Source of the DNA: Candidatus Omnitrophota bacterium | Lineage (GTDB): Bacteria; Omnitrophota; Gorgyraeia; JABMRG01 | Assembly (NCBI GenBank): GCA_028716165.1 | Contig: JAQUQI010000007.1 | Location: 1,191-65,190, forward strand | Direction of reading: 5' to 3' | DNA: 64,000 nt | Shown: one piece after another, positions 1-64,000 of the stretch | How positions within the stretch are numbered: the first letter of the stretch is position 1 | Layout: the number at the start of each line of letters is the position of its first letter | Notes under the pieces: generated by a model | Seen by the model: the letters and a program-made list of their open reading frames with translations, nothing else | Told to the model about the DNA's origin: nothing | Databases searched by the model: none | Translations under genes and position numbers: made by a program

Positions 1-1026
1 GGCCCTGATAAGGCATCAGCACGTCTTGAGTCAAGCAAGGTATTTGCCAAAAAAGCAATGAAACGGTTTGGCATCAAAACCGCGGATTTTGCTATTTTCA
101 ATGATCCCGCCCTTGCCGAGAAGCATATACAATCATCGCCGCTTCCCATTGTTATCAAAGCTGACGGGCTTTGCGCCGGCAAGGGTGTTATCGTAGCCGG
201 CACGAAACAGCAGGCACTGTCCGCCGTAAAGTCCATTATGCTGGATAAAGAATTCGGCCCTGCCGGAGAAAATGTTATAATTGAACAGTGCCTGAAAGGG
301 GAAGAGGCCTCTATTATCCTTGTAAGCGACGGCAGGGATTATGTATTGTTTCCGACCAGCCAAGACCATAAAAGGGTTTTTGATAATGATAAAGGCCCTA
401 ATACCGGCGGCATGGGAGCCTATTCCCCGGCGCCTGTCGCGACAGATGGAATTATTAAAAAAGTAGAAAATGATATAATACGTCCTTTGCTTGACGGGCT
501 TAGATCTGAAGGAAACCCTTATAAAGGTGTTCTGTATATAGGCCTGATGATAATAGGCGAAACGCCCTATGTGCTTGAATTTAATGTCAGGTTTGGAGAC
601 CCGGAGACGCAGGCGATACTGCCGAGATTGAAGACGGACTTAGTGGATATTTTTGAGGCGGCGCTTGATAATAAACTCGGTAATTTTAAGATTGATTTTG
701 ACCCGCGCCCGTGTGTAAGCGTAGTATTGGCATCCGGCGGGTATCCTGGCCCGTATAAACAAGGTTTACCGGTATCAGGGTTAAATAAGGCAGGCACTAT
801 AAAGGATGTTTTTATTTTTCATGCCGGCACAAGGTTATCTTCCACCGACGGGCAATCTTTTGTTATTACAACAAGCGGCGGACGCGTTTTAGGCGTAACG
901 GCAATGGCTGACACTATTGATGCGGCGATAAGAAAGTCCTATGCCGCGGCTGGCCTTATTGCTTTTGAGGGAATGCACTTTAGAAAAGATATCGGGTTTA
1001 AAGCGGTTTCGCGAGGGGCTGAATAA
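1..1026 (+). CDS. purD: phosphoribosylamine--glycine ligase (PurD), 5'-truncated by the window edge
   Basis: The reading frame is open from base 1 (…ARLESSKVFAKKAMKRFGIKTADF…). ATP-grasp signature IVIKADGLCAGKGV is present. The PurD C-domain ends at 1026. Confidence 0.9.
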   Translation, partial: GPDKASARLESSKVFAKKAMKRFGIKTADFAIFNDPALAEKHIQSSPLPIVIKADGLCAGKGVIVAGTKQQALSAVKSIMLDKEFGPAGENVIIEQCLKGEEASIILVSDGRDYVLFPTSQDHKRVFDNDKGPNTGGMGAYSPAPVATDGIIKKVENDIIRPLLDGLRSEGNPYKGVLYIGLMIIGETPYVLEFNVRFGDPETQAILPRLKTDLVDIFEAALDNKLGNFKIDFDPRPCVSVVLASGGYPGPYKQGLPVSGLNKAGTIKDVFIFHAGTRLSSTDGQSFVITTSGGRVLGVTAMADTIDAAIRKSYAAAGLIAFEGMHFRKDIGFKAVSRGAE

Positions 1027-1049
1027 AGCAAGGCCGGAGGGCGGATAAA

Positions 1050-1529
1050 ATGGCGCAAAAACACAAAGTAGCCGTGGTAATGGGAAGCAATTCGGATATG
1101 GAAATTATGAAGAATTGCGTTGATACATTAAAAGGATTTGGTATTAATGCCGATGTCAGGATACTATCGGCCCATAGGACGCCTAAGCGGACGATAGAAT
1201 TTGCCTCTAATGCCCGGAAGAACAATTATCAGCTGATAATAGCGGCGGCAGGGGGTGCGGCCCACCTTGCCGGAGTTGCGGCCGCTCATACAACATTACC
1301 GGTTATAGGTGTGCCCATGGATACGAAAGCCCTGGGGGGGCTGGATTCTTTGTTTTCTACCGTGCAGATGCCCTCGGGCATTCCTGTCGCGTGCATGGCG
1401 ATAGGCAGAGCGGGCGCTATAAACGCCGCTGTGCTCGCGATAGAGATATTAGCTTTAAACGACAATAGTTTAAGAACCAAATTGGATGGCCATAAGATTG
1501 CTTTGGCAAAGTCTGCTTTGAAAAAATGA
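1050..1529 (+). CDS. purE: N5-carboxyaminoimidazole ribonucleotide mutase
   Basis: Translation VAVVMGSNSDMEIMKNCVDTLKGFGINADVRILSAHRTP matches PurE. A GGAGG Shine-Dalgarno lies upstream. Confidence 0.9.
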   Translation: MAQKHKVAVVMGSNSDMEIMKNCVDTLKGFGINADVRILSAHRTPKRTIEFASNARKNNYQLIIAAAGGAAHLAGVAAAHTTLPVIGVPMDTKALGGLDSLFSTVQMPSGIPVACMAIGRAGAINAAVLAIEILALNDNSLRTKLDGHKIALAKSALKK

Positions 1530-2137
1530 TTACCAGGACGATAGATTTAAACGGCAAAAGCGATTATGGACGTAAAACGCGCGAAATCGCCTTGCTTTTA
1601 AAATCAGGCGCGATAGCGGCAATTCCGACGGAGACCGTGTTTGGGCTGGCTTGCAGTGGCGCCAATAAAGAGGCTGTCAGGAGATTGTATAAACTTAAAC
1701 GCAGGCCTTTAGACAAGCCGTTTGTTGTTCAGGTTGACAAGATAGCCAAGCTTTTAGGCTATGGCATAAGCCTTGACGGCAAAATTAACCGTGTGTTAAA
1801 TAGATTCTGGCCCGGGCCACTTACAGTTCTTTTGGAAACTTCCGCCGGCAAAACAGGTTTTCGTATGCCCGATAATAAGGCCGCGCTTTCAATTATTGCC
1901 GCGTCCGATTTTCCTGTTTTTGTCACAAGCGCGAATATGTCCGGCAAAAAAGAGCTCGTTTCCGCCGAAGAAGTAGGCAATACATTTGACGGGCTTATAG
2001 ATATTATCGTAGACGATGGCACAATAGCCGAAGGCACGGCCTCAACCGTTCTTGACTGTACGCGTTCACATTTTAAGATATTACGTCACGGTGCCTTGTC
2101 CCGGCAGCTAACCCGGTTTTTAGGTTATGACAAATGA
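1526..2137 (+). CDS. tsaC: L-threonylcarbamoyladenylate synthase (YrdC/Sua5 family)
   Basis: YrdC domain motifs are present (PTETVFGLAC, FPVFVTSAN). The start overlaps the purE stop. Confidence 0.8.
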   Translation: MITRTIDLNGKSDYGRKTREIALLLKSGAIAAIPTETVFGLACSGANKEAVRRLYKLKRRPLDKPFVVQVDKIAKLLGYGISLDGKINRVLNRFWPGPLTVLLETSAGKTGFRMPDNKAALSIIAASDFPVFVTSANMSGKKELVSAEEVGNTFDGLIDIIVDDGTIAEGTASTVLDCTRSHFKILRHGALSRQLTRFLGYDK

Positions 2138-2603
2138 TATTAAAAAGGTCCTTATAGTCTGCACAGGAAACGCCTGCCGGTCCCCTATGGCGGAAGGGTT
2201 TTTAAAAAAATATCTTGATCCCAAAGAAGGATTTATGGTTTTTTCAGCGGGGTTATCCGCTATTGACGGCATGCCTCCTACCAGAACTGCTGTTGAGGCC
2301 ATGCGCGAAGAGGGTATTGATATATCTTTTTATCTTACAAAATCTTTTTCGCAGGCCCTGGCAAGGTCGGCGGATATTATTCTTGTCATGACCTCTTCGC
2401 ATAAAGAAGGCGTGTTAAAAAAAGCTCCTTATGCTGAAGGCAGGGTGTTTCTTTATAATGAATTTGCGGGTATCGGAAATGGTGTTTCTGATATTGATGA
2501 CCCGATAGGCCAACCGCTTGATGTGTATAGGGCCGTCCGGGATAACATAAAGAAAGCCACAAAAAAAGTGGCCGAGCGTGTAAGAGGTGGCATATGCGGA
2601 TAG
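2127..2603 (+). CDS. low-molecular-weight protein-tyrosine phosphatase
   Basis: The N-terminal CTGNACRSPMAEG P-loop is typical of LMW-PTP/ArsC-like enzymes. Confidence 0.8.
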   Translation: MTNDIKKVLIVCTGNACRSPMAEGFLKKYLDPKEGFMVFSAGLSAIDGMPPTRTAVEAMREEGIDISFYLTKSFSQALARSADIILVMTSSHKEGVLKKAPYAEGRVFLYNEFAGIGNGVSDIDDPIGQPLDVYRAVRDNIKKATKKVAERVRGGICG

Positions 2604-3043
2604 CGATAGGTTCGGACCATGGCGGTTTTGAGTTGAAAAAAGATATCATTGAATACCTCAAAAAGAGGAATTACTGTGTTGTGGATGTGGGCTGTTTCAA
2701 CCCGGATGACTGCGATTATCCGCAGTATAGTTTTGCCGTAGCAGGCCTTGTCGGCGCGAAGAAAGTGGACAGGGGTATAGCGATATGCAAAAGCGGAATA
2801 GGCAATTCAATAGTTGCTAATAAAGTAAAAGGTGTCCGCGCCGCATTATGTTTTAATGTTGCCCAGGCCAGGTCCAGCCGCGAACACAATGACGCCAATA
2901 TGCTTGTGCTGGGCGCTTTATATGTTAAAAAAAGCACTGTCAGATCAATGCTTTGCGCCTGGCTTAAGACAAGCGCGTTAGCGGGAAGGCATGCCCGGCG
3001 CGTCAGGCAGATAAAAAAGATTGAGACGAAGGTTTTTAAGTAA
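2594..3043 (+). CDS. rpiB: ribose-5-phosphate isomerase B
   Basis: MRIAIGSDHGGFELK… and …ICKSGIGNSIVANK match the RpiB/LacAB signature. Confidence 0.85.
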   Translation: MRIAIGSDHGGFELKKDIIEYLKKRNYCVVDVGCFNPDDCDYPQYSFAVAGLVGAKKVDRGIAICKSGIGNSIVANKVKGVRAALCFNVAQARSSREHNDANMLVLGALYVKKSTVRSMLCAWLKTSALAGRHARRVRQIKKIETKVFK

Positions 3044-3087
3044 TGGGTCCGGTCACTTTGATTTTATAACAAGGGAGAACGCGCGAG

Positions 3088-4335
3088 ATGGGGTTTATAA
3101 AAAATACGGACAGACAGGTATATAATGCTATTATTAATGAACGCGAAAGACAGCAGGACAATCTTGAGCTTATAGCCAGCGAGAATTATGCCACGCAGGC
3201 TGTTATGGAGGCGCAGGGCTCGGTTCTTACGAACAAATATGCCGAAGGTTATCCGGGCAGGCGGTGGTATGGTGGTTGCGAGCATGTTGATGTTGTAGAG
3301 TCTCTTGCCATTGAGCGGGCAAAGAGCCTCTATAAAGCTGAACATGCCAATGTTCAGCCGCATTCAGGCTCAAGCGCCAATATGGCTGTTTTGTTCAGCC
3401 AGCTAAAATTCGGTGATACTATTTTGGCAATGGACCTTGCCTGCGGCGGGCATCTGACACACGGACATCCTTTGAATTTTTCAGGCAAGTATTTTAATAT
3501 AATACCTTACGGAGTGGATAGGAAAACCGAAAGGCTTGATTATGATAATATATTGTCCCTTGCCGAAAAACACAAACCAAGGCTCTTGATAGCAGGTGCC
3601 AGCGCGTATCCAAGAACCATACATCCTGACAGGTTAAGGCATATATGCGATAAAACAGGGGCCTTGCTTATGGTTGATATGGCGCATATTGCAGGGCTTA
3701 TAGCAGGCGGTTGCCATCCCAATCCCGTAGAATACGCGGAGTTTGTCACAAGCACCACCCATAAGACACTTTGCGGGCCAAGGAGCGGATTTATACTTTG
3801 CAGAAAAGACTTTGCCAAACAGGTGGATTATACTGTTTTTCCGGGATTGCAGGGAGGGCCGTTGATGCACATAATCGCGGCTAAGGCCATTGCTTTTAAA
3901 GAGGCCTCCACACAAAGGTTTAAGCGCAAGCAGATACAAACTTTGAAAAATGCCTTTGTTCTGTCCGAAGAGTTAAAAAATCTTGGATACAGGATAGTTT
4001 CAGGCGGCACAGATAATCATATGGTTTTAGTTGATGTTTATTGTTCAAGACAGGTAACAGGTAAAGATGCTTCCGCTGCTCTTGACAGGGCGGGTATCAC
4101 GGTTAATAAAAACCTGATACCATACGACTCCCAGCCCCCTCTCGTGGCCAGCGGCATAAGATTAGGAAGCCCAGCCCTTACGTCAAGGGGAATGAAAGAG
4201 CCGCAGATGAAAAAAATCGCGCGCTTGATAGATGATGTCTTATCCCACATTACAAATGAAGCCAGGATCAAGGATATCAAAGAAGAGGTATCAAGGCTTA
4301 CAAAAAAATTCCCTGTGTATAAGGTGAAAAAATGA
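3088..4335 (+). CDS. glyA: serine hydroxymethyltransferase
   Basis: Full-length SHMT with the PLP lysine motif [14 protein letters not shown]. Confidence 0.95.
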
Positions 4336-4850
4336 AAAGAAAAGGTAAAAAACACGACAGGATAAGAGCTGTTAGTGATATGAGGCCTGATTGGGATACG
4401 TATTTTATGGATTTGGCAATACTTGCTTCCAGAAGGGCGACATGTTTAAGGCGTAAAGTCGGCGCGGTAATTGTTCAGAACAAACATATACTCTCAACAG
4501 GTTATAATGGCGCGCCCAAAGGCATCAAGCATTGCCGCCAGGCAGGTTGTATACGCGAAAAGCTCAACATAGCGTCAGGGCAAAGGCACGAATTATGCAG
4601 AGGATTGCACGCGGAACAGAACGCGATTATACAGGCGGCCTTGCACGGGGTTAGCCTTAAAGGCTCTATTTTATATTGCACGAATATGCCCTGTGCCATA
4701 TGCGCGAAGATGCTTATTAATGCCGGCATAAAAAAAATAGTTGCTGCTGACAGTTATTCCGACCAGATGGCGGAAGGTTTTTTGAAAGAGGCCGGTATCA
4801 AGATAGCTCATATTAAAAAACAGAGAAAACAGAAGATTTTGGGTGTTTAA
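4332..4850 (+). CDS. dCMP deaminase (ComEB-like cytidine/deoxycytidylate deaminase)
   Basis: Zinc-binding deaminase motifs HAEQNAI and [16 protein letters not shown] are present. Confidence 0.8.
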
Positions 4851-4896
4851 GGGCAATTTCCGCATTAAATTACTATAATCAGCCTTATCACGGTAT

Positions 4897-4925
4897 TTGA
4901 CAATACAATATATAGGGTGTATATT
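4897..4925 (+). promoter_or_regulatory. sigma70-like promoter upstream of nrdR (TTGACA-17 bp-TATATT)
   Basis: TTGACA at 4897–4902, a 17-nt spacer, then TATATT at 4920–4925. A palindromic AT-rich box (cacactactatataatgtgt, 4931–4951) follows and resembles an NrdR box. Confidence 0.5.
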
Positions 4926-4983
4926 TTCTCACACTACTATATAATGTGTTTTTTAATTAACGGTTTTTATGCCAGGCGGGAAA

Positions 4984-5448
4984 ATGAAGTGCCCTTATTG
5001 CGGTTATAAAGAAGACAAGGTAGTGGATTCAAGGGCGAGTTCGGAAAATGACGCCATACGAAGGAGAAGGGAATGCGCCAGGTGCCAAAGGCGTTTTACC
5101 ACGTATGAGCATATAGAAGATATGCCTTTGATAGTGGTGAAAAAAAACGGCCAAAGACAGGTTTTTGACCGTAATAAACTTATATCGGGCATATTGAAAT
5201 CCTGCGAGAAAAGGCCTGTTAGCGCGGACAGGATTGAAAGCCTCGTGGATAACATTGAAAGACAGCTCCAGCGAAAAAATGAAAAAGAAATAAAATCATC
5301 GCATATAGGAGAGATGGTCATGAGCAGGCTCCATGAGATTGATGAAGTGGCCTATGTGCGATTTGCTTCTGTTTACAGAGAATTCAAGGATGTTACGGAA
5401 TTTATGAAGGAACTAAAATATGTCTTGGCAAAAGGGGGTAAGGGATGA
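4984..5448 (+). CDS. nrdR: transcriptional repressor NrdR
   Basis: MKCPYCG…[12 protein letters not shown] is the zinc ribbon and the ATP-cone follows. The start was chosen at the MKCPYC methionine rather than the ORF-track start at 4969. Confidence 0.9.
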
Positions 5449-7871
5449 GCGTAGAGCAGTCAAGCAGTGCGGGTGTCCGGCAAGGGTATTTTGACGTTAT
5501 ATCCAAAAGAGACGGTAGATTGGTTGCTTTTGACAAAAGCAAAATCGCGGACGCTATTTTTAAAGCGGCTCTTTCAGTCGGGGGAGAGGACAGGGAAATG
5601 GCAGAAGAACTTGCCTCGGCCGTTACACTATACTTAAGAAAAAAATTTACCTCTCAAATACCGGCCATAGAACAGATACAGGATGCTGTTGAAAAGGTGC
5701 TTATTGAAACAGGCCACGCCAAGACAGCGAAGGCTTATATACTATACAGGGAAAACAGGGCCCGGGCCAGGGAAAACCTGCGCGTAAGAAAAAAAGTGCG
5801 GCAGGAAAATAATTCCACTGATATATCTTTAATGGTTACGCCCCTGGCAAAAGATGAAGTAGTGCTATGGGATAAGAATAAGGTTGCTGAAGCTCTCCGG
5901 AAAGAAGCTGGTTTGAGCATGGAACTGTCCAATGAGATAGCGTCAGCGGTTGAGCATAAAATAGTCAATTCGGATATCAGCCAAATATCAACAAGCCTTA
6001 TAAGGGAATTGGTAGATAATGAGCTTTTTACCAGAGGATTAAATAAGACCCTTAAGAAACAGGCCGCGATAGGTATGCCTGTGTATGACCTGGAGACGCT
6101 TATATTCTCCAAGAGTAATGAAAACGCTAATATTAATTCAAATAATCCCGAGGCCATAAACCTGGCCATAGCCGAAACGGTACTTAAGCAATACGCTCTT
6201 GAAAGGATATTCTCACAGGATATAGCGGATTCCCATCTGAAAGGGGAGATACACCTGCACGATCTCGGTTATCCAACCAGGGTTTATTGTTCTTCACATT
6301 CCCTTGAATACCTGAAAAAATACGGACTGCATCTGGGTAATCTTGACACGCAAAGCGCGCCCGCGAAACACGCCAGGACGCTTACCGGCCATCTCAATAC
6401 GTTTTTAGCCAGTATGCAGGCATATTATGCCGGAGCTCTGGGTGTTGCCTATGTTAATATTATGTACGCGCCCTATGTCGGAGACATGACCGATAAACAG
6501 ATGCGCCAGGAGGCCCAGCATCTTATATTTTCAGCTTCCCAAAACGCTTTTTCCAGGGGCGGGCAGAGCCTTTTTATAGACCATAACATACATACGGGTG
6601 TGCCTAATTACCTGAAAAATATACCGGCTATCGGGCCGGATGGAAAATATACCGGTAAAACATATGGTTATTATGAAGAAATCGCGCAGCGTTTTGCCAG
6701 GGCCATGCTTAGCGTTTGGCGTGACGGTGATGAATTTGGCAGGCCTTTCGCTTTTCCTAAATGCGATTTGCATATCAGCGCCGACACGTTTAGTGATCCC
6801 AGTCAGAGACAGCTGTTGGAATACGCCTGCCAGATAGCAAGCGAAAACGGCGCGCCCTATTTTGTTTTTGACAGAGACGAGGTAACGCTTTCCGCTTGCT
6901 GCCGTTTGAGAACGCAAATAAGAGACAATTATATGATAGAGCACCCGGAATCCATGCGATTTTGCGGTTTCCAAAACATAACAATAAACCTTCCGCAGGC
7001 CGCGTATCGTTCAGGCAGAGGCAATTTAGAAGCGTTTTACAAAGAAGTGGACAGGTGTATGGAACTTGCCATAAAAGCGCATGTCCAGAAAAAAGATTTT
7101 ATAAGCCGGCTAATGTCAAAACCGCATTTGCCTATGTGGGAAGTAGGAAAACTCGCTCTTGACGGCAGGCCGTATATAGACCTTGATAAGGCCACATATA
7201 TAATAGGCCTGGTGGGTCTTAATGAATGTCTTCAACACTTGACCGGTAAACAGCTTCACGATGATGAGGAGATTTTTAAGCTCGGCATCAAAATAGTATC
7301 GTATATGTATTTCAAGGCAAAAGAAGCGGAGAAGAGGCTTGGTTTGAAATTTTCACTTGAAGAATCACCGGCGGAAAGCGCGGCAAGAAGATTGGCCAAG
7401 GTGGATTTGAGGCAATATCCTGAAGAAGCGGCCAATGTCATAAAAGGCGATATGGCAAACGACATGTATTATTATACTAATTCCATACACTTTGCGGCAA
7501 ACGCTCCCGTAGACCTGATCACAAGGATACAGAAACAATCAAAATTCCACACGCTTATAGAGTCAGGCGCTATTATACACGCTTTCGTGGGGGAAAGATT
7601 GCCTTCCCCGCAGGCAATAATGAAGCTTCTGGAAAAGACATTTCAGAAGACCCAGGCGGCCCAGCTTACCATATCGCCGGAATTTACCATATGCAATTCC
7701 TGCCATAAAAGGGACAATGGCCTGCGCGATGCCTGCAGGGCCTGCGGTTCAGATGATGTTTACGGTATGACGCGTATAGTAGGTTATTATAGCCGTATAA
7801 ATAATTGGAATAAATCTAAATTGGGAGAGCTTGAGGACAGAAGGCAGAACCCGGCAAACTACGCGGTGTAA
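5445..7871 (+). CDS. nrdD: anaerobic ribonucleoside-triphosphate reductase (class III)
   Basis: N-terminal ATP-cone, a C-terminal Cys cluster (CNSCH…CRACG) and the glycyl-radical motif TRIVGYYS. Confidence 0.9.
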
Positions 7872-7879
7872 GGAAAGGC

Positions 7880-8155
7880 GTGACGATTATGAAGATAAAA
7901 GTTTTTGGAAAAAATAACTGTGCCAAATGCGAGACAACAAAAAATAAAATAAACCATTATCTTAAAAAAAATAATAACCCTTCAAACGCCGCGTTGGAAT
8001 TCCACGATCTTGATACTGTGGAAGGCATGACGGAAGGCGCCTACAACAATGTCTTGAAAATTCCCACTACTCTTATAGAAAAAGAAGACCAGGTGCTGGC
8101 CAGGTGGGACGGGGAAGTTCCCAGGACGGAAGACTTTGCCGCTTACCTGCGATAG
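7880..8155 (+). CDS. glutaredoxin/NrdH-like small redoxin
   Basis: A 91-aa protein whose N-terminus KVFGKNNCAKCETTK carries a CxxC motif. It lies between nrdD and nrdG. Confidence 0.55.
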   Translation: MTIMKIKVFGKNNCAKCETTKNKINHYLKKNNNPSNAALEFHDLDTVEGMTEGAYNNVLKIPTTLIEKEDQVLARWDGEVPRTEDFAAYLR

Positions 8156-8179
8156 GCAGAGTTTCGGACGCTTATTTTT

Positions 8180-8905
8180 ATGTTTCATACCAGGCCCCAG
8201 GCCCTTATAAAGGGTTTTCAGGAATCCACTCTTACGGATTGGGACGGAAATATAGCCTGTATAATATTTTTAGGCAGGTGTAATTTCAGGTGCGGTTTTT
8301 GCCATTCCAAAATGCTTGTGGATGGTTTTGACGATATAGATACAATACCGTTTGAGCGCATCGCGGAGTATCTGTCTAAAAAATCAGGCTGGATAGACGG
8401 GGTTGTCATAACGGGAGGAGAGCCGTGCCTCCATCAGCAGGCCCTTATAGACCTTATCAATCAAATAAAAGAACTCCGGTTTCCGGTCAAACTGGATACG
8501 AACGGTTCAAACCCGGTATTGCTTGAAAAGATCATAAAAAACGGCCTTATTGAATATGTGGCAATGGATATTAAGGCGCCATTGCGCGGGAAAGAATACA
8601 GCCGCGCGGTAAATGTCAATGTAAATATAGATGATATAATTCTGTCAAAAGATATTATAATAAATTCCGGCCTTGAGCACGAATTCCGGACAACCGTAGT
8701 CCCGGGAATAATTGATAAAAATAATATTCTTGATATAGCAAGAGAAATCAGAAAAGCGCGGAAATACTGCATCCAGCAATTTGTGCCAAGAGACACTCTC
8801 AACCCCGGCTTCATGTCACTTAAGCCATATAAAGCCGAAGACCTCTATGAGATGGCGGATTCCGTTAAACATTATATAAAAAATACAATAGTAAGGCCGA
8901 ATTAA
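8180..8905 (+). CDS. nrdG: anaerobic ribonucleotide reductase activating protein (radical SAM)
   Basis: The radical-SAM cluster motif CNFRCGFC is present and the gene sits in nrdD context. Confidence 0.85.
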   Translation: MFHTRPQALIKGFQESTLTDWDGNIACIIFLGRCNFRCGFCHSKMLVDGFDDIDTIPFERIAEYLSKKSGWIDGVVITGGEPCLHQQALIDLINQIKELRFPVKLDTNGSNPVLLEKIIKNGLIEYVAMDIKAPLRGKEYSRAVNVNVNIDDIILSKDIIINSGLEHEFRTTVVPGIIDKNNILDIAREIRKARKYCIQQFVPRDTLNPGFMSLKPYKAEDLYEMADSVKHYIKNTIVRPN

Positions 8906-9155
8906 GCGTTTTAAATAACCGTCTCCTGCCGGTTTTTTTAAGGGGTTTAGCGCAGTCGCGGCAATATTGCCGCGATACCAGGCTTAGACAGGCCCACTAA
9001 GCGTTGTTATTTTCCATATATTCTCTCAAGTTTTTGGTGTTTTGGGCATTTGGCTCGACAAGCCCAAATAGCTATGATAAAATACACTGATTTGTTTAGA
9101 AAAAAATAAAATTATCAGCCGCGTTAGTAATCCGTTTCGCCAAGGGCAAACCGAT

Positions 9156-10973
9156 ATGAAGAGTTATTTAAGGCTTATAGGATATGTAAGGTCGCATTTA
9201 TGGGTATTAGCCTATGCTACCGTATTCATGATATTGTCGTCATTGATTCAGCCCCTGTCATTAGGAGGGTTTATACCGTTCATTGATAAGGTGATGATGG
9301 GCAAGGATATAGTGCTTACCGGTAAGAATATACCAAATTTTATATCAGAGGCGGTATTATGGGTGAACAATATGCCGAGAATGAGGCTTTTTGAAATTCT
9401 TATTGTTTTTTATATAGTCTCTTTTACCCTAAGGGCCGTGTTTCTTTATTGCCAGCAATATCTTATGCGGGAGGTAAGCCAGAGGGTTACCCGCGATATA
9501 AGAAATCTCTTGTATGATAAGCTCTTAAGGCTTTCAATGAATTTTTACAGCAATTCGCGCACGGGCACTCTTGTTTCACGCATTACCCATGACACGACGA
9601 TTATCCAGGATGCCGCCTCGGAAGGATTAACCGACCTTATCTGGCAGTCACTGCAGTTTGTCTTCTCTCTTATCATGGTAATCTATATAGCGATTTTTTT
9701 CCGGATCAATATGATGTTTATATTTTTTGCTTTTGTTGTAATACCCGTTATAATCGTTCCCTTGATATATATCGGCAAGCGCGTCAGGCAGATAAGCAGA
9801 AAACACCAGGAATCCATGGCGGGTATGAGTAATATATTATATGAGGCCATATCCGGGATAAGAGTGATAAAAGGTTTTTCTATGGAAGAATATGAAAGGG
9901 AAAAATTCAGGCAAGAGAATGAGCGCCTGAAGAGAATGGTAATGAAATCCAATAAGAGGATACTGGCAGTAAGCCCATTGTCAGAATTAGTGACAATGGT
10001 ATCGGCTATGGGCATACTGTGGCTCGGAGGACAGCAGGTAATCACAGGCAGTATGAGCATAGGGACATTGACAGCCTTTGCTTTGGCGGTCCTGTCACTA
10101 TCAAAGCCTATTAATAGGTTGAGCAGGGTCCATAATATTAACCAGCAGGCCCTGGCCGCGGCCCATAGGGTGTATGAAATCCTTGATGAAAAGATCGCCG
10201 TGGAAGATAAAAAAGATGCTCGTGCGCTCGGTGACATCAAAGGCGAGATTGTTTTTTCCGATATCTGGTTTAGATACTCTGATAAGCAGGCTGATGCCTT
10301 AAAAGGCATTTCATTTAAAGCCAGAGTTGGCGAAGTGATAGCTTTTGTGGGGCCAAGCGGGTCTGGCAAGACTACCCTTGTTAATCTTCTGCCGCGTTTT
10401 TATGATCCTAACCGGGGCAGGGTATCTATAAACGGGATTGATATAAGGGACATAAAATTGCGGTCTCTCATAGATAATATAGGCCTGGTGACCCAGGATA
10501 CAATACTTTTTAACGACACGGTCCTGGCAAATATAGCTTACGGCAAAAAGGATGCCGACATTAACGCGGCAATAGAGGCGGCGAAGACCGCCAATGCCCA
10601 TGATTTTATAATGAAGATGCCTGATAAATACAATACGGTAATTGGCGAAAAAGGATTTAAGCTTTCAGGCGGCGAAAAACAACGGCTGGCAATAGCAAGA
10701 GCGGTTTTTAAAAATCCGCCTATACTTATATTTGACGAAGCCACATCACAGCTTGATTCCGAATCAGAAAAATTGGTGCAGGAGGCCATAGATAGGTTAA
10801 TGCGCGGCCGAACGGTTTTTGTCGTTGCCCACAGGCTCTCTACAATAAAGCACGCGGATAAGATTATTGTTATGCAGGCCGGCAGGATAGAGGACGCGGG
10901 AAAGCACGAAGAACTTATCGCCAGAAAAGGCCTTTATAGTAAACTTTATAACATGCAGTTTGCCGGTTTTTAA
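9156..10973 (+). CDS. ABC transporter permease/ATPase (MsbA-like lipid exporter)
   Basis: Six TM helices at the N-terminus, then Walker A GPSGSGKTT, the signature LSGGEKQR and Walker B ILIFDEATS. Confidence 0.85.
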   Translation: MKSYLRLIGYVRSHLWVLAYATVFMILSSLIQPLSLGGFIPFIDKVMMGKDIVLTGKNIPNFISEAVLWVNNMPRMRLFEILIVFYIVSFTLRAVFLYCQQYLMREVSQRVTRDIRNLLYDKLLRLSMNFYSNSRTGTLVSRITHDTTIIQDAASEGLTDLIWQSLQFVFSLIMVIYIAIFFRINMMFIFFAFVVIPVIIVPLIYIGKRVRQISRKHQESMAGMSNILYEAISGIRVIKGFSMEEYEREKFRQENERLKRMVMKSNKRILAVSPLSELVTMVSAMGILWLGGQQVITGSMSIGTLTAFALAVLSLSKPINRLSRVHNINQQALAAAHRVYEILDEKIAVEDKKDARALGDIKGEIVFSDIWFRYSDKQADALKGISFKARVGEVIAFVGPSGSGKTTLVNLLPRFYDPNRGRVSINGIDIRDIKLRSLIDNIGLVTQDTILFNDTVLANIAYGKKDADINAAIEAAKTANAHDFIMKMPDKYNTVIGEKGFKLSGGEKQRLAIARAVFKNPPILIFDEATSQLDSESEKLVQEAIDRLMRGRTVFVVAHRLSTIKHADKIIVMQAGRIEDAGKHEELIARKGLYSKLYNMQFAGF

Positions 10974-11055
10974 CAAGCTCTTTTTCCGGAAAAAAGCGCG
11001 TAAGCTATCGGAAGAATATCACAGGCGCGGGCAAGGGGCCAAGCGGTTATGGCGT

Positions 11056-11089
11056 AATCCCGGCATTTAAGCCGGGATTTTATTTTTTT
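11056..11089 (+). terminator. rho-independent terminator after the ABC transporter gene
   Basis: A cccggc…gccggg hairpin is followed by a run of T residues. Confidence 0.6.
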
Positions 11090-11126
11090 GCCATACGATA
11101 TAGATATGCCAAAAAGGAGGGTTTGA

Positions 11127-11846
11127 ATGAAAGGAGTCAAAGCGGCAGTTAAGCTGTTGGCAGTTACCCCCGACGCGCTGTCGGTTATTTATTCCGCGGC
11201 CAGACAGTGTTATTCAAAAAAATACGCGGCGGACATATATAATGATAAGAGTATTTCAAGCCCGCAAAAGAGAGATTTTATCAAAAGAATAGTGTCTTCG
11301 GGCCACGAAAGCCCGCTTGAACACGTTACATTAACTTTTTCAATAAAAGGCGTGTCGCGGGCATTATCACATCAGCTTGTCCGGCACAGGCTGGCTTCGT
11401 ATTCACAGCAGAGCCAAAGGTATGTGCCTGGCCGGGACTTTAATTTTATTATGCCGGCTTCCATTGAAAAAACCGCCGTGGCCAAGAAAATATTTATAAG
11501 GTCAATGAAAAATGCCCAAAGAGATTATGGCAAAATAATCAAATTATTACAAGGCCGCGTTGAAAAAGGAAAAGCCTCGGAAGATGCCAGGTTTGTTCTT
11601 CCTCAAGCGGCAGAAACCATGATAGTCTTTTCCATGAACTGCAGGCAGCTTTTGCATTTTTTCAGTCAGCGTTGCTGCGCAAGGGCCCAATGGGAGATAA
11701 GGGCTTTGGCAAACGCCATGCTTGCAATATGCAGGAAAAACATCCCCGAGATATTCGCAAAGGCGGGCGCAGTATGTGAAAGACTGGGTTATTGCCCGGA
11801 AGGTAAAAATTATACTTGCGGCAGATACCCGGTGAGTTTAAAATAA
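11127..11846 (+). CDS. thyX: flavin-dependent thymidylate synthase
   Basis: The ThyX motif RHRLASYSQQSQRY (RHRx7S) is present. Confidence 0.9.
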   Translation: MKGVKAAVKLLAVTPDALSVIYSAARQCYSKKYAADIYNDKSISSPQKRDFIKRIVSSGHESPLEHVTLTFSIKGVSRALSHQLVRHRLASYSQQSQRYVPGRDFNFIMPASIEKTAVAKKIFIRSMKNAQRDYGKIIKLLQGRVEKGKASEDARFVLPQAAETMIVFSMNCRQLLHFFSQRCCARAQWEIRALANAMLAICRKNIPEIFAKAGAVCERLGYCPEGKNYTCGRYPVSLK

Positions 11847-11964
11847 GCGCGATAGGCCAAAAGCAAATGCGTTGTTTAAAAATATAGTTGAAGCCGCAAA
11901 ACACGCCGATATGCCCTTAAAACAACCCTTTTTAATGGTTGGCAGTTCAATTTTGACATTTTTG

Positions 11965-11992
11965 TTGCAAGTTATGTATTTTGTGATATAAT
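11965..11992 (+). promoter_or_regulatory. candidate sigma70 promoter of the rpsB-tsf-pyrH-frr operon
   Basis: TTGCAA at 11965–11970, a 16-nt spacer, then a perfect TATAAT at 11987–11992. An alternative TTGACA lies at 11953. Confidence 0.45.
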
Positions 11993-12154
11993 CTATCTCC
12001 GATTTCAATATTCTGGCAAAACGCCAGGCGCAATTGCCGGTAAATAAATCTATCCCCTTAAATGATTGCGTCTTAATGAAAAATGGGGATAATACAAGCG
12101 CTATGTTCCGATTGAAAAGGAATTTGTAATAGCGCAGGAGCGAGGAGGCTTATT

Positions 12155-12886
12155 TTGGTTACGGATTTAATGAAACAGCTTTTAGAGGCAGGGGTCCATT
12201 TTGGGCATCAGACAAAAAGGTGGAATCCCAAGATGGCGCCGTTTATATTTGGACAGCGTAACGGTATCTATATTATTAACCTTGAAAGGACGGCTGAAAG
12301 GCTTGAAGACGCGTGTAAATTTATAAATGAAGCCGTAGCGCGCGGCGAAAATGTCCTGTTTGTCGGAACAAAGAAACAGGCCAAAGAGGCCGTTTTGTCC
12401 GAAGCGCAAAGATGTGGGATGTTTTCCGTAACGGAAAGATGGCTTGGCGGGCTGATGACCAATTTTACGACTGTTCGCAGCAGCGTAAAGCGGATGAAGG
12501 AAATAGAGGCCATGAAGGAAGGCCTCGGCATGGACGCGCTTACGAAGAAGGAGAGATCAGCCCTTGAAAAAGAGTGGGCCAAGCTTAATAAAAACCTTTC
12601 CGGCGTAGCTGATATGAAAAAACTGCCCGGTGTTGTTATTGTAATTGATCCTAAAAAAGAGGAGACGGCCGTTAGGGAGGCCCGGAGGCTGGGTATACCT
12701 ATTGTAGCTTTGATAGATACAAATTCTGATCCAGACAGCGTGGATTTTCCCATACCGGGTAATGACGATGCTATCAGGGCGATACAATTGGTCCTTACAG
12801 TGCTGACCGATAGCGTTATGGAAGGCAGGAAGAAACAGGCTAATGCTAAAGCTAAAGCTGAAGAAAAGAGCGAAGACGATAAATAG
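12155..12886 (+). CDS. rpsB: 30S ribosomal protein S2
   Basis: TTG start 6 nt after AGGAGCGAGGAGG. Translation LLEAGVHFGHQTKRWNPKM matches S2. Confidence 0.95.
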   Translation: MVTDLMKQLLEAGVHFGHQTKRWNPKMAPFIFGQRNGIYIINLERTAERLEDACKFINEAVARGENVLFVGTKKQAKEAVLSEAQRCGMFSVTERWLGGLMTNFTTVRSSVKRMKEIEAMKEGLGMDALTKKERSALEKEWAKLNKNLSGVADMKKLPGVVIVIDPKKEETAVREARRLGIPIVALIDTNSDPDSVDFPIPGNDDAIRAIQLVLTVLTDSVMEGRKKQANAKAKAEEKSEDDK

Positions 12887-12906
12887 TTCTGGAAAGGAAT
12901 GTCAAA

Positions 12907-13491
12907 ATGCTGGATAAAGTAAAACAACTTAGAGAAAAAACAAGCGCTGGAATGATGGAATGCAAGAAGGCCTTGTCTGAAGCCGGCGGAGATATGGAAA
13001 AGGCGATAGAGATACTGCGCAAAAAAGGCATCAGCCTTGCAAGCAAAAGGTCGTCACGAGCGGCAAAAGAAGGCCTGATAGTTTCTTATATACATACAAA
13101 CAATAAAATAGGTGTTCTGCTTGAGGTTAATTGTGAAACGGATTTTGTCGCGCGGAACAGCGATTTTAAAAATTTCGTAAAAGAACTTTCCATGCAGATA
13201 GCCGCCACCGCGCCAAGTTATATATCAAGGGACGATGTGCCCGGTGATATCCTGGAAAAAGAGAAGGACATAATACAGGAACAGAACAAAACCAAACCGG
13301 CTGCCGCTTTGCAAAAAATAATAGAAGGCAAACTGAACAGCTATTATCAGGAAGTATGTTTACTTGAACAGCCGTATATAAAAGACCAGAAAATTTTTAT
13401 TAAAGACCTGCTTACCGGATTAATAGCTAAAACCGGCGAAAACATTGTTGTCAAAAGGTTTACCCGGTATCAACTGGGCCAGGTCGCATGA
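12907..13491 (+). CDS. tsf: elongation factor Ts (short form)
   Basis: The UBA-like N-terminus [16 protein letters not shown] is typical of EF-Ts. Confidence 0.9.
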
Positions 13492-14219
13492 AAAAGGATG
13501 CCAAGCTTACTTATAAAAGAATAGTTCTTAAGCTTAGCGGTGAGTCATTACAGGGCAAGAGCGGTTATGGTATTGATATTCCGACGACCCGCTCAATAGC
13601 ATCGCAGATAAAGCAAGTCCACGATATGGGCATTGAAACCGCCATTGTTATCGGAGGAGGCAATATATTGCGGGGCGCGCAGGCGTCCAAAAGCGGCATG
13701 GATAAATCAACAGCTGATTATATGGGCATGCTTGCCACGGCTATAAACGGCATGGCATTACAGGACGCGCTTGAAAAGCAGGGCGTATTTACGCGGCTGC
13801 AGACAGCCATTGAGATACGCCAAATAGCCGAATTGTATATAAGAAGGCGGGCCATCAGGCATTTGGAAAAGAAAAGGGTTGTTATCTTTGTCTGCGGCAT
13901 CGGGAACCCTTATTTTACCACGGATACAACAGCAGCGTTAAGGGCAACAGAGATAGGGGCTGATATTATATTTAAGGCGACAAAAGTAGACGGTATATAT
14001 TCTGCCGATCCGCTGAAAGACAAATCAGCTAAAAGATACGCGCGTTTGGATTATATAGACCTTTTGAACAAACAACTCAAGGTTATGGATGCCACCGCTG
14101 TTAGCTTATGCATGGACAATAAAATACCTATAGTTGTTTTTGATTTATTTAAGGAAGGCAATCTCAAGAGAGCCGTAAAAGGGGAAGAGATAGGAACTGT
14201 TGTCAGGGGGGCAGAATAG
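13488..14219 (+). CDS. pyrH: UMP kinase
   Basis: Translation [11 protein letters not shown]…VIGGGN matches UMP kinase. Confidence 0.95.
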
Positions 14220-14783
14220 ATGAATACCGTAAAAGAGGTCGTGAAAAGCGCTGAAGATAAGATGAAGAAAGCGGTTGAAGCGGCAAAGAGGGAGTTTGCC
14301 TCTGTCAGGACCGGCAGGGCATCCGTTTCTCTTGTAGAAGGCATACACGTGGATTATTACGGCACGCAGACGCCGCTGAAACAGCTTGCCAATATATCAG
14401 CACCTGATGTAAAGCTTATAATAATTCAGCCATGGGATCCGGCAAGCCTGCCTGAAATAGCTAAAGCCATTCAGCAGAGTAATATTGGTTCTATGCCTGT
14501 CAATGATGGTAAAGTCATACGTGTCAGTATACCGCCTCTTTCAGAAGAAAGACGTGAAGAGCTGATAAAGATCACAAAAAAAATGGCTGAAGACAGCAGA
14601 GTGTCTATACGCACGATAAGACGCGATGCTAATGAGTCTGCCAAAAAGCTTGAAAAAGATAAGCTTGCTTCAGAAGACGAGGCCTTTAAGGCGCAGGAAG
14701 ATGTGCAAAGGCTTACGGATAAATATATAAAGGAAATAGAAAATATCCTTCAACAAAAGGATAAGGAATTATTAGAGGTTTGA
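14220..14783 (+). CDS. frr: ribosome recycling factor
   Basis: Full-length RRF homolog. Confidence 0.9.
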   Translation: MNTVKEVVKSAEDKMKKAVEAAKREFASVRTGRASVSLVEGIHVDYYGTQTPLKQLANISAPDVKLIIIQPWDPASLPEIAKAIQQSNIGSMPVNDGKVIRVSIPPLSEERREELIKITKKMAEDSRVSIRTIRRDANESAKKLEKDKLASEDEAFKAQEDVQRLTDKYIKEIENILQQKDKELLEV

Positions 14784-14830
14784 GGGCTGTAAAAGTAACA
14801 CTTAAGAAGATTGACTATATAACTGTATAT

Positions 14831-14906
14831 GCCCCGCTAACTCAGATGGTAGAGTAACGCTCTTTTAAGGCGTGAGTCGTTGGTTCGAGTCCAACGCGGG
14901 GTACCA
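14831..14906 (+). tRNA. tRNA-Lys: tRNA-Lys (anticodon TTT)
   Basis: Cloverleaf fold: acceptor stem gccccgc/gcggggt, anticodon loop cuUUUaa, T-arm GGTTCGAGTCC, CCA encoded. Confidence 0.85.
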
Positions 14907-14913
14907 TTTATAA

Positions 14914-14970
14914 AGATGCGAAATATGGGCAGGGATATTGTGACACGGCCTATATCTCGCATCTATTTTT
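14914..14970 (+). terminator. imperfect hairpin plus T-run after tRNA-Lys
   Basis: agatgcgaaatatggg…cctatatctcgcatct forms an inverted repeat and is followed by attttta. Confidence 0.4.
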
Positions 14971-15144
14971 ATGATACCGCGTAAATAATGATATATTTTA
15001 TGGCGTGCCTTGACATTAATATGAAACAATTTGGTATTGACTTTGTACATTAGTTATGATATACTTTTAAAAACATATTCTAATCATTTATTTTAACCCA
15101 TTATCCAAAAATAGCTATCTGTATAATCCTCTAAGGTTTTATTT

Positions 15145-18100
15145 ATGCTAAAACGTATATTTGTATTATTCGTAGTAATTGTTTTTTTGACCGATAACCA
15201 TATTCATTATATCAGCGGCAGTTATCAATATTCTGCCGGTATCAATACCCTTCGTCCGATATCTTCTCATGCGGCCAATGAAGACTTAGGTTTGCGGCAG
15301 GAGCAGATTCCATCAGCGTATAACCGAACCGATAAACAATCCGAACTTTTTACCTCTATTTTAAAAAGGCTTGACAAGGAAATGCCCCGTGATGAGATGT
15401 CCCGTCAGGCGTTAGGGAAAGAGATAGGCAGTTTATCAGCTGTTTTTAGAAGCATAAGCGAAAGCCTGCAGAGAGGTTTTTATAATCACGCGGCCCTATT
15501 GACGATTGAAGCAATAAAAAATAATATTCCGGGTATTACGCCTGGACAGATTAACAAGTGGATTGCCGAATGTTTTTGCGCGGATTCCGCGTTTCATTCA
15601 GGATATATAGCTATTGAAGCTTTTAAGAAAAATTACCGCGTTGACACAGACTATGTGCAAAAGAGCATAGAAGGCTGTTTGCAAAGTAACTTGTTTTCTG
15701 TTGCCGGCCAAATGACATTAGAGGCGTTAAAGGCAAAAATACCCGGGATATCGCCTGATAATATACGCAGATCAATAGAAGTGTGTCTTAAACAAAATCA
15801 GGTGGCATTTGCCCGCAAGTTTATAATAGATTCCATGCGAGAACCTGCCGCGGCCATAAAAAGCGATGAGATAATAAATTGGATTGAGATGTCCTTTGAG
15901 TATGGTTCCCCTTTTGACGCCGGCATGATAGCGCTTGAAGCTCAAAAAAATAATATGCCCGGTGATTTTTGGCCTTATATAAAGAAAGGCATCCAAGGTT
16001 GTATTGATGAAGATTTTAGCGCGAGCCAGTTAATTATTTATATACTGACTAATAAAATGGGCAATGTGACGGCAAAAGAGATTGATAGTGTTGTCGCGGG
16101 ATGCCGTAAGAAGCAAATGTCTTATGATGCCGGAATGGTTGCTATTGAGGCTTTTAATAATAGTATACCCGGCGTAACGGCTGACAGCGTAAGGGATATT
16201 ATTGAATATGATTTTTCGTTGGGTAAATACTACTCCGCGGGCCTTCTAGCGGTAGAGGCTATTAAACGCGGCGTGCCGGGGGTAGAGGATGATTATGTCA
16301 GTAAGTGTGTATCCGGATGTTTCCGCGGCAGAGAATATTTTGATGGTGGAATTATCGCTATGCAGGCAGTAAAAAACGGTATATCATCCGTAAGTATTGA
16401 TGATATTAAAACAAGTATTTCCGAAATGTTTTCTATGGGTCTTTTATATAGTGCGGGGCGTCTATTGTCTCTGTTGGTAGATAGCGGCATAACGGGCATT
16501 ACCGCACGCGAGCTGAAAGATGCTATTGACATATGTTTTATGGAAAAAAATTCTTATGCCATTTTGCCGGTTATCCAATCTATTATAAATAAAAATCTTC
16601 CCGGAATAGGCTATGATGATATATTAAGTTATATAAACAAATGTTATATTTTTGACGATTTAAATGACGCGGGTTATATCGCGCTGGATATGTTAAAAGA
16701 CAGCACCTGCTATAAAAGAATAAATAAGATAGCCTTTATATTAAATGATATGACGCAGGCCCGGGATGAAAAAACGCTGTATTTTATCTATTCCGGACTG
16801 TCTTGTGCGTTAAAAAATAATAAAACAGATTATCTGGATATTATTTTATCCGCGGTAGACGAGAGAGAGCATTTTGTCAGGGCCCTTATCAGGCTTATGG
16901 ATGCCTTAACCCCGGATATGGTGTGGAGCAATATAATCGCGCAAAAAGGTTTTAGCAAAATCCGGCAAACATATGATAATCTTTATAGCTGTATATTCAG
17001 CGATACCCTGCCCGAAGGTGTTGATATAAGTCAAAAAGAGACAAGCATTCTTTTGAAAGCGATCACAAGATTTGATATAAGTGATTTTGCTGGAAGAGGT
17101 AAAAAAGGATTTGAAGAAATTTATTATGATTTTAAAAAAAACCGGGATGACGGAAAGATAAAACCCCTGGCACGGAATATTCCCGCGCCTATTACTATAG
17201 AGGTATTGACCAATAGTGCGCAATCCTTTTCCCCGCCGGCACGAAAATATTATAAGGATATGATAGATGCCGCGCATACCGCTATATCCGCCGCAAGCAA
17301 TATGAATAATGCCGGCGGCCCTTATTCCGGGATTATCAGCTTACTTATTGAGCTTGCTGATGATGAAATCAGCAAGCTGTCCGACAAGGCGCGCGGGGAA
17401 TTAATTAACCAACAGGCTTTATCAAACATCAGGCAAAGACTGGATTTATTTAATAAAGCCAAACAACACCTTATTCATTACCAACACAACCCGGTTCTGC
17501 CCCTGATTTTTTTAGAAGCCCCTGAACTCAATGTGTTAAGTGATATAAAGCCTGCCAGGCCGTTATTCAGGCAGGCACTGTTTATGGCGGCATTTTATAA
17601 TAATGCCAAGTGGGAAAAATATTTCAGCCTTCCGAATGTGTCCGTTCTGACGCTTGATAACATAATTAGATTTGTTGAATTTACGGATATATTTCTCAAG
17701 CAGGATTTGCTTTCTAACGCTGATATTGAAGTCGGCAAGGCACTGCTCAAGCACCTTAATCCCGCGACTTTTAAAGATGAAATAAACCGGTTTAACAGAA
17801 ATAGTCCGTGTTTTAAGAAAAGGATTGGGGTATATCCATGCCGCGGCTGGATAGCCGAATATATAGGTTATTACTCGGATATGTGCTGGGTAGACACTCC
17901 CGATATCATCAAAAACAATCCCGACGTGATACCGCTTTTTTTTGTAGATGAAGACCTGGGAGAAATTTTAGGCGGGACATTATTAATGTTTAATTCTATT
18001 GACGGTGAAAAGGTAATGATTGACAGGGGATTATCCCCGCGGGTTGAATTTACGCGCAATATAAATGTGGGGGATTTTGTAGAAAAAGTCCTGGATTATG

Positions 18101-18396
18101 AGGAAAAGATAGCTGTTTCTATGGGGGCAGGAAAGATAATAGTTCCTTTAAGAATGTACGAAGAAGGCCTTGGCACCAACAATCCCGATATTATACAGTA
18201 CTATGAAAAGAGCGTAAAAAATAAACAGCCCGTTGATCTTGATAAGAAAAACATATTTAACAGCCATGATATTACCAAAGGCTGTTGCGCCGTCATCAGA
18301 AACATTGACAATGTTAAAAATGCCAACCCAAAAGTTTCCTTCGCGCGCATAAAATCTATTTTTAAAGTTATAAAAGCCATAGGTAATGCCGCGTAG
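15145..18396 (+). CDS. large secreted protein with about ten tandem 36-aa repeats of unknown function
   Basis: Hydrophobic N-terminus. The repeat consensus is roughly AG(Y/M)IA(I/L)EA(F/I)K(N/K)N(I/M)PG(I/V)(T/S)xDx(I/V)xxxIExC. The C-terminal about 500 aa are non-repetitive. Confidence 0.6.
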   Translation: MLKRIFVLFVVIVFLTDNHIHYISGSYQYSAGINTLRPISSHAANEDLGLRQEQIPSAYNRTDKQSELFTSILKRLDKEMPRDEMSRQALGKEIGSLSAVFRSISESLQRGFYNHAALLTIEAIKNNIPGITPGQINKWIAECFCADSAFHSGYIAIEAFKKNYRVDTDYVQKSIEGCLQSNLFSVAGQMTLEALKAKIPGISPDNIRRSIEVCLKQNQVAFARKFIIDSMREPAAAIKSDEIINWIEMSFEYGSPFDAGMIALEAQKNNMPGDFWPYIKKGIQGCIDEDFSASQLIIYILTNKMGNVTAKEIDSVVAGCRKKQMSYDAGMVAIEAFNNSIPGVTADSVRDIIEYDFSLGKYYSAGLLAVEAIKRGVPGVEDDYVSKCVSGCFRGREYFDGGIIAMQAVKNGISSVSIDDIKTSISEMFSMGLLYSAGRLLSLLVDSGITGITARELKDAIDICFMEKNSYAILPVIQSIINKNLPGIGYDDILSYINKCYIFDDLNDAGYIALDMLKDSTCYKRINKIAFILNDMTQARDEKTLYFIYSGLSCALKNNKTDYLDIILSAVDEREHFVRALIRLMDALTPDMVWSNIIAQKGFSKIRQTYDNLYSCIFSDTLPEGVDISQKETSILLKAITRFDISDFAGRGKKGFEEIYYDFKKNRDDGKIKPLARNIPAPITIEVLTNSAQSFSPPARKYYKDMIDAAHTAISAASNMNNAGGPYSGIISLLIELADDEISKLSDKARGELINQQALSNIRQRLDLFNKAKQHLIHYQHNPVLPLIFLEAPELNVLSDIKPARPLFRQALFMAAFYNNAKWEKYFSLPNVSVLTLDNIIRFVEFTDIFLKQDLLSNADIEVGKALLKHLNPATFKDEINRFNRNSPCFKKRIGVYPCRGWIAEYIGYYSDMCWVDTPDIIKNNPDVIPLFFVDEDLGEILGGTLLMFNSIDGEKVMIDRGLSPRVEFTRNINVGDFVEKVLDYEEKIAVSMGAGKIIVPLRMYEEGLGTNNPDIIQYYEKSVKNKQPVDLDKKNIFNSHDITKGCCAVIRNIDNVKNANPKVSFARIKSIFKVIKAIGNAA

Positions 18397-18449
18397 TTTT
18401 ATCCCCGCCGCGATTGACTTGAGCGCCTTGATTTTGATATACTTACTGC

Positions 18450-18866
18450 ATGAAATGCTATAAGTATATAGAGCATACGTCGGATTTAGGTATAAGAGTT
18501 TGGGGGCGTGATATCAAAAGCCTCTTTACTAATTCCGCGTTTGCCATGTATGACATCATATCCGATGTCAGCCTGGTCCGGCCGGTAAGGTCTTTTTTTA
18601 TAAGGTCTAAAGGTATGGACAGGGATGAACTTTTAAGGAATTGGCTGTCTGAACTTTTGTATTGTTTTCACGGCAAAGGCCTGTTACTTGCCGAATTTAA
18701 TGTTATCAGGTTAAATAAGACAGATATATTATCCAGGGTCAGCGGAGAGAGGTGCTTGAGCTCCCGTCACCGTTTAAAACGCGAGATCAAAGCGGTCACC
18801 TACCACAACTTAAAAATAATTAAAAGAAACAACAAATTTCATACGGATATTATATTTGATGTATAA
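18450..18866 (+). CDS. archease
   Basis: The N-terminal YKYIEHTSDLGIRVWG matches the archease signature. It lies immediately upstream of rtcB. Confidence 0.75.
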   Translation: MKCYKYIEHTSDLGIRVWGRDIKSLFTNSAFAMYDIISDVSLVRPVRSFFIRSKGMDRDELLRNWLSELLYCFHGKGLLLAEFNVIRLNKTDILSRVSGERCLSSRHRLKREIKAVTYHNLKIIKRNNKFHTDIIFDV

Positions 18867-18929
18867 TATGTTCAAGGATGATTATTTTTTAAGTAAAAAT
18901 AAGCGCAATAAGGCCTTCAAAGGGTATTT

Positions 18930-20393
18930 ATGATTTCACGCTATGACGGGCCTCTTAGAAGGATAGACAGTAATCGTTGGCTTATACCGCAAGACAGTAT
19001 CAAGGGGATGCGTGTAGACGGCTTGGTATATGCCGGCGCTAAATTGATTGAGGCGGCCAAAAACGACAATGCTCTGCGGCAAGTTGCTAATGTAGCTATG
19101 CTGCCGGGTATTGTCAAATATTCATTGGCTATGCCCGATATACACTGGGGTTATGGGTTTAGCATAGGCGGTATAGCCGCGACAGATATTGACGCGGGAG
19201 GAATAATATCGCCAGGCGGGGTAGGTTTTGATATAAATTGCGGTATAAGGCTTTTAAAGACCTCGCTTTTTGAGAATGATATAAGGCCGAAACTGTGTGA
19301 TATTGTCAATGGACTTTATCGCGCTATACCATTAGGCATAGGCTCAAAAGGCGATATCAAGGTAACGGCAAAAGAAGAAGCACAGATATTTGAAAAGGGT
19401 TTGCAGTGGGCGCTTTGCAAGGGCTATGCTATTGAATCGGATATTGCCCGTACGGAGGAAAATGGCTGTATGCCGGGCGCCAACCCGGATGCCGTATCCC
19501 CCAGAGCTTATGAACGCGGCAAGCCGCAAATGGGCACGCTTGGTTCCGGCAACCATTTTATAGAGATACAGGCGGTTGATGAGATATACGACGCGCATGC
19601 CGCGGGCATATTCGGCCTTTCAAAAAATCAGATAACCATAATGATACATTCCGGTTCGCGGGGTTTAGGTTATCAGATATGCGATGATTATTCGCGCGAG
19701 ATGGTAAAAGTTCTTGCTAAATACAATATCCAGATACCCGACCGTCAGCTTGCCTGCGCGCCTTTTGGTTCAACAGAAGGCAAGCTTTATTTTGGGGCTA
19801 TGAAGTGCGCCGCGAACTATGCCTGGAATAACAGGCAGTGTATAGCGCATCTTATACGGCTTGTATTTGAAAAAGTTTTTGCCCAGACATTTAAGTCATT
19901 AGGGATATTTGCCGTATATGACATTGCCCATAATATAGCAAAGGTTGAAAAGCATATCGTAGACGGAGTTGAGAAAATGCTTTGCGTGCACCGGAAAGGC
20001 GCGACAAGAGCTTTTGGCCCATCGCGGCCCGAGGAAATGCCCGCGGAGTATAGAAAAATCGGCCAGCCGGTTATTATACCGGGAAGCATGGGCTCATATT
20101 CATATTTATTGCTTGGCACTGATAAGGCTGTAGATGATACATTTGCTACCACCTGCCACGGAGCGGGCAGGGCATTATCAAGGAAAGCCGCTTCAGAGCT
20201 TTATGTATCGGAAAAGATTATCTCAAAACTTAATAAAAAAGGTATTGTGCTAATGGCATCTGATAAAAATACTATATCAGAAGAGGCGCCCGATGCCTAT
20301 AAAAATATAGATGATGTTATCTCGGTTGTGGTCCAGTCCGGTATATCAAAAAAAGTTTGCAGGATGAGGCCTTTAGGCGTAGTCAAAGGATAA
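18930..20393 (+). CDS. rtcB: RNA-splicing ligase RtcB
   Basis: The GSGNHFIE metal-binding motif and the catalytic His region are present. Confidence 0.9.
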   Translation: MISRYDGPLRRIDSNRWLIPQDSIKGMRVDGLVYAGAKLIEAAKNDNALRQVANVAMLPGIVKYSLAMPDIHWGYGFSIGGIAATDIDAGGIISPGGVGFDINCGIRLLKTSLFENDIRPKLCDIVNGLYRAIPLGIGSKGDIKVTAKEEAQIFEKGLQWALCKGYAIESDIARTEENGCMPGANPDAVSPRAYERGKPQMGTLGSGNHFIEIQAVDEIYDAHAAGIFGLSKNQITIMIHSGSRGLGYQICDDYSREMVKVLAKYNIQIPDRQLACAPFGSTEGKLYFGAMKCAANYAWNNRQCIAHLIRLVFEKVFAQTFKSLGIFAVYDIAHNIAKVEKHIVDGVEKMLCVHRKGATRAFGPSRPEEMPAEYRKIGQPVIIPGSMGSYSYLLLGTDKAVDDTFATTCHGAGRALSRKAASELYVSEKIISKLNKKGIVLMASDKNTISEEAPDAYKNIDDVISVVVQSGISKKVCRMRPLGVVKG

Positions 20394-20435
20394 GTTGTTA
20401 ATTAATATTATTTTTAGAGAAAGGCGGGATGGAAA

Positions 20436-21719
20436 ATGCTTGACATCAAGTTTATAAGAGAGAATACGGATAAGGTAAAAGAGGCATTAAAGAACAGAAA
20501 TTGCCGTTTAGATATAGACCATCTTATGTGCCTTGACAAAGAACAAAGGGCTCTTGTGGCTGAAGCTGACAGGTTAAAGAATGTCCGCAATATTGAATCT
20601 GAAGAGATAGCGATATTAAAAAGGTCAGGCAAGGACACAGCGGCTAAAGTTTCCGAAATGAAGATTGTATCCCAAAAAATAAAAGAATTAGACCAAAAAG
20701 TGGGGGATTTGACACTTCGTATAGCGGATATTATTATGCAAATCCCAAATATCCCCCATACTAGTCTACCCATTGGCTTGGACGCGAGTTCTAATAAGAC
20801 AGTTAAGCAATGGGGCAAACTGCCTAATTTTAGATTTAAACCATTAAATCATATGGAGTTAGCCGAGAGTTTGAATATTATGGATTTTGTCCGATCAACC
20901 AAGCTTTCGGGAGCCGGATTCTCACTTTTTATAGGTGATGGCGCGAAAATGGTAAGGGCATTAATAAACTTTATGCTGGATATGCATACCCAAAAGCATG
21001 GGTATAAAGAGATATGGCCCCCCGCCCTGGTGAATCGTCAAAGCATGACCGCCACAGGTCAATTACCCAAATTAGAAGATGATATGTACAGGTTAAAAGA
21101 TGAGGATCTTTTTTTAATACCAACAGCTGAAGTGCCTGTTACTAATATACACAGGGACTCTGTATTAAACGGCAGTGATTTGCCTGTATATTACACGGCT
21201 TATACGCCTTGTTTCAGAAGAGAAGCGGGTTCCTACGGCAAAGATACCAAAGGCCTTTCAAGAGTGCATCAATTTGACAAGGTTGAAATGGTAAAATTTG
21301 TCAGGCCTGAAACATCATATGACGAGCTTGAAAAACTTTTGAATAATGCCGAAGATGTTTTACAGGCGCTTAAGCTTCCTTACAGGGTCCAGCTTTTATG
21401 CACCGGCGATATAAGTTTTGCGGCAAGTAAATGTTATGATATTGAGTTGTGGGCGCCCGGCGCGGGGGCATGGCTTGAGGTATCAAGTTGTTCTAATTTT
21501 GAAAGCTTCCAGGCGCGAAGAGGCAATATCAAATTCAAAGACCCTGAAACCGATAAACTTAATTTTGTGCACACATTAAACGGTTCAGGCGTGGCCCTGG
21601 CAAGGCTCATCATCGCTATATTAGAAAATTATCAGCGCAAAGACGGCTGTGTGGATGTCCCTGCCGCGCTTAGGCCTTACTTGGGGAAAAAGAGGCTTTT
21701 AAAGCCCGACAAAAAATAA
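20436..21719 (+). CDS. serS: seryl-tRNA synthetase
   Basis: MLDIKFIRENTDKV opens the coiled-coil N-arm. Class II aaRS motifs are present. Confidence 0.95.
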   Translation: MLDIKFIRENTDKVKEALKNRNCRLDIDHLMCLDKEQRALVAEADRLKNVRNIESEEIAILKRSGKDTAAKVSEMKIVSQKIKELDQKVGDLTLRIADIIMQIPNIPHTSLPIGLDASSNKTVKQWGKLPNFRFKPLNHMELAESLNIMDFVRSTKLSGAGFSLFIGDGAKMVRALINFMLDMHTQKHGYKEIWPPALVNRQSMTATGQLPKLEDDMYRLKDEDLFLIPTAEVPVTNIHRDSVLNGSDLPVYYTAYTPCFRREAGSYGKDTKGLSRVHQFDKVEMVKFVRPETSYDELEKLLNNAEDVLQALKLPYRVQLLCTGDISFAASKCYDIELWAPGAGAWLEVSSCSNFESFQARRGNIKFKDPETDKLNFVHTLNGSGVALARLIIAILENYQRKDGCVDVPAALRPYLGKKRLLKPDKK

Positions 21720-21722
21720 GGC

Positions 21723-22388
21723 ATGTTAACCAGGATATTGAAGATATCGCTCGGGGTATTGGCACTGCCGGTCTGCTTCGGGGTATCATTAAGTTTATAC
21801 CGCCACGTTGCAACCTTAAGTATTTTTTCATTGTATCAGCAAAAATATTTTTTATTTGGTATTATCGCGTATTTTGTATTTCATGCCTTGGTCATTAAGC
21901 CTCTGTATCCTTTTGTTTTAAGCCATGAACTGACGCATGCCATAGCCGCTTTGCTTACAGGGGCGAAAGTCAGGTCCATACAAATATCATCCAAAGGCGG
22001 CAGTGTGTCGGTTTCCAAGAATAATGTGTTTATCGCGTTAAGCCCTTATTTTGTTCCTTTATATACGATAATAATAATTTTATTATGGTTTGCCGCGGAA
22101 CGGGTTTTAGGCAGTGGGCCTTATCAGGGATGGTTTCTTTTTGCCGCCGGTTTTACGCTGGCTTTTCATATAGTTCTTACCGTTGATTTTTTGAAAACCA
22201 GGCAGACAGATCTCCAGTATGCCGGTTACCCGTTGTCGGCATGTTTGATTTATATTATTAATCTGGTTGTAGTGGGTTTTGTATTAAGTTTTTTATTTCA
22301 GGGCCTTGTATTTTCCAATTTTTTAAAAGACTCTTATATGATATCCGCGGACGCATATAAGGAGATATTCAAACAACTGTTCTTGTAA
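21723..22388 (+). CDS. polytopic membrane protein with an HExxH motif (putative membrane metalloprotease)
   Basis: Five to six predicted TM helices. SHELTHAIAALLTG contains HExxH. Confidence 0.45.
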   Translation: MLTRILKISLGVLALPVCFGVSLSLYRHVATLSIFSLYQQKYFLFGIIAYFVFHALVIKPLYPFVLSHELTHAIAALLTGAKVRSIQISSKGGSVSVSKNNVFIALSPYFVPLYTIIIILLWFAAERVLGSGPYQGWFLFAAGFTLAFHIVLTVDFLKTRQTDLQYAGYPLSACLIYIINLVVVGFVLSFLFQGLVFSNFLKDSYMISADAYKEIFKQLFL

Positions 22389-22475
22389 TTTGCATAGCAG
22401 GCTTTCCCGGGATTGGGTTTGACAACAATTTGAGCCTTTGGTATATTATAAAGGCTAAATATCAGATTATCACGC

Positions 22476-22564
22476 GGAGGAGTGGCAGAGCTGGTTGATC
22501 GCGGCGGTCTTGAAAACCGTTGTACCGAAAGGTACCGTGGGTTCGAATCCTACCTCCTCCGCCA
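22476..22564 (+). tRNA. tRNA-Ser: tRNA-Ser (anticodon TGA)
   Basis: Acceptor ggaggag/ctcctcc, anticodon loop cuUGAaa, a long variable arm and CCA. Confidence 0.8.
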
Positions 22565-22840
22565 GCATATTTGATTGCAAAGCGAGGATTTTGTCAGCGA
22601 ACCCGCGATTTGCCTAGTGAGAGGCCTATCCGCGTAAAGTATCCTCAAAACTTTCAGTCAGGTATTCACTAATAATGCGCGGGCCGGAATTCGTTTGCTT
22701 TTTGAGCTATTTTTTGGTATAAATACATTGCCGGACGGGCATACCCTACCCTTGCGATCAAATTAATGGGGATGAACCTTATTATACTGATGCCGTTTGG
22801 CATCAGTTTTTTATTTGATGCTTAAAAAGGTATGCGTTGC

Positions 22841-22930
22841 GGAGAGATGGCTGAGTGGTTGAAAGCGGTCGCCTCGAAAGCGATTAGGCCTTTACGGGTC
22901 TCGGGGGTTCGAATCCTCCTCTCTCCGCCA
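22841..22930 (+). tRNA. tRNA-Ser: tRNA-Ser (anticodon CGA)
   Basis: Acceptor ggagaga/tctctcc, anticodon loop cuCGAaa, a long variable arm and CCA. Confidence 0.8.
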
Positions 22931-22990
22931 TTCTGCTTCGCTCAAAGCTTTTCAGCTTTGAGCTTCGCAGGAATTGGCGAAGCAGAATGT
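22931..22990 (+). terminator. nested inverted repeats immediately after tRNA-Ser(CGA)
   Basis: ttctgcttcg…cgaagcagaa encloses gctcaaagc…gctttgagc. Confidence 0.35.
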
Positions 22991-23048
22991 CTCTGCGTAG
23001 CCCTACCGGCTATTGCTTGTTGAAGGGCGAAGTAGGACAATAACGAAT

Positions 23049-23291
23049 ATGTATATAGTTTATATACTTATCAGTAAAAAATATCCAGATAGAATTTATA
23101 TCGGCCTGACTGAAGATATTTCCCGTCGAGTAGAGGAGCATAATGCCGATAAATCATCTTATAGTCGTAAATATGGGCCTTGGGAATTAACGACATATAT
23201 AACTTTCAGTCAGAAGAAAAAAGCTGTTGAATTTGAAAGATATTTAAAATCCGGATCAGGATTTGCGTTTTTAAAAAAACGGTTTATTTGA
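23049..23291 (+). CDS. GIY-YIG domain nuclease (small stand-alone)
   Basis: Translation MYIVYILISKK…IYIGLTEDISRRVEEHN matches GIY-YIG. It lies adjacent to tRNA genes. Confidence 0.7.
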   Translation: MYIVYILISKKYPDRIYIGLTEDISRRVEEHNADKSSYSRKYGPWELTTYITFSQKKKAVEFERYLKSGSGFAFLKKRFI

Positions 23292-23308
23292 AATGCCAGT
23301 TTTTGAAG

Positions 23309-23532
23309 TATTGCAGGCGTCCTATTTGGAGACACCCTGCGTGCTCAATCACGTTCAATGGAAATACCTCACGTGTCATCCAGAGCGGCAGGAGGCGAGG
23401 CCAGAATAAGCCGCGAAGGATCTGGAAGTGAAGTCAGTATTAGATTCCTCGCTTCGCTCGGAATGACAAGGTGGACGCTCGGAATGACAAGGTGGACGAT
23501 CGGAATGACAAAGGCGGCGCTTGAAATGACAA
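23309..23532. repeat. mosaic palindromic repeat cluster A
   Basis: Left module attgcaggcgtcctatttggagacaccct…, then a tgtcatccagagcgg…gcgaaggatctggaagtga unit, then attagattcctcgcttcgctcggaatgaca and 3–4 further (c)ggaatgaca repeats. Confidence 0.85.
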
Positions 23533-23609
23533 GTCTTAAAAAGTTACACCGTGTCTTACAAGATAGGGGCAACGGTTCTTACAAAAATCAAAACGTCTGT
23601 AATAATAAA

Positions 23610-24182
23610 ATGCCGGAAAAACAAAAAAAATATATAAGCAGTTTTGATTTGCATGATTCGGCCATTGTTTTTAAGTGCCTTGGTCTTAAGATAGGGGATG
23701 GTTTTCTTGATATTGGCTGCGGCGAGGGCGATTATTCTATGCAAGCCGCTAAATATGTGGGCACAAAAGGGACTGTTTTTGCCCTTGATAAGCGGGCCGA
23801 TATCGCGGACCATGTTTTAGAAAAAGCCCGGGAACAGGGGTTTGCAAATCTGAAACCTTTAGTTTCCGATACAGCGCATGTCCTGCCTGTCGCGGATGCT
23901 ATTATTGACGTATGCCTGCTCGCTATGGTTTTACATATACCGGACGTAAGACGGCACTACAAAGAGATGTTCAAACAAATAAATCGGGTATTAAAGCCGT
24001 CCGGCAGGTTGGCGGTTATTGAGATGAAAAAAGAACAAACACCCTTTGGCCCGCCGCGCGCCCTGCGATTGTCCGTTGAAGATATTGAGGGCATGGCGTC
24101 CCCGTTCGGGTTTTTAAAGACATCTTATGCTGACTTGGGTTACAGCTATATTGTTAAGTTCGCATTGAAGGAAAGGCCATAG
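23610..24182 (+). CDS. class I SAM-dependent methyltransferase
   Basis: The SAM-binding motif LDIGCGEGDY is present. The ORF-track N-terminal extension from 23358 is read through repeat cluster A, so the start is placed at MPEKQKK. Confidence 0.7.
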   Translation: MPEKQKKYISSFDLHDSAIVFKCLGLKIGDGFLDIGCGEGDYSMQAAKYVGTKGTVFALDKRADIADHVLEKAREQGFANLKPLVSDTAHVLPVADAIIDVCLLAMVLHIPDVRRHYKEMFKQINRVLKPSGRLAVIEMKKEQTPFGPPRALRLSVEDIEGMASPFGFLKTSYADLGYSYIVKFALKERP

Positions 24183-24245
24183 CCTGTTTTTTGGATTATT
24201 TTTGTCAGTTATTCGCGGAACCTGTCTTAAGAGGCAACAGCTTAA

Positions 24246-25121
24246 ATGAAAAAGATATTTATATTAATTCCAATTTTAATATTAGTAAGCCTTTGGATAT
24301 TTTATTTTTTTAACATAAACTTTAATGCCCGCACAGATAAAATATCGCTTGCTGATAGAGAGCAATACGAGCATGGTTTTGTCCTGCCAAACGAACAAAG
24401 TGTTGGGCCCAGCTCTTCAGAGGATACTATGGAGGCTGAAAATTTTTCAGATACCCCTGCCGCGCCCGAGACCGAAGAGCATGCCGTGCTGTTGCCCTTT
24501 GCTCCGAGTGAAACGCTTGTTTATGATGTGTATTGCGCCGGCGTTAAGGCAGGCAGTTCGGTTCTTAAATTTCTTGGCGAAGAAGAACTTGACGGCGAAA
24601 GGGTTTATCATATGACCTTTGAAACGGAACTGCCTTTTTTAAAAGATTATGAAGATATATACGCGCATAAAGGTTCTTTTTTGCCTCTTAAAATAAAAAG
24701 AATAGTCCATAAGATGGGGGGCATATCAACCGAGGAGATTGAAGAAGAGTATGACCAGGATAAATTCACGGTCACGATAAAGAAGAAAAGCGCGTTTTTA
24801 TCCGGCAAAGACATTATGCAGAAAGAAGGTTATATACACAACGCGATACTGCTGACATATCTTTGCCGTTCCGGCGAGGATATAAACATGAACGAATATT
24901 CAAAAGTTATTTTACCAACGCAGGAATTTAGAATCCGCTTATCCGGACAAAGCGAAGAAGACACGCCTTCAGGCCGGTATATTGCCGATATATTTACAAG
25001 TGAACCTTCCAAATTCACATTCTATCTTAGCAGAGACAGCCAAAGACTGCCTGTTAAGGTTACCAGCCACACTTCCCTGGGCTACACAATGACACTGCGT
25101 TCGGTTGAAAACCGCCCATAA
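24246..25121 (+). CDS. secreted hypothetical protein (DUF3108-like)
   Basis: Signal/TM N-terminus. Weak similarity to the downstream DUF3108-like ORF. Confidence 0.45.
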   Translation: MKKIFILIPILILVSLWIFYFFNINFNARTDKISLADREQYEHGFVLPNEQSVGPSSSEDTMEAENFSDTPAAPETEEHAVLLPFAPSETLVYDVYCAGVKAGSSVLKFLGEEELDGERVYHMTFETELPFLKDYEDIYAHKGSFLPLKIKRIVHKMGGISTEEIEEEYDQDKFTVTIKKKSAFLSGKDIMQKEGYIHNAILLTYLCRSGEDINMNEYSKVILPTQEFRIRLSGQSEEDTPSGRYIADIFTSEPSKFTFYLSRDSQRLPVKVTSHTSLGYTMTLRSVENRP

Positions 25122-25138
25122 GGATACGGTTATTTTTT

Positions 25139-27022
25139 ATGCGCAAAATACCATTGATCGGTTTTTTAAAAGATGCCTGCCGGCAGGAAAACTTTGTTTT
25201 TTTTGACACAGGCCGTTTTGACAAAGATAACAGGCGAAGTTACCTGTTTGAAAAACCTATTGATATTATTTCCTGCTACGACAGCAAGCTGTTAAGGTTA
25301 AGCATAGACAAAATTGAAAAAATGCTTAAAAACGGATACTATGCCGCGGGTTTTTTATCATATGAAGCCGGCCTTGCCCTGGAGCCCTCACTTTGGCGGA
25401 ACAGGGTCTACGATTTTCCTCTGCTTTGGTTCGGCGTGTTTAAAAAGCCGGTTATTTATGACGGCAAAAAGGCGCGGTTTAGCGATGAAGGCTTTGCCGG
25501 CCAAGGTTTGGGGCTTTCTGATATAAAAGCAGATACCGCAAAGAAAGAATACATACGTTCAATAGCAGATATCAAGCGCCGCATAGAGGAAGGCCTGACG
25601 TATCAGGTAAACAGAACGTTTAAGCTAAAAAGCCGTTTTAAGGGCTCTGTTCCCAAGCTGTATGCCGGCCTGCGCCAAAAACAGAAGGTTTCCTACGCGG
25701 CTTTTATTAAATTCGGCAAAGGGCATATACTTTCTTTTTCGCCGGAACTTTTTTTTAGATTAAATAACGGGCTTATAACTGTAAGGCCCATGAAAGGCAC
25801 CATGCCCAGAGGCAGGTCACTGAAAGAAGATACCCGTAATGCCCGCCTGCTTTACGGGTGTCCCAAGAATAGAAGTGAAAATATAATGATAGTTGATCTT
25901 TTAAGAAATGATCTTGGCAGGATATCGCGCGAAGGTTCTGTCCGGGCGCGTGATATTTTTGAAATAGAAAAATATGAAACGTTATTTCAAATGACATCAA
26001 CGGTGAAGGCGAGGATAAGGCCGGAAATTTCATTATACGAATTTTTTGCCGCGGTATTTCCATCAGGCTCTGTTACCGGCGCTCCGAAGATACGCACCAT
26101 GCGCATAATAGACGAAATAGAATCGTCTGAAAGAGGAATATATACAGGCGGCATAGGCTTTCTTACGCCGGATAACAGCGGTATTTTTAATGTGGCTATA
26201 CGCACCATGTTTCTGAACAAGGCAACCGGCAAAGCGGAGATGGGCATAGGCAGTGGTATCGTGTATGATTCAGACGGTGATAATGAATACGAAGAATGTA
26301 TTCTGAAGGCAAGTTTTCTTACGGAACGGCCGGCCGGTTTTAGCCTGATAGAGACCATGCTATGGCGGCCCGCGCGCGGTTTTACACTTTTAGGCTTGCA
26401 CTTAAAGAGGCTTTCGGAATCAGCCCGTTATTTTGATTTTATATACGAAAGAAGGGCTATCGTAAAGTATCTTAAAGACATATCAAGCTCATTTGACAGA
26501 ACAAAAGATTACCGTGTTAGACTGCTTCTGGCCAAAGACGGCAGGCCAAGAGCGGACTATTCAATTATACGCGAAGATAATGCCCCCAAGCAGGTTATTA
26601 TATCGGCAATAAAGACAAGGTCATCCGATAAGTGGCTGTTCCACAAGACAACAAACAGGAATGTTTATGAAAGTGAATACAACAAGCATAAAAAGCTCGG
26701 TTACTATGATGTTTTGTTTTTGAACGAAAAAGGCCAGGTCACTGAAGGGGCCATATCTAATGTATTCATTGAAAAAAACAACACCTATTATACGCCGCCT
26801 CTTGAATGCGGCGTTCTCAACGGAGTATACAGGCGTTTTCTCATCGCAAAAAGCGGGTTAGATATTAAAGAAAAGGTTATGTATCCGGAAGATCTTTTAA
26901 AGGCTGACAATATCTATTTGACAAATGCCGTAAGAGGCATGGCAAAAGTTTGTCTTAACGTTAAACCTAAAGGTGTTTGCGATAGGCTTCGCCAAACGGA
27001 TAAGGAGTGTGCCTGTGTTTAA
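25139..27022 (+). CDS. pabB: aminodeoxychorismate synthase component I fused to an aminotransferase class IV (ADC lyase-like) domain
   Basis: Chorismate-binding motifs SPELFF and GSVTGAPK are present. The C-terminal about 250 aa resemble PabC/IlvE. Confidence 0.8.
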   Translation: MRKIPLIGFLKDACRQENFVFFDTGRFDKDNRRSYLFEKPIDIISCYDSKLLRLSIDKIEKMLKNGYYAAGFLSYEAGLALEPSLWRNRVYDFPLLWFGVFKKPVIYDGKKARFSDEGFAGQGLGLSDIKADTAKKEYIRSIADIKRRIEEGLTYQVNRTFKLKSRFKGSVPKLYAGLRQKQKVSYAAFIKFGKGHILSFSPELFFRLNNGLITVRPMKGTMPRGRSLKEDTRNARLLYGCPKNRSENIMIVDLLRNDLGRISREGSVRARDIFEIEKYETLFQMTSTVKARIRPEISLYEFFAAVFPSGSVTGAPKIRTMRIIDEIESSERGIYTGGIGFLTPDNSGIFNVAIRTMFLNKATGKAEMGIGSGIVYDSDGDNEYEECILKASFLTERPAGFSLIETMLWRPARGFTLLGLHLKRLSESARYFDFIYERRAIVKYLKDISSSFDRTKDYRVRLLLAKDGRPRADYSIIREDNAPKQVIISAIKTRSSDKWLFHKTTNRNVYESEYNKHKKLGYYDVLFLNEKGQVTEGAISNVFIEKNNTYYTPPLECGVLNGVYRRFLIAKSGLDIKEKVMYPEDLLKADNIYLTNAVRGMAKVCLNVKPKGVCDRLRQTDKECACV

Positions 27023-27836
27023 AAAACCCATCATATTTTTAATTGTCATATTAAACTGCGCGGATATTTTCGCGGGCCAGAATTTTACCCCCGCCAATAT
27101 AAAACAGGAACAGTTTTATGACAATGAAATAATAATTGAACCTGCCGCGTTAAAGTTTCCTGAATATGAGAAATTATTTTACACGGTAAGATGGCTCGGC
27201 ATACCCGTAGGGGCTATCACCGCCTCTATAAACGGCATAAAGCAGATAAACGGCAGACAGGCGTATGAATTAGAATTGACAGCAAAGACAAATGGTTTTT
27301 GTTCGGCTATATACAGGATAAATGACAGATTTGTTTCTTATGTGGACACGGAAAAATTTTATACATTGCGCCATGAAGTTTATAGAGAAGAGGGAAGATA
27401 TAGAAAAGACGCTGTCACTGATTTTGACTATACCGCCAAAAAAGCCCGCTTCAAAAATATGCTGGATAAGTCGGAAAAGGTATTTGATATACCTGACGGC
27501 ACGCAGGACACATTAAGCGCCTGCTATTATTTCAGGCTTTTAAATATTGATCTCGGCACAAGAGTCGGGTATCAGGTATGCAGTAATGAAGATATGTATG
27601 AGCTTTTTGGTGTGGTAGAGTCAAAAAGATACGTAAGAGTCCCCTGCATCGGTAAAGTGCCGGCTTTTTATATACAGCCTTATGCCCGTATAAATGAAGA
27701 AGAAGTCAGGAAGGGAAGAGTAAGCGGATATTTTAGCGCTGACTCCAGAAGAATCCCTCTTCTGGCGGCGGTCCAAGCCCCTGTTTTTACCGAGATTACG
27801 GCCCAGCTTGAGCGCGCGGACTATGGACAAAAATAA
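26973..27836 (+). CDS. DUF3108-like secreted protein
   Basis: Signal peptide, then YELELTAKTNGF…YTLRHEVYREEGRYRKDAVTDFDY typical of DUF3108. Confidence 0.5.
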   Translation: MFAIGFAKRIRSVPVFKKPIIFLIVILNCADIFAGQNFTPANIKQEQFYDNEIIIEPAALKFPEYEKLFYTVRWLGIPVGAITASINGIKQINGRQAYELELTAKTNGFCSAIYRINDRFVSYVDTEKFYTLRHEVYREEGRYRKDAVTDFDYTAKKARFKNMLDKSEKVFDIPDGTQDTLSACYYFRLLNIDLGTRVGYQVCSNEDMYELFGVVESKRYVRVPCIGKVPAFYIQPYARINEEEVRKGRVSGYFSADSRRIPLLAAVQAPVFTEITAQLERADYGQK

Positions 27837-27918
27837 GAATGGGTTGTATAATATGCCGTATAATGAGACGGTCATTTAGGAGCAATAAGTTTTGGATAAA
27901 GTTTTTTAAGATAATCGC

Positions 27919-28008
27919 GGAGAGGTCGCATAGCCCGGTTGAGTGCGCCTGCTTGGAGAGCAGGTAGGCCGCAAGGCCTCCAGGGTTCGAATCCCTGCCT
28001 CTCCGCCA
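27919..28008 (+). tRNA. tRNA-Ser: tRNA-Ser (anticodon GGA)
   Basis: Acceptor ggagagg/cctctcc, anticodon loop uuGGAga, a long variable arm and CCA. Confidence 0.8.
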
Positions 28009-28072
28009 TTGTTGACGCTCAGGCGAACCTTACGAGTGGAAATAGCAGGGTTCGCTAAGAGCATAAGGTGGT

Positions 28073-28660
28073 GTGTTAATGAAAAATAAGGCAGTTTATA
28101 TTATTGCTGGGCCTAATGGGTCAGGAAAGACAACTTTTGCGAAATTGTTTTTGCCTGATTATGTGAATTGCCCTAATTTTGTAAATGCTGACCTTATTGC
28201 TCTGGGGTTGGCTCCATTTGAGCCGCGAGCAGCCGCTATTAAGGCTGGCAATCTTGTACTGTAGCAAATTGATGAATATGCCAATCGAGGCGTTGCTTTT
28301 GCGTTTGAGACGACTTTGTCTGGCAAATCCTACGCAAGTCTACTTGCCGAATTAAAAAAGAAAGGTTATGCGCTTCATCTTTTTTTTCTTTGGGTACCCA
28401 GCCCGGAATTGGCGATAGCTCGTATTAAAGATAGAGTTGCAGAGGGCGGGCACAATGTTCCCGTTGAAGATGTGCGCAGGCGATTCTCGCGCGGCATCAA
28501 TAATTTCTTCGCGCTATACGAATCATTATTTGATTCTTGGATGTTGTTTGATAATTCAAAGGCAAAACCTATATTAATCGCGAAAAGACGAAATGGGCAT
28601 ACCGAAGTGCTTAACAACGAATTATTTGCCCATGTTCAGGAAAGTAGAGGTAATAAGTGA
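28073..28660 (+). pseudogene. zeta-toxin/AAA-family P-loop kinase interrupted by an in-frame TAG
   Basis: ORFs 28073–28264 and 28316–28660 share one frame. The P-loop GPNGSGKTT lies N-terminal and a zeta-toxin-like C-terminus follows. The single TAG is at 28262–28264. Confidence 0.65.
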
Positions 28661-28668
28661 AAAAACGA

Positions 28669-28809
28669 ATGTCTTTACAAGATAAAGCCGAAGCGGCATT
28701 GAAAAAAGCGGTACGGGGGGTTGTGGAGCGGCACAGAAAGTCAGGTCGTCCGCTTGTGGTATGGGCAAATGGAAAAACTGTTCGCATTTCTCCAAATGCG
28801 GTAAAGTAG
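28669..28809 (+). CDS. small basic ORF (46 aa) overlapping the end of the zeta-like gene
   Basis: Translation MSLQDKAEAALKKAVRGVVERHRKSGRPLVVWANGKTVRISPNAVK. Not in the ORF track. Function unknown. Confidence 0.3.
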   Translation: MSLQDKAEAALKKAVRGVVERHRKSGRPLVVWANGKTVRISPNAVK

Positions 28810-28899
28810 CCATCGGAGAACGTATATGAATTTTGAAAATATTGGCAGTATGCTAACTTTGTTAGGAGTTGGCGGTTTGTTGGGTAGTATCTTAGGATT

Positions 28900-29247
28900 T
28901 TGTGGGAACGAAGAAACACGGCTTTGCTTCAGAAGCAAGAATTTAAAGAGACTCGCTATAAGTGCATAATCATTCTCATGCTTTCATACTTGGATTTCGA
29001 TAAGAATAAAGCAATGTTGCAGAAACATGGCCGTGAATATATCCGAACGCCTCAGGATTTAAAGGATGAGCTTATAATGGAACTAAATAACATGATTCTT
29101 TTTGCTTCCGGAGAAGTTCTTGATTCTATGCAAAGATTTATTAAAATGCCTTCTCAGCAATATTTTCATCACGTGGCAATTGCTATGCGAAAAGATTTGT
29201 GGGGTGGTAGCATTTCAATGAGGCAATTGGAAGGAATCAGCTTATAA
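28900..29247 (+). CDS. hypothetical protein
   Basis: ORF only; no recognisable motif. The real start may be internal. Confidence 0.3.
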   Translation: MWERRNTALLQKQEFKETRYKCIIILMLSYLDFDKNKAMLQKHGREYIRTPQDLKDELIMELNNMILFASGEVLDSMQRFIKMPSQQYFHHVAIAMRKDLWGGSISMRQLEGISL

Positions 29248-29438
29248 GCATGATTCGGCGTGAATTTATTTGACTTTGACATTTTGCTGTTTTCACAAGT
29301 AGTTGTATTTCTTGATGTTGTAGGGTTCGCCTACCGTCCACGACTGCCCGCCAGATCTTAGGCAAACCCTTCCGACGGGGATGGCGGGTAAAAACGCCCA
29401 CACTAATTATAGACGCGAAACCTAGAAAGGATGAGAAG

Positions 29439-29774
29439 ATGATTGCTTACTGCGGATTAGATTGTTCAAAGTGTATTGGTTTTCTTGCAACACAATCATG
29501 CGATGCGGGAAAAATTGCTGAAGCTGCCAAGGCTTGGTCTGTACAATTTAAAGCTGATGTCAAGCCGGAGCACGTTTTATGTGATGGATGCAAAGAGGGC
29601 GGGAGAAAATCTTATTATTGCGGGAATCTGTGTAAAATAACCAAATGCTGCCGGGCAAAGAAGATAGAAACGTGTGCTGAATGCAAAGATTATTCTTGCG
29701 CGGATCTCAACTTTGTTTTAGAGCATTCTGTTGAAGCAAAAAATAACCTTGAACAGTTAAAAAAACATGTTTGA
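29439..29774 (+). CDS. Cys-rich DUF3795-like protein
   Basis: CGLDCSKC…CDGCKEGG…CAECKDYSC follows the DUF3795 cysteine pattern. Confidence 0.55.
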   Translation: MIAYCGLDCSKCIGFLATQSCDAGKIAEAAKAWSVQFKADVKPEHVLCDGCKEGGRKSYYCGNLCKITKCCRAKKIETCAECKDYSCADLNFVLEHSVEAKNNLEQLKKHV

Positions 29775-30268
29775 TGAATAAGGAAAGAAACTACAAATTG
29801 AAGCCGGTACAAATTGTGGAAGCATCAATTGAAGATGCCGAAAGAATATTGGATTTGCAGAAATTGGCTTTCCAGAGAGAAGCCGATCTTTATGGCGATT
29901 ATGATATCGCTCCGCTCAAACAGACGTTGGATGAAATACGCGCAGAATTTAAAACACACGTGTTTCTCAACGCTGTTGACGCTGGAGAGATTGTTGGGAC
30001 AGTCCGGGCTTATGAAAAAGAAGGGACGTGTTATATCGGAAGACTTGCTGTCGTTGCCAATACGCAGAATCTGGGCATTGGCACAACTCTTATGAAAGCG
30101 ATCGAAGGTTGTTTCAAGCCCAAACGATTTGAACTCTTCGTCGGTTCAAAGAGTGAAAAAAATAAGCATCTTTATCAAAAATTGGGGTATTCGTTTTTTA
30201 AGAAAAAGCCGTACGGTTGCGGCAGTGCGATAGAAATATTTTATATGGAAAAGAACCTTAAGTCTTAA
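29771..30268 (+). CDS. GNAT family N-acetyltransferase
   Basis: The acetyl-CoA motif RLAVVANTQNLGIGTTLM is present. Confidence 0.7.
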   Translation: MMNKERNYKLKPVQIVEASIEDAERILDLQKLAFQREADLYGDYDIAPLKQTLDEIRAEFKTHVFLNAVDAGEIVGTVRAYEKEGTCYIGRLAVVANTQNLGIGTTLMKAIEGCFKPKRFELFVGSKSEKNKHLYQKLGYSFFKKKPYGCGSAIEIFYMEKNLKS

Positions 30269-30386
30269 GGTATAATTCTTGACAGTTGGCAATGGGTTTA
30301 TCTAAATACAAAAAGAAGCGTAAAGCCTGTAAGAGTAATTTTGGCAGACGGCATTATAACGGATCTTAAAGCTTTAAGGAAAAATA

Positions 30387-30818
30387 ATGACTGTAAAATT
30401 TAAGAAGATTACTCCTGATCTGATGGTCAATGATGTGGCTAAAGCGGTAAAGTTTTATGTTGATAAACTTGGCTTTAAACTTGACATGCTTGTCCCGGAA
30501 CACGAAAAAACTATTGTGACAAGTATCATTGAAGGCAAAAAATATGCTTATGCAATGGTCAGCCGGAATGAGGTGTTTGTGATGTTTATGCGTAAGGATG
30601 AGTATGAGATAGATATCCCGGCGCTCAAAGGCGCGGCTATTGGCGCATCCGCGGCTTTTTATTGCGATGTAGATAATGTTAAAACGCTTCGGGATTCCTT
30701 TAAAGAGAAAGGAGTCTCTATTATTAAAGATATTTCCATAACCTGGTATGGGATGAAAGAATTTTATATTAGGGATTGCAATGGTTATATTCTCGGTTTC
30801 GCCGAGCAAGCTAAATAA
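30387..30818 (+). CDS. VOC/glyoxalase-bleomycin resistance family protein
   Basis: A 143-aa protein with the VOC fold pattern at the N-terminus (DVAKAVKFYVDKLGFK). Confidence 0.6.
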   Translation: MTVKFKKITPDLMVNDVAKAVKFYVDKLGFKLDMLVPEHEKTIVTSIIEGKKYAYAMVSRNEVFVMFMRKDEYEIDIPALKGAAIGASAAFYCDVDNVKTLRDSFKEKGVSIIKDISITWYGMKEFYIRDCNGYILGFAEQAK

Positions 30819-31029
30819 TTTTAAAAATGATTAAGGCGCGGGAATAGCTCCTTTTATCATCCGGAGTGGCGGAAGGCAAGTCAAGCTTCGTTAGAGAGGG
30901 ATCTAATCAGGTCGGTAGACGTCTATACAAATCTTCACTTGCGTTTCCAACACGTAGGGTATTGCCAAATAGGAGGATTGCATGAACCTGTGATACATCA
31001 TGAGTATGGGGGTGCGGGAGAAAATATTC

Positions 31030-31058
31030 TTGACAGGAATAAATTTACATGTTATTAT
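31030..31058 (+). promoter_or_regulatory. candidate promoter of the toxin–antitoxin pair (TTGACA-17 bp-TATTAT)
   Basis: TTGACA at 31030–31035, a 17-nt spacer, then TATTAT at 31053–31058. Confidence 0.45.
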
Positions 31059-31115
31059 TCTGATTAAGAATTGGTAATTTAACATTATAGGCGAAAATGA
31101 AGAAGGATATTATCA

Positions 31116-31487
31116 ATGGAGGAATGGGCAATAGAAACGACGGATGTTTATGAGCGTAAGTATGAGCAGTATGAAAAGAAGCATCCTCATGAGCTCGCAG
31201 CGGTAATTGGAAACTTAGATACTTATTTCAAAACCTTAAACGAAGTCAATAACCCTCTCCAGGCGAGAGGCGGATTTGTTCACGGTGAGCCGGACGGTAT
31301 AAAGGCAATTGATCAAAAAGGTGGCGGACAGAAGATAAAATTGCAGCAAACCCGGCTTTATGTTTATCCGGATATTACGAATAAAATACTTTATTTAATT
31401 ACGATTGGGGATAAGGGTACACAACGAGATGATATCAATCTTTGCCGGGAATTTGTTAAGAAAGAAATAAGAAAAAGGGTTGAATAG
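31116..31487 (+). CDS. HigB-like toxin (RelE/ParE superfamily, Gp49/DUF891-like)
   Basis: The C-terminal RLYVYPD…ILYLITIGDKGTQRDDI matches the Gp49-like toxin signature. Confidence 0.55.
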   Translation: MEEWAIETTDVYERKYEQYEKKHPHELAAVIGNLDTYFKTLNEVNNPLQARGGFVHGEPDGIKAIDQKGGGQKIKLQQTRLYVYPDITNKILYLITIGDKGTQRDDINLCREFVKKEIRKRVE

Positions 31488-31534
31488 GAAAAGTAAATAT
31501 AAATTATTTGAAGTAAAAAAATAAGCGAAAGAAG

Positions 31535-32134
31535 GTGAGGATTATGGGCACAAAATATAAGAACGTATTAGAGATGGTGAAAGGAATTTCAAAAGACGAT
31601 ACTTTTAAAGACTTAGCTACGAAGCAAATTAAAGGTAAAACGTTGGCAAAATTTCTTTTTTATTTACGATGCGACCATAATCTTTCGCAGAAGCATCTTG
31701 CAACAAAAATCGGTTGTACCCAAAGCAGAATTTCTAAAATTGAAAGTGCTTTTGATAAAAATTTGACAATACAGGATCTGTTGGATTATGCGAAAGCATT
31801 AAATCTCCACCTAGAAATTGGTTACAGGCACCCTTCTGTCAAAATTGTTGATTTGATAAAATATCATGCTTTTAAGATTAAGGCATATCTTAATGAGTTA
31901 AGTGGGTTAGCCAAAGAAGATTCAACATTGAAAGAAGGGGTAGGAAAATTCTGCGTAGAAGTATTATTTAACATTGGGAAGTTTGTTTCGGATAACCTTG
32001 TAAAATTGGACCTTAAATTTAAAGAACAAAAGAGAGAGCCTGATGCTATTCATATTTCTGCACCATTAGAGAAAACCAAGTTAGAGCAACTATTAGAAAA
32101 AAATAGCGGTAAATTAGCGTCTTGCGCAAAATAA
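31535..32134 (+). CDS. XRE-family HTH antitoxin (HigA-like)
   Basis: The HTH segment LSQKHLATKIGCTQSRISKIES is present. It lies immediately downstream of the toxin. Confidence 0.55.
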   Translation: MRIMGTKYKNVLEMVKGISKDDTFKDLATKQIKGKTLAKFLFYLRCDHNLSQKHLATKIGCTQSRISKIESAFDKNLTIQDLLDYAKALNLHLEIGYRHPSVKIVDLIKYHAFKIKAYLNELSGLAKEDSTLKEGVGKFCVEVLFNIGKFVSDNLVKLDLKFKEQKREPDAIHISAPLEKTKLEQLLEKNSGKLASCAK

Positions 32135-32140
32135 TTTATG

Positions 32141-32500
32141 TATTGCAGGCGTCCTATTTGGAGACACCCTACGTGCTCAATCGTGTTCAATGGAAGTACT
32201 TCGTGCGTCATCCAGAGTGGTATAGTCGCGGTAGGGGTCGTTAGCGAAGGATCCGGGAGTGGCCCGTCTGTCATCCAGAGCGGAACAATCGAGGTAGAAG
32301 TCGTTAGCGGAGGATCTGGGCGTGACCCCGCTTGTCATCCAGAGCGACGGAAGGCGGAGCACATCTCGGTCGCGAAGGATCTGGGAGGGAAATGAGTATT
32401 AGATTCTTCGTCGCGCCTTCGGCGCTCCTCTTAAATGACAAGAAGGACGTTCGCAATGACAGAAGTGATGCTTGAAATGACAGCGAGGCCGCTTGGAATG
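32141..32500. repeat. mosaic repeat cluster B
   Basis: Same left module as cluster A, three tgtcatccagagcgg…gcgaaggatctggg units, then agtattagattcttcgtcgcgccttcggcgctcct and further aatgaca repeats. Confidence 0.85.
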
Positions 32501-32566
32501 GTAAAATTGACGGCCCGGGTGAAATTTAAAACGTCCGCGGTTAGCAGGTAGATACCATAAATAAAT

Positions 32567-32899
32567 ATGCGAATATATGTTTTGAAAATATTCTTAATAT
32601 TGTTCCTGACATTATCCCTGTCAATGAACGTGTTTGCGCGGCAGTTAAGTCTTTGCGAAGTGTCTTTCGCGGACTGGATATCCTTTTCCGATATGGAGAA
32701 AGAGGTCTTTATTGCCGAATCATGCAAGCATATGGTTGAGATTGAGCAAGAAAAATTTGTCATGATACCTGATGTGAAAATGATAGTCAGGGTTCTTGAT
32801 GCAGGCATTAAAGGCGTAGATATTGATCAATCAGATATTCCAGTGTTTAAGCTGTTATATAGGTGCCTCAAAGATACCGGATATTTTGCCCCCCGTTAG
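32567..32899 (+). CDS. small secreted protein (paralog of 45287–45616)
   Basis: Signal peptide with predicted cleavage after …VFA. About 85 % identical to the 45287 ORF. Flanked by repeat clusters B and C. Confidence 0.6.
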   Translation: MRIYVLKIFLILFLTLSLSMNVFARQLSLCEVSFADWISFSDMEKEVFIAESCKHMVEIEQEKFVMIPDVKMIVRVLDAGIKGVDIDQSDIPVFKLLYRCLKDTGYFAPR

Positions 32900-32946
32900 C
32901 AAACATTTTATCCATATATAGTCCATATGCAGATATTTTGAATCCT

Positions 32947-33281
32947 TTAAGCGCTATACTGCCTTGTATGTCGTCCGGAGTGACAGTATTAGATTCCTCG
33001 CTTCGCTCCCAATGACAGGCGCACTTTGCCTGTCACCCAGAGCGGTATTAGCGAGGCACGAGTCATACGCCTGTCATCCAGAGCGGCAATAATCGGGGCC
33101 AGAGTAAGCCGCGAAGGATCCGGGAGTGACCCCGCTTGTCATCCAGAGCGACGGAAGGCGGAGCACGTCTCGGTCGCGAAGGATCTGGGAGTGAGACGAG
33201 TATTAGATTTCTCGCTTCGCTCGGAATGACAGAAGCTTCACTCGGGATGACAGAAGTGACGACCCAAATAAAAGCCAAAAC
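32947..33281. repeat. mosaic repeat cluster C
   Basis: Left module ttaagcgctatactg…gtcgtccggagtgacagtattagattcctcgc…, shared with cluster D. Right end gacgacccaaat.aaa.ccaaaac. Confidence 0.85.
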
Positions 33282-33410
33282 GACTATGATGTGGTTTAGC
33301 GCGGAATCAGGGGGGTTAGCCTGTTGTTAATAAATAGTTAACGCGTTAAATCATACTTGACAGATATGATTTCTTGAGGTATTCTTGTTGACATAAGACA
33401 TAGAGAGAAG

Positions 33411-33962
33411 ATGAAGATAGTTGGTGTAAATATAAAAAGGCTACGGGAAGAACAAGGCTTGACTTTAAGGCGTCTGGCGAATAACCTCGGTATCAGTGCC
33501 AGTTTCTTATCCCAGTTGGAAAGCGGCAAATCTTCACCTTCTTTGGCGACCCTCAAGCATATTGCGGACACTCTCTCTACAACCATTGGCGAACTAATAG
33601 GGGAAGGGCAGAAAGCGGAAACCAACCCAGTGGTTAGGTCCGATGAGAGAAAACATGTCCATGAAGTAAGCAAGGGGATAAGTCTTTATCTTTTGACATC
33701 GCGCGACGCAAATAAGCAGATGGAACCTCTACTTTTTAAACTCAAGGAAGGTGCGTCTTCCGGCTCCAGAGCATATAAACATTTTGGGCAGGAATTTGTG
33801 CTGGTTTTAAAAGGCTCCATAGAAATAACGCTCAATGAGATATCTTACATACTAAAGAAAGGCGACAGCATATATTTTAATTCAAGCATTCCGCATGACT
33901 TTAAAAATGCGGGCAAAGATGAGACGGAAGTTGTCTGGGTCATAACCCCCCCGACCTTTTAA
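33411..33962 (+). CDS. XRE-family transcriptional regulator with a C-terminal cupin domain
   Basis: HTH segment LTLRRLANNLGISASFLSQLE. C-terminal cupin segment GDSIYFNSSIPHDFKN. Confidence 0.7.
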   Translation: MKIVGVNIKRLREEQGLTLRRLANNLGISASFLSQLESGKSSPSLATLKHIADTLSTTIGELIGEGQKAETNPVVRSDERKHVHEVSKGISLYLLTSRDANKQMEPLLFKLKEGASSGSRAYKHFGQEFVLVLKGSIEITLNEISYILKKGDSIYFNSSIPHDFKNAGKDETEVVWVITPPTF

Positions 33963-34041
33963 AATAGGGATATTTTTTTTGGGAAAAATGTTAACTATAA
34001 GTTAAAACTGTTAACTTAAACAAAACAAAAGGAGGTTCTCC

Positions 34042-35259
34042 GTGAAAGAACTGATAAGATTAAAATCCAGGGGGCTTAAAGAGGCGCTGATTAAATTTTA
34101 TGCGAAACTCGGAAGCATTGAAGTCAAACCGGGTTGTATAGGCGAGTTTATGGATATTGTTACCGGCGAAATGAAGGCTCTTAATTTTGACAAGGTAACC
34201 AAGGATAAATCCGGTAACCTGATAGGGATAATAAAAGGCTATCGGAATAAGGAATCCCTGGTGCTATTGTCTCATGTCAGTGCTGTTTCCGCAACTCGGC
34301 AAAAAATAGAGGGTTTGCACGGTAACGATATGGTGAGGTTTAAGTCCGGTATTATTACCAGCATTTATACAGGAGCCTTGCTCAAAAGGGCTATGCTTCC
34401 GTTGGAAGGTGATTTGATAGTTTGTTGTATTCCGCGGATGGAATGTTGCGCTTTTGGAATCAAATATCTCTTTGACAATTTTTTGAAAGATAAAACCAAG
34501 AAGATTAAAGGCGTTATTCTTTGCGAACCTACCGGTTTTAACATAAATCTCGGGCACAAGGGCAGGATGGAGTACGAGATCGTGGTAAAAGGCAAATTAA
34601 ATAAGAATTTTTTGGAGAACCGCGGAATCAACATGCTGGGCACGATGTTTCCTTTGATAAACGAACTGGAGAAAATTTCTAAAGAATTACCAAGTGATTT
34701 TAATCTTGGGCGTTCTGACTTAAGGATAAAAGATGTGCGTTACAGCGGTTATCGGCCGCAGGAGGAAATGAACGAATTCCGGATAGTGGTAGACAGGGGT
34801 TTTGTCCCGGAGGAAACCAAAAGGTTTATTCTGGATAAGGCCAAAAATTTGGCCAAGGCGGTATACAAACAGGAAACAGATATTACTGTAAATGCCCTCT
34901 TGGTTAAAGAGAAGATCAGGACTTACACAGGGCTTAAACTTTTATCTAAAAAGGAATTTAAGCCATGGGCTATGGATGGCCATCGCCCTTTTGCTTTAAA
35001 CTCGCTTAAGAGTATAACCGAAAGCGGGTTTAAGTCGGATTTCGGGTATTGGCAGGATATTGTTACCGAAGGCTCTTATACGTATGCCCAGCTTGGGATA
35101 CCCACTATAGGTTTTGGCCCGGGCTCGGAAAATGATCTGGATCCCGCGGAGAAGACGCTGGGCATAGATAAACTGGAAAAGGCGGTTTACGGCCAGGCGC
35201 TGATAATCCATCGCAACATAGGCATGCCGATATTCGGCTGGAGCACCGATGAGATTTAA
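34042..35259 (+). CDS. divergent M20/ArgE-DapE-like protein (putative deacylase)
   Basis: …ILCEPTGFNINLGHKGRMEYEIVVKGK resembles the M20 catalytic domain. No canonical HxD metal motif was seen. Confidence 0.35.
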   Translation: MKELIRLKSRGLKEALIKFYAKLGSIEVKPGCIGEFMDIVTGEMKALNFDKVTKDKSGNLIGIIKGYRNKESLVLLSHVSAVSATRQKIEGLHGNDMVRFKSGIITSIYTGALLKRAMLPLEGDLIVCCIPRMECCAFGIKYLFDNFLKDKTKKIKGVILCEPTGFNINLGHKGRMEYEIVVKGKLNKNFLENRGINMLGTMFPLINELEKISKELPSDFNLGRSDLRIKDVRYSGYRPQEEMNEFRIVVDRGFVPEETKRFILDKAKNLAKAVYKQETDITVNALLVKEKIRTYTGLKLLSKKEFKPWAMDGHRPFALNSLKSITESGFKSDFGYWQDIVTEGSYTYAQLGIPTIGFGPGSENDLDPAEKTLGIDKLEKAVYGQALIIHRNIGMPIFGWSTDEI

Positions 35260-36484
35260 AAAAAATACGGTAAACATACTGGTGCTTAATTGCGGCAGTT
35301 CGTCCTTGAAGTATAAGATAATAAAAATGCCGGGCGGCACCGAACTTGTGCGTGGAGAAGCCGAGAGGGTGGGCATAAAGACCCAGGGTGTTTCCCGCAT
35401 TACACATTTTTCTTGTGGGAAAAAAACGGTGGTGGAAGTACCGCTTGCCAATCATGCGGCCGCGCTTAAAAAATCCCTGGAGCTCATAGCACGAGACAGC
35501 GCGGAAAACTCTGATATATGTTTTGATGTTTTCGCGCACCGCTATGTTCATCCGGGGACATTGTTTTCCAAGACTATGAAAGTTGACAAAGTGGTTTTAC
35601 GCAAGTTAAAAGATACACTGCCGCTCGCGCCTATACATAATCCTATAATTTACCGTTTGATTGAATTCTGCTACGATGAATATTACAACATAAGACAGTT
35701 TATAGTGTTTGATACTTCTTTTCATAGATCCATTCCCCCGGAATTTTCCACTTACGCTTTACCGTTAAAGATTATTAAAAAGTATCATATCCGCAGGATA
35801 GGTTTCCACGGCCTGTCCCATCAGTATGTTATGGAGGAGGCCTGTAAATTTTTGGGGAAAGACAAATCTTCGCAGAGAATAATAAGCTGTCATCTGGGGA
35901 CCGGCGGTTCAAGCGTTTGCGCTATTAATAACGGCAAATCCGTAAACAATTCCATGGGGTATACCCCGCTTGAGGGCTTGATGATGAATACCCGCTGTGG
36001 CAATATTGATCCTGGCATAATATTCTACATAATGTTTAAAGAACGGTTTTCCCCTGAAGAGACCGAAAGTGTTTTTAACAACAAAAGCGGGATTTTGGGT
36101 GTGTTAAATTTTTCGTCCGATTTACGGGACGCTATCAGGGATATGAGGAATAATCCCAGGGCCCGGATGGTATTTGATATGTATATACGCCGGGTAAGGT
36201 CGTATGTAGGTTTTTATTCGTTGATATTGAAAAAAGCGGATATGTTGATTTTTACGGATTCGTTGGGGGTGTCCTGTCCGGATTTGCGCCAGGGTGTTTG
36301 CAGAGGCATGGAGTTATTGGGCATCCGGCTGGATGAAGGTAAAAACGCGGGCTGCCGAGGTAATATAGGAGATATCTCATCTGTTAGGTCGGAGACGAAA
36401 GTTCTCGTTATCCCTACGGACGAGGAAATTATGATCGCCCGGCAAGCATACAGGGAGTTGATGAAAAATGATACTGGTTGTTGA
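35249..36484 (+). CDS. ackA: acetate kinase
   Basis: Motifs ILVLNCGSSSLKYKI, FDTSFH and GFHGLSH are present. Confidence 0.85.
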   Translation: MRFKKNTVNILVLNCGSSSLKYKIIKMPGGTELVRGEAERVGIKTQGVSRITHFSCGKKTVVEVPLANHAAALKKSLELIARDSAENSDICFDVFAHRYVHPGTLFSKTMKVDKVVLRKLKDTLPLAPIHNPIIYRLIEFCYDEYYNIRQFIVFDTSFHRSIPPEFSTYALPLKIIKKYHIRRIGFHGLSHQYVMEEACKFLGKDKSSQRIISCHLGTGGSSVCAINNGKSVNNSMGYTPLEGLMMNTRCGNIDPGIIFYIMFKERFSPEETESVFNNKSGILGVLNFSSDLRDAIRDMRNNPRARMVFDMYIRRVRSYVGFYSLILKKADMLIFTDSLGVSCPDLRQGVCRGMELLGIRLDEGKNAGCRGNIGDISSVRSETKVLVIPTDEEIMIARQAYRELMKNDTGC

Positions 36485-37559
36485 TTATAATCTTAAAGAG
36501 ATTAAGGTCTGGGGATTCAAAGGAGAGCATGGTTCTTTGCCGCCGGTTTTTACGAAGGATGCTGATGAGATAACCGACGACAATGTTCTCCGGGATTTTA
36601 TTCGCGCTGTTTCCTGCATGGATACCGTTGAAGCTATTTCTTTCAGGATATTGTTTGGAGGCGATTATTTTAAAAATCCGGCGCATTTATGTCCTGGGTT
36701 TTTCTCCAGGTTCTCAAAACTTACGGATCTTTTTCCTTTTTATGTCCCCTTGACTGTTGAGATGTTGAAAAGATTTTACAGGGTATTTAAGAATGCCCGG
36801 CTCATTGCTTTTTTTGAGACGTCGTTTTTTTTGAGGTTACCGGATAAAGAAAGATATTACCCGCTGCCTTTTGAGTATTACCGGAATAATAAAATAAAAA
36901 AGCGGGGGTTTCACGGAATATTTCATGAAGCAAACGCCGGCATATTCCCGGAAAGCGGGAAAAACATATCAATGGTTTTTGACAAACAAACGACTATATG
37001 CGCTATTCGTAATAAGAGCCCGCTGTCCATAAGTCTGGGGTATACGCCGCTGGAAGGCATTATGTCCCGGACGCACTGCGGAGACTTGGATGCCGGGATA
37101 ATATTTTATCTCATGAATGTCCAGCATTTTTCGAGCTATAAAATTGACGAGATGATGAAGCAGGAGAGCGGATTCCTCGGCCTTACCGGTTATGACATTG
37201 AATTAAAAGATATGCTCAAGCTTAAAGGTAAAGACCCTAAGGTTGACTTGGCGTTTAATGTGTATAGCGCCCAGATAATGAAATATATAGGGGAGACGAT
37301 ATCTGTTATGGGAGGATTGAATAATATAATTATAGCTGGCGACAATATTGATATATTCATTCCTGTAATTTACGATGTCCTCAAAAAAATATCTTTTTTG
37401 GGTATAAACTTATTGCGATTACCGTGGGACAATAAGACAAGTTTAATTAATATAACTTCCGAAGAATCCGGAATAGGAGTCTATCTTAACCGAATGAGCT
37501 TTCCGGAAATATTATCGCTTTGGACCAGGAATCTGATTTTTGCGCCTGTCAAACTGTAA
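36468..37559 (+). CDS. acetate-kinase-like degenerate paralog
   Basis: It aligns to AckA (FETSFF, GFHGIFH, GYTPLEGIM) but lacks the N-terminal NCGSSS and HLGNGAS catalytic motifs. Confidence 0.6.
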   Translation: MILVVDYNLKEIKVWGFKGEHGSLPPVFTKDADEITDDNVLRDFIRAVSCMDTVEAISFRILFGGDYFKNPAHLCPGFFSRFSKLTDLFPFYVPLTVEMLKRFYRVFKNARLIAFFETSFFLRLPDKERYYPLPFEYYRNNKIKKRGFHGIFHEANAGIFPESGKNISMVFDKQTTICAIRNKSPLSISLGYTPLEGIMSRTHCGDLDAGIIFYLMNVQHFSSYKIDEMMKQESGFLGLTGYDIELKDMLKLKGKDPKVDLAFNVYSAQIMKYIGETISVMGGLNNIIIAGDNIDIFIPVIYDVLKKISFLGINLLRLPWDNKTSLINITSEESGIGVYLNRMSFPEILSLWTRNLIFAPVKL

Positions 37560-37599
37560 GATACTGAACTAATAGATATTATAGTGCGTTTTGAACCTT

Positions 37600-37876
37600 T
37601 TAAGCACCATACTGTCTCGTGTGTCGTCCGGAGTGACAGTATTAGATTCCTCGCTTCGCTCGGAATGACAGGCGCACTTTGCCTGTCATCCAGAGCGGTA
37701 TCAGCGAAGCACGAGTCATACGCCTGTCATCCAGAGCGGAACCGGCGAGGCCAGAGTCGTTAGCGAAGGATCTGGTACTGCCCCACCCTGTTGTCCGGAG
37801 TGGCAGAATTGACGCTCGCAACGACAGAGGTGGCACTTGGAATGGCAGAAGTTACGACCCAAATCAAATCCAAAAC
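37600..37876. repeat. mosaic repeat cluster D
   Basis: Same architecture as cluster C, including the gacaggcgcactttgcctgtc hairpin. Confidence 0.85.
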
Positions 37877-38151
37877 ATCTACATGACTGTATAATAAAAA
37901 AAGTTTTAAAAAAGCTCTTAATTCCTTGACAAAAAGTTTATTTTGATATAAAATACCATTTAATAGACATTCTCACTACACCATTAGATATGTATGCCTA
38001 TAAATAATCCTTTCATAAATATCGTTTTTTCAAACGCTAAATATAATAACTATCAATTCGGTTGTTTAATCAATTCTAATAATAATCAAAGCGCGCGGTA
38101 ATATGTTTATCCGAGGGAAAAGTAACGGTTGTTAAAAATAAGGAGAACATT

Positions 38152-41100
38152 GTGAAGACAGTATTGAGAAGAGCTGTAGTTTTCATTGTTTTGCTTAGTT
38201 TTGTGTTTCCGAATACTATTTATGCCAATGATCTCAAAATTCACACCTTAAGGCAGATGTCAGCAGCTTTAAGCAATTTCAACAGCCGGTTTATTGATAA
38301 AGATTTCTTTTACGGAGAATTCAGTGATATAAAAAAAATATTAGACAGGGATATGTTCAGGGATTATGATTACCGGACAAGAGGCCGCGAAATTGACCCC
38401 CGCATAGCTTTTAGGATGGGGATTATCTGGGCGAGAATGGCCCTGGACAACATGTCCAGTTTTCATGTAGACAATAAAACTGTTATTTTTGCCCGGGATT
38501 GCCGTGACGTTAATCCCGAAATAGCCGAGGCTGTTATCGCGGGAGTAAGATATTGCGGGCTTAATGTAATTGATATTTCACAAACTATGCGTAACAGCGC
38601 CGCCGCTTATTCATGGTCTGTGATACAGCATAAGCCGCTTATGGGTATTTTTATGACCTCAAGTCATGTAACAGGCGATGGTGTATCAGGATTTAAAGTT
38701 AGCATAATGGGCAGAAACGGTAAACTGCAAAGCCTCACCACCAGAGAGATAAAAGATGTAAGTTATGGCCTGTTGACCCTGATGATAGAAGAGCCCGATA
38801 TTATAAACGCGTATAAAAGCCAGGATATGGGCAGTCTGAATGCCTGCCATGGCACAGAAACTGAAGCCGCGGATTTTATCACTTTATTAGGCAGGATAGT
38901 TTCAGGTGAACACAACAAAGAGCTGGCTGTCCGGGCAAGGACTGTTATGCGGTCAAAAGACCCGGCGGCAATGACCAGGCTGATGAACAATAGTATGGCA
39001 GGGCAACAGCCGTTGAAAGGCATGACGGTTGTTATAGATTCTGCCCATACACCAAGCGGTGTTATAGCTGAAAAGACGTTTGCTGATTTGGGGGCCGCGA
39101 TAATATCATTGCATGCCGAACCCATGCTTTTAAAAGGAAATCATAAGGCAGACCCGTCAAAGCCTGAAAATTTAGAAGACCTGAAAGCCGAGATGCTTAA
39201 ATCCGGAGCAGGCCTTGGCCTTGCTTTTGACCTTGACGGCGACAGAGGGGCTATTTGCGTGCCTGACGGAAGAGGCGGTGTAGACGTATTGTCACCGGAC
39301 AATGTTATGGCGGCTATATTGAAATTTCTCATTAAAGGGTGCGGTTATGAACAGACCGGACCGATTGCCGTGGTGCGTGATGTCTTGTCAACGCGGGGCG
39401 TTGACGACGAGGCAGAGCTGTATGGAGTGCGCGCGGAACAGACCGATGCCGGCTACGTCTTTTTAAAGGAAAGAGTCCGTTTTCTTCAGACCAACGGATT
39501 TACCGTCCCAATTTATGGAGAACGTTCCGGTCATATCTGGCTTGATGCCGCGGGCGAGTTTGAAAATCCAATAGCTGTAGCAGTGTTATTTGCCGTAATG
39601 AACTCTGACCTTCTTTTTAAATATAAACCCGTGGCCTATAAGCAGTCTCCCCGTTTTCAGCCGGAGTTTTCACAGCCGCTATTGGCCGTTCTTTCTTCTC
39701 ATAAGCACAACGATACGGGATGGAATTATAAAGAAGCGGTAGAATATCTTGTCAACGGAACCGGCCACAAGCCGCCGCAGAAGATTATAGCGCTTGGCAG
39801 GGACCACGCGATAAAAATTTTGTCAGAAGTGTTTAAAAAAGGCGCGGAGTTCAAGACTCCTATAGGTAAAATCAGCGTTGAGAGTTATGATACGTATAAA
39901 GACGACGAATCCGCGGGCGGGTTGTTTAGATACGCGGATATAGGTTTTTCAAGAAATGGAGAATATATAGGCAGATTCGTATTTCGCGCCTCATCCAATG
40001 ACCCTACGTTTGTTTGTTCTTTTGAAGCTGCTCATGGCAGTGGAGAGATTGGGGAAACTGTCAGCCTAAGATATATTTCCGTGGGAGGACTTGTTCTTGA
40101 TAGCCTGGAACAGCTTAAGTTAGCCTCTATTACCGGCGTGCCACAAGGCGTGCGCCAGACACTCGAAGACTATAGAAGCCTTATGAAGATACCGGCTGTT
40201 TCGGCCAATAATCCTATCTTCTTTGAATTTGTTTCAGCAGGGCAGACGCTCAACGGCGGGGTTGATTTTGAACCTATTCAAAAGCCCGGTTTTTTTCAAT
40301 CTATAAGCGAGGAGATGCTTGATAATATGGCTTTTGATCTTGCGTTCAGGACGGGAAAACCGGAAAGGCTTAAGATGCTGAATGAGATATTTGAAATAGC
40401 ATCTGTAAAAAAAATATTTCCCGCCTCAATACATAATCTATACATGGTAATGGGCAAAGGCTGGACAGGCGGTTTTACTGTTCCCGCCATAAATATTAGA
40501 GGGCTAACCTATTATACCGCCCGGGCGGCATTCAAAGCCGCTGTTAAGCGCAATGTCGGGGTAATGATATTTGAAATAGCAAGAAGCGAGTTAGGTTATA
40601 CCGGACAGGACGTATTGGAATACGCTGGCCAGATTACCTTGGCTGCAATGAGAGAAGGTTATGAAGGGCCTTTGTATTTCCAGATAGATCACGGCCAGGT
40701 CAATGCCAAAAAAGATTACGATTCAGAGATAAAGGCATTGAAAGACCTGTTCAGAGAAGCTATCGTTGACGCTAAATTCGGAAATATTGATGTGGATACA
40801 TCCACGCTGGCCCTGACAGAAGGCAGTCTCAAGGAACAGCAAATGCCGAACGCGCGCGCTATTGCTGAATTGATAAAAAATATCAGGTCTATAGAACCTG
40901 AAAACACCACCATATCTATAGGAGGCGAGGTAGGAGAAGTCGGCAACAGGAACACCACGCTTGATGACGTGGAGGCTTTCATGGACATATTAAACGGCAT
41001 GCTTACCGCCGATAATATATCCGTTGGTTTAAGCAAGTTGAGCATACAGACAGGAACGGCTCATGGAGGGGTCCCATTGCCGGACGGCAGTCTCGCGCAG

Positions 41101-42279
41101 GTAAACATTGATTTTGATATAATTGAAAAGGTAAGCGCATTAGTAAAAAAGAAATACGGCATGTCCGGGGCTGTCCAGCACGGCGCGTCCACCTTGCCTG
41201 ATGAGGCGTTTCATCATTTTGTTGATAAAAAAGCTTCTGAAATTCATCTTGCGACAGGATTTCAGAATATAATATTTGACAGCAAATATTTTCCGAAGGA
41301 ACTGCTCAACAGAATATATGAGATACTTCTGACGGATCCGGCCTTTGCCTCTGACAGGGCCAAGCTGGAATCCGGCAAACAGACAAAAGAGCAGTTTTTG
41401 TATTCAACAAGAAAAAAAGCGTTTGGAATACCGGAAATAAAGCTTGCAATGTGGACACTACCCGAAGAAACTATAGATAATATACTCAAGGAACTTGAGG
41501 AAAAATTCGGGTTTTTATTTGAACAATTGAATGTTGTTAATACTCTTAATCTGCGAAGATATGCCGTCAAAATACCTATCGGCAAATCCTCCTCCGCAGG
41601 TATCCTTGAACTCGACAAGCCTTATACCCTTACAGAGTACAACTTATTATCAGTCATAGATGAGTCTATACGCGAGAATAACGGTGTCCTGGCGAATACA
41701 CTTATTGAGTCCAAGCTCTCGGCAGAGCTTATCAGGCTTTGCCCTAAGTTTTTAGCAGATCAGGCCGGCCTTGAAAGAAACCACATTGTTGCCATTGATG
41801 ATAAGATGCTTCCCGAAGGCCATATATTCAATAAGTATCTTTTAAAAGATACGGCACAGCATCAGGCCCTGGAAGAGTCTCATGGCTGTATGATACGCTT
41901 GTTGTCCCAGCTGACAACAGATGAGTTGACAGGCAGAAACCTTATAATCATATCGGACCGCAGGAGCATAGAAGGATATGAAAAGGCCCTATATCTCAAT
42001 GTTGATAAACAAAGGATAGATGCCGGACTCCTGCTCGCCCCGTATATCGGTATAGCAAGGCTTTTGCTTTCCGCAAGAGAGGACATAGTAATTGACATAA
42101 CAAACGCCTTAAACAAGGACAACCTTTACAGTATGCTTTTTGGCAGGCCTGCCAAGGAAGATGATATAAGGAAATTCCTTATTGAAGGTATATATGAACT
42201 TCCGGCCCCTGCCATTGTCAATTATCAGCAGGCAGAGGACATGCACCGCGCCTCATTGGCCGCGTTGATAGCAGCTTAA
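38152..42279 (+). CDS. 1375-aa secreted multidomain protein: phosphomannomutase/phosphoglucomutase-like domain, class II fructose/tagatose-bisphosphate aldolase domain and a shared 233-aa C-terminal domain
   Basis: Signal peptide. PGM/PMM-like motifs TSSHVTGDG and LAFDLDGDRGAI. Class II aldolase motifs FTVPAINIRG, YFQIDHG, SIGGEVGEVG, TGTAHGG and VQHGAST. The C-terminus is identical to that of the next gene. Confidence 0.7.
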   Translation: MKTVLRRAVVFIVLLSFVFPNTIYANDLKIHTLRQMSAALSNFNSRFIDKDFFYGEFSDIKKILDRDMFRDYDYRTRGREIDPRIAFRMGIIWARMALDNMSSFHVDNKTVIFARDCRDVNPEIAEAVIAGVRYCGLNVIDISQTMRNSAAAYSWSVIQHKPLMGIFMTSSHVTGDGVSGFKVSIMGRNGKLQSLTTREIKDVSYGLLTLMIEEPDIINAYKSQDMGSLNACHGTETEAADFITLLGRIVSGEHNKELAVRARTVMRSKDPAAMTRLMNNSMAGQQPLKGMTVVIDSAHTPSGVIAEKTFADLGAAIISLHAEPMLLKGNHKADPSKPENLEDLKAEMLKSGAGLGLAFDLDGDRGAICVPDGRGGVDVLSPDNVMAAILKFLIKGCGYEQTGPIAVVRDVLSTRGVDDEAELYGVRAEQTDAGYVFLKERVRFLQTNGFTVPIYGERSGHIWLDAAGEFENPIAVAVLFAVMNSDLLFKYKPVAYKQSPRFQPEFSQPLLAVLSSHKHNDTGWNYKEAVEYLVNGTGHKPPQKIIALGRDHAIKILSEVFKKGAEFKTPIGKISVESYDTYKDDESAGGLFRYADIGFSRNGEYIGRFVFRASSNDPTFVCSFEAAHGSGEIGETVSLRYISVGGLVLDSLEQLKLASITGVPQGVRQTLEDYRSLMKIPAVSANNPIFFEFVSAGQTLNGGVDFEPIQKPGFFQSISEEMLDNMAFDLAFRTGKPERLKMLNEIFEIASVKKIFPASIHNLYMVMGKGWTGGFTVPAINIRGLTYYTARAAFKAAVKRNVGVMIFEIARSELGYTGQDVLEYAGQITLAAMREGYEGPLYFQIDHGQVNAKKDYDSEIKALKDLFREAIVDAKFGNIDVDTSTLALTEGSLKEQQMPNARAIAELIKNIRSIEPENTTISIGGEVGEVGNRNTTLDDVEAFMDILNGMLTADNISVGLSKLSIQTGTAHGGVPLPDGSLAQVNIDFDIIEKVSALVKKKYGMSGAVQHGASTLPDEAFHHFVDKKASEIHLATGFQNIIFDSKYFPKELLNRIYEILLTDPAFASDRAKLESGKQTKEQFLYSTRKKAFGIPEIKLAMWTLPEETIDNILKELEEKFGFLFEQLNVVNTLNLRRYAVKIPIGKSSSAGILELDKPYTLTEYNLLSVIDESIRENNGVLANTLIESKLSAELIRLCPKFLADQAGLERNHIVAIDDKMLPEGHIFNKYLLKDTAQHQALEESHGCMIRLLSQLTTDELTGRNLIIISDRRSIEGYEKALYLNVDKQRIDAGLLLAPYIGIARLLLSAREDIVIDITNALNKDNLYSMLFGRPAKEDDIRKFLIEGIYELPAPAIVNYQQAEDMHRASLAALIAA

Positions 42280-42431
42280 AATGTATTACGGAGACTAGTA
42301 TCAGATTCCTCGCTTCGCTCGGAATGACAGGCGTACTTTGCCTGTCATCCAGAGCGGCAGAAGGCGAAGCCAGAGTAGGCCGCGAAGGATCTGGGAGTGA
42401 CCCATGTGTCATCCAGAGCGGCGGAAGGCGA
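41580..42431 (+). repeat. copy 1 of an 852-bp, 100 %-identical direct repeat (coding C-terminus plus start of a repeat cluster)
   Basis: Identical to 44119–44970 by direct comparison. Confidence 0.9.
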
Positions 42432-42636
42432 GGCATGCATCGTTAGCGAAGGATCTGGGAGTGAAATGAGTATTAGATTCCTCGCTTCGCTTGGAATGAC
42501 AAAAGCTTCGCTCGGAATGACAGCGAGGGGCGCTTGAAATGACAGAAGCAGTGCCCCCAATGACAGGCGCACTTTGCCTGTCATCCAGAGCGGCACAAGT
42601 CGGGGCCAGAGTAAGCCGCGAAGGATCTGGGAGTGA
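42295..42636. repeat. mosaic repeat cluster E
   Basis: attagattcctcgcttcgctcggaatgaca…tgtcatccagagcgg… units. It overlaps the spurious N-terminal extension of the 42539 ORF. Confidence 0.85.
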
Positions 42637-42661
42637 AAGCAGTAAAACCCGGAGGGTTATT

Positions 42662-44818
42662 ATGAAAAAGATTATTATTAAAGCAATAAACATTGCTATG
42701 GCTATTGTTTTTTCTGCCTCGTCAATTGTTTCCGCGCAGGTTCTTGATAATAGCAATACGCAGTATTTACGCGCCCCTGCCGCGGCAGGTAATGTTACAG
42801 CGGATTTAACGCACGCGCTTTCCGCGCCGCCGGTAGAGACTTTTCCCTGGTGGCATATCACCGAGCGTAAAGTAGCAAAGTATATAGCCGAATTAAGCGG
42901 TACACGGGATGAACGTTATCGCGCGGCAATAGAGCTTGGCAGGCTTGGTAAGCATGCCGAACCTTCCATTCCGTATCTTATAAAGGTGATGCTTTCTGAT
43001 GAAGAAAAAGGCCTGCGGACTGCAAGCGCGGCTTCACTTGGGGCTATTGGTATTCCTTCGCAAGAGGTTGTGTCCGCATTAAACAAGGCCTTGGAGGACA
43101 GCGAATACGATGTGCGTGTCAAGGCCATGCGTTCTTTGGCGGCATTAGATAAGCTTACCGTTGAGATGAAAGTCAAAAGATATATAATGGACATGGGTGA
43201 TGCCGATCCTAATGTTCGCGCTAATGCAAGCAAAGAATTGTATAATATCGGCTACCCCGCCATTCCTATTATAGAGGCCAGGAAAAATTCGAATGAGGTT
43301 TTAGCTAAAGCCGTGGATTCATTATATTGGCGCATTCTCCGCGGCAAATTATTTGATGTAGAAAATTTGATGAGACAGTTAGAGGGTGAAAATAAGGCCG
43401 CGCAGGAAAGGGCATCTGATATATTCTTCCGGCTCGGTAATGAAGCGGTACCTATATTAATAGAGGCATTAGGTTCTAATAAGCATAAACTGCGTTTGCG
43501 GGTATCCGAGATACTTTTCCGGATAGGGCTTATCGCTGCCGATGACCTTGCAAACGCTTTAAAAGAAGACGATCTATACATAAGGACATATTCCGCTGAT
43601 GTCTTAACCAGGCTTGGCATTAAGTCCGCGCCGTTTGTTATTAGAGAGCTTGGCAATCGCACAAGTAATGCGCGTTTTTATGTAAAATCAATTCTTTTAA
43701 GATTAGGCCCCGAAGTTATTCCGATGCTTTCGGATGTACTGAATATAGGTGATAATTCAGCGTGTGAAGACGCTATTGATATTCTAGAAGAGTTTTCCAA
43801 ACAGCTTCCGGAAAGAAATATTGTTTTAATAAGGGCGTTAGGGCACAATAACTGGTTTGTAAGAGAGCAGGCATTGAAAGCGATTAAACGGATTGGGTTA
43901 TTGACAAAAGATATGGAGCTATTCAAATACAGCAAAGACTTAAAGGATGAAGCCTGCCCGGGATTTATTAAGCAGGATGCCTTGAGAGGGTTAAGCGTTT
44001 TGCCGGGTCCTGGATCACACAAGATTGTAACGGCGTTTAAAACTTTTGATCCAGATCTGGGTCATATGCGTGAAAACGCATTAGATGACCTTGCTCCCGG
44101 AGTTGATGAAGATAAAGGCGGCAAATCCTCCTCCGCAGGTATCCTTGAACTCGACAAGCCTTATACCCTTACAGAGTACAACTTATTATCAGTCATAGAT
44201 GAGTCTATACGCGAGAATAACGGTGTCCTGGCGAATACACTTATTGAGTCCAAGCTCTCGGCAGAGCTTATCAGGCTTTGCCCTAAGTTTTTAGCAGATC
44301 AGGCCGGCCTTGAAAGAAACCACATTGTTGCCATTGATGATAAGATGCTTCCCGAAGGCCATATATTCAATAAGTATCTTTTAAAAGATACGGCACAGCA
44401 TCAGGCCCTGGAAGAGTCTCATGGCTGTATGATACGCTTGTTGTCCCAGCTGACAACAGATGAGTTGACAGGCAGAAACCTTATAATCATATCGGACCGC
44501 AGGAGCATAGAAGGATATGAAAAGGCCCTATATCTCAATGTTGATAAACAAAGGATAGATGCCGGACTCCTGCTCGCCCCGTATATCGGTATAGCAAGGC
44601 TTTTGCTTTCCGCAAGAGAGGACATAGTAATTGACATAACAAACGCCTTAAACAAGGACAACCTTTACAGTATGCTTTTTGGCAGGCCTGCCAAGGAAGA
44701 TGATATAAGGAAATTCCTTATTGAAGGTATATATGAACTTCCGGCCCCTGCCATTGTCAATTATCAGCAGGCAGAGGACATGCACCGCGCCTCATTGGCC
44801 GCGTTGATAGCAGCTTAA
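42662..44818 (+). CDS. secreted HEAT/PBS-lyase-repeat protein carrying the same 233-aa C-terminal domain
   Basis: Start placed at MKKIIIKAINIAMAIVFSASS (signal peptide; GGAGGG Shine-Dalgarno). HEAT-like repeats (AAIELGRLGK…, VRVKAMRSLAAL…). The C-terminus from GKSSSAGILELD… is identical to that of 38152–42279. Confidence 0.7.
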   Translation: MKKIIIKAINIAMAIVFSASSIVSAQVLDNSNTQYLRAPAAAGNVTADLTHALSAPPVETFPWWHITERKVAKYIAELSGTRDERYRAAIELGRLGKHAEPSIPYLIKVMLSDEEKGLRTASAASLGAIGIPSQEVVSALNKALEDSEYDVRVKAMRSLAALDKLTVEMKVKRYIMDMGDADPNVRANASKELYNIGYPAIPIIEARKNSNEVLAKAVDSLYWRILRGKLFDVENLMRQLEGENKAAQERASDIFFRLGNEAVPILIEALGSNKHKLRLRVSEILFRIGLIAADDLANALKEDDLYIRTYSADVLTRLGIKSAPFVIRELGNRTSNARFYVKSILLRLGPEVIPMLSDVLNIGDNSACEDAIDILEEFSKQLPERNIVLIRALGHNNWFVREQALKAIKRIGLLTKDMELFKYSKDLKDEACPGFIKQDALRGLSVLPGPGSHKIVTAFKTFDPDLGHMRENALDDLAPGVDEDKGGKSSSAGILELDKPYTLTEYNLLSVIDESIRENNGVLANTLIESKLSAELIRLCPKFLADQAGLERNHIVAIDDKMLPEGHIFNKYLLKDTAQHQALEESHGCMIRLLSQLTTDELTGRNLIIISDRRSIEGYEKALYLNVDKQRIDAGLLLAPYIGIARLLLSAREDIVIDITNALNKDNLYSMLFGRPAKEDDIRKFLIEGIYELPAPAIVNYQQAEDMHRASLAALIAA

Positions 44819-44970
44819 AATGTATTACGGAGACTAGTATCAGATTCCTCGCTTCGCTCGGAATGACAGGCGTACTTTGCCTGTCATCCAGAGCGGCAGA
44901 AGGCGAAGCCAGAGTAGGCCGCGAAGGATCTGGGAGTGACCCATGTGTCATCCAGAGCGGCGGAAGGCGA
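44119..44970 (+). repeat. copy 2 of the 852-bp perfect direct repeat
   Basis: Identical to 41580–42431. Confidence 0.9.
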
Positions 44971-45232
44971 AGTACGCTTCGTTAGCGAAGGATCTGGAAG
45001 TGACCCATGTGTCATCCAGAGCGGCATAATCGGGGTAGAAGTCGTTAGCGAAGGATCTGGAAGTGACCCATGTGTCATCCAGAGCGGAACCGGCGAAGCA
45101 AGCTTCGTTAGCGAAGGATCTGGGAGTGAAATCAGTATTAGATTCTTCGTCGCGCCTTCGGCGCTCCTCTGAATGACAAGGAGGACGCTCGGAATGACAA
45201 TGAGAGGCTCGCAATGACAAGGGTGAGGCTCG
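44834..45232. repeat. mosaic repeat cluster F
   Basis: Three regularly spaced copies of a gttagcgaaggatctggaagtgacccatgtgtcatccagagcgg unit with about 20-nt variable cores. The right end matches cluster B. Confidence 0.85.
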
Positions 45233-45286
45233 GTCACCAAAACGTAAAAATCAAAATGTCTGTAATTATAATTTGTAGCCACTAAT

Positions 45287-45616
45287 ATGCGTCTGTTAAT
45301 AATATTTTTAATGTTGTCTTTGGTATTGTCTCCAGCGATAAACGTGGTTGCGCGACAGTTAAGTCTGCACGAAGTGTCTTTAGCAGACTGGATATCCTTT
45401 TCCGATATGGAAAAAGAGGTTTTTATTGCCGAAGCATGCAAGCATATGGTTGAGATTGAGAAAGAAAAATTTGTCATGATACCTGATGTAAAAATGATAG
45501 CCAGGGTCCTTGATTCGGGCATTAAAGGTGTAGACATTGATAAATCGGATATTTCAGTGTTCAGGCTTTTATATAGATGCCTCAAAGATACCGGATATTT
45601 TGCCCCCCGTTTATAG
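45287..45616 (+). CDS. small secreted protein (paralog of 32567–32899)
   Basis: Signal peptide. Conserved …ADWISFSDMEKEVFIAE.CKHMVEIE.EKFVMIPDVKMI… segment shared with its paralog. Confidence 0.6.
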   Translation: MRLLIIFLMLSLVLSPAINVVARQLSLHEVSLADWISFSDMEKEVFIAEACKHMVEIEKEKFVMIPDVKMIARVLDSGIKGVDIDKSDISVFRLLYRCLKDTGYFAPRL

Positions 45617-45667
45617 CCTATCCATATATTTCTATTAATTCTCTATATCACCCAATTATGCATTTGA

Positions 45668-45890
45668 ATGACAGGTGTTGTTCATGTGTCATCCAGAGCG
45701 GCATAAGCAAAGCAGGAGTCGTTAGCGAAGGATCTGGGAGGGATCCGTCTGTCATCCAGAGCGGCGGAAGGCGAGGCCAGAGTCGGCCGCGAAGGATCTG
45801 GGAGTGAAATGAGTATCAGATTCCTCGCTTCGCTCGGAATGACAAGGGCTTCGCTAAGGATGACAAGTTATCCGGAATGACAAAAGTGAC
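45668..45890. repeat. mosaic repeat cluster G
   Basis: tgtcatccagagcgg / gcgaaggatctggga units, then attcctcgcttcgctcggaatgaca. Confidence 0.8.
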
Positions 45891-46127
45891 ACCGTGCCTT
45901 GCAAAATGGGGACAGCGGCTTTCATAAAAATCAAAACGTTTGCGGTTGTTTTTATAAAAAATATAAATAATGTGTTGACACCCTGTCTTTGTATGCGGTA
46001 AAATGTTTTCAAATGAAAAAAATCATATAGCATGTCATCTAACATTCAAATTCTTAATTCGTTTTTATCTTTTTGGGTGAAGTGCCGCCAATCTTACATT
46101 ATAAATTATCAAAAAAGAGGAGGAGGT

Positions 46128-49100
46128 ATGAAAAAGCTGTGCGCTGTTTTATTGGTGTTTTCCATGATTGGCCTTATGCCTGTCAACAGTTTCGCGGCAA
46201 GCGCGACATGGGATGGCAGTGATAGCGGGCTTTGGGTCACAGGAGGAAACTGGGTAGGTGATTCGGCTCCCGGTATTGCCGACGGAACGATCGTCAGCAC
46301 CGACGTAGCGACATTTACAGGTGTGCTCAATAATGCTGTTACGGTTGATGATACCAGAAACGTTTCCGGTATCACCTTTGATGCCGCGGCAGGCGCTTTT
46401 ACGTTAAGCGGCAGTACTCTTTACCTTACAGCGAGCGGCACCGTGCAAAATCATGCCGACATTGCAACCACCCAGACAATTAATTCCAATATACTGTTAG
46501 GTGGTGATTACACCTTTACCAACATTGCCACAGACAATAGCAAGCTTATGAATTTTGGCGGAACAATAACAGGCTTTGCGGATACCGCGCAAACTCTTAC
46601 TCTTAGCGGCGGCAACACGGGATCAAATACATTAAGCGGTGTAATAAGTAACGGCAGCGGAACGGGTGTTTTAGGTATAACCAAGTCAGGCGCCGGCACA
46701 TGGATACTTTCAGGAAATAATACCTATACAGGAACAACTACTATCAGCGCCGGGACACTTACCGCGACAAACAGCGCAAATGCTCTCGGCGCCGGCGCGG
46801 TAGCAATCTCAGGCGGCACACTTAATCTTGCCAATGACACCGGGCTGGCTTTTGGCCGTAACGTGACTGTAAGCGGTGACGCGACTATTAATTCCGATAC
46901 ACTTACCGGTGTAGCCGGTGTCACACATACTTTGGGTACATTAAGCATAGGTGCTAATACTTTAACTGTCGGTCTTGCTACTACAGCCGCCAGCGGTGAG
47001 CAAGCACTTACCTTTGGCGATGTTACATTGACCGGTGCCGCTACTATTAACGCGAATACCGGTGTTGGCGGAGCAACCGGATTGCTGACTCTTGGCGCGG
47101 TAGGCGGTGACGGGCAAAATCTTACTATAGGTGGTTCGGCAGGTACCAATATAACCGGTATTATCGGAACAGGCGCAGGGACGCTTACCAAAAATGGCAC
47201 AGGCACACTTACCTTATCAGGCGTTAATACTTACAGCGGCGGCACAACAATCAGCGCCGGTGTTGTAAGCGCTACAACGTCAGCGGAAGCTTTGGGTACA
47301 GGCGCTATTACCGTTGCGGACGGCGCGGCACTTCAGGTGACAGGCGCTCTTGATTTTGATGAAGCGCTTACAATAAGCGGCACCGGTATAAGTTCAGGAG
47401 GTGCTCTTAGAAATATCAGCGGTAATACAAACTGGTCAGGCGTTGTAACTTTAGGCGCGAATGCCAGGATCAATTCGGATGCGGACACCCTGACATTAAG
47501 CGGCGCTACTATTGACGAGGCCTTTGACATAACCGTAGGCGGAGCGGGCAATACCGCTATAACAGGCATCATTGCCACAGGCGCTAATACAATTACAAAG
47601 GACGGCACAGGCACACTTACCTTATCAGGCGTTAATACTTACAGCGGCGGCACAACAATCAGCGCCGGGACACTGCAGGTAGGCAATAATTCAGCCTTAG
47701 GTGCCGGAGCTGTGAACAATAACGCGACATTAAATATAGGAACATATACAGTTGATATAGGAGCCGGTGTTTATACTCAAGGCGCCGGCAGCAGCCTGCA
47801 ATTGACTGCCAATTCTTCAACTGAATACGGCAGTATTGTGTCAACAGGCGACGCCGCGGATGCAGCCGCGGCAAGCACGGTTGATGTCACGGTAGGCGGT
47901 TACATACCCCATAGCACCGTGCTGACGGTCCTTAATACCGGCGCCGGCAGTACCATTGACGATACCTTGATTACGACTACATCAACCAGTTCAAAAATAA
48001 GTTTTACACCTTCAATGTCAAGCGGAAAACTTATCCTGACAGCAAACCGCTCGGCAACAGGTTTTTCCAGTAATGGCACGGATTCCAATGCTAAGGCCTT
48101 GGGTTATGTCCTTGACAATGTCACCAATCCCACGTCGGATATGACCACCGTGTTAAATACCCTTGAGGGACTTTCGGCAGCAAACGTTGATACCGCGCTC
48201 CAGACCCTTGAGCCATCAGTTGATGCCGGTGTTATAGGCGCCAGCAATCTTGCCGCCGGACAGTTTATACAGACTATCATAAGCCGTTTCGGAGTAGATA
48301 GAGGACCTTCGGGCGTTGCCACAGGAGACCCCAATATAAAGACAAAAGATATATGGGCAAAAGGTTTCGGAACATATGCCAAACAGGACAAGAGAAAGGG
48401 CATTGAAGGTTACAGGGCTGATGTCATAGGTGCTGCCGTCGGCGTGGATTTTGTCGCCACGGAAAAGGCCACTCTCGGTATCAGTGCGGGCTACGCGTAT
48501 AGCAAGATAAAACCCAAAAAGACAAGCCTCGGCAGAACGGAATCAGATAGTATGCAGGGTTCTTTATACTACAGCTATAATAATGAATTAAATTATATAG
48601 GTAAAGACGCCTTGTATTTTGATCTTATCGGTTCATTCGCTTGGAATATGTATGAAGGAAAGCGTAATGTGTCCGCAGGCAGTATAAGCAGGCAGGCAAA
48701 GTCCGATTATGACGGCCAGCAGTATACTGCATATGCTGAATCAGGCTACTATATCCCATCGGGCAACATAGATTTTGTCCCGCTCGCCTCTTTGCAGTAT
48801 AGCCGTCTTGAGATTGAAAAATACACCGAAAGCGGGGCTGATTCGCTGAACCTTACGGTTAATAAACAGCATTACGACCTTCTGGAATTAGGGCTCGGCG
48901 TAAAGGTCTCTTCAATAATGAAAAACGAAGGTTACGATGTCATCCCTTCGGTAAGGGGCAAATGGCTCTATGACTTCATAGGCGACAAAATGGAGACAAC
49001 CTCAAGATTTACCGGAGGAGGCGCTTCATTTAGCACAACAGGCGCCGAACCTGCAAAGAGTTCTTTTGACATAGGAGCCAGCCTTACGTTTTTGGGTAAA

Positions 49101-49193
49101 AACAATGTAAAGGTTGACTTTGATTATGACTTTAATTTTAGGGATGATTTTAATTCCCACAACGGTGCTATAACGGTTAAATATAGTTTTTAA
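46128..49193 (+). CDS. autotransporter outer-membrane protein with PATR-type passenger repeats
   Basis: Start at MKKLCAVLL after AAGAGGAGGAGG. Signal peptide. Repeated [20 protein letters not shown] motifs. The C-terminal beta-barrel ends …ITVKYSF. Confidence 0.8.
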
Positions 49194-49279
49194 ATAATGA
49201 GGTTTTAAAAAAGGGGCGCGGATGATAAAAGGCAGATCATCCGCGTCTTTTATTTTACAGACGTTTTAAGGCACGGTGT

Positions 49280-49560
49280 TGTAGGCGTCCTATGAGGTAA
49301 CACCCTGTAAATGACAGAGGAGGCGAGTATTGGATTCCTCGCTTCGCTCGGAATGACAGGCGTACTTTGCCTGTCATCCAGAGCGGCGGAAGGCGAGGCA
49401 GGAGTAAGCCGCGAAGGATCTGGAAGTGAAAGAAGTATTGGATTCTTCGTCGCGCCTTCGGCGCTCCTCTGAATGACAAGGAAAACGAGTACCAGATTCC
49501 TCGCTTCGCTCGGAATGACAATAAGAGGCTCGGAATGACAAGGGCTTCGCTAATGACGAC
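49280..49560. repeat. mosaic repeat cluster H
   Basis: Mosaic units ending 4 nt before the ATG of the nucleotidyltransferase gene. Confidence 0.85.
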
Positions 49561-49563
49561 AAA

Positions 49564-50763
49564 ATGAATATAAAAAATATAAACATTAGAAACAACCGCG
49601 AATTCACATTAATCAGTCATGCCCTGCGCTATATTGTCAATGGACAGTTATCTTCAGAATTTGAGAGCTTATTGAGTGATAAAAATATTGATTGGCATTT
49701 ATTAAATAATTTATTATTCTATCATGAGATTGCCCCGTTTTTTTATGTAGCGGCAAAACATTATAAATGCCTGTTACCCTCTGACATGGAAAAAGTCCTG
49801 TCCTGGATTTATTGCCGGACAGCCCTGCAAAACCAGCTTATCCTTGAAACATATTCGGACATATATGACGCGTTTAGATCAAACGGGGTTGGATTACTGC
49901 CGATCAAGGGGGCGGCCCTCTTGCAAGACCTTTATGAAAAATTTCCCGTAAGGCCTATGTCCGACATAGATTGTCTTGTCCGCGAAACTGATTATGAAAA
50001 ATCAAAAGATATTTTAAAGAGCGCGAATTATGACATTGATCTTAGGGGGTTAAGCGAGTCTTATTGGATAATGAAACAGTGCCATGTCCCTTTCAGCGCC
50101 CGGCAGAAAAAAGCAATGGTCAATCCCGCCGTTGAACTGCATCTAAGGCTTGATTTTAAGCGATATGGCAGGGAACCTTTGCCCTATGTCTGGCAGAGGG
50201 CAAGAGACATTAATATAAACGGAAAGAATTTTCTCCGGCTTTCACCCGAAGACAGCCTGTTTAGCCTGGCACTGCACCAGAGGAGATTCGGCAAGCCGCT
50301 TTGCCTTAAATACGCTCTTGATACCGCGCTTCTTTTTAAAAAATATGAGAATGATTTTGACTGGGATTACGTTATCAATATGTGCGTGAAGGAACGTATG
50401 CGCAACTGCGTGTATTTTTTGCTGTTTCAGGCGGAAGTCCTTCTGCCGGGACATTCCGGTATCGCGAAAGGCCTGCGGCTGTTAAGGCCCGATTTTCTAA
50501 AGCGCAAGATGATGGAAAGATTTATCTTGGATAATACAGCTTCAGGGTATTTATTTGAAAGGATAAGACCCAATTATCTCCGCAGCCATTTTTTGCTGTA
50601 TGACAGTCTTGTAGAGCCCGTTATGTATATCATTAATATACCGAAAGAACAGTTCGCCAAATATTATTGCCTGCCGTTTGACGATAAAAAAACGGAAATA
50701 GCTTATAGGTTTAGGACGGCATATATCATAGGACGGTTTTTAAAGAAAAAACGCAAGAATTGA
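49564..50763 (+). CDS. uncharacterised nucleotidyltransferase (NTP_transf_5-like), convergent with the RiPP operon
   Basis: The …LLPIKGAALLQDLYEKFPVRPMSDIDCLVRETDYEKSKDIL pattern recalls lasso-peptide-associated nucleotidyltransferases. Assignment from memory; no database was run. Confidence 0.5.
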   Translation: MNIKNINIRNNREFTLISHALRYIVNGQLSSEFESLLSDKNIDWHLLNNLLFYHEIAPFFYVAAKHYKCLLPSDMEKVLSWIYCRTALQNQLILETYSDIYDAFRSNGVGLLPIKGAALLQDLYEKFPVRPMSDIDCLVRETDYEKSKDILKSANYDIDLRGLSESYWIMKQCHVPFSARQKKAMVNPAVELHLRLDFKRYGREPLPYVWQRARDININGKNFLRLSPEDSLFSLALHQRRFGKPLCLKYALDTALLFKKYENDFDWDYVINMCVKERMRNCVYFLLFQAEVLLPGHSGIAKGLRLLRPDFLKRKMMERFILDNTASGYLFERIRPNYLRSHFLLYDSLVEPVMYIINIPKEQFAKYYCLPFDDKKTEIAYRFRTAYIIGRFLKKKRKN

Positions 50764-50804
50764 TGTCGCGCGGGGAATGAAAATCCTTTGCCAAAGCGCG
50801 CAGA

Positions 50805-51095
50805 TTACGCATATTTAATGATATTATGTTTAAGCAGATTGTCGGTAAATTCTAATACGTCTTTTTCTATGTTTTCCGGTGAAGCATCAAATTCAGCTCC
50901 GATAAGGCCGATAATGTCCGACAGGTTTTTTTGACCGTCTATCCGGTCCCATATGTATAATCCCATGGGATTTAATCTGTATACCTTGTTTGAAGGTATG
51001 TGCACTATTATCAATTCTCCGTCAATTGCCCGCCATGCCAGCTGTCGTTTATTTATTATAGGTTTATGGTTGTGTTCAGGTTGATTTTTTAGCAT
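50805..51095 (-). CDS. PqqD-family RiPP recognition/chaperone protein
   Basis: Translation …YRLNPMGLYIWDRIDGQKNLSDIIGLIGAEFDASPENIEKDVLEFTDNLLKHNII matches the PqqD pattern. Confidence 0.75.
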   Translation of the reverse strand: MLKNQPEHNHKPIINKRQLAWRAIDGELIIVHIPSNKVYRLNPMGLYIWDRIDGQKNLSDIIGLIGAEFDASPENIEKDVLEFTDNLLKHNIIKYA

Positions 51096-51125
51096 ATGTT
51101 TCCTTTCTTCAATGAGGAATATTAT

Positions 51126-51296
51126 TTATCTACAAACAACACTTCCCGTGCATACCACGGGCGAGACGGTACATCTTGCGGCATGCGCTATAGTGCCCTC
51201 TTCGGGATGTTCTATTGCCTCAATCTCCGGTATTTGATAGTTCTTTTTAGTGTTTTTTTTGGCAAAATGTTTAAAATCTTTCGCATCATTTTTCAT
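51126..51296 (-). CDS. RiPP precursor peptide 1 (56 aa)
   Basis: Manual minus-strand translation: MKNDAKDFKHFAKKNTKKNYQIPEIEAIEHPEEGTIAHAARCTVSPVVCTGSVVCR. The Shine-Dalgarno GGAGGAG lies 6 nt upstream. Below the ORF-track size cut-off. Confidence 0.7.
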   Translation of the reverse strand: MKNDAKDFKHFAKKNTKKNYQIPEIEAIEHPEEGTIAHAARCTVSPVVCTGSVVCR

Positions 51297-51312
51297 AGTT
51301 TTCTCCTCCAGT

Positions 51313-51486
51313 TTATCCGTCGCAAACTATAAATGAAGGGCATTCCGCGGGCGATACAGGGCATCCCGCGGCATGCGCTATAGTGCCCTCTTCGGGATGT
51401 TCTATTGCCTCAATCTCCGGTATTTGATAGTTTTTTTTAGTGTTTTTTTTGGCAAAATGTTTAAAATCTTTCGCATCATTTTTCAT
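51313..51486 (-). CDS. RiPP precursor peptide 2 (57 aa)
   Basis: Translation MKNDAKDFKHFAKKNTKKKYQIPEIEAIEHPEEGTIAHAAGCPVSPAECPSFIVCDG. Same Shine-Dalgarno. Its stop overlaps the Shine-Dalgarno of peptide 1. Confidence 0.7.
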   Translation of the reverse strand: MKNDAKDFKHFAKKNTKKNYQIPEIEAIEHPEEGTIAHAAGCPVSPAECPSFIVCDG

Positions 51487-51502
51487 AGTTTTCTCCTCCA
51501 GT

Positions 51503-51655
51503 TTATCCGTCGCAAACTATAAATGAAGGGCATTCCGCGGCATGCGCTATAGTGCCCTCTTCGGGATGCTCTATTGCCTCAATCTCCGGTATTTGGTATT
51601 TCTTCTTGGTTTTTTCGCGGTTAAGAATTTTATCTTTTGCATTCGTATTTTTCAT
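51503..51655 (-). CDS. RiPP precursor peptide 3 (50 aa)
   Basis: Translation MKNTNAKDKILNREKTKKKYQIPEIEAIEHPEEGTIAHAAECPSFIVCDG. It lies 21 nt downstream of the rSAM stop. The Shine-Dalgarno is weaker. Confidence 0.6.
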   Translation of the reverse strand: MKNTNAKDKILNREKTKKKYQIPEIEAIEHPEEGTIAHAAECPSFIVCDG

Positions 51656-51676
51656 GTTTGGGTTTTATATTATTCA

Positions 51677-52678
51677 TTATAATTCTTTCCAAAAATCGTG
51701 CAGAGCCTTGATACTGGTATAAGCTTGTTCGGGGCATTTTACAAAGGTATTTGTCACAGCCTGTGATTGAGCGGGGCATCTGAACATACATGTTTTTTTG
51801 AATTCACATACCTTGCAGTCAATATAATCCTCACACTTTAATTTTCTAAGAGCGTTAAAACATTCAGATTTACGCCATATCTCTTTAAGCGGCTGTTTAT
51901 ATATATTACCCGCTTCCATAGGAAATACGGCGCATGGAAAAACTTTTCCGTCAGCGGCGATATAGCATCTTTCAGTGCCGGCATGGCACGGTAAGGGGTC
52001 AACTGATTTAGGAGACGGCTCAACCGGTTTTTCATATGATTTTATTATAACACCCCACTGCTTTAATTTCGGAAGTATCTGCTCCAGCGGTATTTTACAT
52101 TTGGTAAGCGTCTGGTCGCAGTGCCTGCCGGCGGAAACGCCTGTTGAAAATTTTAGTTCTACATCGCGCCTATTCACGAAAAGACTATTAATAAGCGGGG
52201 TATCATTGCAGGTAACGGCATTTATATTATAAGCAATGTATACCTTAATACCCGCGGCAAGGAGATTCTCTATCCCTTCAACCGCTTTTTTGAACATTCT
52301 TTTGCCGGTAAACGCCTCATAAGTTTCTTCGCTTGCTCCATATAGGCTTACTCCAGCTTCATTGATGCCGTAATCATAAAGTTTTTTGGCCATGCCCTGA
52401 TTTATCAGCGTCCCATTGCTTAATATATCTACCCTAAAGCCCCTGTCGCGGGCCTGTTCTATATAATAAAATATTTTTTTTAAGGTAAACGGCTCGCCTC
52501 CGGTAAATGTAATATGAAAAGCCCCTGCATCGGCGAGCTCATCCAGCAGTTTTATCAGCCTTTCGTGTTTTAATTCGGCACCGTCTTTTTTATTGATGCA
52601 ATACATGCAGTTAAGATTGCAGAAACGGGTGAGTTCTATGTGAACCTTTTTTATATAATTTTTTGCAAGTCCTTCCAC
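51677..52678 (-). CDS. radical SAM/SPASM-domain peptide maturase
   Basis: N-terminal CNLNCMYC (CX3CX2C) cluster. The C-terminus has 7 or more Cys in a SPASM-like arrangement (…CKVCEFKKTCMFRCPAQ…VKCPEQ). Confidence 0.8.
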   Translation of the reverse strand: MEGLAKNYIKKVHIELTRFCNLNCMYCINKKDGAELKHERLIKLLDELADAGAFHITFTGGEPFTLKKIFYYIEQARDRGFRVDILSNGTLINQGMAKKLYDYGINEAGVSLYGASEETYEAFTGKRMFKKAVEGIENLLAAGIKVYIAYNINAVTCNDTPLINSLFVNRRDVELKFSTGVSAGRHCDQTLTKCKIPLEQILPKLKQWGVIIKSYEKPVEPSPKSVDPLPCHAGTERCYIAADGKVFPCAVFPMEAGNIYKQPLKEIWRKSECFNALRKLKCEDYIDCKVCEFKKTCMFRCPAQSQAVTNTFVKCPEQAYTSIKALHDFWKEL

Positions 52679-53577
52679 AATGACCCTCTTTTCAAGAGTT
52701 CTTTTTTGATATTTTCACAGCCTATTGTTAATATGCCGCTTTTTACCTGAAGTGCCAAGCTGTTTAATCGGTTGAACATGTTTTTTACAGCGCGGTTGTT
52801 TACAATCTCCATATTAAAGGTATTAACGCTTGATGTCAATAGTTTTATCGCGGCTTCCGGTTTTGAGATGGCCTGCCAGCGCAAATTCCACCCCGTGGCT
52901 TTTTCAAGAAATATAAGCAGAGACGGCACGCGGTAGCTTTCCCATGAGCCGGCATTTAAGAGATTTAGCGTGTCTTTGCGGTTATTTCTTCTGCTTAGTC
53001 CTTCAATATAGGGAAATGTGACAGATATGGTGTTACGGCCTTTTTTACCTATCATGGTATGGGAATCGCTTATTATCTTAAATCCGTTGACCGCGGCGCT
53101 TATCAGAAGGGTTGTTTTGCCGTAACCCGAAGGCCCTGTGGCAATTACGCAATGCCTGTCCTTTGCCCAGCATGAGGCGTGCAGAAACGCGAAACCGTCA
53201 ATTTTTAACAATGTCTTTAAAGTATTTTGAAACAGCGCGTAATAACCTATAGTCTGCTGGTTTCTGTAAACAAGGCCAACCCATGATCTGTTTTTAAGGT
53301 TAAATAACGATTCATAGTGGTCATTGTTTTGAATTTTACCGCCGGATGCCAGTATATCCTGCCGCAGTGTCTTGTATGTTTCTTTACCGCGCAACAGGGT
53401 TATGGTAATGTTTTTTGGGTTTTTTACAGTAGGGGTATTTATATAATGATTTTTTATGTAATTGACCAGAACGGGGACATCGGTTATCAGGTTGATCTTG
53501 TAATCATATATGGAAAAATCATAGGTCAATAACCGTTTTGCGTGAATGTCATTCAGAGCGTATGCTGTTTTTGGCAT
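52651..53577 (-). CDS. HPr-kinase-related (HprK C-domain-like) P-loop protein
   Basis: VIATGPSGYGKTTLLISAAVNGFKIISDSHTMI parallels the HprK Walker A region. An AGGAG Shine-Dalgarno precedes it. The start overlaps the rSAM gene. Confidence 0.65.
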   Translation of the reverse strand: MPKTAYALNDIHAKRLLTYDFSIYDYKINLITDVPVLVNYIKNHYINTPTVKNPKNITITLLRGKETYKTLRQDILASGGKIQNNDHYESLFNLKNRSWVGLVYRNQQTIGYYALFQNTLKTLLKIDGFAFLHASCWAKDRHCVIATGPSGYGKTTLLISAAVNGFKIISDSHTMIGKKGRNTISVTFPYIEGLSRRNNRKDTLNLLNAGSWESYRVPSLLIFLEKATGWNLRWQAISKPEAAIKLLTSSVNTFNMEIVNNRAVKNMFNRLNSLALQVKSGILTIGCENIKKELLKRGSLWKDLQKII

Positions 53578-53684
53578 CAGGTCTCCTGTTGGGAAGCTTA
53601 ATAAAATAATTATATCTCATATGGCTGTTGTTATCAACAAGTATTACAGACGTTTTGAAAGTTACGAGGCAAGCGTTTTCACGC

Positions 53685-54215
53685 ATCATCCGGGGCGGCA
53701 GTATTAGATTCCTCGCTTCGCTCGGAATGACAGACGCACTTTGCCTGTCATCCAGAGCGGCAGGAGGCGAGGCAAGTGTCAGCCGCGAAGGATCTGGGAG
53801 TGAGCCCTGTGTCATCCAGAGCGGAACCGGCGAAGCAAGTTTCGTTAGCGAAGGATCTGGGAGGGAAATCAGTATTGGATTCTTCGTCGCGCCTTCGGCG
53901 CTCCTCTTAAATGACAAGGAAGCCCACGGCGCTCCTCTGAATGACAAAAGGAGGCGAGTACCAGATTCCTCGCTTCGCTCGGAATGACAGGCGTACTCTG
54001 CCTGTCATCCAGAGCGGAACCGGCGAGGCACGGGTCATACGCCTGTCATCCAGAGCGGAACCGGCGAGGCACGGGTCATACGCCTGTCATCCAGAGCGGC
54101 AGGAGTCGGGGTCAGTGTGAGCCGCGAAGGATCTGGGAGTGAAGTCAGTATTGGATTCTTCGTCGCGCCTTCGGCGCTCCTCTGAATGACAACGATAGCC
54201 TTCGGCGCTCAAGGT
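53685..54215. repeat. mosaic repeat cluster I (longest, about 530 bp)
   Basis: At least seven units. It contains an exact tandem duplication of a 41-bp unit, cctgtcatccagagcggaaccggcgaggcacgggtcatacg, at 54001–54082. Confidence 0.85.
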
Positions 54216-54377
54216 TTAAAACGTTTACAGCCGCTTAATACGCTTGACAAAGGATATAATATCTCATATGATTATATATGATATGACAAGAGATGCTATA
54301 ATTTACTATAATAACATTCGGGCAATTTCTGTTATAAGCCCTGATGCGCGGCTTATCTTTTATGGAGGAAAAACACG

Positions 54378-54608
54378 ATGGCAAAATCCCTTATTACACC
54401 GGCAGAAATAAGCAAGATGCACGATATTTCATATCAGACTGTTAATTATTATACCAATCTCGGGCTTTTAAAAGTGGAAAAGAAAATAGCCAACAGCCGT
54501 CTGTATAATTCAAAAGACGTCAACTCGCGGCTTAAAAAACTATCCGACCTTAAAAGCCAGGGGTATTCCCTAAGGCTTATATGCGGCCTGTTGAGGGAGA
54601 ATAGATGA
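54378..54608 (+). CDS. small MerR-like HTH protein
   Basis: HTH segment ISKMHDISYQTVNYYTNLGLL. Confidence 0.5.
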   Translation: MAKSLITPAEISKMHDISYQTVNYYTNLGLLKVEKKIANSRLYNSKDVNSRLKKLSDLKSQGYSLRLICGLLRENR

Positions 54609-55429
54609 GCTATTATACCGCGCTGGGCTTAAAGAAAGAGCCTTTTTCAAACAGCCCTGACCCGGAGTTTTTCTTTGAATCCAGCGAGCACAAGGCCGCT
54701 CTTACAAGGCTGTTGATAGAGATACGCCTTAGGCGGGGCTTGAGTGTGATATTAGGCGATGTGGGTGTCGGCAAAACCACCCTTTCGCGCAAGCTTTTTC
54801 AGATGCTCAAGGAGCGCGAGGACGTTTTATTTTACATGATAATGGACCCCACTTCCGGCAGTGAGGAGCTTTTCCTGCAGTCGCTTGTTCGCACGTTTAA
54901 CCTGCAGGAGCAGATAGAAGGCCTGCCGACGATACTTGACTATAAGGAAACGATAAAGAAATTTTTATTCCAGAAAGGCGTTGAAGAAAACAAAACCATT
55001 GTCCTTGTCGTTGATGAGGCGCAGAAGCTTAATCCTGCCTCGCTTGAGACCTTGCGCGTTCTGTTAAATTATGAGACAAATGATTTTAAACTGCTTCAGC
55101 TTGTATTATTTTCCCAGATGGAGCTTTTGCCGCGCATTAAGGAGATGAAAAATTTTTTTGACAGGATAGTGCTGAAATACGTTGTGAATTCTTTAGACGA
55201 GGCGGAAACAAAGGATTTTATCAATTTTCGCATGGAACATTCAGGGTTTAATCCCGGGACTTTATTGTTTACCGATGAGGCGGTAAGCGAAATTTACAGG
55301 CACAGCCAGGGATATCCGCGCAGGATAAATCTTATATGCCACAATGCCCTAAGAAACCTTCTCGTAAGCGATAAGATGCTTATAGACGGCGTTGACGTAA
55401 GAGAGGTTATAGCAAGGAGCGTGATTTAA
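54605..55429 (+). CDS. ExeA/GspA/MshM-like AAA ATPase
   Basis: Walker A GDVGVGKTT and Walker B VLVVDEAQ. Upstream of the secretin genes. Confidence 0.7.
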   Translation: MSYYTALGLKKEPFSNSPDPEFFFESSEHKAALTRLLIEIRLRRGLSVILGDVGVGKTTLSRKLFQMLKEREDVLFYMIMDPTSGSEELFLQSLVRTFNLQEQIEGLPTILDYKETIKKFLFQKGVEENKTIVLVVDEAQKLNPASLETLRVLLNYETNDFKLLQLVLFSQMELLPRIKEMKNFFDRIVLKYVVNSLDEAETKDFINFRMEHSGFNPGTLLFTDEAVSEIYRHSQGYPRRINLICHNALRNLLVSDKMLIDGVDVREVIARSVI

Positions 55430-55432
55430 GAT

Positions 55433-56098
55433 ATGGACAAGCAGACCTCGGATGAAAGACTGCTGAAATTGCTTGAAGGCCAGTATTCTTCAACCCATGG
55501 CCCGTTAGCGCCATCACAGCCCGCGCAGCACCCTAAGCCGGCAAAGCGACTGGGCATAAAACCCGTTTCCAGGCTCAATATCCTAAAGCCTTTTTTAAGG
55601 CTAAAAATAGCAAAATTTGACCTGGCATATATTAACAAGTCTCTTTTCGCGCTGGCATTCTTATTAAGCGCTGTCTTTTTTTACATACTGTTTGTGTCCC
55701 CCGCATTATCGGGTGCCGCGGGCGCTATCCTTCATCCTGCCGATATTACCCAGATACAAAGGCTGATAAAGGCAAGCCACAACCAGCTTGAAATGCGCGG
55801 CAATATTTCTGAAGCGGAATCAGAAAGGGACATCTTCCTGCCTTTCGGCGTTAAAAGCGCTTACGAGGAAGAACAGGAGATAAACATAGAAGATGAGCTT
55901 GGCATATATAAGCTGGTTGGGATTATATGGTCTCAAGTGCCCGAGGCGATAATTGAAAGCGAAATGGACACCAGGACGCTTGTCGTTAAAAAAGGCGATA
56001 CACTTGGTGATAAATGCACGGTAAAAGACGTCCTGCGCAATTCCGTCATACTGCAGGTATCAACAAAAGACGGGCTAAGGGACTATGAATTAAGATGA
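55433..56098 (+). CDS. single-pass membrane protein of the secretin locus
   Basis: One TM helix (LFALAFLLSAVFFYILFV) and no recognised domain. Confidence 0.4.
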   Translation: MDKQTSDERLLKLLEGQYSSTHGPLAPSQPAQHPKPAKRLGIKPVSRLNILKPFLRLKIAKFDLAYINKSLFALAFLLSAVFFYILFVSPALSGAAGAILHPADITQIQRLIKASHNQLEMRGNISEAESERDIFLPFGVKSAYEEEQEINIEDELGIYKLVGIIWSQVPEAIIESEMDTRTLVVKKGDTLGDKCTVKDVLRNSVILQVSTKDGLRDYELR

Positions 56099-57645
56099 GA
56101 GCATGGCCCTGTTTGGTTTTGTGTTGTCTGCTTGCGGCATCAGGCCCCGGCCCGCGCCCGGCGCGGGCAGAAGAAGGGTTGCCTTCCCCTTCTTTAGCGG
56201 AAGAGGCGGTTGAGCAAAGCCGCGAATATACCGATAAGATATATCTTGACCTTAAAGGTATTGATGTAAAAGAGCTTTTCAGGATTTTATCCCAGCGAAG
56301 CGGGATAACAATAATTACCACCCCCGCGGTGCAGGGCCGCGTGACGGTGCTGATAGATAATTTAAGTTTTGAGAACGCCTTGGATGTTATTATGACTACG
56401 CAAAACTTGGCTTACGAAAGAAACGGCAACCTGATGAAGGTCATGACAGCGGATGAATACGAAAAGGCTTTCGGCAGAAAATTCTGGGACAGGAAAGAGA
56501 CCCGCGCGATCAAACTTTCATATGCCAAGCCTGAAAGCGCGATGGGGGTAATAAATTTTTTAAAATCAGACCTCGGCCAGATAGTGTCAGAACCCGCTAC
56601 AGGCACTATTGTTGTCACCGATACCCCGCAGGCTATCAGCGCTATAATGGAGGCGATAAATGAGCTTGATGCCCCGCCCGGAAGCCTTGTGTATAATGTT
56701 AATTACGCGCGCATGGCGGACATAAAAAATTATCTGGAAGGGCTGATTACGCCGGAACTCGGCAAGATAATCATTGATGAAAGGAGCAGTAAGGTCATAA
56801 TATATGACCTGCCGCGCAGGCTTGAGCGCATAGCGGAACTTTTGCAGGAACTTGATGAGCAGTCCCGCCAGGTGCTTATAACGGGTGAGATAGTGGAAGT
56901 TGACATAAGCGATAATTTCCAAAGCGGCATTGAATGGGAGAAGATATTCCGGTCCGCGAATATGGATAACCTTGACCTGACGTCAAAATTTCCCGTAACC
57001 CCGGCGCTTACAAGCTACGGAAAGATAAGCATGGGCACATTATCAAGGGATAATTATAATGTGGTGATGAATATGCTCTCCGAATACGGCAATACAAGGA
57101 TACTCAACAGGCCGAGAATAGTCGCGGTCAATAAGGAAGAGGCGAAGATACTCGTCGGAACACGCGAGGCGTATGTGACGTCCACCCAGAGCCAGAGTGA
57201 GACGACCGTAGTCACTTCCGAAAGCATTAATTTTATTGACGTGGGCGTTAAGCTTGTAGTAGTACCTACTATAGGTGTTGACGGTTTTATAACCATGAGG
57301 ATAAAACCCGAGGTGAGTTCCGTAAAAGAAGTGCTGGAGACTACGGCGGGAACAAGGGTGCCGATAGTAAGGACATCGGAATCGGAGACAGTGGTAAAGG
57401 TAAAAGACGGCAATACGCTTATTATTGCCGGTTTATTGTCAGAGACCGATACAGACGATGCCACAGGCCTTCCTGGTTTCGCGAAAACACCAATATTCGG
57501 GGGATTATTCGCTACAAAGACAAAGGAAAAGCAGAAAACCGAACTGGTCATATTTATTACCCCCAAGATTGTTACGGGCGCTGTAAACTTTTCAGATGAG
57601 AAAACAGATATTTTTGACAATAAGGATGGCAATGAGAAGGGGTAA
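56095..57645 (+). CDS. secretin (GspD/PilQ/MshL family)
   Basis: N-terminal STN-like domain. Secretin C-domain motifs: NRPRIVAVNKEEAKILVG, GLPGFAKTPIFGGLF…LVIFITPKIV. Confidence 0.8.
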   Translation: MRAWPCLVLCCLLAASGPGPRPARAEEGLPSPSLAEEAVEQSREYTDKIYLDLKGIDVKELFRILSQRSGITIITTPAVQGRVTVLIDNLSFENALDVIMTTQNLAYERNGNLMKVMTADEYEKAFGRKFWDRKETRAIKLSYAKPESAMGVINFLKSDLGQIVSEPATGTIVVTDTPQAISAIMEAINELDAPPGSLVYNVNYARMADIKNYLEGLITPELGKIIIDERSSKVIIYDLPRRLERIAELLQELDEQSRQVLITGEIVEVDISDNFQSGIEWEKIFRSANMDNLDLTSKFPVTPALTSYGKISMGTLSRDNYNVVMNMLSEYGNTRILNRPRIVAVNKEEAKILVGTREAYVTSTQSQSETTVVTSESINFIDVGVKLVVVPTIGVDGFITMRIKPEVSSVKEVLETTAGTRVPIVRTSESETVVKVKDGNTLIIAGLLSETDTDDATGLPGFAKTPIFGGLFATKTKEKQKTELVIFITPKIVTGAVNFSDEKTDIFDNKDGNEKG

Positions 57646-60439
57646 TTTATTTATAGCGTTATTATTGTGTTTTTTCTTAACAGGTGCATTGTTTTGCCCT
57701 TATACGGCCCAGGCCCGGCAGGAGAGCGCGCCGCAGTCTATAACTGATCTGCCGGATGACGCTTCGCCCGAAGCTTTTTCGGACGAAGATCAGGCCGGCC
57801 CTGTGCCCGATGAGGCGACAGGCCTTATGCCCGAACAGGCCAAATCCGGCGAAAGCCCGGAATCAGGCTATGCGCCTGTAAACGGCCAGGGGCAGTTTCC
57901 TCCCGAAGAAGGCTTGGCGGGCCCGGAAGACGATATTTCCGTTCTGCCGGACAGTCCGCAAACGCCTTCTGCCGACAGCGGCAAGGTATCGCTTGATTTA
58001 AAGAACATAGATATAGTTGAACTTTTGAGGGTGCTTTCTCTTAAGACCGGCAAGACTATAGTCCCAAGCGCGTTTGTGACAGGGCGCATTACCATTTACC
58101 TTGACAATGTCGCCTTTGAGGACGTCCTGGATATCATAGTGCTTACGCAGAATCTGGCGCTTAACAAGGTGAATAATATTTATTACGTGATGAGCCAGGC
58201 CGAATACAAACAGATGTTCGGAAGGAATTATTCTGACCAGAGAATAATAGAGACGATAAAGGTTTCTTACACGAAACCCTCCGTCGCCTTTGAGACATTC
58301 AATCAGCTAAAGTCGGACATCGGAAAACTCGTCGCTGATGAAGCGAGCGGGACCATTATAGTGATAGATATGCCTGAAAACATAGAGCTGATGAAAACAG
58401 CCCTTGAAGAAATAGACAAACCGTTGTCAACTACGACATATGACCTAAATTATGCCAAAGCCGCGGACATAAAGACGCATATAACATCCGCCCTGACCCC
58501 GGGGACAGGAGAGCTTATTGTGGACGAGAGAAGCGGCAAGGCCATAGTCTCGGACCTGCCTAAAAAGATAGACAGGATAGGCGAGCTTGTCCGCGAGATT
58601 GACGATGAGACCCGCCAGGTATATGTGGAGGCGGACATTATTGAGCTTACCTTAAGCGATAAATTTGAGCGGGGTATTGACTGGGAAAAAGTCTATTCCG
58701 CGGCGGCCATGCACGGCTTGAGTTTCGCCGGCTATTTTCCGGCGGTCCTGGCGCAATACCAGAAGATATCCGTGGGAACGCTTGCCGCGGACAACTACAG
58801 GGCTGTTTTGAATTTTCTTGATACATACGGCAAGACCAATATAATTTCCCAGCCGAGGATAGCGGTGATTAATAATGAAGAGTCTTATATCATGGTAGGG
58901 GTGCGCGAGGCGTATATAACGCAGACCCAGAGCCAGGCGACGTCTACTACCGTTACGTCCGAGACTGTGGAATTTATAGACGTGGGTGTCAAATTCAAGA
59001 TAACGCCCAGGATAGGCGCCGACGGCTTTATCGTCATGAAAATAAAACCCGAAGTAAGCTCGGTCAAAGAGACAATAACGACAACCCTCGGAAGCCGCAT
59101 ACCGATAGTCCAGACGTCGGAATCCGAAACCACGGTAAAGGTAAAAGACGGCACCATGATAATGATATCAGGCATGACAAAAATAGAAAAGATTGATACC
59201 GTTAAGGGCTGGCCTGTTGTCTCAAAGGTGCCTTTTTTGGGGGCCTTATTCAGCAGTCGTTCCACGGAGGATAAAAGAACGGAGGTCATAGTTTTTTTAA
59301 CGCCCAGGCTGATGCGCGGCGAGGCTGACATAAGCGGTGAAGAAATAGCAAAGATATTGGAAAAAGAATACCTGCCCGACGGCCTGAAATCAAGGGTATT
59401 ATATGATGAGGCTATGGACCTAATTAAAAGGGGAGAATATTCGCCTGCCGCCGAAAAACTGCGGCAGGTTGCCGAGGCCAATCCTGAATATCTTAAGACG
59501 CAGTATTACCTTTCCTTGGCAGAGGAAGAGCTGGCCAAAGAGCAGGCCCGTCTTGATGCCGCCCGCGAAAAGGAGCTGGATGACAAAAAACGCGATGAGC
59601 AAAACAGGCAAAAAGAGCTGGAAGGCCTGCGCCGCGCGAAAGAAGAAAAGGCCCGGGTGGAGCTTGCCGAAAAAGAACGCCTGCACAAGTTAAACAAACA
59701 GGCAAAGGCTTTGTATAATGAGGCATTGTCGCTTTATTGGGACAGGAAATTTGAAGCGGCTCTTGAAAAATTTAAAGAAACAGAGTCAATATTACCTGAT
59801 TATCTTAAAGTCAGGTATTATCTTGAACGGTGCTTAAAACATATTGATAAAAACCGGGCTTTGCTTGAAGCTGAAGGCAGTAGGCAAAAGCCCGAGGACG
59901 AGGCCCAGCCTGAACGATTACCCCATAAACCGGCTGAAAATCAGAAGCCCGCGCAGAGGACAGGACAGAGGCAGGTTATCCAAAGCGAAAAGCATGCGCC
60001 CGGCCCTGAAGAATTGGCGCGTGAATATTATGCCAAAGGCCTTGGCGCGCAGAAAGAGTCTAAGAACAAAGAGGCCATAGGCTGGTTTCTTAAGGCTGTT
60101 GAATCAGACAAAAAATTCTCCAAGGCGTATAATAGCCTGGGCCTGGCATATGAAGAAGAATTGATGAAGGATAAGGCTGAACAGGCATATCTTGGTGCTG
60201 TATCCGCCGAGCCGTCATATTGTCCGGCATATTCTAATCTGGCATTGATTTGTGAAGAACGACAGGATTTTAACGAAGCGCTTGAGTATTGGCGTAAGCG
60301 GGTTTTTTACGGGGACCCTGGCTCTGATTGGACAAAACAGGCCGCCGCGCGGGTTAAAGAGTTGGAGGAGATATTAGCATCGGATTCCTCGGTGACAGTA
60401 TCGGATTCTTCGTCGCGCCTTCGGCGCTCCTCTGAATGA
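57632..60439 (+). CDS. second secretin paralog with a C-terminal coiled-coil/TPR extension
   Basis: Secretin motifs NIISQPRIAVINNEESYIMVG and VPFLGALF…VIVFLTPRLM, then a KE-rich coiled coil and TPR-like repeats. The start is uncertain between 57596, 57626 and 57632. The stop codon lies inside repeat cluster J. Confidence 0.7.
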   Translation: MRRGNLFIALLLCFFLTGALFCPYTAQARQESAPQSITDLPDDASPEAFSDEDQAGPVPDEATGLMPEQAKSGESPESGYAPVNGQGQFPPEEGLAGPEDDISVLPDSPQTPSADSGKVSLDLKNIDIVELLRVLSLKTGKTIVPSAFVTGRITIYLDNVAFEDVLDIIVLTQNLALNKVNNIYYVMSQAEYKQMFGRNYSDQRIIETIKVSYTKPSVAFETFNQLKSDIGKLVADEASGTIIVIDMPENIELMKTALEEIDKPLSTTTYDLNYAKAADIKTHITSALTPGTGELIVDERSGKAIVSDLPKKIDRIGELVREIDDETRQVYVEADIIELTLSDKFERGIDWEKVYSAAAMHGLSFAGYFPAVLAQYQKISVGTLAADNYRAVLNFLDTYGKTNIISQPRIAVINNEESYIMVGVREAYITQTQSQATSTTVTSETVEFIDVGVKFKITPRIGADGFIVMKIKPEVSSVKETITTTLGSRIPIVQTSESETTVKVKDGTMIMISGMTKIEKIDTVKGWPVVSKVPFLGALFSSRSTEDKRTEVIVFLTPRLMRGEADISGEEIAKILEKEYLPDGLKSRVLYDEAMDLIKRGEYSPAAEKLRQVAEANPEYLKTQYYLSLAEEELAKEQARLDAAREKELDDKKRDEQNRQKELEGLRRAKEEKARVELAEKERLHKLNKQAKALYNEALSLYWDRKFEAALEKFKETESILPDYLKVRYYLERCLKHIDKNRALLEAEGSRQKPEDEAQPERLPHKPAENQKPAQRTGQRQVIQSEKHAPGPEELAREYYAKGLGAQKESKNKEAIGWFLKAVESDKKFSKAYNSLGLAYEEELMKDKAEQAYLGAVSAEPSYCPAYSNLALICEERQDFNEALEYWRKRVFYGDPGSDWTKQAAARVKELEEILASDSSVTVSDSSSRLRRSSE

Positions 60440-60640
60440 CAGGGGGGGGTGCTCGGAATGACAGGCGCATTTTGCCTGTCATCCAGAGCGGCAGGAAGCG
60501 GGGCCAGAGTCATATTATGTCATCCAGAGCGGAACCGTCGAGGCAAGCTTCGTTAGCGAAGGATCTGGGAGTGACCCGTGTGTCATCCAGAGCGGAACAA
60601 TCGGGGTAGAAGTCGTTAGCGAAGGATCTGGTACTGTGCC
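60380..60640. repeat. mosaic repeat cluster J
   Basis: It contains the last about 20 codons and the TGA stop of the upstream gene. Confidence 0.85.
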
Positions 60641-60732
60641 CCCTATAACTTTCAAAACGCTTGCAATCATACTTGACCGCTCATTTTATGTATTGTATAC
60701 TTGTTAATGGGATGAAACAATAGAAGGCGCAT

Positions 60733-61266
60733 ATGAAAACATCGCGGTTTGTTTTATTATTGTTTGTCATGATGACGGTTTTCTCTTTTACCGTTTTCGC
60801 CCGGGCCGATATGGGCCTTGAGGTAGGCCCCGATGATATCAGCCTTGAAGGCGTCTTGCTTGGAGAAAAGCTGTCGTTTTCAAAGATTGCCGGCAGGCCT
60901 ATCGCTCTTGAAATAAAAAATAAAAGCAATAGGGCCTTTGATTATGAGATAAATATACTTTATAGTTTGAATACAACGGCCGGCCTTTCCTATGGTTATT
61001 CGGATATACCTGATACAGGCTGGATAATACCTGAAAATAAAATGATAAAAGTTGAAGCAGGCCAGACAGGCAGGCTCGAGCTTTATATGGCTGTGCCTGA
61101 TGACGCCTCATACGCGGGCAAGGCATACCAGGCAGTCATTGAGGTAAAAAGCATGAAGGACAATCCCAATGATTTGTTTGTCCTGGCATGCCAGTTAAGG
61201 GTTTTTTTTACGACGCGGGCATTGACCCCTGTGTCATCCGGGGCGGAACCGGCGAAGCAAGAGTAG
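60733..61266 (+). CDS. secreted hypothetical protein (C-terminus encoded by a repeat unit)
   Basis: Signal peptide. The last about 13 codons (…TPVSSGAEPAKQE) lie in repeat cluster K. Confidence 0.5.
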   Translation: MKTSRFVLLLFVMMTVFSFTVFARADMGLEVGPDDISLEGVLLGEKLSFSKIAGRPIALEIKNKSNRAFDYEINILYSLNTTAGLSYGYSDIPDTGWIIPENKMIKVEAGQTGRLELYMAVPDDASYAGKAYQAVIEVKSMKDNPNDLFVLACQLRVFFTTRALTPVSSGAEPAKQE

Positions 61267-61418
61267 GCCGCGAAGGATCTGGAAGGGAAATCAGTATTAG
61301 ATTCCTCGCTTCGCTCGGAATGACAGGGGGGGCTCGGAATGACAGGCGTATTTTCCTGTCATCCAGAGCGGCAGGAGGCGGGGCCAGAGTAGGCCGCGAA
61401 GGATCTGGAGGTGAAGGA
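61228..61418. repeat. mosaic repeat cluster K
   Basis: tgtcatccggggcgg…gcgaaggatctggaagggaa…attagattcctcgcttcgctcggaatgaca…ggatctggaggtga. Confidence 0.85.
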
Positions 61419-61419
61419 C

Positions 61420-62475
61420 ATGAGAAATACTCTTCTAATAATAGCAGGTATGATGCTTTTTATCATGGTTTTCGTAAGCCCTGTTTTTGCCGCGGTATCA
61501 GTATCCGTATCAGGCGGGGCATGGGCGATTGGGACTATTGGGCCAGAGTCCGTCAGCATATCGGATTCCGACAAGTGGACAGTTACCAATAATAGCGGCG
61601 CGGCTGAATATATTTATATTAGCGTTGCCTCAACAGGCTCCTGGACAGCATCAACAGACGGCACGCAGACAGCCAATCAATTTGTTTTAAGAGAAGATGA
61701 CGCCAGCGGCAATCTTATTTCATCAACAGCCTATGTTCTTAAAGGTGAATCGTTTGCTAATAATGAAACTTATTCATTCGGCCTTTATTTTAAAGCGCCG
61801 CCAGAAGGCTCTGAAGAAGGCTCTCATACATTGACAATAACATTAACTGCCTCTACCTTTGCGTGTGGGTCTCTTATGACAGTTATCCATACCGCCGGCT
61901 CTGTTGCCCCTGTTACCAAGACAGTAAACTATGGAACAGTCTTAACAAGTCTTACAGGCACAGAACAATGCTGGATAACACAGAATTTAGGAGCTACTCA
62001 ACAGGCAACATCGGCAACAGATACTACAGAGGCCTCGGCAGGCTGGTATTGGCAGTTTAACAGGCCCCAGGGTTATAAGCATGACGGCACAACACGCACG
62101 CCTTCAACAGGATTTATTACTGGTACAATAAACCAAGACAGCGACTGGACCACTGCCAATGACCCTTGCGCTTTATTACTCGGCTCTGGCTGGCGTTTAC
62201 CTACTTCAACAGAGTGGACTAATGCTGATTCAACAGGCGGCTGGACTAATTATACAACAGCATATGCCTCGGTATTGAAATTACATAGAGCGGGATGTCT
62301 TGTCCGCGCTGATGGGTCATTGGGCGCTGTAGGAACATATGGTTATTATCATTCAAGTAACCAATATAGCGATACATATGAATATTTCCTTTTTATACAG
62401 ACTACAACAGCCTGTGAAATGTATACTACTTATAAATCAAACGCGTTTACTGCAAGATGCCTTAAAGATATTTAA
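61420..62475 (+). CDS. secreted Fib_succ_major (FISUMP)-domain protein
   Basis: Signal peptide. C-terminal CWITQNLGA…GWYWQFNR…GWRLPTSTEWTNA matches the Fibrobacter succinogenes major paralogous domain pattern. The Shine-Dalgarno GGAGGTG is donated by the end of repeat cluster K. Confidence 0.65.
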   Translation: MRNTLLIIAGMMLFIMVFVSPVFAAVSVSVSGGAWAIGTIGPESVSISDSDKWTVTNNSGAAEYIYISVASTGSWTASTDGTQTANQFVLREDDASGNLISSTAYVLKGESFANNETYSFGLYFKAPPEGSEEGSHTLTITLTASTFACGSLMTVIHTAGSVAPVTKTVNYGTVLTSLTGTEQCWITQNLGATQQATSATDTTEASAGWYWQFNRPQGYKHDGTTRTPSTGFITGTINQDSDWTTANDPCALLLGSGWRLPTSTEWTNADSTGGWTNYTTAYASVLKLHRAGCLVRADGSLGAVGTYGYYHSSNQYSDTYEYFLFIQTTTACEMYTTYKSNAFTARCLKDI

Positions 62476-62774
62476 TTTTTAAAAATTTAAAGGTGTAAAA
62501 AATTATTAAAATAAAATTTATCCAAGCGATATCAGTCTTAATATTATTTGTATTTTTTTTAGGCCTTTTTCCCAATCCCTCATTATGCCAGGAGCAGTCC
62601 GGCAGAAAGATTATTGCCCATCTTCAGGGCGTATTCAGCTCGGATTTTTCTCTTATTCCGTTTGAAGGGAGCAGGGCTGTAAAAACCATCGCCAAAATAA
62701 CTGATATAAGAGACGGAAACCCCGCTGTTTTTGATATACCCGCCCAATATATACCCGGAGAATTTGTTTTAAGA

Positions 62775-63971
62775 ATGGATTATCGCTCCAAGGAATCCGA
62801 CCGGCCGTATCCTGCCGAGAAATACATCTTTGTAAACGGAGAGGACATAGAATTATTTATAAATCCTCCATATGGCAATAATAGTGATATTACAAAATTT
62901 ACTTTAGGAGAAAAAGAAAATACCGCCTATGACGCTTTTATGAGAGAAAACAGCTCCAGGCGCCAGCAGATAGACCTTCTCATGCAGGTCCTTTTAGCCT
63001 ATGACAGGCCAGAATCAAAATTCTATAAGCAGGTGGAAAAAGAATATGAAACCCGGCGCGGCCATTATAATAAATGGCTAAAAGAGCAGGCATCAAAGAA
63101 CAAAGGCCTTTTTACGGCAAAGCTTTTTCAATTTGAGCATATACCGTATGTTAAATGGGGCGGAAAAGAGGGTGAATACACTGCCCGCCTGCTGGAAAAT
63201 TATTTTGAAGGCATTGACTTTTCATACCCTGATATAATCCGTTCCAGGCAGTTGGCGGTGTTTATGGACAATTATATGAGACTATACGGAGCGCAAGCAG
63301 ATACAGATGAAGAGCGCTCCCCTTTATTCGTAAAAGCGGCCGGCCTTGCCTGCCATAAGGCATCAAAAGGCCATCCAAAGGTATATGGCTGGATGGTGGA
63401 TTATTTTTATTCAGGCTTTGAAGCATATAATGTAAAAGACGGCATGGCTATGCTTAAAGAGCATATTGAAAACCCCGATTGCCTTACGTCAAAGAAACAG
63501 CAGATAGCAAAACGCGCCGAAGGCATGGCAAAGCTTGTCCCCGGCGCTTTGGCCCCTGATTTTACGCTTACCGGCGCGGACAATACGCCATTCTCTTTTC
63601 ACGGATATAAGGCCCGCGGCAGATATAAACTGCTCTTGTTCTGGACAACAGGATGCAAGGGTTGCCTGGATTTTATAAAAGGCATGAAAGGCTGGTATGA
63701 GCAGGCTGAAAATAAAGAGAAGCTTGACATCATAGCCGTAAATCTTGATGAAACAGAAGGCGGTATCAAAAAGTGGCAAGAGATGTCAAAGACGCTTATA
63801 GGCTGGGCCCATTTTCAGGTAAAAGAGGGCGTTAACAGCCAGCCTGCTAATAATTACTCGGTATTAAGCACGCCTGTTATTTTTTTGGTAAACGCCGCGG
63901 ACAATAAAATTGCGGCAAACCCCGATGATTTTAATGGCTTTATCCGGGTATTGGATGAAAATGGGATTTGA
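62775..63971 (+). CDS. TlpA/ResA-like thiol-disulfide oxidoreductase; the real start is probably upstream
   Basis: Thioredoxin fold with the TGCKGC CxxC motif. The upstream in-frame sequence (from about 62499) encodes a signal-peptide-like segment but has no ATG, GTG or TTG. Confidence 0.65.
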   Translation: MDYRSKESDRPYPAEKYIFVNGEDIELFINPPYGNNSDITKFTLGEKENTAYDAFMRENSSRRQQIDLLMQVLLAYDRPESKFYKQVEKEYETRRGHYNKWLKEQASKNKGLFTAKLFQFEHIPYVKWGGKEGEYTARLLENYFEGIDFSYPDIIRSRQLAVFMDNYMRLYGAQADTDEERSPLFVKAAGLACHKASKGHPKVYGWMVDYFYSGFEAYNVKDGMAMLKEHIENPDCLTSKKQQIAKRAEGMAKLVPGALAPDFTLTGADNTPFSFHGYKARGRYKLLLFWTTGCKGCLDFIKGMKGWYEQAENKEKLDIIAVNLDETEGGIKKWQEMSKTLIGWAHFQVKEGVNSQPANNYSVLSTPVIFLVNAADNKIAANPDDFNGFIRVLDENGI

Positions 63972-64000
63972 GAGGCCCTTATAATATTTTATTATAAAGG

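Follow-up and report, generated by a model that had tools for sequence, protein, structure and literature searches.

Can a radical SAM/SPASM enzyme share a peptide pathway with a kinase and a nucleotidyltransferase of the kinds that decorate lasso peptides? The question is raised by an operon in the 64,000-nucleotide stretch of DNA analysed here (the window). We find a real and compact cluster from an uncultured Omnitrophota bacterium, the products of which are very probably small peptides that are cross-linked and decorated. It is a member of a small, uncharacterised RiPP family centred on Candidatus Omnitrophota, and its distinctive mix is a leader, chaperone, kinase and nucleotidyltransferase in the style of lasso peptides, joined with a radical SAM enzyme.

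Gene content of the locus

All seven reading frames listed in a preliminary description of this DNA were found at the coordinates and on the strands that it gave. The features are as follows.

53609..53637, minus strand: promoter-like site TTGATA-17-TATAAT (consensus scan, 11/12 matches; pattern match only)
52651..53577, minus strand: HprK/PEPCK-fold P-loop kinase-like protein, 308 aa (GenBank PHV77_04775, 'hypothetical protein')
51677..52678, minus strand: radical SAM/SPASM peptide maturase, 333 aa (Pfam Radical_SAM 2.3e-25, SPASM 6.2e-11)
51503..51655, minus strand: precursor A1, 50 aa, MKNTNAKDKILNREKTKKKYQIPEIEAIEHPEEGTI followed by AHAAECPSFIVCDG (GenBank PHV77_04765, hypothetical)
51313..51486, minus strand: precursor A2, 57 aa, ...KKNYQIPEIEAIEHPEEGTI followed by AHAAGCPVSPAECPSFIVCDG (GenBank PHV77_04760)
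51126..51296, minus strand: precursor A3, 56 aa, ...KKNYQIPEIEAIEHPEEGTI followed by AHAARCTVSPVVCTGSVVCR (GenBank PHV77_04755)
50805..51095, minus strand: discrete PqqD-family RiPP recognition element (RRE), 96 aa (Pfam PqqD 1.2e-17)
49564..50763, plus strand: NTP_transf_5 nucleotidyltransferase-fold protein, 399 aa (Pfam PF14907 3.6e-39)

The Radical_SAM, SPASM, PqqD and NTP_transf_5 matches anticipated in the preliminary description all exceed the Pfam gathering scores. The small genes, which it had noted as missing from the ORF track, are annotated in GenBank (PHV77_04755/60/65), each under the bare name 'hypothetical protein'. The precursor genes are predicted to be co-transcribed with those of the P-loop kinase, the radical SAM/SPASM enzyme and the discrete PqqD protein. 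The promoter-like site, some 30 nt upstream of the gene for the kinase-like protein, is a pattern-matched candidate and likely the operon promoter. The kinase and radical SAM genes overlap by 28 nt, here and in the related loci L002, L003, L004 and L007, which points to translational coupling. Repeats do bracket the locus, as had been reported, but this has no locus-specific meaning, because the same element occurs at about ten intergenic sites across the window. Neither a protease nor an exporter was found inside the cluster or adjoining it.

The radical SAM enzyme carries the motif C20x3C24x2C27 and eight conserved C-terminal Cys residues (C231, C238, C249, C288, C291, C297, C301 and C315), a set that is invariant in four homologs (48–89% identity); it has no N-terminal RRE domain and reaches no NCBIfam equivalog threshold. 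The PqqD protein matches ScmD best among NCBIfam models (1.7e-11), followed by lasso_PqqD_Bac (6.8e-11) and PqqD (7e-11), all under their cut-offs, and among PDB entries it matches PqqD (4e-6) and the lasso protein TbiB1 (2e-5). In the nucleotidyltransferase, K115-G116, D134-x-D136 and D197, which include the catalytic carboxylates, are invariant in four homologs.

The assignment of the 308-aa protein as an HprK/PEPCK-fold kinase is supported by remote homology in profiles and by fold. The preliminary description had proposed an HprK-like kinase and had named the lack of an HMM hit as grounds for rejecting it; PF07475 (HprK_C) indeed gives no match even at E ≤ 1, yet the profile and fold evidence sustains the proposal. 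The protein reaches no curated cut-off in Pfam or NCBIfam, matches TIGR04352 only locally at the P-loop (35.6 bits, where the cut-off is 200) and does not match the ScmC model at all, although distant relatives of the kinase do. Because HprK-like relatives dominate the MSA behind the AF2 model, fold and sequence evidence partly overlap. The protein contains the motifs LH133AS, G148PSGYGK154TT and ISD171S. D171 is followed by S172, where 36 of 46 aligned sequences have a D-D pair, a replacement that could alter kinase catalysis.

Precursors with a constant leader and variable cores

As first described, the three peptides have a common leader and short Cys-containing cores; the core listed third there, that of A1, reads AECPSFIVCDG after ...AHA, one Ala fewer than had been given. 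The small open reading frames are, from the pattern of their sequences, genuine precursors. A2 and A3, each preceded by a GGAGGAG Shine–Dalgarno (ribosome-binding) sequence, lie within a 190-nt tandem duplication and differ by nonsynonymous changes in 0 of 40 leader codons and 9 of 16 core codons (Fisher p=1.5e-6). Similar precursors are conserved in five further loci (L002, L004, L005, L007 and L015). This conservation and the asymmetry between leader and core substitutions place the open reading frames far beyond chance. A1, for which no clear Shine–Dalgarno sequence was found, appears to be a degenerate precursor: its core is a 21-nt deletion derivative of the A2 core that has lost the CxxSPxxC motif and holds two Cys residues.

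The conserved leader has the form K-K-x-Y-x-x-P-x-I ... T-x, and Y..P.[IL] occurs in 12/12 precursors from seven loci. The hypervariable core has C-x-x-S-P-x-x-C as its framework, together with a third Cys. The leader residues Y(-17), P(-14), I(-12) and T(-2) stand in the same register as those of the lasso leader (PMC10368454), which has YxxPx(L/I) at -17 to -12 and Thr or Ile at -2.

Relatives and known systems

Most related loci come from Omnitrophota MAGs, in which the KKxYxxPxI leader is kept and the core is usually CxxSPxxC. Between the window and L015, a locus from a second Omnitrophota MAG, the four enzymes are 36, 43, 42 and 44% identical and the gene order is the same. The combination had been described as unusual. 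No experiment has characterised it, yet it is not unique: further Omnitrophota MAGs, one Sericytochromatia MAG and one Nitrospiraceae MAG have it as well, and it resembles the SynChlorMet cassette. The four enzyme types of the window are shared by Nitrospiraceae L010 and by the expanded Omnitrophota clusters L016/L017 (GCA_016783325.1), the latter two with a common KKYQKPTL leader. Unlike the window, these loci encode two or three radical SAM enzymes, an ABC exporter and a GT2–PqqD fusion, and have the nucleotidyltransferase fused to or beside an S24/S26 peptidase; their cores are Cys-free (GSASATGPPPEIE in L016/L017) and their enzymes only 25–33% identical to those of the window.

Lasso clusters offer the closest parallel for the decorating enzymes. 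In agreement with the preliminary description, HprK homologs and NTP_transf_5 proteins are accessory enzymes there: the kinase phosphorylates Ser in leader-bearing precursors, faster with the RRE, and its partner decorates the phosphate by adding hexose to phosphoSer (PMC8498205, PMC10368454). The clusters for paeninodin (PadeK), BsfK/BsfB1 and pseudomycoidin (PsmK/PsmN) likewise combine a discrete PqqD-type RRE with an HprK-homologous kinase and an NTP_transf_5-type nucleotidyltransferase. Unlike them, the window encodes neither an Asn-synthase-like C cyclase nor a B2 protease (absent from cluster and window alike) and has the radical SAM/SPASM enzyme in place of the cyclase; its kinase and RRE fall under the lasso-specific NCBIfam cut-offs. 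Characterised lasso kinases mostly favour a C-terminal Ser, which these cores lack, an observation that counts against the kinase analogy.

An analogous enzyme set occurs in SynChlorMet (SCM), an orphan NCBIfam/TIGRFAMs cassette with the HprK-like ScmC, the PqqD-like ScmD and the radical SAM/SPASM proteins ScmE and ScmF. The window radical SAM enzyme matches ScmE at 1e-28, although all Scm models score far under their cut-offs on the window proteins. SCM has two radical SAM enzymes, whereas the window has one plus the NTP_transf_5 gene. To our knowledge, no precursor is known for SCM, whereas precursors are identified for the window cluster. With sactipeptide and ranthipeptide systems (SkfB, StsB, AlbA and CteB/PapB-type), the window shares a radical SAM/SPASM enzyme with two auxiliary-cluster Cys sets and short Cys-containing cores handled through an RRE. 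The window RRE is a separate protein, whereas theirs is an N-terminal domain; the window enzyme does not come near the cut-offs of those families (StsB 102 versus 625, SkfB 64 versus 300), and those classes have no known kinase or nucleotidyltransferase partners.

A proposed pathway and its alternatives

It is highly probable that this is a RiPP cluster with enzymes acting on its three precursors, as proposed at the outset and upheld by HMMs, fold, precursor evolution, conserved synteny and enzyme co-divergence. We consider a pathway with PqqD, radical SAM, kinase and nucleotidyltransferase steps reasonably probable and the best overall explanation; thioether formation, Ser phosphorylation and phosphate decoration are all modifications that we infer. 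PqqD would act as the RRE, binding the leader at YxxPxI in the way that YxxPxL is bound by lasso B1 proteins, and would hand the precursor to the enzymes. The radical SAM/SPASM enzyme may abstract a hydrogen atom from the core to form intramolecular cross-links, presumably thioethers (sactionine or ranthionine type) to which the two or three conserved Cys residues would contribute the sulfur. With the leader still attached, the kinase would phosphorylate a core hydroxyl from ATP, for which the best candidate is the S-P motif with its invariant Ser; by analogy, the odds lean slightly towards such a step. The nucleotidyltransferase might then decorate the phosphate by transferring a glycosyl or nucleotidyl group, on the model of PsmN in pseudomycoidin; GT2, GT1 and the GT2–PqqD fusion in related loci fit glycosyl decoration. 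Genes outside the cluster would provide leader removal and export.

Thioether chemistry, to which we give a little under even chances, draws on the nearest solved structure, the thioether-forming sactisynthase SkfB (4.9e-19), on full-length alignment with StsB, and on the Cys residues as the most conserved core feature of the window-type family (CxxSPxxC in 8/9 Omnitrophota-type cores). Against it, the top NCBIfam scores go to enzymes other than thioether synthases (AhbD/NirJ/NirJ2 and WgkB), the L004 core has just two Cys residues and the L005 core spaces them differently. The guess is weakened further by L016/L017, where radical SAM/SPASM enzymes 29–31% identical to that of the window adjoin precursors with Cys-free cores, so that the clade has no intrinsic need of Cys. 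Rather less likely is the same RiPP cluster with a radical SAM enzyme that instead forms a C–C or C–O/N cross-link, epimerises a residue or oxidises the Ser/Pro region, the Cys residues forming disulfides or binding metal. That the HprK-like protein leaves no phosphate is improbable. It would be a non-catalytic scaffold or ATP-dependent chaperone, or a transient Ser phosphate would give dehydroalanine that a flanking Cys attacks to close a lanthionine-type ring, with the radical SAM enzyme and nucleotidyltransferase contributing further steps. Class II–IV lanthipeptides are established to form by phosphorylation and subsequent elimination, and an invariant Ser between two invariant Cys residues would suit it, as would the Ser that replaces the second catalytic Asp. 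Yet H133, the whole P-loop and D171 are invariant, P0018 and L005 of the same family keep D-D, no lyase or cyclase domain was detected in Pfam or NCBIfam, and in lasso systems the phosphate persists as the substrate of the nucleotidyltransferase.

We regard as very improbable a decayed lasso cluster that kept its leader, B1-like RRE, kinase and nucleotidyltransferase but lost its cyclase and B2 protease, beside an unrelated radical SAM gene, or a PQQ- or mycofactocin-like cofactor pathway in place of a secreted peptide. The leader register, the lasso B1 matches of PqqD and the missing protease and exporter speak for such origins, but the cores lack the ring-forming Asp/Glu at positions 7–9 (the A3 core has no acidic residue at all), and the radical SAM gene, which overlaps that of the kinase, is syntenic throughout the related loci. 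Several hypervariable cores are just what cofactor precursors do not show. It is just as improbable that the nucleotidyltransferase gene adjoins the operon by chance and has no part in the pathway. It occupies the other strand with its own transcription, its stop codon 41 nt from that of the operon and repeats between it and its upstream genes; but the convergent orientation is kept in L002 and L015, and in L015 its 44% identity is in step with the values for the kinase, the radical SAM enzyme and PqqD. This co-divergence in a second Omnitrophota MAG makes it part of the module, in support of the functional link proposed earlier. L010 has the gene too, in L016/L017 it is fused to a peptidase, and in lasso clusters it is an established partner of HprK-like kinases.

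A radical-SAM peptide locus and its precursors

Few sources of new peptide chemistry are as productive as radical-SAM RiPPs and lasso peptides, whose toolkits have, to our knowledge, so far been described apart. The locus examined here, from a Candidatus Omnitrophica MAG, is a radical-SAM-dependent RiPP cluster and one of a small family, centred on Omnitrophota, whose precursors can be identified. An open reading frame (ORF) map reproduced exactly the ORFs, coordinates and strands of the preliminary description, and every gene of the locus is already called in GenBank, the three small peptides (A1, A2 and A3) under the tags PHV77_04765/60/55.

Genes and candidate promoter of the locus, from the ORF map, with GenBank names in quotation marks
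52651–53577, minus strand: kinase-like ORF, 308 aa; PHV77_04775, 'hypothetical protein'
51677–52678, minus strand: radical SAM (rSAM)/SPASM ORF, 333 aa; overlaps the kinase-like ORF by 28 nt
51503–51655, minus strand: A1, 50 aa; 'hypothetical protein'
51313–51486, minus strand: A2, 57 aa; 'hypothetical protein'
51126–51296, minus strand: A3, 56 aa; 'hypothetical protein'
50805–51095, minus strand: PqqD ORF, 96 aa; 'PqqD family protein'
49564–50763, plus strand: nucleotidyltransferase (NTase) ORF, 399 aa; convergent with the operon, stop codons 41 nt apart; 'nucleotidyltransferase family protein'
About 30 nt upstream of the kinase-like gene: candidate promoter TTGATA-17-TATAAT, a consensus match only

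A2 and A3 lie within a 190-nt tandem duplication of 91% identity, each with GGAGGAG 7 nt upstream; A1 has no obvious ribosome-binding site (Shine–Dalgarno). Compared codon by codon, A2 and A3 differ in their first 40 codons by two synonymous and no nonsynonymous changes, and in their last 16 by nine nonsynonymous and three synonymous changes (Fisher p = 1.5e-6). A conserved leader joined to a diversifying core is the hallmark of RiPPs, and because A2 and A3 display this pattern, and leader and core motif are both kept in related loci, the sequences argue that the small ORFs are real precursors, as had been proposed. The A1 core equals that of A2 less 21 nt, deleted between the direct repeats CCGCGG(G/A)ATGCCCT, and the CxxSP part of the core motif is gone. 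A1 could be a copy in decay, or its shorter product could be deliberate; the A1 sequence also occurs on an independent Logan contig (L001).

Twelve precursors were gathered across the window and the related loci. The leader consensus across window-type loci is K-K-x-Y-x-x-P-x-I, and eight of the nine Omnitrophota-type cores contain C-x-x-S-P-x-x-C, in which the x positions are hypervariable. A third Cys is usual in these cores, in a C-terminal (V/I)-V-C-x, and the residues that end the precursors differ (R, G, E, K, N or T).

Enzyme assignments

The SPASM, PqqD and NTP_transf_5 assignments made earlier all matched above Pfam gathering scores. The rSAM protein reached 90.1 bits for PF04055 Radical_SAM (gathering cut-off 29.5; 2.3e-25) and 42.9 bits for PF13186 SPASM (cut-off 21.5; 6.2e-11). 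Both its CX3CX2C motif (C20/C24/C27) and the Cys residues at C231, C238, C249 (DGKVFPC), C288, C291, C297, C301 and C315 are invariant in four homologs of 48–89% identity; the SPASM signature sought was 7–8 Cys arranged as Gx4C ... Cx2Cx5Cx3C ... C. The lack of an N-terminal RRE domain in this protein is consistent with a separate PqqD protein. Every NCBIfam equivalog model scores under its cut-off, the top scores being for AhbD, NirJ2, WgkB, TIGR04053, StsB and ScmE. The sactipeptide equivalogs fall below their cut-offs (StsB 101.8 versus 625 bits; SkfB 63.5 versus 300), and the SCIFF maturase and AlbA models do not appear among the best 25 of its 93 NCBIfam matches. Among solved structures, the sactisynthase SkfB comes closest (4.9e-19).

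The PqqD protein matched PF05402 over profile positions 1–67 of 67 (64.4 bits, cut-off 23.4; 1.2e-17). It scores about equally (~1e-11), and in each case under the NCBIfam cut-off, against ScmD, the Bacillus-type lasso PqqD chaperone and PqqD, and its PDB matches are PqqD and the lasso RRE TbiB1. The NTase matched PF14907 NTP_transf_5 with 135.3 bits (cut-off 31.2; 3.6e-39), and its K115-G116, D134-x-D136 and D197 are invariant in homologs of 23–44% identity.

The proposal of an HprK-like kinase held at the level of fold but not as a PF07475 (HprK_C) match, of which the 308-aa protein has none at E<=1. Against TIGR04352 it scores 35.6 bits (cut-off 200) over a 50-residue P-loop stretch only, and against TIGR04355 16.6 bits (cut-off 200). 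No curated cut-off is reached, so an assignment to HprK straight from Pfam or NCBIfam was rejected. Among 5.8 billion clusters, a word-indexed search with the 308-aa protein returned three proteins. Among 1.84 billion representatives, an exhaustive profile search gave a single further close relative, P0018 (6e-48), itself with only a 'weak' PF07475 match, and a tail of ~50 proteins of ~300 aa (E 1e-10 to 1e-3); a word-indexed homolog search with the broad alignment yielded only six proteins.

When the 46 sequences of the kinase alignment (5 family members and 41 distant relatives) were scanned singly, 42 matched HprK_rel_A/B, 29 HPr(Ser) kinase, 27 Pfam Hpr_kinase_C and 16 ScmC, and the best PDB matches of the joint profile were four HPr kinases (2e-10 to 6e-9). 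The aligned catalytic signature reads LH(A/G)S – G.SG.GK(T/S)T – (S/A)DD, with H133, G153 and K154 invariant. D171 is kept, and the second Asp, part of a D-D pair in 36 of the 46 aligned sequences, is Ser172 in the window protein and in its two closest relatives, P0016 and P0017. AlphaFold modelled the protein with pLDDT 85 and pTM 0.85 from a 47-sequence alignment, a confident model being obtained only after distant relatives had been added (pLDDT 29.5 with three sequences), and the PEPCK-like P-loop fold was recognized at the level of the HprK/PEPCK superfamily. On the strength of the relatives' HMM matches, the PDB profile matches, the catalytic signature and the AlphaFold model, the 308-aa protein is predicted to belong to the HprK/PEPCK kinase fold, outside every curated family.

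Distant HprK-like or ScmC-like proteins (P0073 and P0045; loci L011–L014) lie in conserved operons with HAD hydrolase, GT2, NTP_transferase, His_Phos_1 and NUDIX genes. These operons contain neither rSAM nor PqqD genes, and the HprK-like clade therefore also appears to have non-RiPP roles, probably in sugar-phosphate metabolism. P0073 and P0045 were rejected as parts of the same system because their genes sit within sugar-nucleotide operons, as was P0012 (locus L006), an rSAM pair without PqqD or kinase.

Related loci

In the related contig L002 (rSAM 89% identical), gene order is unchanged, with three precursors and a convergent NTase; L003, L004 and L007 are partial kinase–rSAM–precursor(–PqqD) stretches. 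A second Omnitrophota MAG (GCA_023819145.1; locus L015) encodes, in order, a kinase, an rSAM/SPASM protein, a 49-aa precursor, PqqD and a convergent NTP_transf_5 protein, and its identities to the window are 36% for the kinase, 43% for the rSAM, 42% for PqqD and 44% for the NTase. This even co-divergence, with order and orientation kept, shows a four-enzyme module that is, to judge from the sequences, under joint selection. The convergent NTase diverges in step with the other enzymes and belongs to the locus, as had been supposed.

The L015 precursor (9897–10046) is absent from a collection of 15 billion proteins and had apparently escaped gene calling; annotation easily overlooks precursors of the window-type family. 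On the minus strand at 10315–15007 of L015, NTP_transf_5 ends an apparent operon with GT1, B12-binding radical SAM and GT2 genes, whose annotations suggest possible extra glycosylation or methylation steps without counterpart in the window cluster.

HprK-like kinase and NTP_transf_5 genes combined with those for rSAM/SPASM and PqqD were described earlier as unusual; the combination is recurrent, being found again in L005, L010, L015 and L016/L017. L005, from a Sericytochromatia MAG, encodes PqqD, a kinase-like protein (hhalign E 1e-5, 83% probability), rSAM/SPASM and a peptide of 61 aa containing Y-E-R-P-T-I and two Cys. L010, from a Nitrospiraceae MAG, reads methyltransferase – PqqD – rSAM – rSAM – HprK-like – rSAM – NTP_transf_5 – S26-like peptidase. 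L016/L017 (Omnitrophota, GCA_016783325.1) are expanded, with PqqD, a GT2–PqqD fusion, two rSAM/SPASM proteins, an HprK-like/ScmC protein and an ABC exporter. Behind each rSAM/SPASM gene is a 46-aa ORF; these ORFs are identical, read ...KKYQKPTLIKYPALKQIMGSASATGPPPEIE and lack Cys.

Features of the expanded Omnitrophota loci
L016 693–1961 and 8018–9850, L017 3399–5231: GT2–PqqD and S24-like peptidase–NTP_transf_5 fusions, the latter of 610 aa, beside an ABC exporter
L016 3005–3145 and 4823–4963, L017 207–347: 46-aa precursors with KKYQKPTL leader and Cys-free core GSASATGPPPEIE; upstream RBS regions identical

The Cys-free cores imply that rSAM chemistry in this sister family would be other than thioether formation. 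A peptidase is fused to the NTase in L016/L017 and encoded by the adjacent S26-like gene in L010, paralleling the NTase–B2 fusions of lasso clusters, and this recurring link suggests by analogy that NTP_transf_5 may be coupled to leader processing.

L008–L010 came from a scan of genome contigs with a generic P-loop pattern of the kinase alignment, in which L010 was the sole useful locus among the matches listed and L008 was a DnaX-like false positive. L009 (Promineifilaceae MAG, 4114–9722) contains an HprK-like gene, then a sulfotransferase-like gene (YPKSGNTW) and two Asn-synthase-like genes of ~630 aa; by eye, it looks like a lasso-type cluster with putative kinase and sulfotransferase tailoring. 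A PqqD-specific pattern had no match among metagenome contigs, a collection that also missed the pattern-bearing JGI contigs L002 and L003. No convincing precursor emerged when L010, L009, L006, L011 and L014 were examined for small ORFs with YxxPx[IL] and Cys. Literature searches for SynChlorMet, NTP_transf_5/PF14907, HPr kinase with SPASM, sactipeptide and radical SAM found the combination described nowhere in the library searched, and those for Omnitrophota and RiPP returned general BGC surveys only.

Proposed pathway and genomic surroundings

Orphan cassettes of HprK-like, PqqD and rSAM genes were catalogued more than 10 years ago. The combination of HprK-like kinase and NTP_transf_5 with rSAM/SPASM and PqqD resembles the NCBIfam orphan cassette SynChlorMet (ScmC/D/E/F), but that cassette has two rSAM/SPASM genes and the window one. 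Against the Scm models (TIGR04248–04251), the window proteins score 44.1 versus a cut-off of 100 for ScmD, 99.9 versus 400 for ScmE and 61.5 versus 400 for ScmF, with no match to ScmC.

Lasso peptides offer a second comparison. Their leaders carry YxxPxL at −17 to −12 from the core start and Thr (or Ile/Val/Ala) at −2 (PMC10368454). The window has Y, P, I and T exactly at −17, −14, −12 and −2 (YQIPEIEAIEHPEEGTI, followed by the core AHAA...), and the leader Y-Q-I-P-E-I, ending in G-T-I, stands in lasso register in all three window precursors and four from L002/L007; the L015 precursor has Ile at −2. Among lasso tailoring enzymes, BsfK, an HprK-like kinase, acts on Ser3, an internal residue, and is sped up by the RRE BsfB1 (PMC10368454); PadeK-type kinases phosphorylate a C-terminal Ser, the nucleotidyltransferase PsmN adds a hexose to this phosphate, and NTase–B2 protease fusions are known (PMC8498205). 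Lasso cores require Gly/Ala/Ser/Cys1 and Asp/Glu at 7–9; the predicted window cores differ, having T-V-S in A3 and P-V-S in A2 at these positions, and the A3 core contains no acidic residue at all. Neither a lasso cyclase (Asn-synthase-like) nor a transglutaminase-like B2 protease is encoded in the operon or elsewhere in the window, and tblastn with the L009 Asn-synthase-like probes found nothing in the 64-kb window, where neighbouring genes are unrelated. A lasso cluster was therefore rejected for want of Asp/Glu at 7–9 in the core and of a cyclase in the window.

These sequences are most simply read as a lasso-type 'front end' for recognition and tailoring that works with a radical SAM cross-linker. 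Tentatively, at somewhat less than even odds, we propose a new RiPP class in which YxxPx[I/L] leader, B1-type RRE, HprK-like kinase and NTP_transf_5 would operate with rSAM/SPASM in place of the cyclase, giving a small macrocycle, cross-linked by thioethers or otherwise, with a phospho- or phosphoglycosyl/nucleotidyl-Ser at S-P. The PqqD protein would bind its cognate leader, as the lasso-type YxxPxI motif and the similarity to TbiB1 suggest, and bring in the enzymes. The rSAM/SPASM protein would then cross-link the core, and the kinase would phosphorylate a hydroxyl, for which the invariant Ser of S-P is the only universally conserved candidate since the C-termini vary. The NTase would decorate the phosphate; both the glycosyltransferases adjoining the L015 NTase and the GT2–PqqD fusion of L016 are in keeping with a product that contains sugar. 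Leader removal and export would be encoded elsewhere; L010 and L016/L017 encode a peptidase next to or fused with their NTase, and an ABC exporter is present in L016/L017 as well.

Conserved Cys and similarity to SkfB and StsB make thioethers the leading guess for the cross-link; rSAM/SPASM may instead install something else, as would suit the Cys-free L016/L017 cores and the AhbD/WgkB-type best scores of the rSAM protein. With D171-S172 in its motif, the kinase might also, as a minority view, phosphorylate in an altered or only transient manner. One example would be kinase-driven elimination of the Ser to dehydroalanine and addition of a flanking Cys, so that an HprK-fold enzyme would make lanthionine; we regard this scheme as improbable.

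The window locus and those related to it share a conserved, co-evolving module uniting lasso-type leader, RRE, kinase and NTase with rSAM/SPASM, with a possible new combination of radical cross-links and phospho(glycosyl)ation. The locus also gives a handle on the orphan, 'SynChlorMet-like' HprK-like/PqqD/rSAM cassettes and, if the proposal is true, supplies the precursor type that they lack. We know of no cultured representatives and no natural products of Omnitrophota, whose members are possibly host-dependent. The locus points to specialized peptide metabolism in this phylum and, if the reading is true, to the first defined natural products of these uncultured bacteria. The YxxPx[I/L] leader–RRE pair may be a recognition system portable across RiPP classes, which bears on genome-mining rules. 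Nothing is overturned by this; for an uncultured phylum, it gives testable access to peptide modifications in an uncharacterized combination, and the compact CxxSPxxC motif, clear precursors and seven small genes in ~4 kb make experiments straightforward.

The operon is nearly the sole minus-strand coding unit in the 64-kb window, with a GC content of 0.40–0.41 versus about 0.43–0.49 in the flanks and reversed GC/AT skew; its composition and strand are compatible with possible horizontal acquisition. Around it (flanking stretches 46032–49193 and 54378–60439), the upstream neighbour encodes a 1053-aa autotransporter with PATR repeats, and downstream are genes for a MerR-family regulator and an AAA_22 ATPase, as well as two secretin genes in a row, of which the second has TPR repeats; none of these neighbours has an evident tie to the RiPP operon. 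An Rfam scan of the window found four tRNAs only, none at the locus or the repeats.

Repeat elements at the locus and in the window
49300–49525 and 53680–54200: repeat clusters flanking the locus, containing the 41-nt palindromic core CGCTCGGAATGACAGGCG...CGCCTGTCATCCAGAGCG
33218, 37657, 42316, 42509, 44855, 49345, 53719, 53976, 60450 and 61312: copies of the 41-nt core

The repeats, described earlier as bracketing the locus, do so, but the element is not confined to it: the ~10 copies in the window share one orientation and are always intergenic, often behind plus-strand genes. For this reason we rejected a mobile island delimited by them, and the distribution indicates a probable genome-wide REP/MITE-like element and no cluster boundary. 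The repeat at 49300–49525 has a strong fold (z = −4.2), and no Rfam family matches it; six-frame translations of the repeat give spurious ORFs (SFRAKRGIWYS..., LASLGMT...).

Follow-up and report, generated by a model that had tools for sequence, protein, structure and literature searches.

A tandem array of probable RiPP precursor genes in a radical SAM/SPASM gene cluster of Candidatus Omnitrophica

Three tandem repeats, each holding a short reading frame, lie directly beside a radical SAM gene in a Candidatus Omnitrophica metagenome-assembled genome. This raises the question of what the repeats encode and which enzymes would act on the products. Having analyzed the whole 64,000-nucleotide stretch of DNA in which they lie (the window), we consider it very probable that the array consists of precursor-peptide genes of a radical-SAM RiPP cluster. 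Our best reading of the sequence is an RRE-guided radical-SAM RiPP, which would probably be thioether-bridged and possibly phosphorylated. On re-translation, the three minus-strand precursor frames proposed in an earlier sequence-only reading were present exactly where it had placed them. All three are already in GenBank as hypothetical proteins (PHV77_04755/60/65). They belong to a minus-strand operon that runs from an HprK-like kinase gene via the radical SAM/SPASM gene and A1-A2-A3 to the PqqD (RRE) gene, with an NTP_transf_5 gene in convergent orientation:

53609..53637, minus strand: promoter-like TTGATA-17-TATAAT with 11/12 matches, 32 nt 5' of the first operon gene (consensus match only)
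52651..53577, minus strand: putative HprK-like P-loop peptide kinase, 308 aa (profile and motif match)
51677..52678, minus strand: radical SAM/SPASM maturase, 333 aa (domain profiles and invariant Cys)
51503..51655, minus strand: precursor gene A1, 50 aa, MKNTNAKDKILNREKTKKKYQIPEIEAIEHPEEGTIAHAAECPSFIVCDG (ORF and alignment)
51313..51486, minus strand: precursor gene A2, 57 aa, core GCPVSPAECPSFIVCDG (ORF and alignment)
51126..51296, minus strand: precursor gene A3, 56 aa, core RCTVSPVVCTGSVVCR (ORF and alignment)
50805..51095, minus strand: discrete PqqD-family RiPP recognition element, 96 aa (Pfam match)
49564..50763, plus strand: NTP_transf_5 (PF14907) nucleotidyltransferase-family gene, 399 aa, convergent (Pfam match)

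The HprK-like gene and the start of the radical SAM gene overlap by 28 nt. A terminator-like site in the A3 core (51161-51145) was taken as chance, since the total of such sites equals expectation (6 seen versus 6.3 expected). Neither a leader protease nor an exporter was found in the cluster or the 64-kb window; leader removal and export would fall to genes beyond the window. Our literature search on HPr kinase together with radical SAM and PqqD, on SynChlorMet/GeoRSP, and on Omnitrophota RiPPs returned nothing specific to this system.

Synteny is kept in five related metagenomic loci with one to four precursor copies: three in L002, four in L008/L009, at least two in L003, and one in L004/L010. 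In all close relatives the precursors occupy the same slot, and in every relative a radical SAM gene fills the conserved maturase slot. A discrete PqqD is kept in L002, L004, L005, L008, and L009, while the NTP_transf_5 gene adjoins the cluster in L002, L008, and L009. The more distant loci L005-L007 carry radical SAM, HprK-like and/or PqqD genes together with a small ORF containing Y-x-(K/R)-P-x-(L/I). Scanning a genome collection with the HprK-like profile gave two loci: L011, a distant triad of NTP_transf_5, HprK-like, and PqqD genes without a radical SAM gene, and L012, a generic AAA+ protein that was discarded as a false positive. The precursor profile, run against metagenomes, found only L003 and L009 again. 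Among roughly 15 billion proteins, the precursor family is confined to about five public contigs, all metagenomic and of Omnitrophota type. It is a real, very rare gene family in a familiar kind of gene cluster.

The precursors share a leader of the pattern KKYQxPxI...T, followed by a core of the pattern C-x2-S-P-x2-C-x5-8-C. The C-terminal parts hold two (A1), three (A2), and three (A3) cysteines, in agreement with the earlier count. All close precursors have Cys1 and Cys2, and only those of L004/L010 lack Cys3. The core of A1 is shortened and has lost the otherwise invariant C-x2-S-P through a 21-nt deletion; A1 may be a decaying copy. The A3 core type is closest to that of the first precursor of L002. 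Within the leader, the lasso-type residues Y20, P23, I25, and T35 are present, with Ile replacing Leu, and the Tyr-to-Thr spacing of 15 residues is equal in 10/10 close precursors. In lasso leaders, the motif YxxPxL occupies positions -17 to -12, and position -2 is Thr (PMC6784204, PMC10368454). By analogy, this rule (Tyr -17, Thr -2) would place cleavage after T35-I36 instead of at the GTIAHA(A) junction of the sequence-only reading, which is one option. The precursors match no curated family, and profile searches detected no similarity to known sacti- or ranthipeptide precursors. A 960-aa match from the exhaustive profile search (P0011, 10 matching stretches) is a satellite-like repeat protein and was rejected as a spurious cumulative match.

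The maturase matches Radical_SAM (PF04055) with 90.1 bits against a cutoff of 29.5 and SPASM (PF13186) with 42.9 bits against 21.5. Its CX3CX2C motif (C20, C24, C27) is invariant in the four orthologues, and so are the SPASM residues C231, C238, G244, C249, C288, C291, C297, C301, and C315. The seven-cysteine SPASM motif reads CX9-15GX4C...CX2CX5CX3C...C. No N-terminal RRE domain was found in the maturase; the discrete PqqD protein scores 64.4 bits with PF05402 (cutoff 23.4). Among solved structures, the sactisynthase SkfB is the closest (E = 5e-19, residues 13-272). Alignment to the profiles of StsB and SkfB begins only past their N-terminal domains, at positions 94 and 106. The bit scores (StsB 101.8 versus cutoff 625; SkfB 63.5 versus 300) place the maturase outside both families. 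CteB (5wgg) matches the N-terminal part only (E = 4.5e-6). An AlphaFold2 model of the maturase built from a four-sequence alignment was unusable (mean pLDDT 47.7, SPASM part < 35). All cluster enzymes lie far below every NCBIfam family cutoff. Together with the absence of a curated precursor family, this means that the chemistry is not readable from homology.

In the mechanism we propose, PqqD would bind the Tyr/Pro/Ile leader motif and pass the peptide on to the maturase. With two auxiliary Fe-S clusters, this radical SAM enzyme would cross-link the Cys-containing core. The most likely cross-link is a sacti- or ranthipeptide-like Cys-to-carbon thioether, to which we give an even chance. The same RiPP cluster might instead install another modification (epimerization, a C-C or C-O cross-link, or Cys/Ser oxidation), with the cysteines serving as disulfides or metal ligands. 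We consider this rather unlikely but take it seriously. Radical SAM/SPASM homology says little about chemistry, and the top NCBIfam scores, all far below cutoff, include AhbD/NirJ-type enzymes and the Trp-Lys cross-linker WgkB besides sactisynthases. Moreover, the C-terminal part of the L007 precursor is free of Cys. Against such a modification stand the retention of Cys1 and Cys2 in all close precursors and the fact that the only characterized peptide maturases aligning over nearly full length are the sactisynthases StsB and SkfB. The known systems SkfA/SkfB, StsA/StsB, and SCIFF/CteB also resemble the locus in having short Cys-core precursors beside a radical SAM enzyme that ends in an Fe-S domain, and multi-copy precursor genes are common in sacti- and ranthipeptide clusters. 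They differ in having the RRE as an N-terminal domain, where the locus has a PqqD protein of its own; the locus also adds an HprK-like protein and NTP_transf_5, and the thioether is here only proposed.

These two additional proteins would probably phosphorylate and further decorate Ser or Thr, as proposed because their homologues do so in phosphorylated lasso peptides; the candidate site is the invariant Ser of C-x2-S-P. The best PDB match of the HprK-like protein is HPr kinase (1jb1, E = 5e-6), and NTP_transf_5 scores 135 bits, above the Pfam cutoff. The lasso kinase BsfK carries the motif H148-G163-G166-G168-K169-S170-D186-D187 (PMC10368454). With identical spacing, the HprK-like protein reads H133-G148-G151-G153-K154-T155-D171-S172 and matches 7/8 positions of H-x14-G-x2-G-x-G-K-S-x15-D-D. 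The last Asp is replaced by Ser172 in the window and by Ser in L002 and L008, but is Asp in L004, L005, and L007. Thus, the HprK-like protein may not be an active kinase. In the BsfK/BsfB1 system, the RRE enhances kinase activity and an internal Ser is phosphorylated (PMC10368454), and a kinase plus nucleotidyltransferase pair is known from pseudomycoidin (PMC9266682).

The clusters of phosphorylated lasso peptides (paeninodin PadeK, ThcoK/SyanK, pseudomycoidin PsmK/PsmN, Bradymonas BsfK/BsfB1/BsfN) share with the locus the leader Y-x2-P-x-(L/I) with Thr 15 later, a discrete PqqD-type RRE with a nucleotidyltransferase-family gene, and the HPr-kinase-like spacing H...GxxGxGK(S/T)...D. In contrast to them, the locus has neither a lasso cyclase nor a B2 protease but a radical SAM/SPASM enzyme in the maturase slot, its precursors have no terminal Ser, and its kinase motif ends in Ser instead of Asp. 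Tentatively, the locus could represent a hybrid RiPP class in which the recognition and tailoring parts of a lasso system (YxxPxI...T leader, discrete PqqD RRE, HPr-kinase-like peptide kinase, and NTP_transf_5) have exchanged their lasso cyclase for a SPASM radical SAM enzyme, giving a cross-linked and phosphorylated product; we regard this as an attractive but doubtful prospect. If true, the Ser of C-x2-S-P would perhaps also be nucleotidylated or glycosylated, and two or three enzymes unrelated to one another would share a single RRE.

The same parts occur in the uncharacterized peptide-modification cassettes SynChlorMet (ScmD/ScmE/ScmF), GeoRSP, and HprK-related kinase A, which give the best or near-best named matches for PqqD (ScmD, E = 1.7e-11), for the radical SAM enzyme (ScmE, 1.3e-28; GeoRSP, 1.7e-27), and for the kinase-like protein (HprK_rel_A, 5e-9). 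The corresponding bit scores are 44.1 against a cutoff of 100 for ScmD, 99.9 against 400 for ScmE, 96.8 against 400 for GeoRSP_rSAM, 20.6 against 100 for geo_PqqD_fam, and 35.6 against 200 for HprK-related kinase A (TIGR04352). Scores two- to fivefold below cutoff place the locus in a separate family. The distant relatives L005, L007, and L011 are likewise below the SynChlorMet, GeoRSP, and HprK-related cutoffs.

The array itself carries a duplication that Tandem Repeats Finder delimits as follows (period 190, 2.1 copies, 95% matches, score 719):

51150..51540, no strand assigned: 190-nt tandem duplication that takes in the A1 core tail, the spacer, and A2 and reaches into the A3 core (Tandem Repeats Finder)

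At a 190-nt offset, the DNA between 51540 and about 51368 shows one mismatch only. The leader string CTATAGTGCCCTCTTCGGGATG occurs three times (0 expected), whereas the core-tail string CGTCGCAAACTATAAATGAAGGGCATTCCGCGG, said to occur three times, was found twice. Of the three units proposed at about 190 bp, that of A1 is spaced by 169 nt because of the in-frame 21-nt deletion. A2 and A3 have 40 identical N-terminal residues in common, where a 39-aa leader had been claimed, and the 5' third of A1 is unrelated to the other units.

A2 is a mosaic: its 5' 119 nt equal A3, and its 3' 36 nt together with the spacer equal A1, the A1 and A2 3' ends and spacer being 100% identical. A2 and A3 differ at 2/120 leader but 19/48 core positions (Fisher p = 3e-10). 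The pattern of conserved leaders and diverging cores is hence seen for A2/A3, but as a recombination mosaic, in which leader identity is due to recent recombination. A2 would have arisen by unequal crossover within the identical leader segment CATCCC...GCATGCCGC, which would have fused an A3-type leader with an A1-type core. A1 would later have been shortened by the loss of 21 nt through slippage between two direct repeats, GCCGCGGGATGCCC and GCCCGCGGAATGCCC. Core pN/pS is 0.27-0.65 with near-saturated pS, leader pN/pS is about 0.25-0.65 and < 1 in every pair, and core types are common to different genomes. The cores are thus old lineages under purifying selection, and the small core library suggested by the sequence-only reading is not a diversifying one; diversifying selection on cores was rejected, with pN/pS < 1 in all comparisons.

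An independent Logan assembly matches the window exactly over 52884..51539 and then breaks at the repeat edge, so the precursor copy number rests on short reads assembled over a near-identical repeat of 173 nt. The array could be partly an assembly artefact, which we judge improbable: the genome would have two genes (A1-type and A3-type), and A2 would stem from a loop through the shared leader sequence in which two alleles of one gene, full-length and 21-nt-deleted, were strung together. That A2 consists exactly of the 5' part of A3 and the 3' part of A1, that the Logan contig ends at 51539, and that the genome is metagenome-assembled would fit such an artefact. Three and four tandem copies in relatives, on independent contigs and from independent samples, argue against it, as do the 21 nt that A2 holds and A1 lacks and the SNP at 51433 that separates the A2 and A3 leaders.

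Translation signals differ between the first and the following genes:

51630..51677, minus strand: out-of-frame 15-codon remnant (MNNIKPKHEKYECKR*) of the ancestral first-precursor start (ORF and relatives)
51487..51502, minus strand: A1-A2 spacer ACTGGAGGAGAAAACT with GGAGG Shine-Dalgarno (repeated sequence)
51297..51312, minus strand: A2-A3 spacer with GGAGG Shine-Dalgarno, identical to the A1-A2 spacer (repeated sequence)

The described junction of stop codon, Shine-Dalgarno sequence, and start, GGATAAACTGGAGGAGAAAACTATG, indeed occurs twice, at A1-A2 and A2-A3, and relatives keep short spacers that contain a Shine-Dalgarno sequence. No Shine-Dalgarno sequence was found for A1, which is placed behind the out-of-frame remnant of the ancestral coupled start. 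The ATG of this remnant overlaps the radical SAM stop codon (TAATG), likewise in L002 and L008. As A1 lacks both a Shine-Dalgarno sequence and CxxSP, the claim of translationally coupled, stoichiometric output is unsupported, and such output appears unlikely for A1.

That the peptides are precursors of small redox cofactors, like PqqA with PqqD/PqqE or MftA with MftB/MftC, is very improbable. PQQ and mycofactocin (PqqA/D/E, MftA/B/C) share the architecture of a discrete PqqD-family chaperone and a SPASM radical SAM enzyme acting on a small peptide, and PqqD reaches 41.8 bits against the TIGR03859 cutoff of 46. Cofactor precursors, however, are of a single type with an invariant core, whereas one to four paralogues with several core types and lengths occur here. 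Further, the maturase is far below cutoff for PqqE (85.8 versus 381) and MftC (87.1 versus 265), and the downstream cofactor-processing genes PqqB/C or MftD/E/F are absent nearby.

Still less probable are lasso-peptide precursors whose cyclase and protease would be encoded elsewhere in the genome. The leader Y-x2-P-x-I with Thr 15 residues past Tyr and the HprK-like and nucleotidyltransferase genes typical of phosphorylated-lasso clusters speak for them. However, an Asn-synthase-like cyclase and a transglutaminase-like B2 protease are absent from the 64-kb window and also in L008, and the maturase slot is held by the radical SAM gene. Moreover, the macrolactam Asp/Glu at positions 7-9 is missing: with a cut after I36, the first Glu of A2 would be at core position 12, and A3 is devoid of acidic residues.

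Finally, it is scarcely credible that the repeats are non-coding or that the plus-strand ORF 51096-51332, although it exists with 78 aa, is the real gene: differences at the three sense-frame codon positions (172/183/300) show a third-position excess, the antisense-frame counts (300/183/172) are the reverse of a coding pattern, with codon position 1 of the plus-strand ORF falling on the most variable sense position, precursor indels are in frame, stops and SD-spaced starts are kept in relatives, and no Rfam family matched over 49000-54700. The dismissal of this ORF as an artefact thus holds.

RRE-guided radical-SAM RiPP precursors, our preferred reading, leave general concepts unchanged and bring no conceptual surprise, as radical SAM RiPP clusters with several precursors are a well-known type. 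The array provides a clean small case of how unequal crossover in a shared leader reshuffles leader-core pairs and alters copy number. Omnitrophota are an uncultured phylum that, to our knowledge, has no characterized natural products, and the locus offers a concrete, experimentally tractable RiPP cluster from this phylum and a good genome-mining lead. It combines a radical SAM/SPASM maturase with the kinase and nucleotidyltransferase pair, the study of which has so far been limited to lasso peptides. Expression of the cluster could reveal a new combination of modifications and whether one RRE recruits several unrelated enzymes.

On genomic evidence, the locus is a multi-precursor radical SAM/SPASM cluster for a ribosomally synthesized, post-translationally modified peptide (RiPP) and had been correctly detected. 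Reading the minus strand of 50900-51900 yields three small ORFs in succession, the precursor genes A1, A2, and A3.

Genes of the RiPP cluster
52651..53577, minus strand: HprK-like P-loop protein, first in the operon
51677..52678, minus strand: radical SAM/SPASM enzyme (maturase), 28-nt overlap with the HprK-like gene
51503..51655, minus strand: A1, 50 aa
51313..51486, minus strand: A2, 57 aa
51126..51296, minus strand: A3, 56 aa
50805..51095, minus strand: PqqD-family protein (RiPP recognition element, RRE), 96 aa, after A1-A2-A3
49564..50763, plus strand, convergent to the operon: NTP_transf_5 gene (Pfam)

The three repeated minus-strand precursor ORFs proposed in the sequence-only reading are borne out by the ORF reading and the repeat analysis, with small corrections. 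Tandem Repeats Finder places a 190-nt period at 51150-51540 (2.1 copies, 95% matches). The leader string occurs three times as claimed, while the core-tail string and the stop/Shine-Dalgarno (SD)/start junction GGATAAACTGGAGGAGAAAACTATG are found only twice each; the chance expectation is none for all three strings. The N-terminal 40 residues of A2 and A3 are identical, YQIPEIEAIEHPEEGTIAHAA is common to A1, A2, and A3, and the C-terminal parts carry two (A1), three (A2), and three (A3) cysteines. All three ORFs are already annotated as hypothetical proteins in the source Candidatus Omnitrophica MAG, and none matches a Pfam or NCBIfam model.

Counted by codon position (1/2/3) in the minus-strand frame, leader differences number 172/183/300 over 33 inter-locus pairs, leader pN/pS is ~0.25-0.65 and below 1 in every pair, and precursor lengths differ only by multiples of three. 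Rfam returned no family match. As position 1 of the plus-strand ORF 51096-51332 coincides with sense position 3, the difference pattern is inverted for that ORF, which is an artefact, as had been stated earlier.

Radical_SAM, SPASM, PqqD, and NTP_transf_5 all score well over the Pfam gathering thresholds, and each cluster enzyme lies far below every curated NCBIfam family cutoff. All CX3CX2C cysteines of the maturase are invariant across 4/4 orthologues, and so are eight cysteines in its C-terminal part that fit the SPASM motif. The enzyme begins directly at the radical SAM core, and the StsB and SkfB sactisynthase profiles align to it only from profile positions 94 and 106 on, which fits a need for a separate PqqD as recognition element. 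Its nearest solved structure is thioether-forming SkfB (E = 5e-19), with PqqE and MoaA ranking behind; a structure model was of too low quality to use. The top PDB match of the HprK-like protein is HPr kinase (E = 5e-6). Its motif H133-G148-G151-G153-K154-T155-D171 is spaced as in the lasso kinase motif H148-G163-G166-G168-K169-S170-D186-D187, whose final Asp is replaced by Ser in the HprK-like proteins of the three closest members.

The precursor leader (Y20, P23, I25, T35) matches the lasso-leader rule, which places YxxPxL from -17 to -12 and a Thr at -2 (PMC6784204, PMC10368454), with equal spacing. The whole 64-kb window contains neither a lasso cyclase nor a B2 protease, and no further peptidase or linked exporter either; the locus is not a lasso cluster. 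In the phosphorylated lasso-peptide system of Bradymonas, the kinase is strongly enhanced by the RRE and targets an internal core Ser (PMC10368454), and the phosphate of pseudomycoidin is decorated by a nucleotidyltransferase-family protein (PMC9266682). From these precedents, the lasso-like leader, and the HprK-like motif, we infer a stepwise mechanism. PqqD would bind the leader and bring in the radical SAM enzyme, which would cross-link the Cys core, most likely through thioethers. The HprK-like and NTP_transf_5 proteins may afterwards act on a hydroxyl residue, the candidate site being the conserved serine of the Ser-Pro pair.

A2 and A3 differ at 2/120 leader and 19/48 core positions (Fisher p = 3e-10), and the final 36 nt of A1 equal those of A2, with identical 16-nt spacers. 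Thus, the proposed pattern of conserved leaders and diverging cores is present but is explained by a recombination mosaic, in which A2 joins the 5′ part of A3 to the 3′ part of A1, probably by unequal crossover within the shared stretch CATCCCGAAGAGGGCACTATAGCGCATGCCGC. Relative to A2, A1 carries a 21-nt in-frame deletion between the direct repeats GCCGCGGGATGCCC and GCCCGCGGAATGCCC, which takes out the elsewhere invariant C-x2-S-P and would have followed the A2-forming crossover. Core pN/pS is 0.27-0.65 at a core pS of 0.5-0.74, and core types are common to different genomes (L002-b matches L008-c, A3 matches L002-a; L002 and L008 are close relatives of the locus), which argues that the cores are old types kept by selection and not a fast-diversifying library, contrary to the earlier idea of a diversifying core library. 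An independent Logan contig matches 52884..51539 exactly and ends at the 190-nt repeat boundary (51539/51540); short-read assemblers evidently have trouble with the precursor array. The three-copy count is plausible, since relatives hold three- and four-copy arrays.

For both A2 and A3, GGAGG lies 8 nt before the ATG and 5 nt past the preceding stop, and similar short spacers with SD are kept in relatives; this arrangement makes translational re-initiation at A2 and A3 plausible. In L002 and L008, the first precursor's ATG overlaps the stop codon of the radical SAM gene (TAATG). The equivalent ATG in the window opens an out-of-frame 15-codon remnant (51677-51630), and A1 starts at a downstream ATG without SD. 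Given the remnant start, the lacking SD, and the truncated core, A1 is a candidate decaying copy, which leaves the proposed stoichiometric output unsupported; nor do the comparative data support the coupling idea.

Maturase relatives at 89%, 72%, and 48% identity all have precursor genes in the equivalent slot. L002 carries three, followed by PqqD and NTP_transf_5, L003 at least two, and L004/L010 one. In L008, which belongs to another Omnitrophota MAG, there are four, and synteny is complete, neighbouring autotransporter included. The close-family consensus reads K-K-Y-Q-x-P-x-I-x9-T-x-A-(H/D)-x3, then C-x2-S-P-x2-C-x5-8-C-x1-2. At the distant loci L005 (Sericytochromatia), L006, and L007 (maturase identity 28-30%), the radical SAM enzyme is still paired with an HprK-like protein and/or PqqD, and a small ORF carries Y-x-(K/R)-P-x-(L/I). 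In the Actinomycetota MAG SXIR01000170.1 (L011, 4547-6761), NTP_transf_5, HprK-like, and PqqD genes form a triad that lacks a radical SAM gene, indicating that the module of kinase, nucleotidyltransferase, and RRE recurs across phyla with differing partner enzymes; downstream lies a 352-aa protein with no match in Pfam or NCBIfam.

In the orthologous locus L008, the whole 4.73-kb cassette (HprK-like gene through NTP_transf_5) lies between 169-nt direct repeats (1-169 and 4732-4900, 99.4% identical), and L009, a contig from a different sample, is a circular permutation of it, running from NTP_transf_5 through the repeat into the HprK-like and rSAM genes. Possible explanations are a tandem duplication of the cassette, an excised circle, or a loop in the assembly.

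Within the window, the RiPP cassette 49564-53577 is the sole sizeable minus-strand coding block, the rest being coded on the plus strand, and AT skew turns to -0.13 across 50-54 kb. An interspersed palindromic repeat family (~55-125 nt, core GATTCCTCGCTTCGCTCGGAATGACAGGCGTACTTTGCCTGTCATCCAGAGCGGCA) occupies several intergenic regions and brackets the cassette in direct orientation (88-91% identity over 104-114 nt). It yields long spurious ORFs with recurring translations 'LPDPSLT...ALDDTWVTPRSFA'. Moreover, 42000-42299 and 44539-44838 (and upstream) are a 100% identical duplication, which places the same ~240-aa C-terminal tail ('GKSSSAGILELDKPYTLTEYN...') on two different proteins.

Repeats and proteins with the common tail
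42275-42657, 44814-45173, 45666-45865, 49304-49520, 53678-54186: palindromic repeat family
38152..42279: 1375-aa ORF with the common tail
42539..44818: 759-aa HEAT-repeat ORF with the common tail

Beside the anaerobic ribonucleotide reductase NrdD (5445-7871) lies another, unrelated radical SAM protein (8180-8905, 241 aa), presumably the NrdG activase, which stands outside the RiPP cluster. Two large ORFs, 15145-18396 (1083 aa) and 34042-35259 (405 aa), gave no Pfam hit at E <= 1e-5.

Among 5.8 billion proteins searched by word index, and 1.84 billion representatives searched exhaustively by profile, the precursor family turned up in a handful of contigs only; a metagenome DNA scan added no further members. 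With about five members, every one metagenomic, the precursor cluster is a new, very rare family within a known kind of gene cluster. Its accessory set of lasso-like leader, kinase, and nucleotidyltransferase is unusual and makes expression worthwhile.

Follow-up and report, generated by a model that had tools for sequence, protein, structure and literature searches.

An HprK-like P-loop protein encoded in a radical SAM/SPASM RiPP operon of an uncultured Omnitrophota bacterium

Within the 64-kb window (the whole stretch of Omnitrophota DNA that was analysed), the open reading frame at 52651-53577 on the minus strand is a real gene, and the HprK-like protein that it encodes serves a RiPP pathway as one of its dedicated components. 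By family profiles and a predicted structure, it belongs to the HprK / PEP-carboxykinase-like P-loop superfamily as a divergent protein of the ScmC type. We give an even chance to the reading that it phosphorylates the conserved Ser of Cys-rich precursors within this pathway.

The operon and related loci

The minus-strand operon consisted, in order, of the HprK-like gene, a radical SAM (rSAM)/SPASM gene, three tandem precursor genes and a PqqD recognition element, with an NTP_transf_5 gene converging on it:

52651..53577, minus strand: HprK-like gene, ScmC-type HprK-superfamily P-loop protein (308 aa, ATG start)
51677..52678, minus strand: radical SAM/SPASM peptide maturase (333 aa; CxxxCxxC at residues 20-27; full CX2CX5CX3C SPASM motif)
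51503..51655, minus strand: precursor peptide 3 (50 aa; same leader)
51313..51486, minus strand: precursor peptide 2 (57 aa; KKNYQIPEI in the leader; core GCPVSPAECPSFIVCDG)
51126..51296, minus strand: precursor peptide 1 (56 aa; core RCTVSPVVCTGSVVCR)
50805..51095, minus strand: discrete PqqD-family RiPP recognition element (RRE; 96 aa; PF05402, E = 1.2e-17)
49564..50763, plus strand: NTP_transf_5 (PF14907) nucleotidyltransferase-fold protein (399 aa), convergent with the operon

The HprK-like gene was under purifying selection (dN/dS 0.2-0.28) and had an AGGAG-like ribosome-binding site 5 nt upstream of its ATG. A promoter-like TTGATA-17-TATAAT ahead of it, at 53637-53609, was a consensus match only. 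A preliminary description of this DNA had placed the gene in a RiPP context, overlapping the start of the rSAM gene. The rSAM/SPASM enzyme, the PqqD protein and the three precursors were all found, and the overlap amounted to 28 nt, with the rSAM gene starting from a GTG at 52678. The overlap was kept at related loci; L001, L002 and L012 also have 28 nt, and L003 has 43 nt.

The closest solved relative of the rSAM/SPASM enzyme was SkfB (6efn, E = 2e-14), and ScmE/ScmF were matched below threshold. The best match of the PqqD protein was ScmD, also sub-threshold; it matched lasso PqqD proteins too, and TbiB1 (5v1u) at E = 2e-5. The NTP_transf_5 gene and a YxxPxI motif in the leader had been overlooked in the preliminary description; with these two, the kinase/RRE/NTP-transferase module of lasso and LPP pathways is complete. 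The convergent orientation of the NTP_transf_5 gene was retained in L003, L004 and L001. The cluster contained no leader peptidase or exporter, and no lasso cyclase/B2 peptidase or SpI-type leader peptidase, the rSAM/SPASM gene standing in that place. Direct repeats flanking the cluster were considered as the borders of a mobile island; they belong to an interspersed element with 13 copies across the window, and the idea was therefore dropped.

The operon gene set recurred in L001, L002, L003, L004 and L012 at 36-80% identity, and a related gene set was present at the Omnitrophota loci L006, L009 and L011. Glycosyltransferases adjoined the clusters at L003 and L006. A word-indexed protein search returned three close homologues only, and an exhaustive protein search (50% clustering) added one full-length family representative, P0004, followed by weak core-only matches. 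Scanning genome contigs with the family alignment yielded no locus, and scanning them with ScmC-like proteins yielded three. The metagenome scan gave two further loci only, both of the P0003 lineage. The contigs of P0008, P0024 and P0028 were too short for informative gene context. P0005 (1480 aa, repetitive, with residues 96-133 matched seven times) was a spurious repeat match and was left out of the alignments.

Fold and family of the HprK-like protein

As a single sequence, the HprK-like protein resembled HprK weakly. It scored 35.6 bits against TIGR04352 (HprK_rel_A; cut-off 200, E = 5e-9), reached HprK in the PDB at E = 0.16 and had no match in Pfam. PF07475, TIGR00679 and the ScmC model TIGR04249 (cut-off 125 bits) gave no match at E<=0.1, and the protein reached none of the curated cut-offs of the HprK, HprK_rel_A and ScmC models. 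The precomputed Pfam field was empty for P0001-P0003, with no PF27840 label. The relatives extended the likeness: the sister protein P0004 matched TIGR00679 (E = 7e-7, 28.7 bits, cut-off 240), and among 32 remote homologues Hpr_kinase_C was matched by 22 and HprK_rel_A by all.

Profile comparisons were clearer. The family profile matched HprK 1jb1 at E = 1.9e-4. With hhalign, alignment A4 matched the ScmC-type alignment A5, in which P0006 and P0008 are labelled PF27840, at 99.7% (E = 2e-26, 273 columns, residues 17-292), and the alignment of lasso-type kinases, A6, at 98.3% (E = 1.5e-14). The latter takes in P0066, the kinase of a paeninodin-type cluster at L008 (Asn_synthase, precursor, HprK-like P0066, PqqD, Transglut_core3, NTP_transf_5 and ABC transporter).

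A usable AF2 model was obtained from an 80-sequence alignment only (pLDDT 85.6, pTM 0.85); the 3-sequence family alignment gave a pLDDT of 29.5. When the model was compared with the PDB using Foldseek, it matched ATP-PEPCK (E ~5e-9, TMq ~0.5) and the HprK/P catalytic domain (1kkl, 1jb1, 2qmh and 3tqf; E 3e-7 to 4e-6, TMt 0.48-0.56). The predicted fold was thus HprK/PEPCK-like, and not the unrelated fold that would have spoken against the preliminary description. The likeness to the Walker-A/C-terminal core of HprK, which that description had read from residues 146-176 (ATGPSGYGKTTLLISAAVNGFKIISDSHTMI), was borne out by the family profile, the profile-profile comparison and this fold. The N-terminal part, about 150 aa in which no recognisable domain had been seen, is predicted to fold into a domain of some 110 aa that is common to ScmC-type proteins; it had no Pfam match. 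In the model, this alpha/beta domain spanned approximately residues 17-103 and the kinase-like core approximately residues 112-308.

By sequence, the protein is closest not to the lasso kinases but to the ScmC-type HprK-like proteins found in rSAM/SPASM-PqqD cassettes. The earlier analogy with lasso kinases stands at the level of homology (the hhalign match at 98.3%). ScmC (PF27840; TIGR04249, SynChlorMet cassette protein ScmC) sits with ScmD (PqqD-like) and ScmE/ScmF (rSAM/SPASM). The SCM cassette is said to have been defined by Haft and Basu in 2011. Homology to the ScmC-type proteins extends over the full length, N-terminal domain included, and the combination of HprK-like protein, PqqD and rSAM/SPASM enzyme is shared by the window, L001, L002, L003, L004 and L012. 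The pairing of an HprK-like with an rSAM gene is therefore not new, since ScmC-type rSAM/SPASM-PqqD cassettes are already catalogued in family databases. The ScmC cassette differs in having two rSAM genes, whereas the window has one. In the literature library searched, we found no experimental work on ScmC-type proteins, and nothing on SynChlorMet, on HprK with SPASM, or on HPr kinase with PqqD and radical SAM.

An ordinary HPr kinase/phosphorylase acting in carbon catabolite control would share this P-loop core, and it shares only that. The HprK-like protein has a different N-terminal domain from HprK/P, scores far below the family cut-offs and goes unmatched by the two HPr kinase models, TIGR00679 and PF07475. 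Consistent with the absence of HPr or CcpA context that had been noted earlier, a search of the 64-kb window with HPr query sequences turned up no HPr homologue, none of the annotated neighbours was an HPr or CcpA-like gene, and the locus offers neither an HPr substrate nor a carbon-regulation context. At every related locus the conserved operon partners were RiPP genes. We regard this reading as effectively refuted.

Active-site residues

The HprK-like protein and HprK/P (1jb1, 1kkl, 1ko7) have in common the PEPCK-like P-loop fold and the Walker A motif. Equivalents of His140, Lys161, Ser162 and Asp178 of HprK/P were all identified, the second and third of these aligning with Lys154 and Thr155. 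The main elements are:

53179..53181, minus strand: His133, aligned with HprK/P His140 (invariant in 80/80 superfamily sequences)
53113..53136, minus strand: Walker A / P-loop GPSGYGKT (residues 148-155)
53059..53067, minus strand: Asp171-Ser172-His173, at a predicted beta-hairpin tip and aligned with HprK/P Asp178-Asp179

Lys154 was likewise invariant (80/80 sequences). The column of Asp171 held Asp in 68 of 80 sequences, and that of Ser172 was acidic in 72 of 80 homologues. The position of the Asp pair at the beta-hairpin tip is shared with HprK/P, but the second Asp is replaced by Ser. Of the two Mg ligands of HprK/P, Ser162 and Glu204, the latter has no conserved equivalent, as position 192 varies between E, G and L within the family. 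The same His-Lys-Asp-Ser in place of His-Lys-Asp-Asp was found in P0002 and in P0003/L004, whereas P0004 and L012 kept the second Asp.

According to a review, lasso kinases need a His-Lys-Asp-Asp tetrad that is conserved and essential (PMC9266682), and the proton acceptor of HprK/P is Asp179 (PMC9399212). Because the equivalent of this acceptor is Ser172, the inference of kinase activity is weakened. The loss of the catalytic base in the window lineage is also the starting point for a pseudokinase or scaffold, which would bind nucleotide without phosphorylating and would tether the PqqD-leader complex to the rSAM/SPASM enzyme or gate access to the core. Translational coupling to the rSAM gene, suggestive of a stoichiometric complex, fits such a role, as do the conservation of the N-terminal domain only with rSAM-associated ScmC-type proteins and the lack of Ser in some related precursors. 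However, there is strict conservation of the P-loop, His133 and Asp171, and sister lineages with the same operon keep Asp-Asp. The segment HCVIATGPSGYGKTTLLISA..NG.KIISDSHTMIGK was invariant among HprK-like proteins that are otherwise 69-80% identical, and an invariant DSH hairpin under purifying selection goes beyond what a pure scaffold should require. His173 could serve as a substitute base for the lost Asp. On balance we consider a pseudokinase unlikely.

Precursors and a possible phosphorylation pathway

Six positions were invariant in the 10 aligned precursors (Y20, P23, I25, C42, V54 and C55), and S45, P46 and C49 were near-invariant. The core motif C-x2-S-P-x2-C was conserved across five lineages, appearing as CYASPNSC in the L012 precursor. 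Precursor 3 of the window lacks seven core residues, the C-x2-S-P segment among them, and a related precursor at L009 has no Ser anywhere. KKYQKPxL leaders and NTP_transf_5 genes were also present at related Omnitrophota loci; the cores at L006 and L011 are Ser/Thr/Ala-rich and without Cys, in contrast to the Cys-rich cores of the window. A C-terminal Ser was absent from all aligned precursors. Ser or Thr residues of the cores had been suggested as phosphate acceptors at large; this narrows to the Ser of C-x2-S-P-x2-C and does not extend to any Ser/Thr, the Ser of CPSF being unconserved. From the alignment, the near-invariant S45 is the most plausible acceptor.

Paeninodin-like lasso clusters and LPP clusters are known to carry the triad of HprK-like kinase, RRE and NTP-transferase together with a [Y/W]xxPx[LVIFA] leader, and Ser3 of the core is polyphosphorylated by LppK (PMC13381572). 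The window shares with the PadeK, ThcoK, PsmK and LppK systems the HprK-like core, the discrete PqqD/RRE, the NTP_transf_5 protein and the leader motif. These kinases modify Ser on the linear precursor, and Ser is the candidate acceptor here as well. The differences are that an SkfB-like rSAM/SPASM enzyme takes the place of the lasso cyclase or signal peptidase, that about 90 N-terminal residues do not align with the lasso/LPP kinases, and that those kinases have His-Lys-Asp-Asp where the window protein has His-Lys-Asp-Ser. Here the candidate acceptor lies internally, between two Cys, whereas paeninodin carries a C-terminal Ser and LPPs use core position 3. LPPs and paeninodins occur only in Bacillota, and related kinases are known from Proteobacteria; the host here belongs to Omnitrophota.

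In the reading of the HprK-like protein as a peptide kinase, the PqqD protein would bind the YxxPxI leader and present the precursor. The HprK-like protein would use ATP (or GTP) to place phosphate on the Ser of C-x2-S-P-x2-C in the linear precursor, possibly repeatedly, by analogy with PadeK, ThcoK, PsmK and LppK in lasso/LPP pathways. The SkfB-like rSAM/SPASM enzyme would cross-link the flanking Cys, probably as thioethers. The NTP_transf_5 protein, for its part, may decorate the phosphate; such a role is reported for PsmN, which attaches a hexose to phospho-Ser (PMC9266682).

Phosphorylation could also be transient. The kinase-then-elimination logic is established in lanthipeptides, and as in those of class III to V the Ser would be activated as a leaving group and converted to dehydroalanine, which would meet a neighbouring Cys or the rSAM enzyme and leave a phosphate-free product. 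The symmetrical flanking of the Ser by two invariant Cys is in line with this. However, the cluster contained no homologue of a lyase or cyclase, the peptides modified by characterised HprK-like RiPP kinases all retain stable phosphate or polyphosphate, and phosphate is the reported target of the co-conserved NTP_transf_5 protein. We judge this course improbable.

A non-peptide substrate, that is, a small molecule or sugar phosphorylated and then transferred by the NTP_transf_5 protein, is suggested by the FomB-type kinases of the same superfamily, by the constant presence of the NTP_transf_5 partner and by the glycosyltransferases near L003 and L006. The FomB family phosphonate kinase match of the window protein was marginal (E = 0.032), although its homologues match better. 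Characterised homologues in RRE-containing clusters act on peptide, and it is with the rSAM gene, rather than the NTP-transferase gene, that the HprK-like gene is coupled. Such a substrate seems to us very improbable.

With the sacti-/ranthipeptide (SkfB) systems, the cluster has in common the rSAM/SPASM partner, the Cys-rich core and a PqqD-type recognition element, which is a separate protein in the window and a fused domain there. We know of no characterised sacti-/ranthipeptide cluster with an HprK-like protein or NTP_transf_5. Tentatively, and as a possibility well short of even, the cluster may represent an undescribed RiPP class, with an rSAM cross-linked sacti-/ranthipeptide-like product bearing a phosphate or glycosyl-phosphate on the C-x2-S-P-x2-C loop. 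It would have a kinase without the canonical Asp, perhaps with His173 in its place as the base, and this kinase and the rSAM enzyme would form a coupled complex working on a single RRE-bound precursor.

Peptide natural products are rarely phosphorylated. HprK-like peptide kinases have so far been tested in lasso and LPP pathways only, and this cluster joins the kinase/recognition-element/NTP-transferase module to radical SAM/SPASM chemistry. ScmC-type cassettes had lacked clear precursors and a candidate acceptor motif, and both are provided here, the motif being C-x2-S-P-x2-C. Since the system is small (five gene types, ~4 kb), its synthesis and expression are feasible although the host phylum is uncultured. 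If the HprK-like protein is active despite the Asp-to-Ser replacement, it would show how far the HprK active site can vary without loss of function. If the cluster does represent an undescribed class, the module would extend from the lasso and LPP peptides of Bacillota to radical SAM chemistry in uncultured Omnitrophota.

Gene organization of the RiPP cluster

The HprK-like gene shares its strand with genes for an rSAM/SPASM enzyme, a discrete PqqD protein and three tandem precursors, as expected from the RiPP setting proposed in the preliminary description. A convergent NTP_transf_5 gene, absent from that account, completed the cluster. The features were:

52651–53577, minus strand, HprK-like ORF (308 aa)
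53113–53136, coding positions of the P-loop GPSGYGKT within the HprK-like gene
51677–52678, minus strand, rSAM/SPASM enzyme (Radical_SAM 2.3e-25, SPASM 6.2e-11)
50805–51095, minus strand, discrete PqqD protein (1.2e-17)
49564–50763, convergent on the operon, NTP_transf_5 (PF14907) gene (3.6e-39)

The ATG of the HprK-like ORF was preceded by an AGGAG-like ribosome-binding site, and a near-consensus sigma-70-like element (TTGATA-17-TATAAT, a match to consensus only) was located at 53637–53609. The stop of the ORF overlapped the GTG start of the rSAM gene, which had its own GAGGG site, by 28 nt. All related loci kept this overlap, already pointed out previously, at a length of 43 nt in L003 and of 28 nt in L001, L002 and L012. 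Pairwise dN/dS values against three orthologues were 0.20–0.28, and the HprK-like gene is therefore real and under constraint. A record of an identical protein exists from a Candidatus Omnitrophica MAG.

The rSAM/SPASM enzyme contained CxxxCxxC at residues 20–27 and a full CX2CX5CX3C motif, and its best solved relative was the sactisynthase SkfB (E=2e-14). The PqqD protein was related to ScmD, lasso PqqD chaperones and TbiB1. The precursor genes, also downstream of the HprK-like gene, were spaced by 190 nt and 169 nt. Gene content and order, down to the convergent NTP_transf_5 gene, were the same in three related loci (L001, L003 and L004), and the partial loci L002 and L012 were consistent with this arrangement. 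Neither a peptidase nor an exporter was found near the cluster. HPr and CcpA-like genes were likewise lacking there, in agreement with the preliminary description. A housekeeping HprK/P role is excluded.

The neighbours of the cluster were an autotransporter gene at one end and, at the opposite end, a MerR/ExeA-like/secretin operon. The region 54378–60439 (plus strand) encoded a MerR-like HTH protein, an ExeA-like AAA_22 ATPase and then an unannotated ORF, followed by a Pfam-confirmed secretin gene (56095–57645, plus strand). The latter was overlapped by a 947-aa ORF (57596–60439, plus strand) that, by eye, resembled a secretin in its middle portion and extended far beyond it at the C-terminus. 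Elsewhere, a single 1375-aa ORF (38152–42279, plus strand) was an unusual fusion of phosphoglucomutase/phosphomannomutase domains I–III (residues 68–464) and a class-II fructose-bisphosphate aldolase domain (residues 772–1042).

The RiPP operon was on the minus strand and the other large window genes on the plus strand. Between 50 and 54 kb, the AT skew flipped to about −0.13 and the GC fraction fell to about 0.41. This pattern across 49564–53577 is compatible with an acquired island; no integrase or specific island boundary was found around the cluster. The core of an interspersed repeat, GATTCCTCGCTTCGCTCGGAATGACA, occurred in 13 copies in the window, versus 0 expected:

23443, 32992, 33206, 37645, 42304, 42476, 44843, 45819, 49333, 49495, 53707, 53964 and 61300, all plus strand, repeat core sites

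At least the copies at 49304–49520 and 53678–54195 were intergenic. These two regions are composite arrays, one on each side of the cluster, and produced spurious small ORFs (SFRAKRGI..., SERSEES...).

Family, fold and active site of the HprK-like protein

From the single sequence, the case for HprK likeness appeared thin: Pfam gave no significant family, TIGR04352 (HprK_rel_A) matched residues 129–179 only (35.6 bits versus a cut-off of 200), and the match to a PDB HprK had an E-value of 0.16. With profiles, homologues, an AF2 model and Foldseek added, the assignment was solid. A four-member family profile matched L. casei HprK/P (E=1.9e-4) and two other HprK structures. An exhaustive HMMER search retrieved 56 proteins at E≤1e-3; among the 32 tested, all matched HprK_rel_A and HprK_rel_B, 22 Hpr_kinase_C, 21 hpr-ser and 15 ScmC. 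No curated model cut-off was reached by the window protein or its relatives. One protein, P0005 (1480 aa, highly repetitive), matched profile residues 96–133 seven times (E=7.6e-16) and was taken as a repeat-driven false positive.

The P-loop fold is common to HprK/P and PEP carboxykinase (PEPCK). Foldseek searches of the PDB with the AF2 model (80-sequence alignment, pLDDT 85.6, pTM 0.85) recovered both ATP-dependent PEPCKs (~350 columns, E ~5e-9, TMq ~0.5) and the HprK/P catalytic domain (E 3e-7 to 4e-6, TMt 0.48–0.56), bearing out the HprK-like fold.

In profile–profile comparisons, the window family matched ScmC-type proteins, labelled PF27840 'ScmC' in Pfam, over residues 17–292 (99.7%, E=2e-26) and lasso-type kinases over residues 92–283 only (98.3%, E=1.5e-14). 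Since only the former match spans the N-terminus, this region is not anonymous. Instead of the approximately 150 aa without a recognisable domain described initially, it forms an alpha/beta domain of ~110 aa, confidently modelled by AF2 and common to the window family and the rSAM-associated ScmC clade. Its role may be in binding, for example to the rSAM enzyme, the leader or PqqD. The window protein belongs to a divergent and sparsely populated subfamily within the ScmC/HprK-like group; five lineages are known in total, and clustering at 50% leaves two representatives.

The motif quoted initially comprised residues 146–176. Alignments to 1jb1 (L. casei numbering) equated His133, Lys154, Thr155, Asp171 and Ser172 of the window protein with His140, Lys161, Ser162, Asp178 and Asp179 of HprK/P, respectively. 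In HprK/P, the proton acceptor is Asp179, which occupies the tip of a beta-hairpin (PMC9399212), and a His-Lys-Asp-Asp tetrad is essential in lasso-peptide kinases (PMC9266682). Residues 171–172 were also at a tip in the AF2 model, between strands 167–170 and 173–179. Among 80 homologues, the His and Lys columns of the tetrad were invariant, position 171 was Asp in 68, and position 172 was Asp in 61, Glu in 11 and Ser in 6. In the immediate family, D-S-H was present in the window protein, P0002 and P0003/L004, and D-D-S in the more distant P0004 and L012 proteins. The loss of the second Asp is thus recent and limited to this lineage.

Mainly because the Asp179 equivalent is Ser172, kinase activity is not to be taken for granted: the family, fold and RiPP role proposed for a RiPP kinase held, with one catalytic residue missing. 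This change lends weight to a non-catalytic scaffold role, which we nevertheless consider unlikely. The segment around D-S-H was invariant among proteins 69–80% identical overall, which argues for a function retained despite Ser172.

Precursors, related systems and proposed pathway

In an alignment of 10 precursors from four lineages, the invariant positions were Y20, P23 and I25, which make up the leader motif YxxPxI, together with C42, V54 and C55; S45, P46 and C49 were near-invariant. Only the window's third precursor (51503–51655, minus strand) lacked the S-P segment; an in-frame 7-residue deletion removed C-x2-S-P, so that just two Cys remained. This copy may be decaying, or it may give a product of a second type. 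The L012 precursor, from a fifth lineage, contained CYASPNSC without the third Cys, so the conserved core module is C-x2-S-P-x2-C. None of the precursors had a C-terminal Ser.

Paeninodin-like lasso clusters and clusters of the new LPP family share a module in which an HprK-like kinase is accompanied by a discrete RRE and an NTP transferase, and both have [Y/W]xxPx[L/V/I/F/A] leaders; before the leader is removed, core residue Ser3 is polyphosphorylated by LppK (Popov et al. 2026, PMC13381572). In pseudomycoidin, PsmK and PsmN phosphorylate and subsequently glycosylate the Ser at the C-terminus (PMC9266682). The homologue P0066 was located in a lasso cluster with this module. The window cluster shared both the module and the leader motif, whereas the enzyme that defines its class was the rSAM/SPASM protein.

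On the basis of the observed homology and fold, the conservation of the operon and the leader and core motifs of the precursors, we infer a pathway in which PqqD would bind the YxxPxI leader, the HprK-like protein would phosphorylate Ser45 of the linear precursor, and the rSAM/SPASM enzyme would cross-link the flanking cysteines; NTP_transf_5 might extend the phosphate. We give this pathway as a whole an even chance. Less likely than the scaffold role are a phosphorylation step with subsequent elimination and a substrate of the HprK-like protein other than the peptide.

The 'SynChlorMet' cassette (NCBIfam models ScmC, ScmD, ScmE and ScmF) combines two rSAM/SPASM enzymes with an HprK-like protein and a PqqD homologue; no experimental work on SynChlorMet/ScmC-type cassettes was found in the literature searched. 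Three Omnitrophota loci, L006, L009 and L011, encoded ScmC-type proteins, rSAM/SPASM enzymes, PqqD, a GT2 glycosyltransferase fused to a PqqD domain, and an NTP_transf_5 fusion of ~600 aa. Their precursors had the same KKYQKPxL leader and non-Cys cores. Further features of these cassettes (L006 1958–4963 and 8018–9850; L009 and L011) included, in L006, a tandem duplication of the rSAM gene together with the gene for its precursor. The N-terminal region of the NTP_transf_5 fusion weakly matched Peptidase_S24 and may supply the leader peptidase that is otherwise missing.

The combination of HprK-like and rSAM/SPASM proteins is known already from the SynChlorMet models and is not entirely new. 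The window cluster adds clearly identifiable precursors and a candidate acceptor motif open to test.

Follow-up and report, generated by a model that had tools for sequence, protein, structure and literature searches.

The closest described counterparts of the repeats analysed here are the NTS/SRM repeats (SRM, Ssn-related motif) and the Ssn family of GIY-YIG nucleases specific for single strands (Chenal et al. 2025, Nat Commun 16:2388; PMC11893778). The NTS has the sequence CGTCATTCCCGCGMAVGCGGGAATCYRG, and SsnA binds and cuts it as ssDNA only, on one strand only, with the cut placed upstream of the motif; the GTC preceding the palindrome matters for cutting, the C following the palindrome is the most critical base and matters for binding, and the RNA form of the NTS is not bound (PMC11893778). 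SRMs flank 71 % of ssnA homologs, an ssnA homolog is absent from 19 % of the SRM-rich genomes surveyed, and the authors themselves note the parallel with REP-type repeats (PMC11893778). A further comparator is the neisserial intergenic mosaic element (NIME), the array into which such repeats are organised between genes in Neisseria, and in which dRS3 (ATTCCC-N8-GGGAAT) flanks RS elements of 50-150 bp belonging to many families (PMC1797815). At the level of structure alone, the GCGAAGC mini-hairpin is very stable and has been described in oligonucleotides and in a small number of origins and promoters, being a structural motif and not a repeat family (PMC13037366).

In the 64-kb stretch of DNA analysed here (the window), 11 clusters and one solo unit cover 3,483 nt (5.4 %), close to the approximately 6 % of the original prediction, and units were found inside each of the 11 clusters that it had delimited. 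All of them are located after 23.3 kb, in keeping with the proposed confinement to the part after 23 kb; no unit was detected at positions 1-23 kb, either in a regex scan or in an unfiltered covariance-model search. Allowing up to three mismatches, TGTCATCCAGAGCGG has 52 matches in the window compared with 1.07 expected from shuffles, and GCTCGGAATGACA, with up to two mismatches, has 59 compared with 1.19. The modules proposed earlier are real and all reduce to a single archetype, TGTCAT followed by a 4-5-bp stem, a loop and a C; what had been described as a separate "right end" module corresponds to this archetype read from the other strand. Three classes of unit were distinguished, comprising 24 L units (long, + strand), 13 S units (short, 25 nt, - strand) and 6 M units (medium, 37 nt, - strand), in addition to partial 5' copies. 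In each, a non-palindromic TGTC head, which is conserved, leads into the stem A-T-Y-C-(Y)/(R)-G-R-A-T with its loop, and a conserved C comes after the stem; every unit in the window ends in ...GRATC. The S unit is GTCATTCCGAGCGAAGCGAGGAATC, with a loop GAGCGAAGCGA in which tandem G.A pairs surround a GCGAAGC mini-hairpin; this loop is enlarged to 23 nt in M units and to about 34 nt in L units. Conservation is high, with 12 of the 13 S units within one mismatch of the 25-nt consensus (10 exact) and the TGTC head retained in 24/24 L, 13/13 S and 6/6 M units, the solo copy at 30855 having ATC.

Each cluster is a tandem series of convergent doublets in which an L unit faces an S or M unit (L -> <- S/M), with spacers of 13-20 nt between units, and the polarity is identical in 11/11 arrays. 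Truncated 5' copies of both ends are stuttered outwards, and the arrays of the 21-nt CTCGGAATGACA were confirmed. The L cores combine a small number of left halves and right halves in mosaic fashion; their inner helix (P2) showed no covariation among the L units of the window. The tandem duplications have periods of 41, 63-64 and 21 nt. Two alternative left ends (X, n=3; Y, n=2) and ten copies of the 8-bp junction hairpin TGACAGGC/GCCTGTCA were recovered as predicted. The description of clusters as long imperfect palindromes held locally, for inverted unit-to-unit pairs of 17-41 nt, but not for whole clusters. The overall picture drawn in the original prediction, a BIME/REP-like mosaic of intergenic, oriented hairpin repeats with unrecognised units that grows by slippage, agrees with the exact and near-exact tandem duplications and the mosaic arrays. 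No T-run terminator was present in any of the 11 clusters.

Cluster 1 (23309..23532) begins 18 nt past the stop codon of a small GIY-YIG gene (23049..23291, + strand; 80 aa, single domain, PF01541 E = 7e-14), which lies downstream of tRNA-Ser and just upstream of the cluster, and contains X (23311-23338), L+ (23374-23422), S- (23443-23467) and three 21-nt 5'-partial copies on the - strand (23478-23530). The solo degenerate L unit (30855..30913, + strand; TATCATCCGGAGTGG...GAGGGATC) is followed by cluster 2 (32141..32500), consisting of X, three L+ units with a 63-nt period (32206-32381), M- (32402-32438) and two partial - copies. Cluster 3 (32947..33281) contains Y (32946-32986), S- (32992-33016), J (33018-33030), T+ (33031-33071), two L+ units, S- (33206-33230) and one partial - copy, and cluster 4 (37600..37876) contains Y, S- (37645-37669), J, T+ (37684-37724), L+ (37725-37772) and degenerate partial - copies. 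Between a 1375-aa ORF and a HEAT-repeat ORF, cluster 5 (42295..42636) runs from S- (42304-42328) through J, two L+ units, S- (42476-42500), three partial - copies and J to L+ (42579-42627). Cluster 6 (44834..45232) has S- (44843-44867), J, four L+ units (44882-45120; 63-64-nt period, 3.9 copies), M- (45141-45177) and two partial - copies, and its predicted ssDNA fold reaches -88.3 kcal/mol (z = -6.5).

The outer-membrane and secretion genes flanked by arrays encode an autotransporter and secretins. Cluster 7 (45668..45890; a partial - copy, two L+ units at 45687-45798, S- at 45819-45843 and a partial - copy) is upstream of a promoter-like site (45975-46004) and the autotransporter gene, and cluster 8 (49280..49560; X, S- at 49333-49357, J, L+ at 49372-49420, M- at 49441-49477, S- at 49495-49519 and a partial - copy) is downstream of that gene. 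The focal cluster 9 (53685..54215) is the largest, and comprises a degenerate 5' box, S- (53707-53731), J, two L+ units, M- (53878-53914), a partial copy, S- (53964-53988), J, two T+ modules (54003-54084), L+ (54085-54133) and M- (54154-54190). The two T+ modules are an exact 41-bp duplication, as had been noted earlier; TRF reported it at 54000-54099 with a period of 41, 2.4 copies and 100 % match. Divergent promoter-like sites flank this cluster at 53637-53609 (-) and 54244-54272 (+). In cluster 10 (60380..60640), which contains M- (60404-60440), a partial copy, J, T+ and two L+ units (60518-60628), the stop codon of a 947-aa secretin ORF lies inside the M- unit. Cluster 11 (61228..61418) contains L+ (61232-61279), S- (61300-61324), a partial copy, J and L+ (61357-61405).

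The S unit belongs to a hairpin family that is spread over many phyla, is present in hundreds of unrelated assemblies and is common in soil, peat and sediment metagenomes. The pattern GTCATYCYGAGCGAAGCGARGRATC has at least 134 matches in metagenomes, and 129 of the 134 among the matches listed are accounted for by four fully complementary arm combinations; further arm variants are also complementary (ACCCT/AGGGT, ATGCT/AGCAT and ATGTT/AACAT). The window copies of the junction stem gacaggc...gcctgtc are too alike to show compensatory changes, and the compensatory evidence comes from the unit stem compared across other genomes, using 49 units from other-genome loci and one window-like S unit entered by hand, which did not materially affect the counts (alignment A1). 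In the S class, 91.4 % of alignment cells were paired and double changes occurred in four of the five outer pairs, with 45 double-change cells observed compared with 11.6 in shuffles, a value reached by 0/500 shuffles, indicating from the alignment that the S-family stem is maintained by compensatory changes. Among the 50 family units, the positions critical to SsnA (PMC11893778) are invariant or nearly so, with G4, T5 and C6 invariant or at least 90 % conserved and C28 at least 90 % conserved. A covariance model built from the units of other genomes scored the 13 S units of the window at 32-47 bits, four of the six M units at 25-27 bits and the L units at just 13-14 bits, and it aligned 11/11 gonococcal NTS copies over their whole length.

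At 120 other loci, the units were oriented about randomly with respect to the genes beside them (23 sense, 19 antisense, with gene calls from a crude in-house ORF heuristic), and unit pairs were convergent (+/-) in 49 cases and of other kinds in 7. Copies truncated to their 5' part and stuttered with an 18-22-nt period occur on the outer (cleavage) side both in the window and in the wider family. Among the other genomes sampled, it is rare to find the strictly shared polarity, the tandem runs of L units or the (-,+) junction, whose 13-nt hairpin is conserved. The exact L pattern had no match in JGI metagenomes and the tandem-L pseudo-peptide had no homolog among 5.8 billion protein clusters; the L class seems to be specific to the source lineage. 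A search of 596 Gb of genome contigs with the bare 15-mer TGTCATCCAGAGCGG, for which about 1,100 chance matches are expected, found the full architecture in 11 of 122 matches. GC-skew and unit orientation were not significantly related at the other loci (22:32), no presence/absence polymorphism of units was found among near-identical strains, and a literature search gave no relevant match to the unit sequences or pseudo-peptide strings.

Small GIY-YIG genes bracketed by the S-type hairpin were found in Opitutus sp. GAS368 and at six further independent loci (loci with such genes: L248, L251, L253, L263, L270, L042 and L172), linking this hairpin class to Ssn homologs in Verrucomicrobiota and other lineages. 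The encoded proteins share 44-52 % full-length identity with the N. gonorrhoeae SsnA-locus protein, which is itself encoded among 11 NTS repeats, and in about 75 of the best 120 homologs the C-terminus is ...DSSLRSE*, the unit read through. This pairing of nuclease gene and hairpin was considered as an undescribed REPIN-RAYT-like system, an idea dropped because the system is already published (PMC11893778). No Ssn homolog was found within the 64-kb window. The sole nuclease-like gene adjoining the repeats is the GIY-YIG gene beside cluster 1. Its 80-aa protein aligns with the gonococcal protein over 28 aa only (E = 1e-5) and falls outside the Ssn clade, unit-derived tails are present in 0/120 members of its subfamily, and no units surround the gene in six relatives; by these sequence comparisons, it is probably not the cognate nuclease.

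The resemblance to NTS/SRM repeats extends to high copy number, intergenic clusters and convergent pairs, and to an oriented inverted repeat of 20-50 nt that forms a hairpin, a structure supported for the S class, the L units showing no covariation. Units share the head (C/T)GTCAT, the stem ATTCC.../...GGAAT and the trailing C followed by YR, and GTCATTCC and GGAATC are identical in the NTS and the S unit. However, the NTS has an 8-bp stem and a 4-nt loop, whereas the window units have a 5-bp stem followed by G.A pairs and the GCGAAGC mini-hairpin, or by inserts of 23 or ~34 nt, and in the window L units are segregated by strand from S and M units with one polarity for all arrays. The published SRM string, HGTCWYN(0-2)YYVSBRHN(0-5)WNVSBRGN(0-2)RNCYNB, is its authors' search heuristic and not a biochemical definition; it had 0 matches on either strand of the window, and the NTS consensus passes it while S, M, L and the common environmental unit fail. 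Since no window unit matches this string, the case for membership of the NTS/SRM kind is made by the architecture of the units and by the association found in other genomes. With the NIMEs, the arrays share an intergenic setting beside surface and secretion genes, a variable array length and a make-up of many short ATTCC...GGAAT-type inverted repeats (PMC1797815). They differ in having ATTCC-N11-GGAAT or longer units, 13-20-nt spacers, tandemly reiterated and partly truncated units and a host that is not Neisseria, and are an analogue of NIMEs and not a member. The mini-hairpin provides a third likeness, as the exact GCGAAGC lies in the S-unit loop, flanked by GA/GA (PMC13037366).

Taken together, the clusters are probably arrays in which a directional DNA hairpin repeat of the NTS/SRM kind forms mosaics, with a putative cognate Ssn nuclease and growth by duplication, and the repeats of the window are a variant of unusual density, pointing in one direction only, that goes undetected by the published search motif. 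By analogy with the Neisseria experiments, a unit would fold when single-stranded and be bound on that strand only by the putative cognate, a single-domain GIY-YIG protein of ~90-110 aa that would be encoded elsewhere in the genome, and the cut would fall upstream of the head, a few nucleotides away. By the same analogy, arrays on both sides of a gene would be places where incoming or exposed ssDNA is cut in a strand-specific manner, which in Neisseria lowered recombination of the flanked genes. Slippage, or unequal recombination of one unit with another, may enlarge the arrays by tandem duplication, to which the exact duplications observed would correspond, and nuclease-triggered repair at the 5' side of the units possibly contributes as well. 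A more ambitious reading is doubtful and is put forward tentatively, that the GAGCGAAGCGA-loop hairpins and their long-loop derivatives may form a separate, very abundant Ssn-linked branch, and that the stutter copies and the uniform polarity of the arrays seen here may be footprints of multiplication by one-strand nuclease nicking at the replication fork and template-switch repair.

An element acting at the DNA level is favoured over one acting in RNA, given the near-random orientation at the 120 other loci, the symmetric convergent doublets, the divergent promoter-like sites flanking the largest array, the absence of T-run terminators and the lack of an Rfam match to the units (the Rfam matches of the window are four tRNAs only, and the best E-value in the focal cluster is 0.3). 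Repeats of the REP type have been assigned roles as structured RNA in some E. coli cases, and units cotranscribed with upstream genes could likewise act as 3'-UTR stabilisers, processing sites, attenuators or small RNAs; every L unit is co-oriented with the window genes, the clusters are situated after gene ends, predicted folding is strong, and the stem covariation taken alone fits RNA as well as ssDNA. The S and M units are nonetheless antisense to those genes and SsnA does not bind the NTS as RNA (PMC11893778), leaving this explanation quite improbable. Hammerhead and other ribozymes, the k-turn, CsrA-binding GGA loops, integron attC and an oriT nic site were also considered from the sequence and dropped, as key positions misfit or are not conserved across the family. 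An unlikely alternative, although the least so of those weighed here, is that the repeats are SRM-descended orphans, functionless, persisting and growing by replication slippage and unequal recombination only, with no nuclease acting any more. The lack of an Ssn gene in the window, a view limited to 64 kb of the genome, would fit such orphans, as would the 41, 63-64 and 21-nt tandem duplications, the mosaic L cores expected from recombination and the SRM-rich genomes (19 %) that lack ssnA (PMC11893778). However, the uniformity of the S units and the retention of the nuclease-critical GTC head and final C by virtually every full unit, degenerate copies (30855) excepted, argue for recent spread or constraint, and the same polarity in 11 separate arrays is unexplained by local slippage alone.

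Mobilisation as classical REP/BIME/REPIN elements by a RAYT (HUH Y1), or as MITEs of an ordinary insertion sequence, is very unlikely. The units do share with REP/BIME and REPIN-RAYT elements of Enterobacteria and Pseudomonas their nature as short extragenic palindromes in alternating orientation, with inverted doublets and mosaic arrays, and REPIN-RAYT and SRM-Ssn systems have in common a nuclease gene present in one copy, with its own repeats on either side, and the recognition of a single-stranded hairpin, a parallel that the authors of the Ssn paper also made (PMC11893778). They differ in enzyme, an HUH Y1 transposase as opposed to a GIY-YIG nuclease, and in the head, which is TGTC here and not the GTAG or CGTC tag of the REP superfamilies (PMC3733652). 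Neither Y1_Tnp (PF01797) nor another transposase was found among about 45 window ORFs scanned, the gene bracketed elsewhere is GIY-YIG and not RAYT, and the Y1_Tnp-like gene of L253 has no adjacent units; inverted ends are present, but target-site duplication was seen at 0/27 doublets. Short-read assemblies do break at repeats of this type, and a Logan contig (run SRR22315506) identical to window positions 49494-51207 ends at one side within a cluster and at the other in another tandem repeat. These break points fit real multicopy repeats, and the window may share its sample with that run. Collapsed or chimeric assembly is nevertheless extremely unlikely to account for the arrays, as the 11 clusters have distinct compositions and unique flanks, the independent Logan contig matches 1,714 nt without a difference, 70 nt of them in cluster 8, and the hairpin family occurs in hundreds of unrelated assemblies.

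For annotation, the arrays generate spurious ORFs and false gene starts and add unit-derived tails to C-termini, as in the secretin ORF ending in cluster 10, and the recurring pseudo-peptides VIQSG, SEGSGSE and IRFLASLGMT were confirmed. The asymmetric doublets, with L facing S, make array polarity visible, and together with the outward 5' stutter they provide clues to the mechanism of expansion. Because an Ssn-linked hairpin class escapes the published motif, existing Ssn/SRM surveys are likely to be incomplete. These findings bear on two questions raised by the one paper describing the system (PMC11893778), the multiplication of NTS/SRM repeats and the role of Ssn outside Neisseria. If the reading by nicking and template-switch repair were true, it would amount to a form of copying that relies on a GIY-YIG nuclease and differs from every known transposition pathway.

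The repeat arrays of the window are real. A 15-mer, TGTCATCCAGAGCGG, matched 52 times with up to 3 mismatches against 1.07 matches expected from dinucleotide shuffles, and GCTCGGAATGACA matched 59 times with up to 2 mismatches against 1.19 expected. All 11 clusters and the solo copy (~30855-30913) of the original prediction were found where it had placed them, with a summed length of 3,483 nt (5.4% of the window), and the exact 41-nt duplication that it reported in cluster 9 (53685-54215) was recovered by Tandem Repeats Finder at 54000-54099 (2.4 copies, 100%), together with further tandem arrays repeating every 63-64 nt or 21 nt. The claimed absence of units before 23.3 kb held under both a pattern scan and a covariance model run without filters (zero units in each). 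This unit-free part consists of tightly packed housekeeping genes (purD, purE, glyA, nrdR, nrdD, msbA, thyX, rpsB, tsf, pyrH, frr, rtcB and serS), and the repeat-bearing part begins past two tRNA-Ser genes and has accessory-looking gene content. Positions 49494-51207 are matched identically by a Logan contig (run SRR22315506), one end of which falls within cluster 8. A 114-aa ORF at 28316-28660, whose match to the Zeta toxin family (E = 7e-5) is confined to the family's C-terminal part, probably represents a fragmentary gene of the variable region. At 51150-51540, a 190-nt tandem repeat (95% identical) comprises tandem copies of a 50-57-aa ORF (MKN..KKNYQIPEIEAIEHPEEGTIAHAA.C...) and adjoins radical SAM/SPASM, PqqD and NTP_transf_5 genes; this region (51126-51655, - strand, with 49564-50763 on the + strand and 50805-51095 and 51677-52678 on the - strand) resembles a RiPP cluster that has three precursor genes.

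The separate modules originally proposed all reduce to one archetype, and the supposed right end is a short (S) or medium (M) hairpin unit seen from the opposite strand. Long (L) units of 47-48 nt (24 copies) lie on the + strand and consist of GTCATCCAGAGCGG, a core of ~22 nt and GCGAAGGATC; five L copies on the same strand are shortened to 41 nt (T). S units (25 nt, GTCATTCCGAGCGAAGCGAGGAATC, 13 copies) and M units (37 nt, GTCATTCAGAGGAGCGCCGAAGGCGCGACGAAGAATC, 6 copies) lie on the - strand, as do 20 partial copies (h) that contain a unit's first 11-13 nt at a 21-nt period. There are 10 copies of a conserved 13-nt junction hairpin, J (GGCGYAYTYTGCC), and two kinds of left end, X (3 copies) and Y (2 copies), the latter containing a minimal L-like unit. 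Each cluster has 1-3 blocks, in which an optional X or Y and an optional - strand S with J are followed by any number of + strand T copies, one to four + strand L units, a - strand S or M unit and any number of - strand h copies. The core is thus a convergent doublet, a + strand L facing a - strand S or M, with doublets in tandem and 5′ partial copies of each doublet end reiterated on its outer side. Polarity is identical in 11/11 arrays (chance ~0.001 under random orientation); the genes of the array region are almost all + strand, and GC skew stays positive throughout.

Several ORFs meet the repeats. The last ~20 codons and the stop of a 947-aa secretin ORF are supplied by an M unit (60380-60439), and listed ORFs also run into arrays at 61228-61266, 42539-42636 and 23358-23532. 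Because the ORFs at 23358, 42539 and 61411 begin within arrays, their real starts probably lie further downstream. An isolated 5′ box (TGTCATTCAGAGCG, + strand) at 53547-53560, ~130 nt left of cluster 9, falls within the first codons of a - strand ORF (52651-53577).

Related hairpins are found in other genomes. A scan of JGI metagenomes with the pattern GTCATYCYGAGCGAAGCGARGRATC, which permitted 16 combinations at two stem pairs, returned at least 120 loci; among the 134 matches listed, 129 had one of the four fully complementary combinations, four had C.A and one had G.T. Copies not selected by the retrieval pattern show complementary changes at the remaining stem positions (ACCCT/AGGGT, ATGCT/AGCAT and ATGTT/AACAT). 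In an alignment of 50 units, 91.4% of stem cells were paired and 45 carried double changes, compared to 11.6 in shuffles (reached by 0/500), and every slid register scored far below the true one. Host contigs of the listed loci range from 31 to 68% G+C, and named hosts include Acidobacteriota, Nitrospirae, Chloroflexota, Bacteroidetes and Verrucomicrobiota (Opitutaceae), in addition to an unclassified MAG (42-45% G+C). Unit pairs no more than 90 nt apart in other genomes were predominantly convergent (49 (+,-) versus 5, 1 and 1 in the other arrangements), with spacers of 14-62 nt, ends of TGTCAT...ATGACA and no target-site duplication found. Throughout the family, 5′ partial copies form outward arrays with an 18-22-nt period. 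In an Omnitrophota MAG (locus L271, 49% G+C), a different convergent element adjoining a tRNA gene (10700-10830) has ends as in the units (TGTCATCC...GGGATGACA) and an unrelated interior.

Hairpins of this class are linked to Ssn homologs in other genomes. Clustering of unit-adjacent ORFs yielded a small GIY-YIG protein with 6,066 relatives, and in ~75 of the best 120 (62-100% identical) the C-terminus reads ...DSSLRSE*, the unit's complement translated through to its TGA, a fraction inflated by the query protein itself bearing this tail. The tail was absent in 3/5 GIY-YIG proteins examined afterwards, yet units flank all three. In Opitutus sp. GAS368, two inverted units bracket the gene exactly, 9 nt before the ATG and across the stop, and a bracketed or doublet-flanked gene was also seen in four other lineages and in L042 and L172. 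In syntenic Opitutaceae regions, cassette and gene-less doublets occupy differing intergenic sites, indicating that both have moved. An Opitutaceae-like contig (L253) carries a 203-aa Y1_Tnp-like gene (4215-4826; weak Pfam match) 5 kb from an Ssn-type gene, with no hairpin units beside it.

This GIY-YIG/hairpin pairing is already known. The Neisseria Transformation Sequence (NTS), CGTCATTCCCGCGMAVGCGGGAATCYRG, is the dRS3 repeat extended to an oriented form. Ssn-related motifs (SRMs) are found flanking 71% of the homologs of ssnA, the gene of a 94-aa single-domain GIY-YIG nuclease (CDD cd10448), and 81% of genomes with >200 SRMs carry an ssnA homolog (Chenal et al. 2025, PMC11893778). The hairpin is bound by SsnA solely as single-stranded DNA and on one strand only, and the cut falls a few nucleotides upstream, with cutting governed by the GTC before the palindrome and binding by the C after it; in N. 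meningitidis, the system reduces transformation by NTS-flanked DNA (PMC11893778). Neisseria arrays with NTS are the long-known neisserial intergenic mosaic elements (NIMEs); these are dynamic and adjoin surface-protein genes (PMC1797815). The Opitutus protein matches an N. gonorrhoeae coding region (E = 5e-20) with 11 NTS copies within 1.4 kb around it; PLSDB lists the two gonococcal chromosomes (2.17 Mb) as plasmids. Unit-flanked proteins of L248, L042, L263 and L134 are 44-52% identical over their full length to the gonococcal protein, and are therefore Ssn homologs by the criterion of PMC11893778. At L276 (NZ_CP119142.1 1878719-1884979), an ssnA-like frame has no ATG in frame immediately upstream of the conserved VYILAS start, so initiation may be at a different codon, or the frame may be a pseudogene. 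A covariance model from GAGCGAAGCGA-loop units aligned 11/11 gonococcal NTS copies end to end (12-16 bits), with GTCAT, the 5-bp stem and ATCU in agreement and the inner 10-11 nt as the sole difference; the alignment-invariant GTC and trailing C are the positions critical in SsnA mutagenesis (PMC11893778).

The inner part differs from that of NTS, in which an 8-bp stem encloses a 4-nt loop. The window's units have a 5-bp stem, after which come either two G.A pairs and GCGAAGC, known as a DNA mini-hairpin of extraordinary stability (PMC13037366), or long inserts in the loop. In the window, the degenerate search string published for SRMs has 0 matches; it fits neither the S, M and L units nor the common environmental unit. 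L units have mosaic cores, score only 13-14 bits against the family model and show no covariation among themselves; with 0 matches to the exact L pattern in JGI metagenomes and no homolog of the L-unit pseudo-peptide found by protein search, they look lineage-specific. Atypical for the family are the segregation of unit classes by strand, the common polarity and the conserved (-,+) junction.

No Ssn gene lies within the window. An 80-aa single-domain GIY-YIG gene (23049-23291, + strand) ends 18 nt before cluster 1, and its product aligns to the gonococcal protein over 28 N-terminal residues only and belongs to a tRNA-linked, non-Ssn subfamily, beside whose genes no canonical units were found. 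From this one small protein, the names of its nearest homologs suggest an Omnitrophota source for the window. Genes of this type lie directly downstream of tRNA genes in the window and several Omnitrophota MAGs (relatives at L242 10001-10249, L271 10001-10243 and L274 10001-10264) and sit where conserved gene content gives way to variable content; the genes downstream vary among relatives, restriction-modification genes among them. The tRNA 3′ end and an inverted copy of ~30 nt of that end bracket the L271 gene. Between tRNA-Ser and the window's gene, a loosely unit-like, two-level inverted repeat (22928-22995; CATTCTGCTTCGC...GCGAAGCAGAATG around GCTCAAAGC/GCTTTGAGC) is kept in L242 and L274.

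The evidence favours a DNA-level over an RNA-level element. Unit orientation relative to neighbouring genes in other genomes is approximately random (23 sense, 19 antisense, 15 between convergent and 11 between divergent genes, from crude gene calls), doublets are symmetric, S and M units are antisense to the window's genes, and the largest array sits between divergent promoter-like sites. None of the 11 arrays has a T-run terminator, the repeats have no Rfam match, and SsnA ignores the RNA form of its motif (PMC11893778), all of which argue for DNA. Single-strand folding of the clusters is strong (z = -6.5 for cluster 6), as expected under DNA and RNA readings alike.

The repeats are best described as an NTS/SRM hairpin variant in NIME-like arrays. 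The BIME/REP-like reading of the original prediction was sound, and NTS-ssnA-NTS has been compared with insertion sequences and REP/RAYT/BIME by Chenal et al. (PMC11893778). By analogy with Neisseria, the arrays presumably serve a cognate Ssn nuclease whose gene would lie outside the window; it would be present in this genome and cut these units, and the arrays could restrict recombination, or grow by nuclease-triggered repair. The window's hairpin variant evades the published SRM search motif, and the polarity of the arrays, together with their partial stutter copies, is relevant to how such repeats spread.
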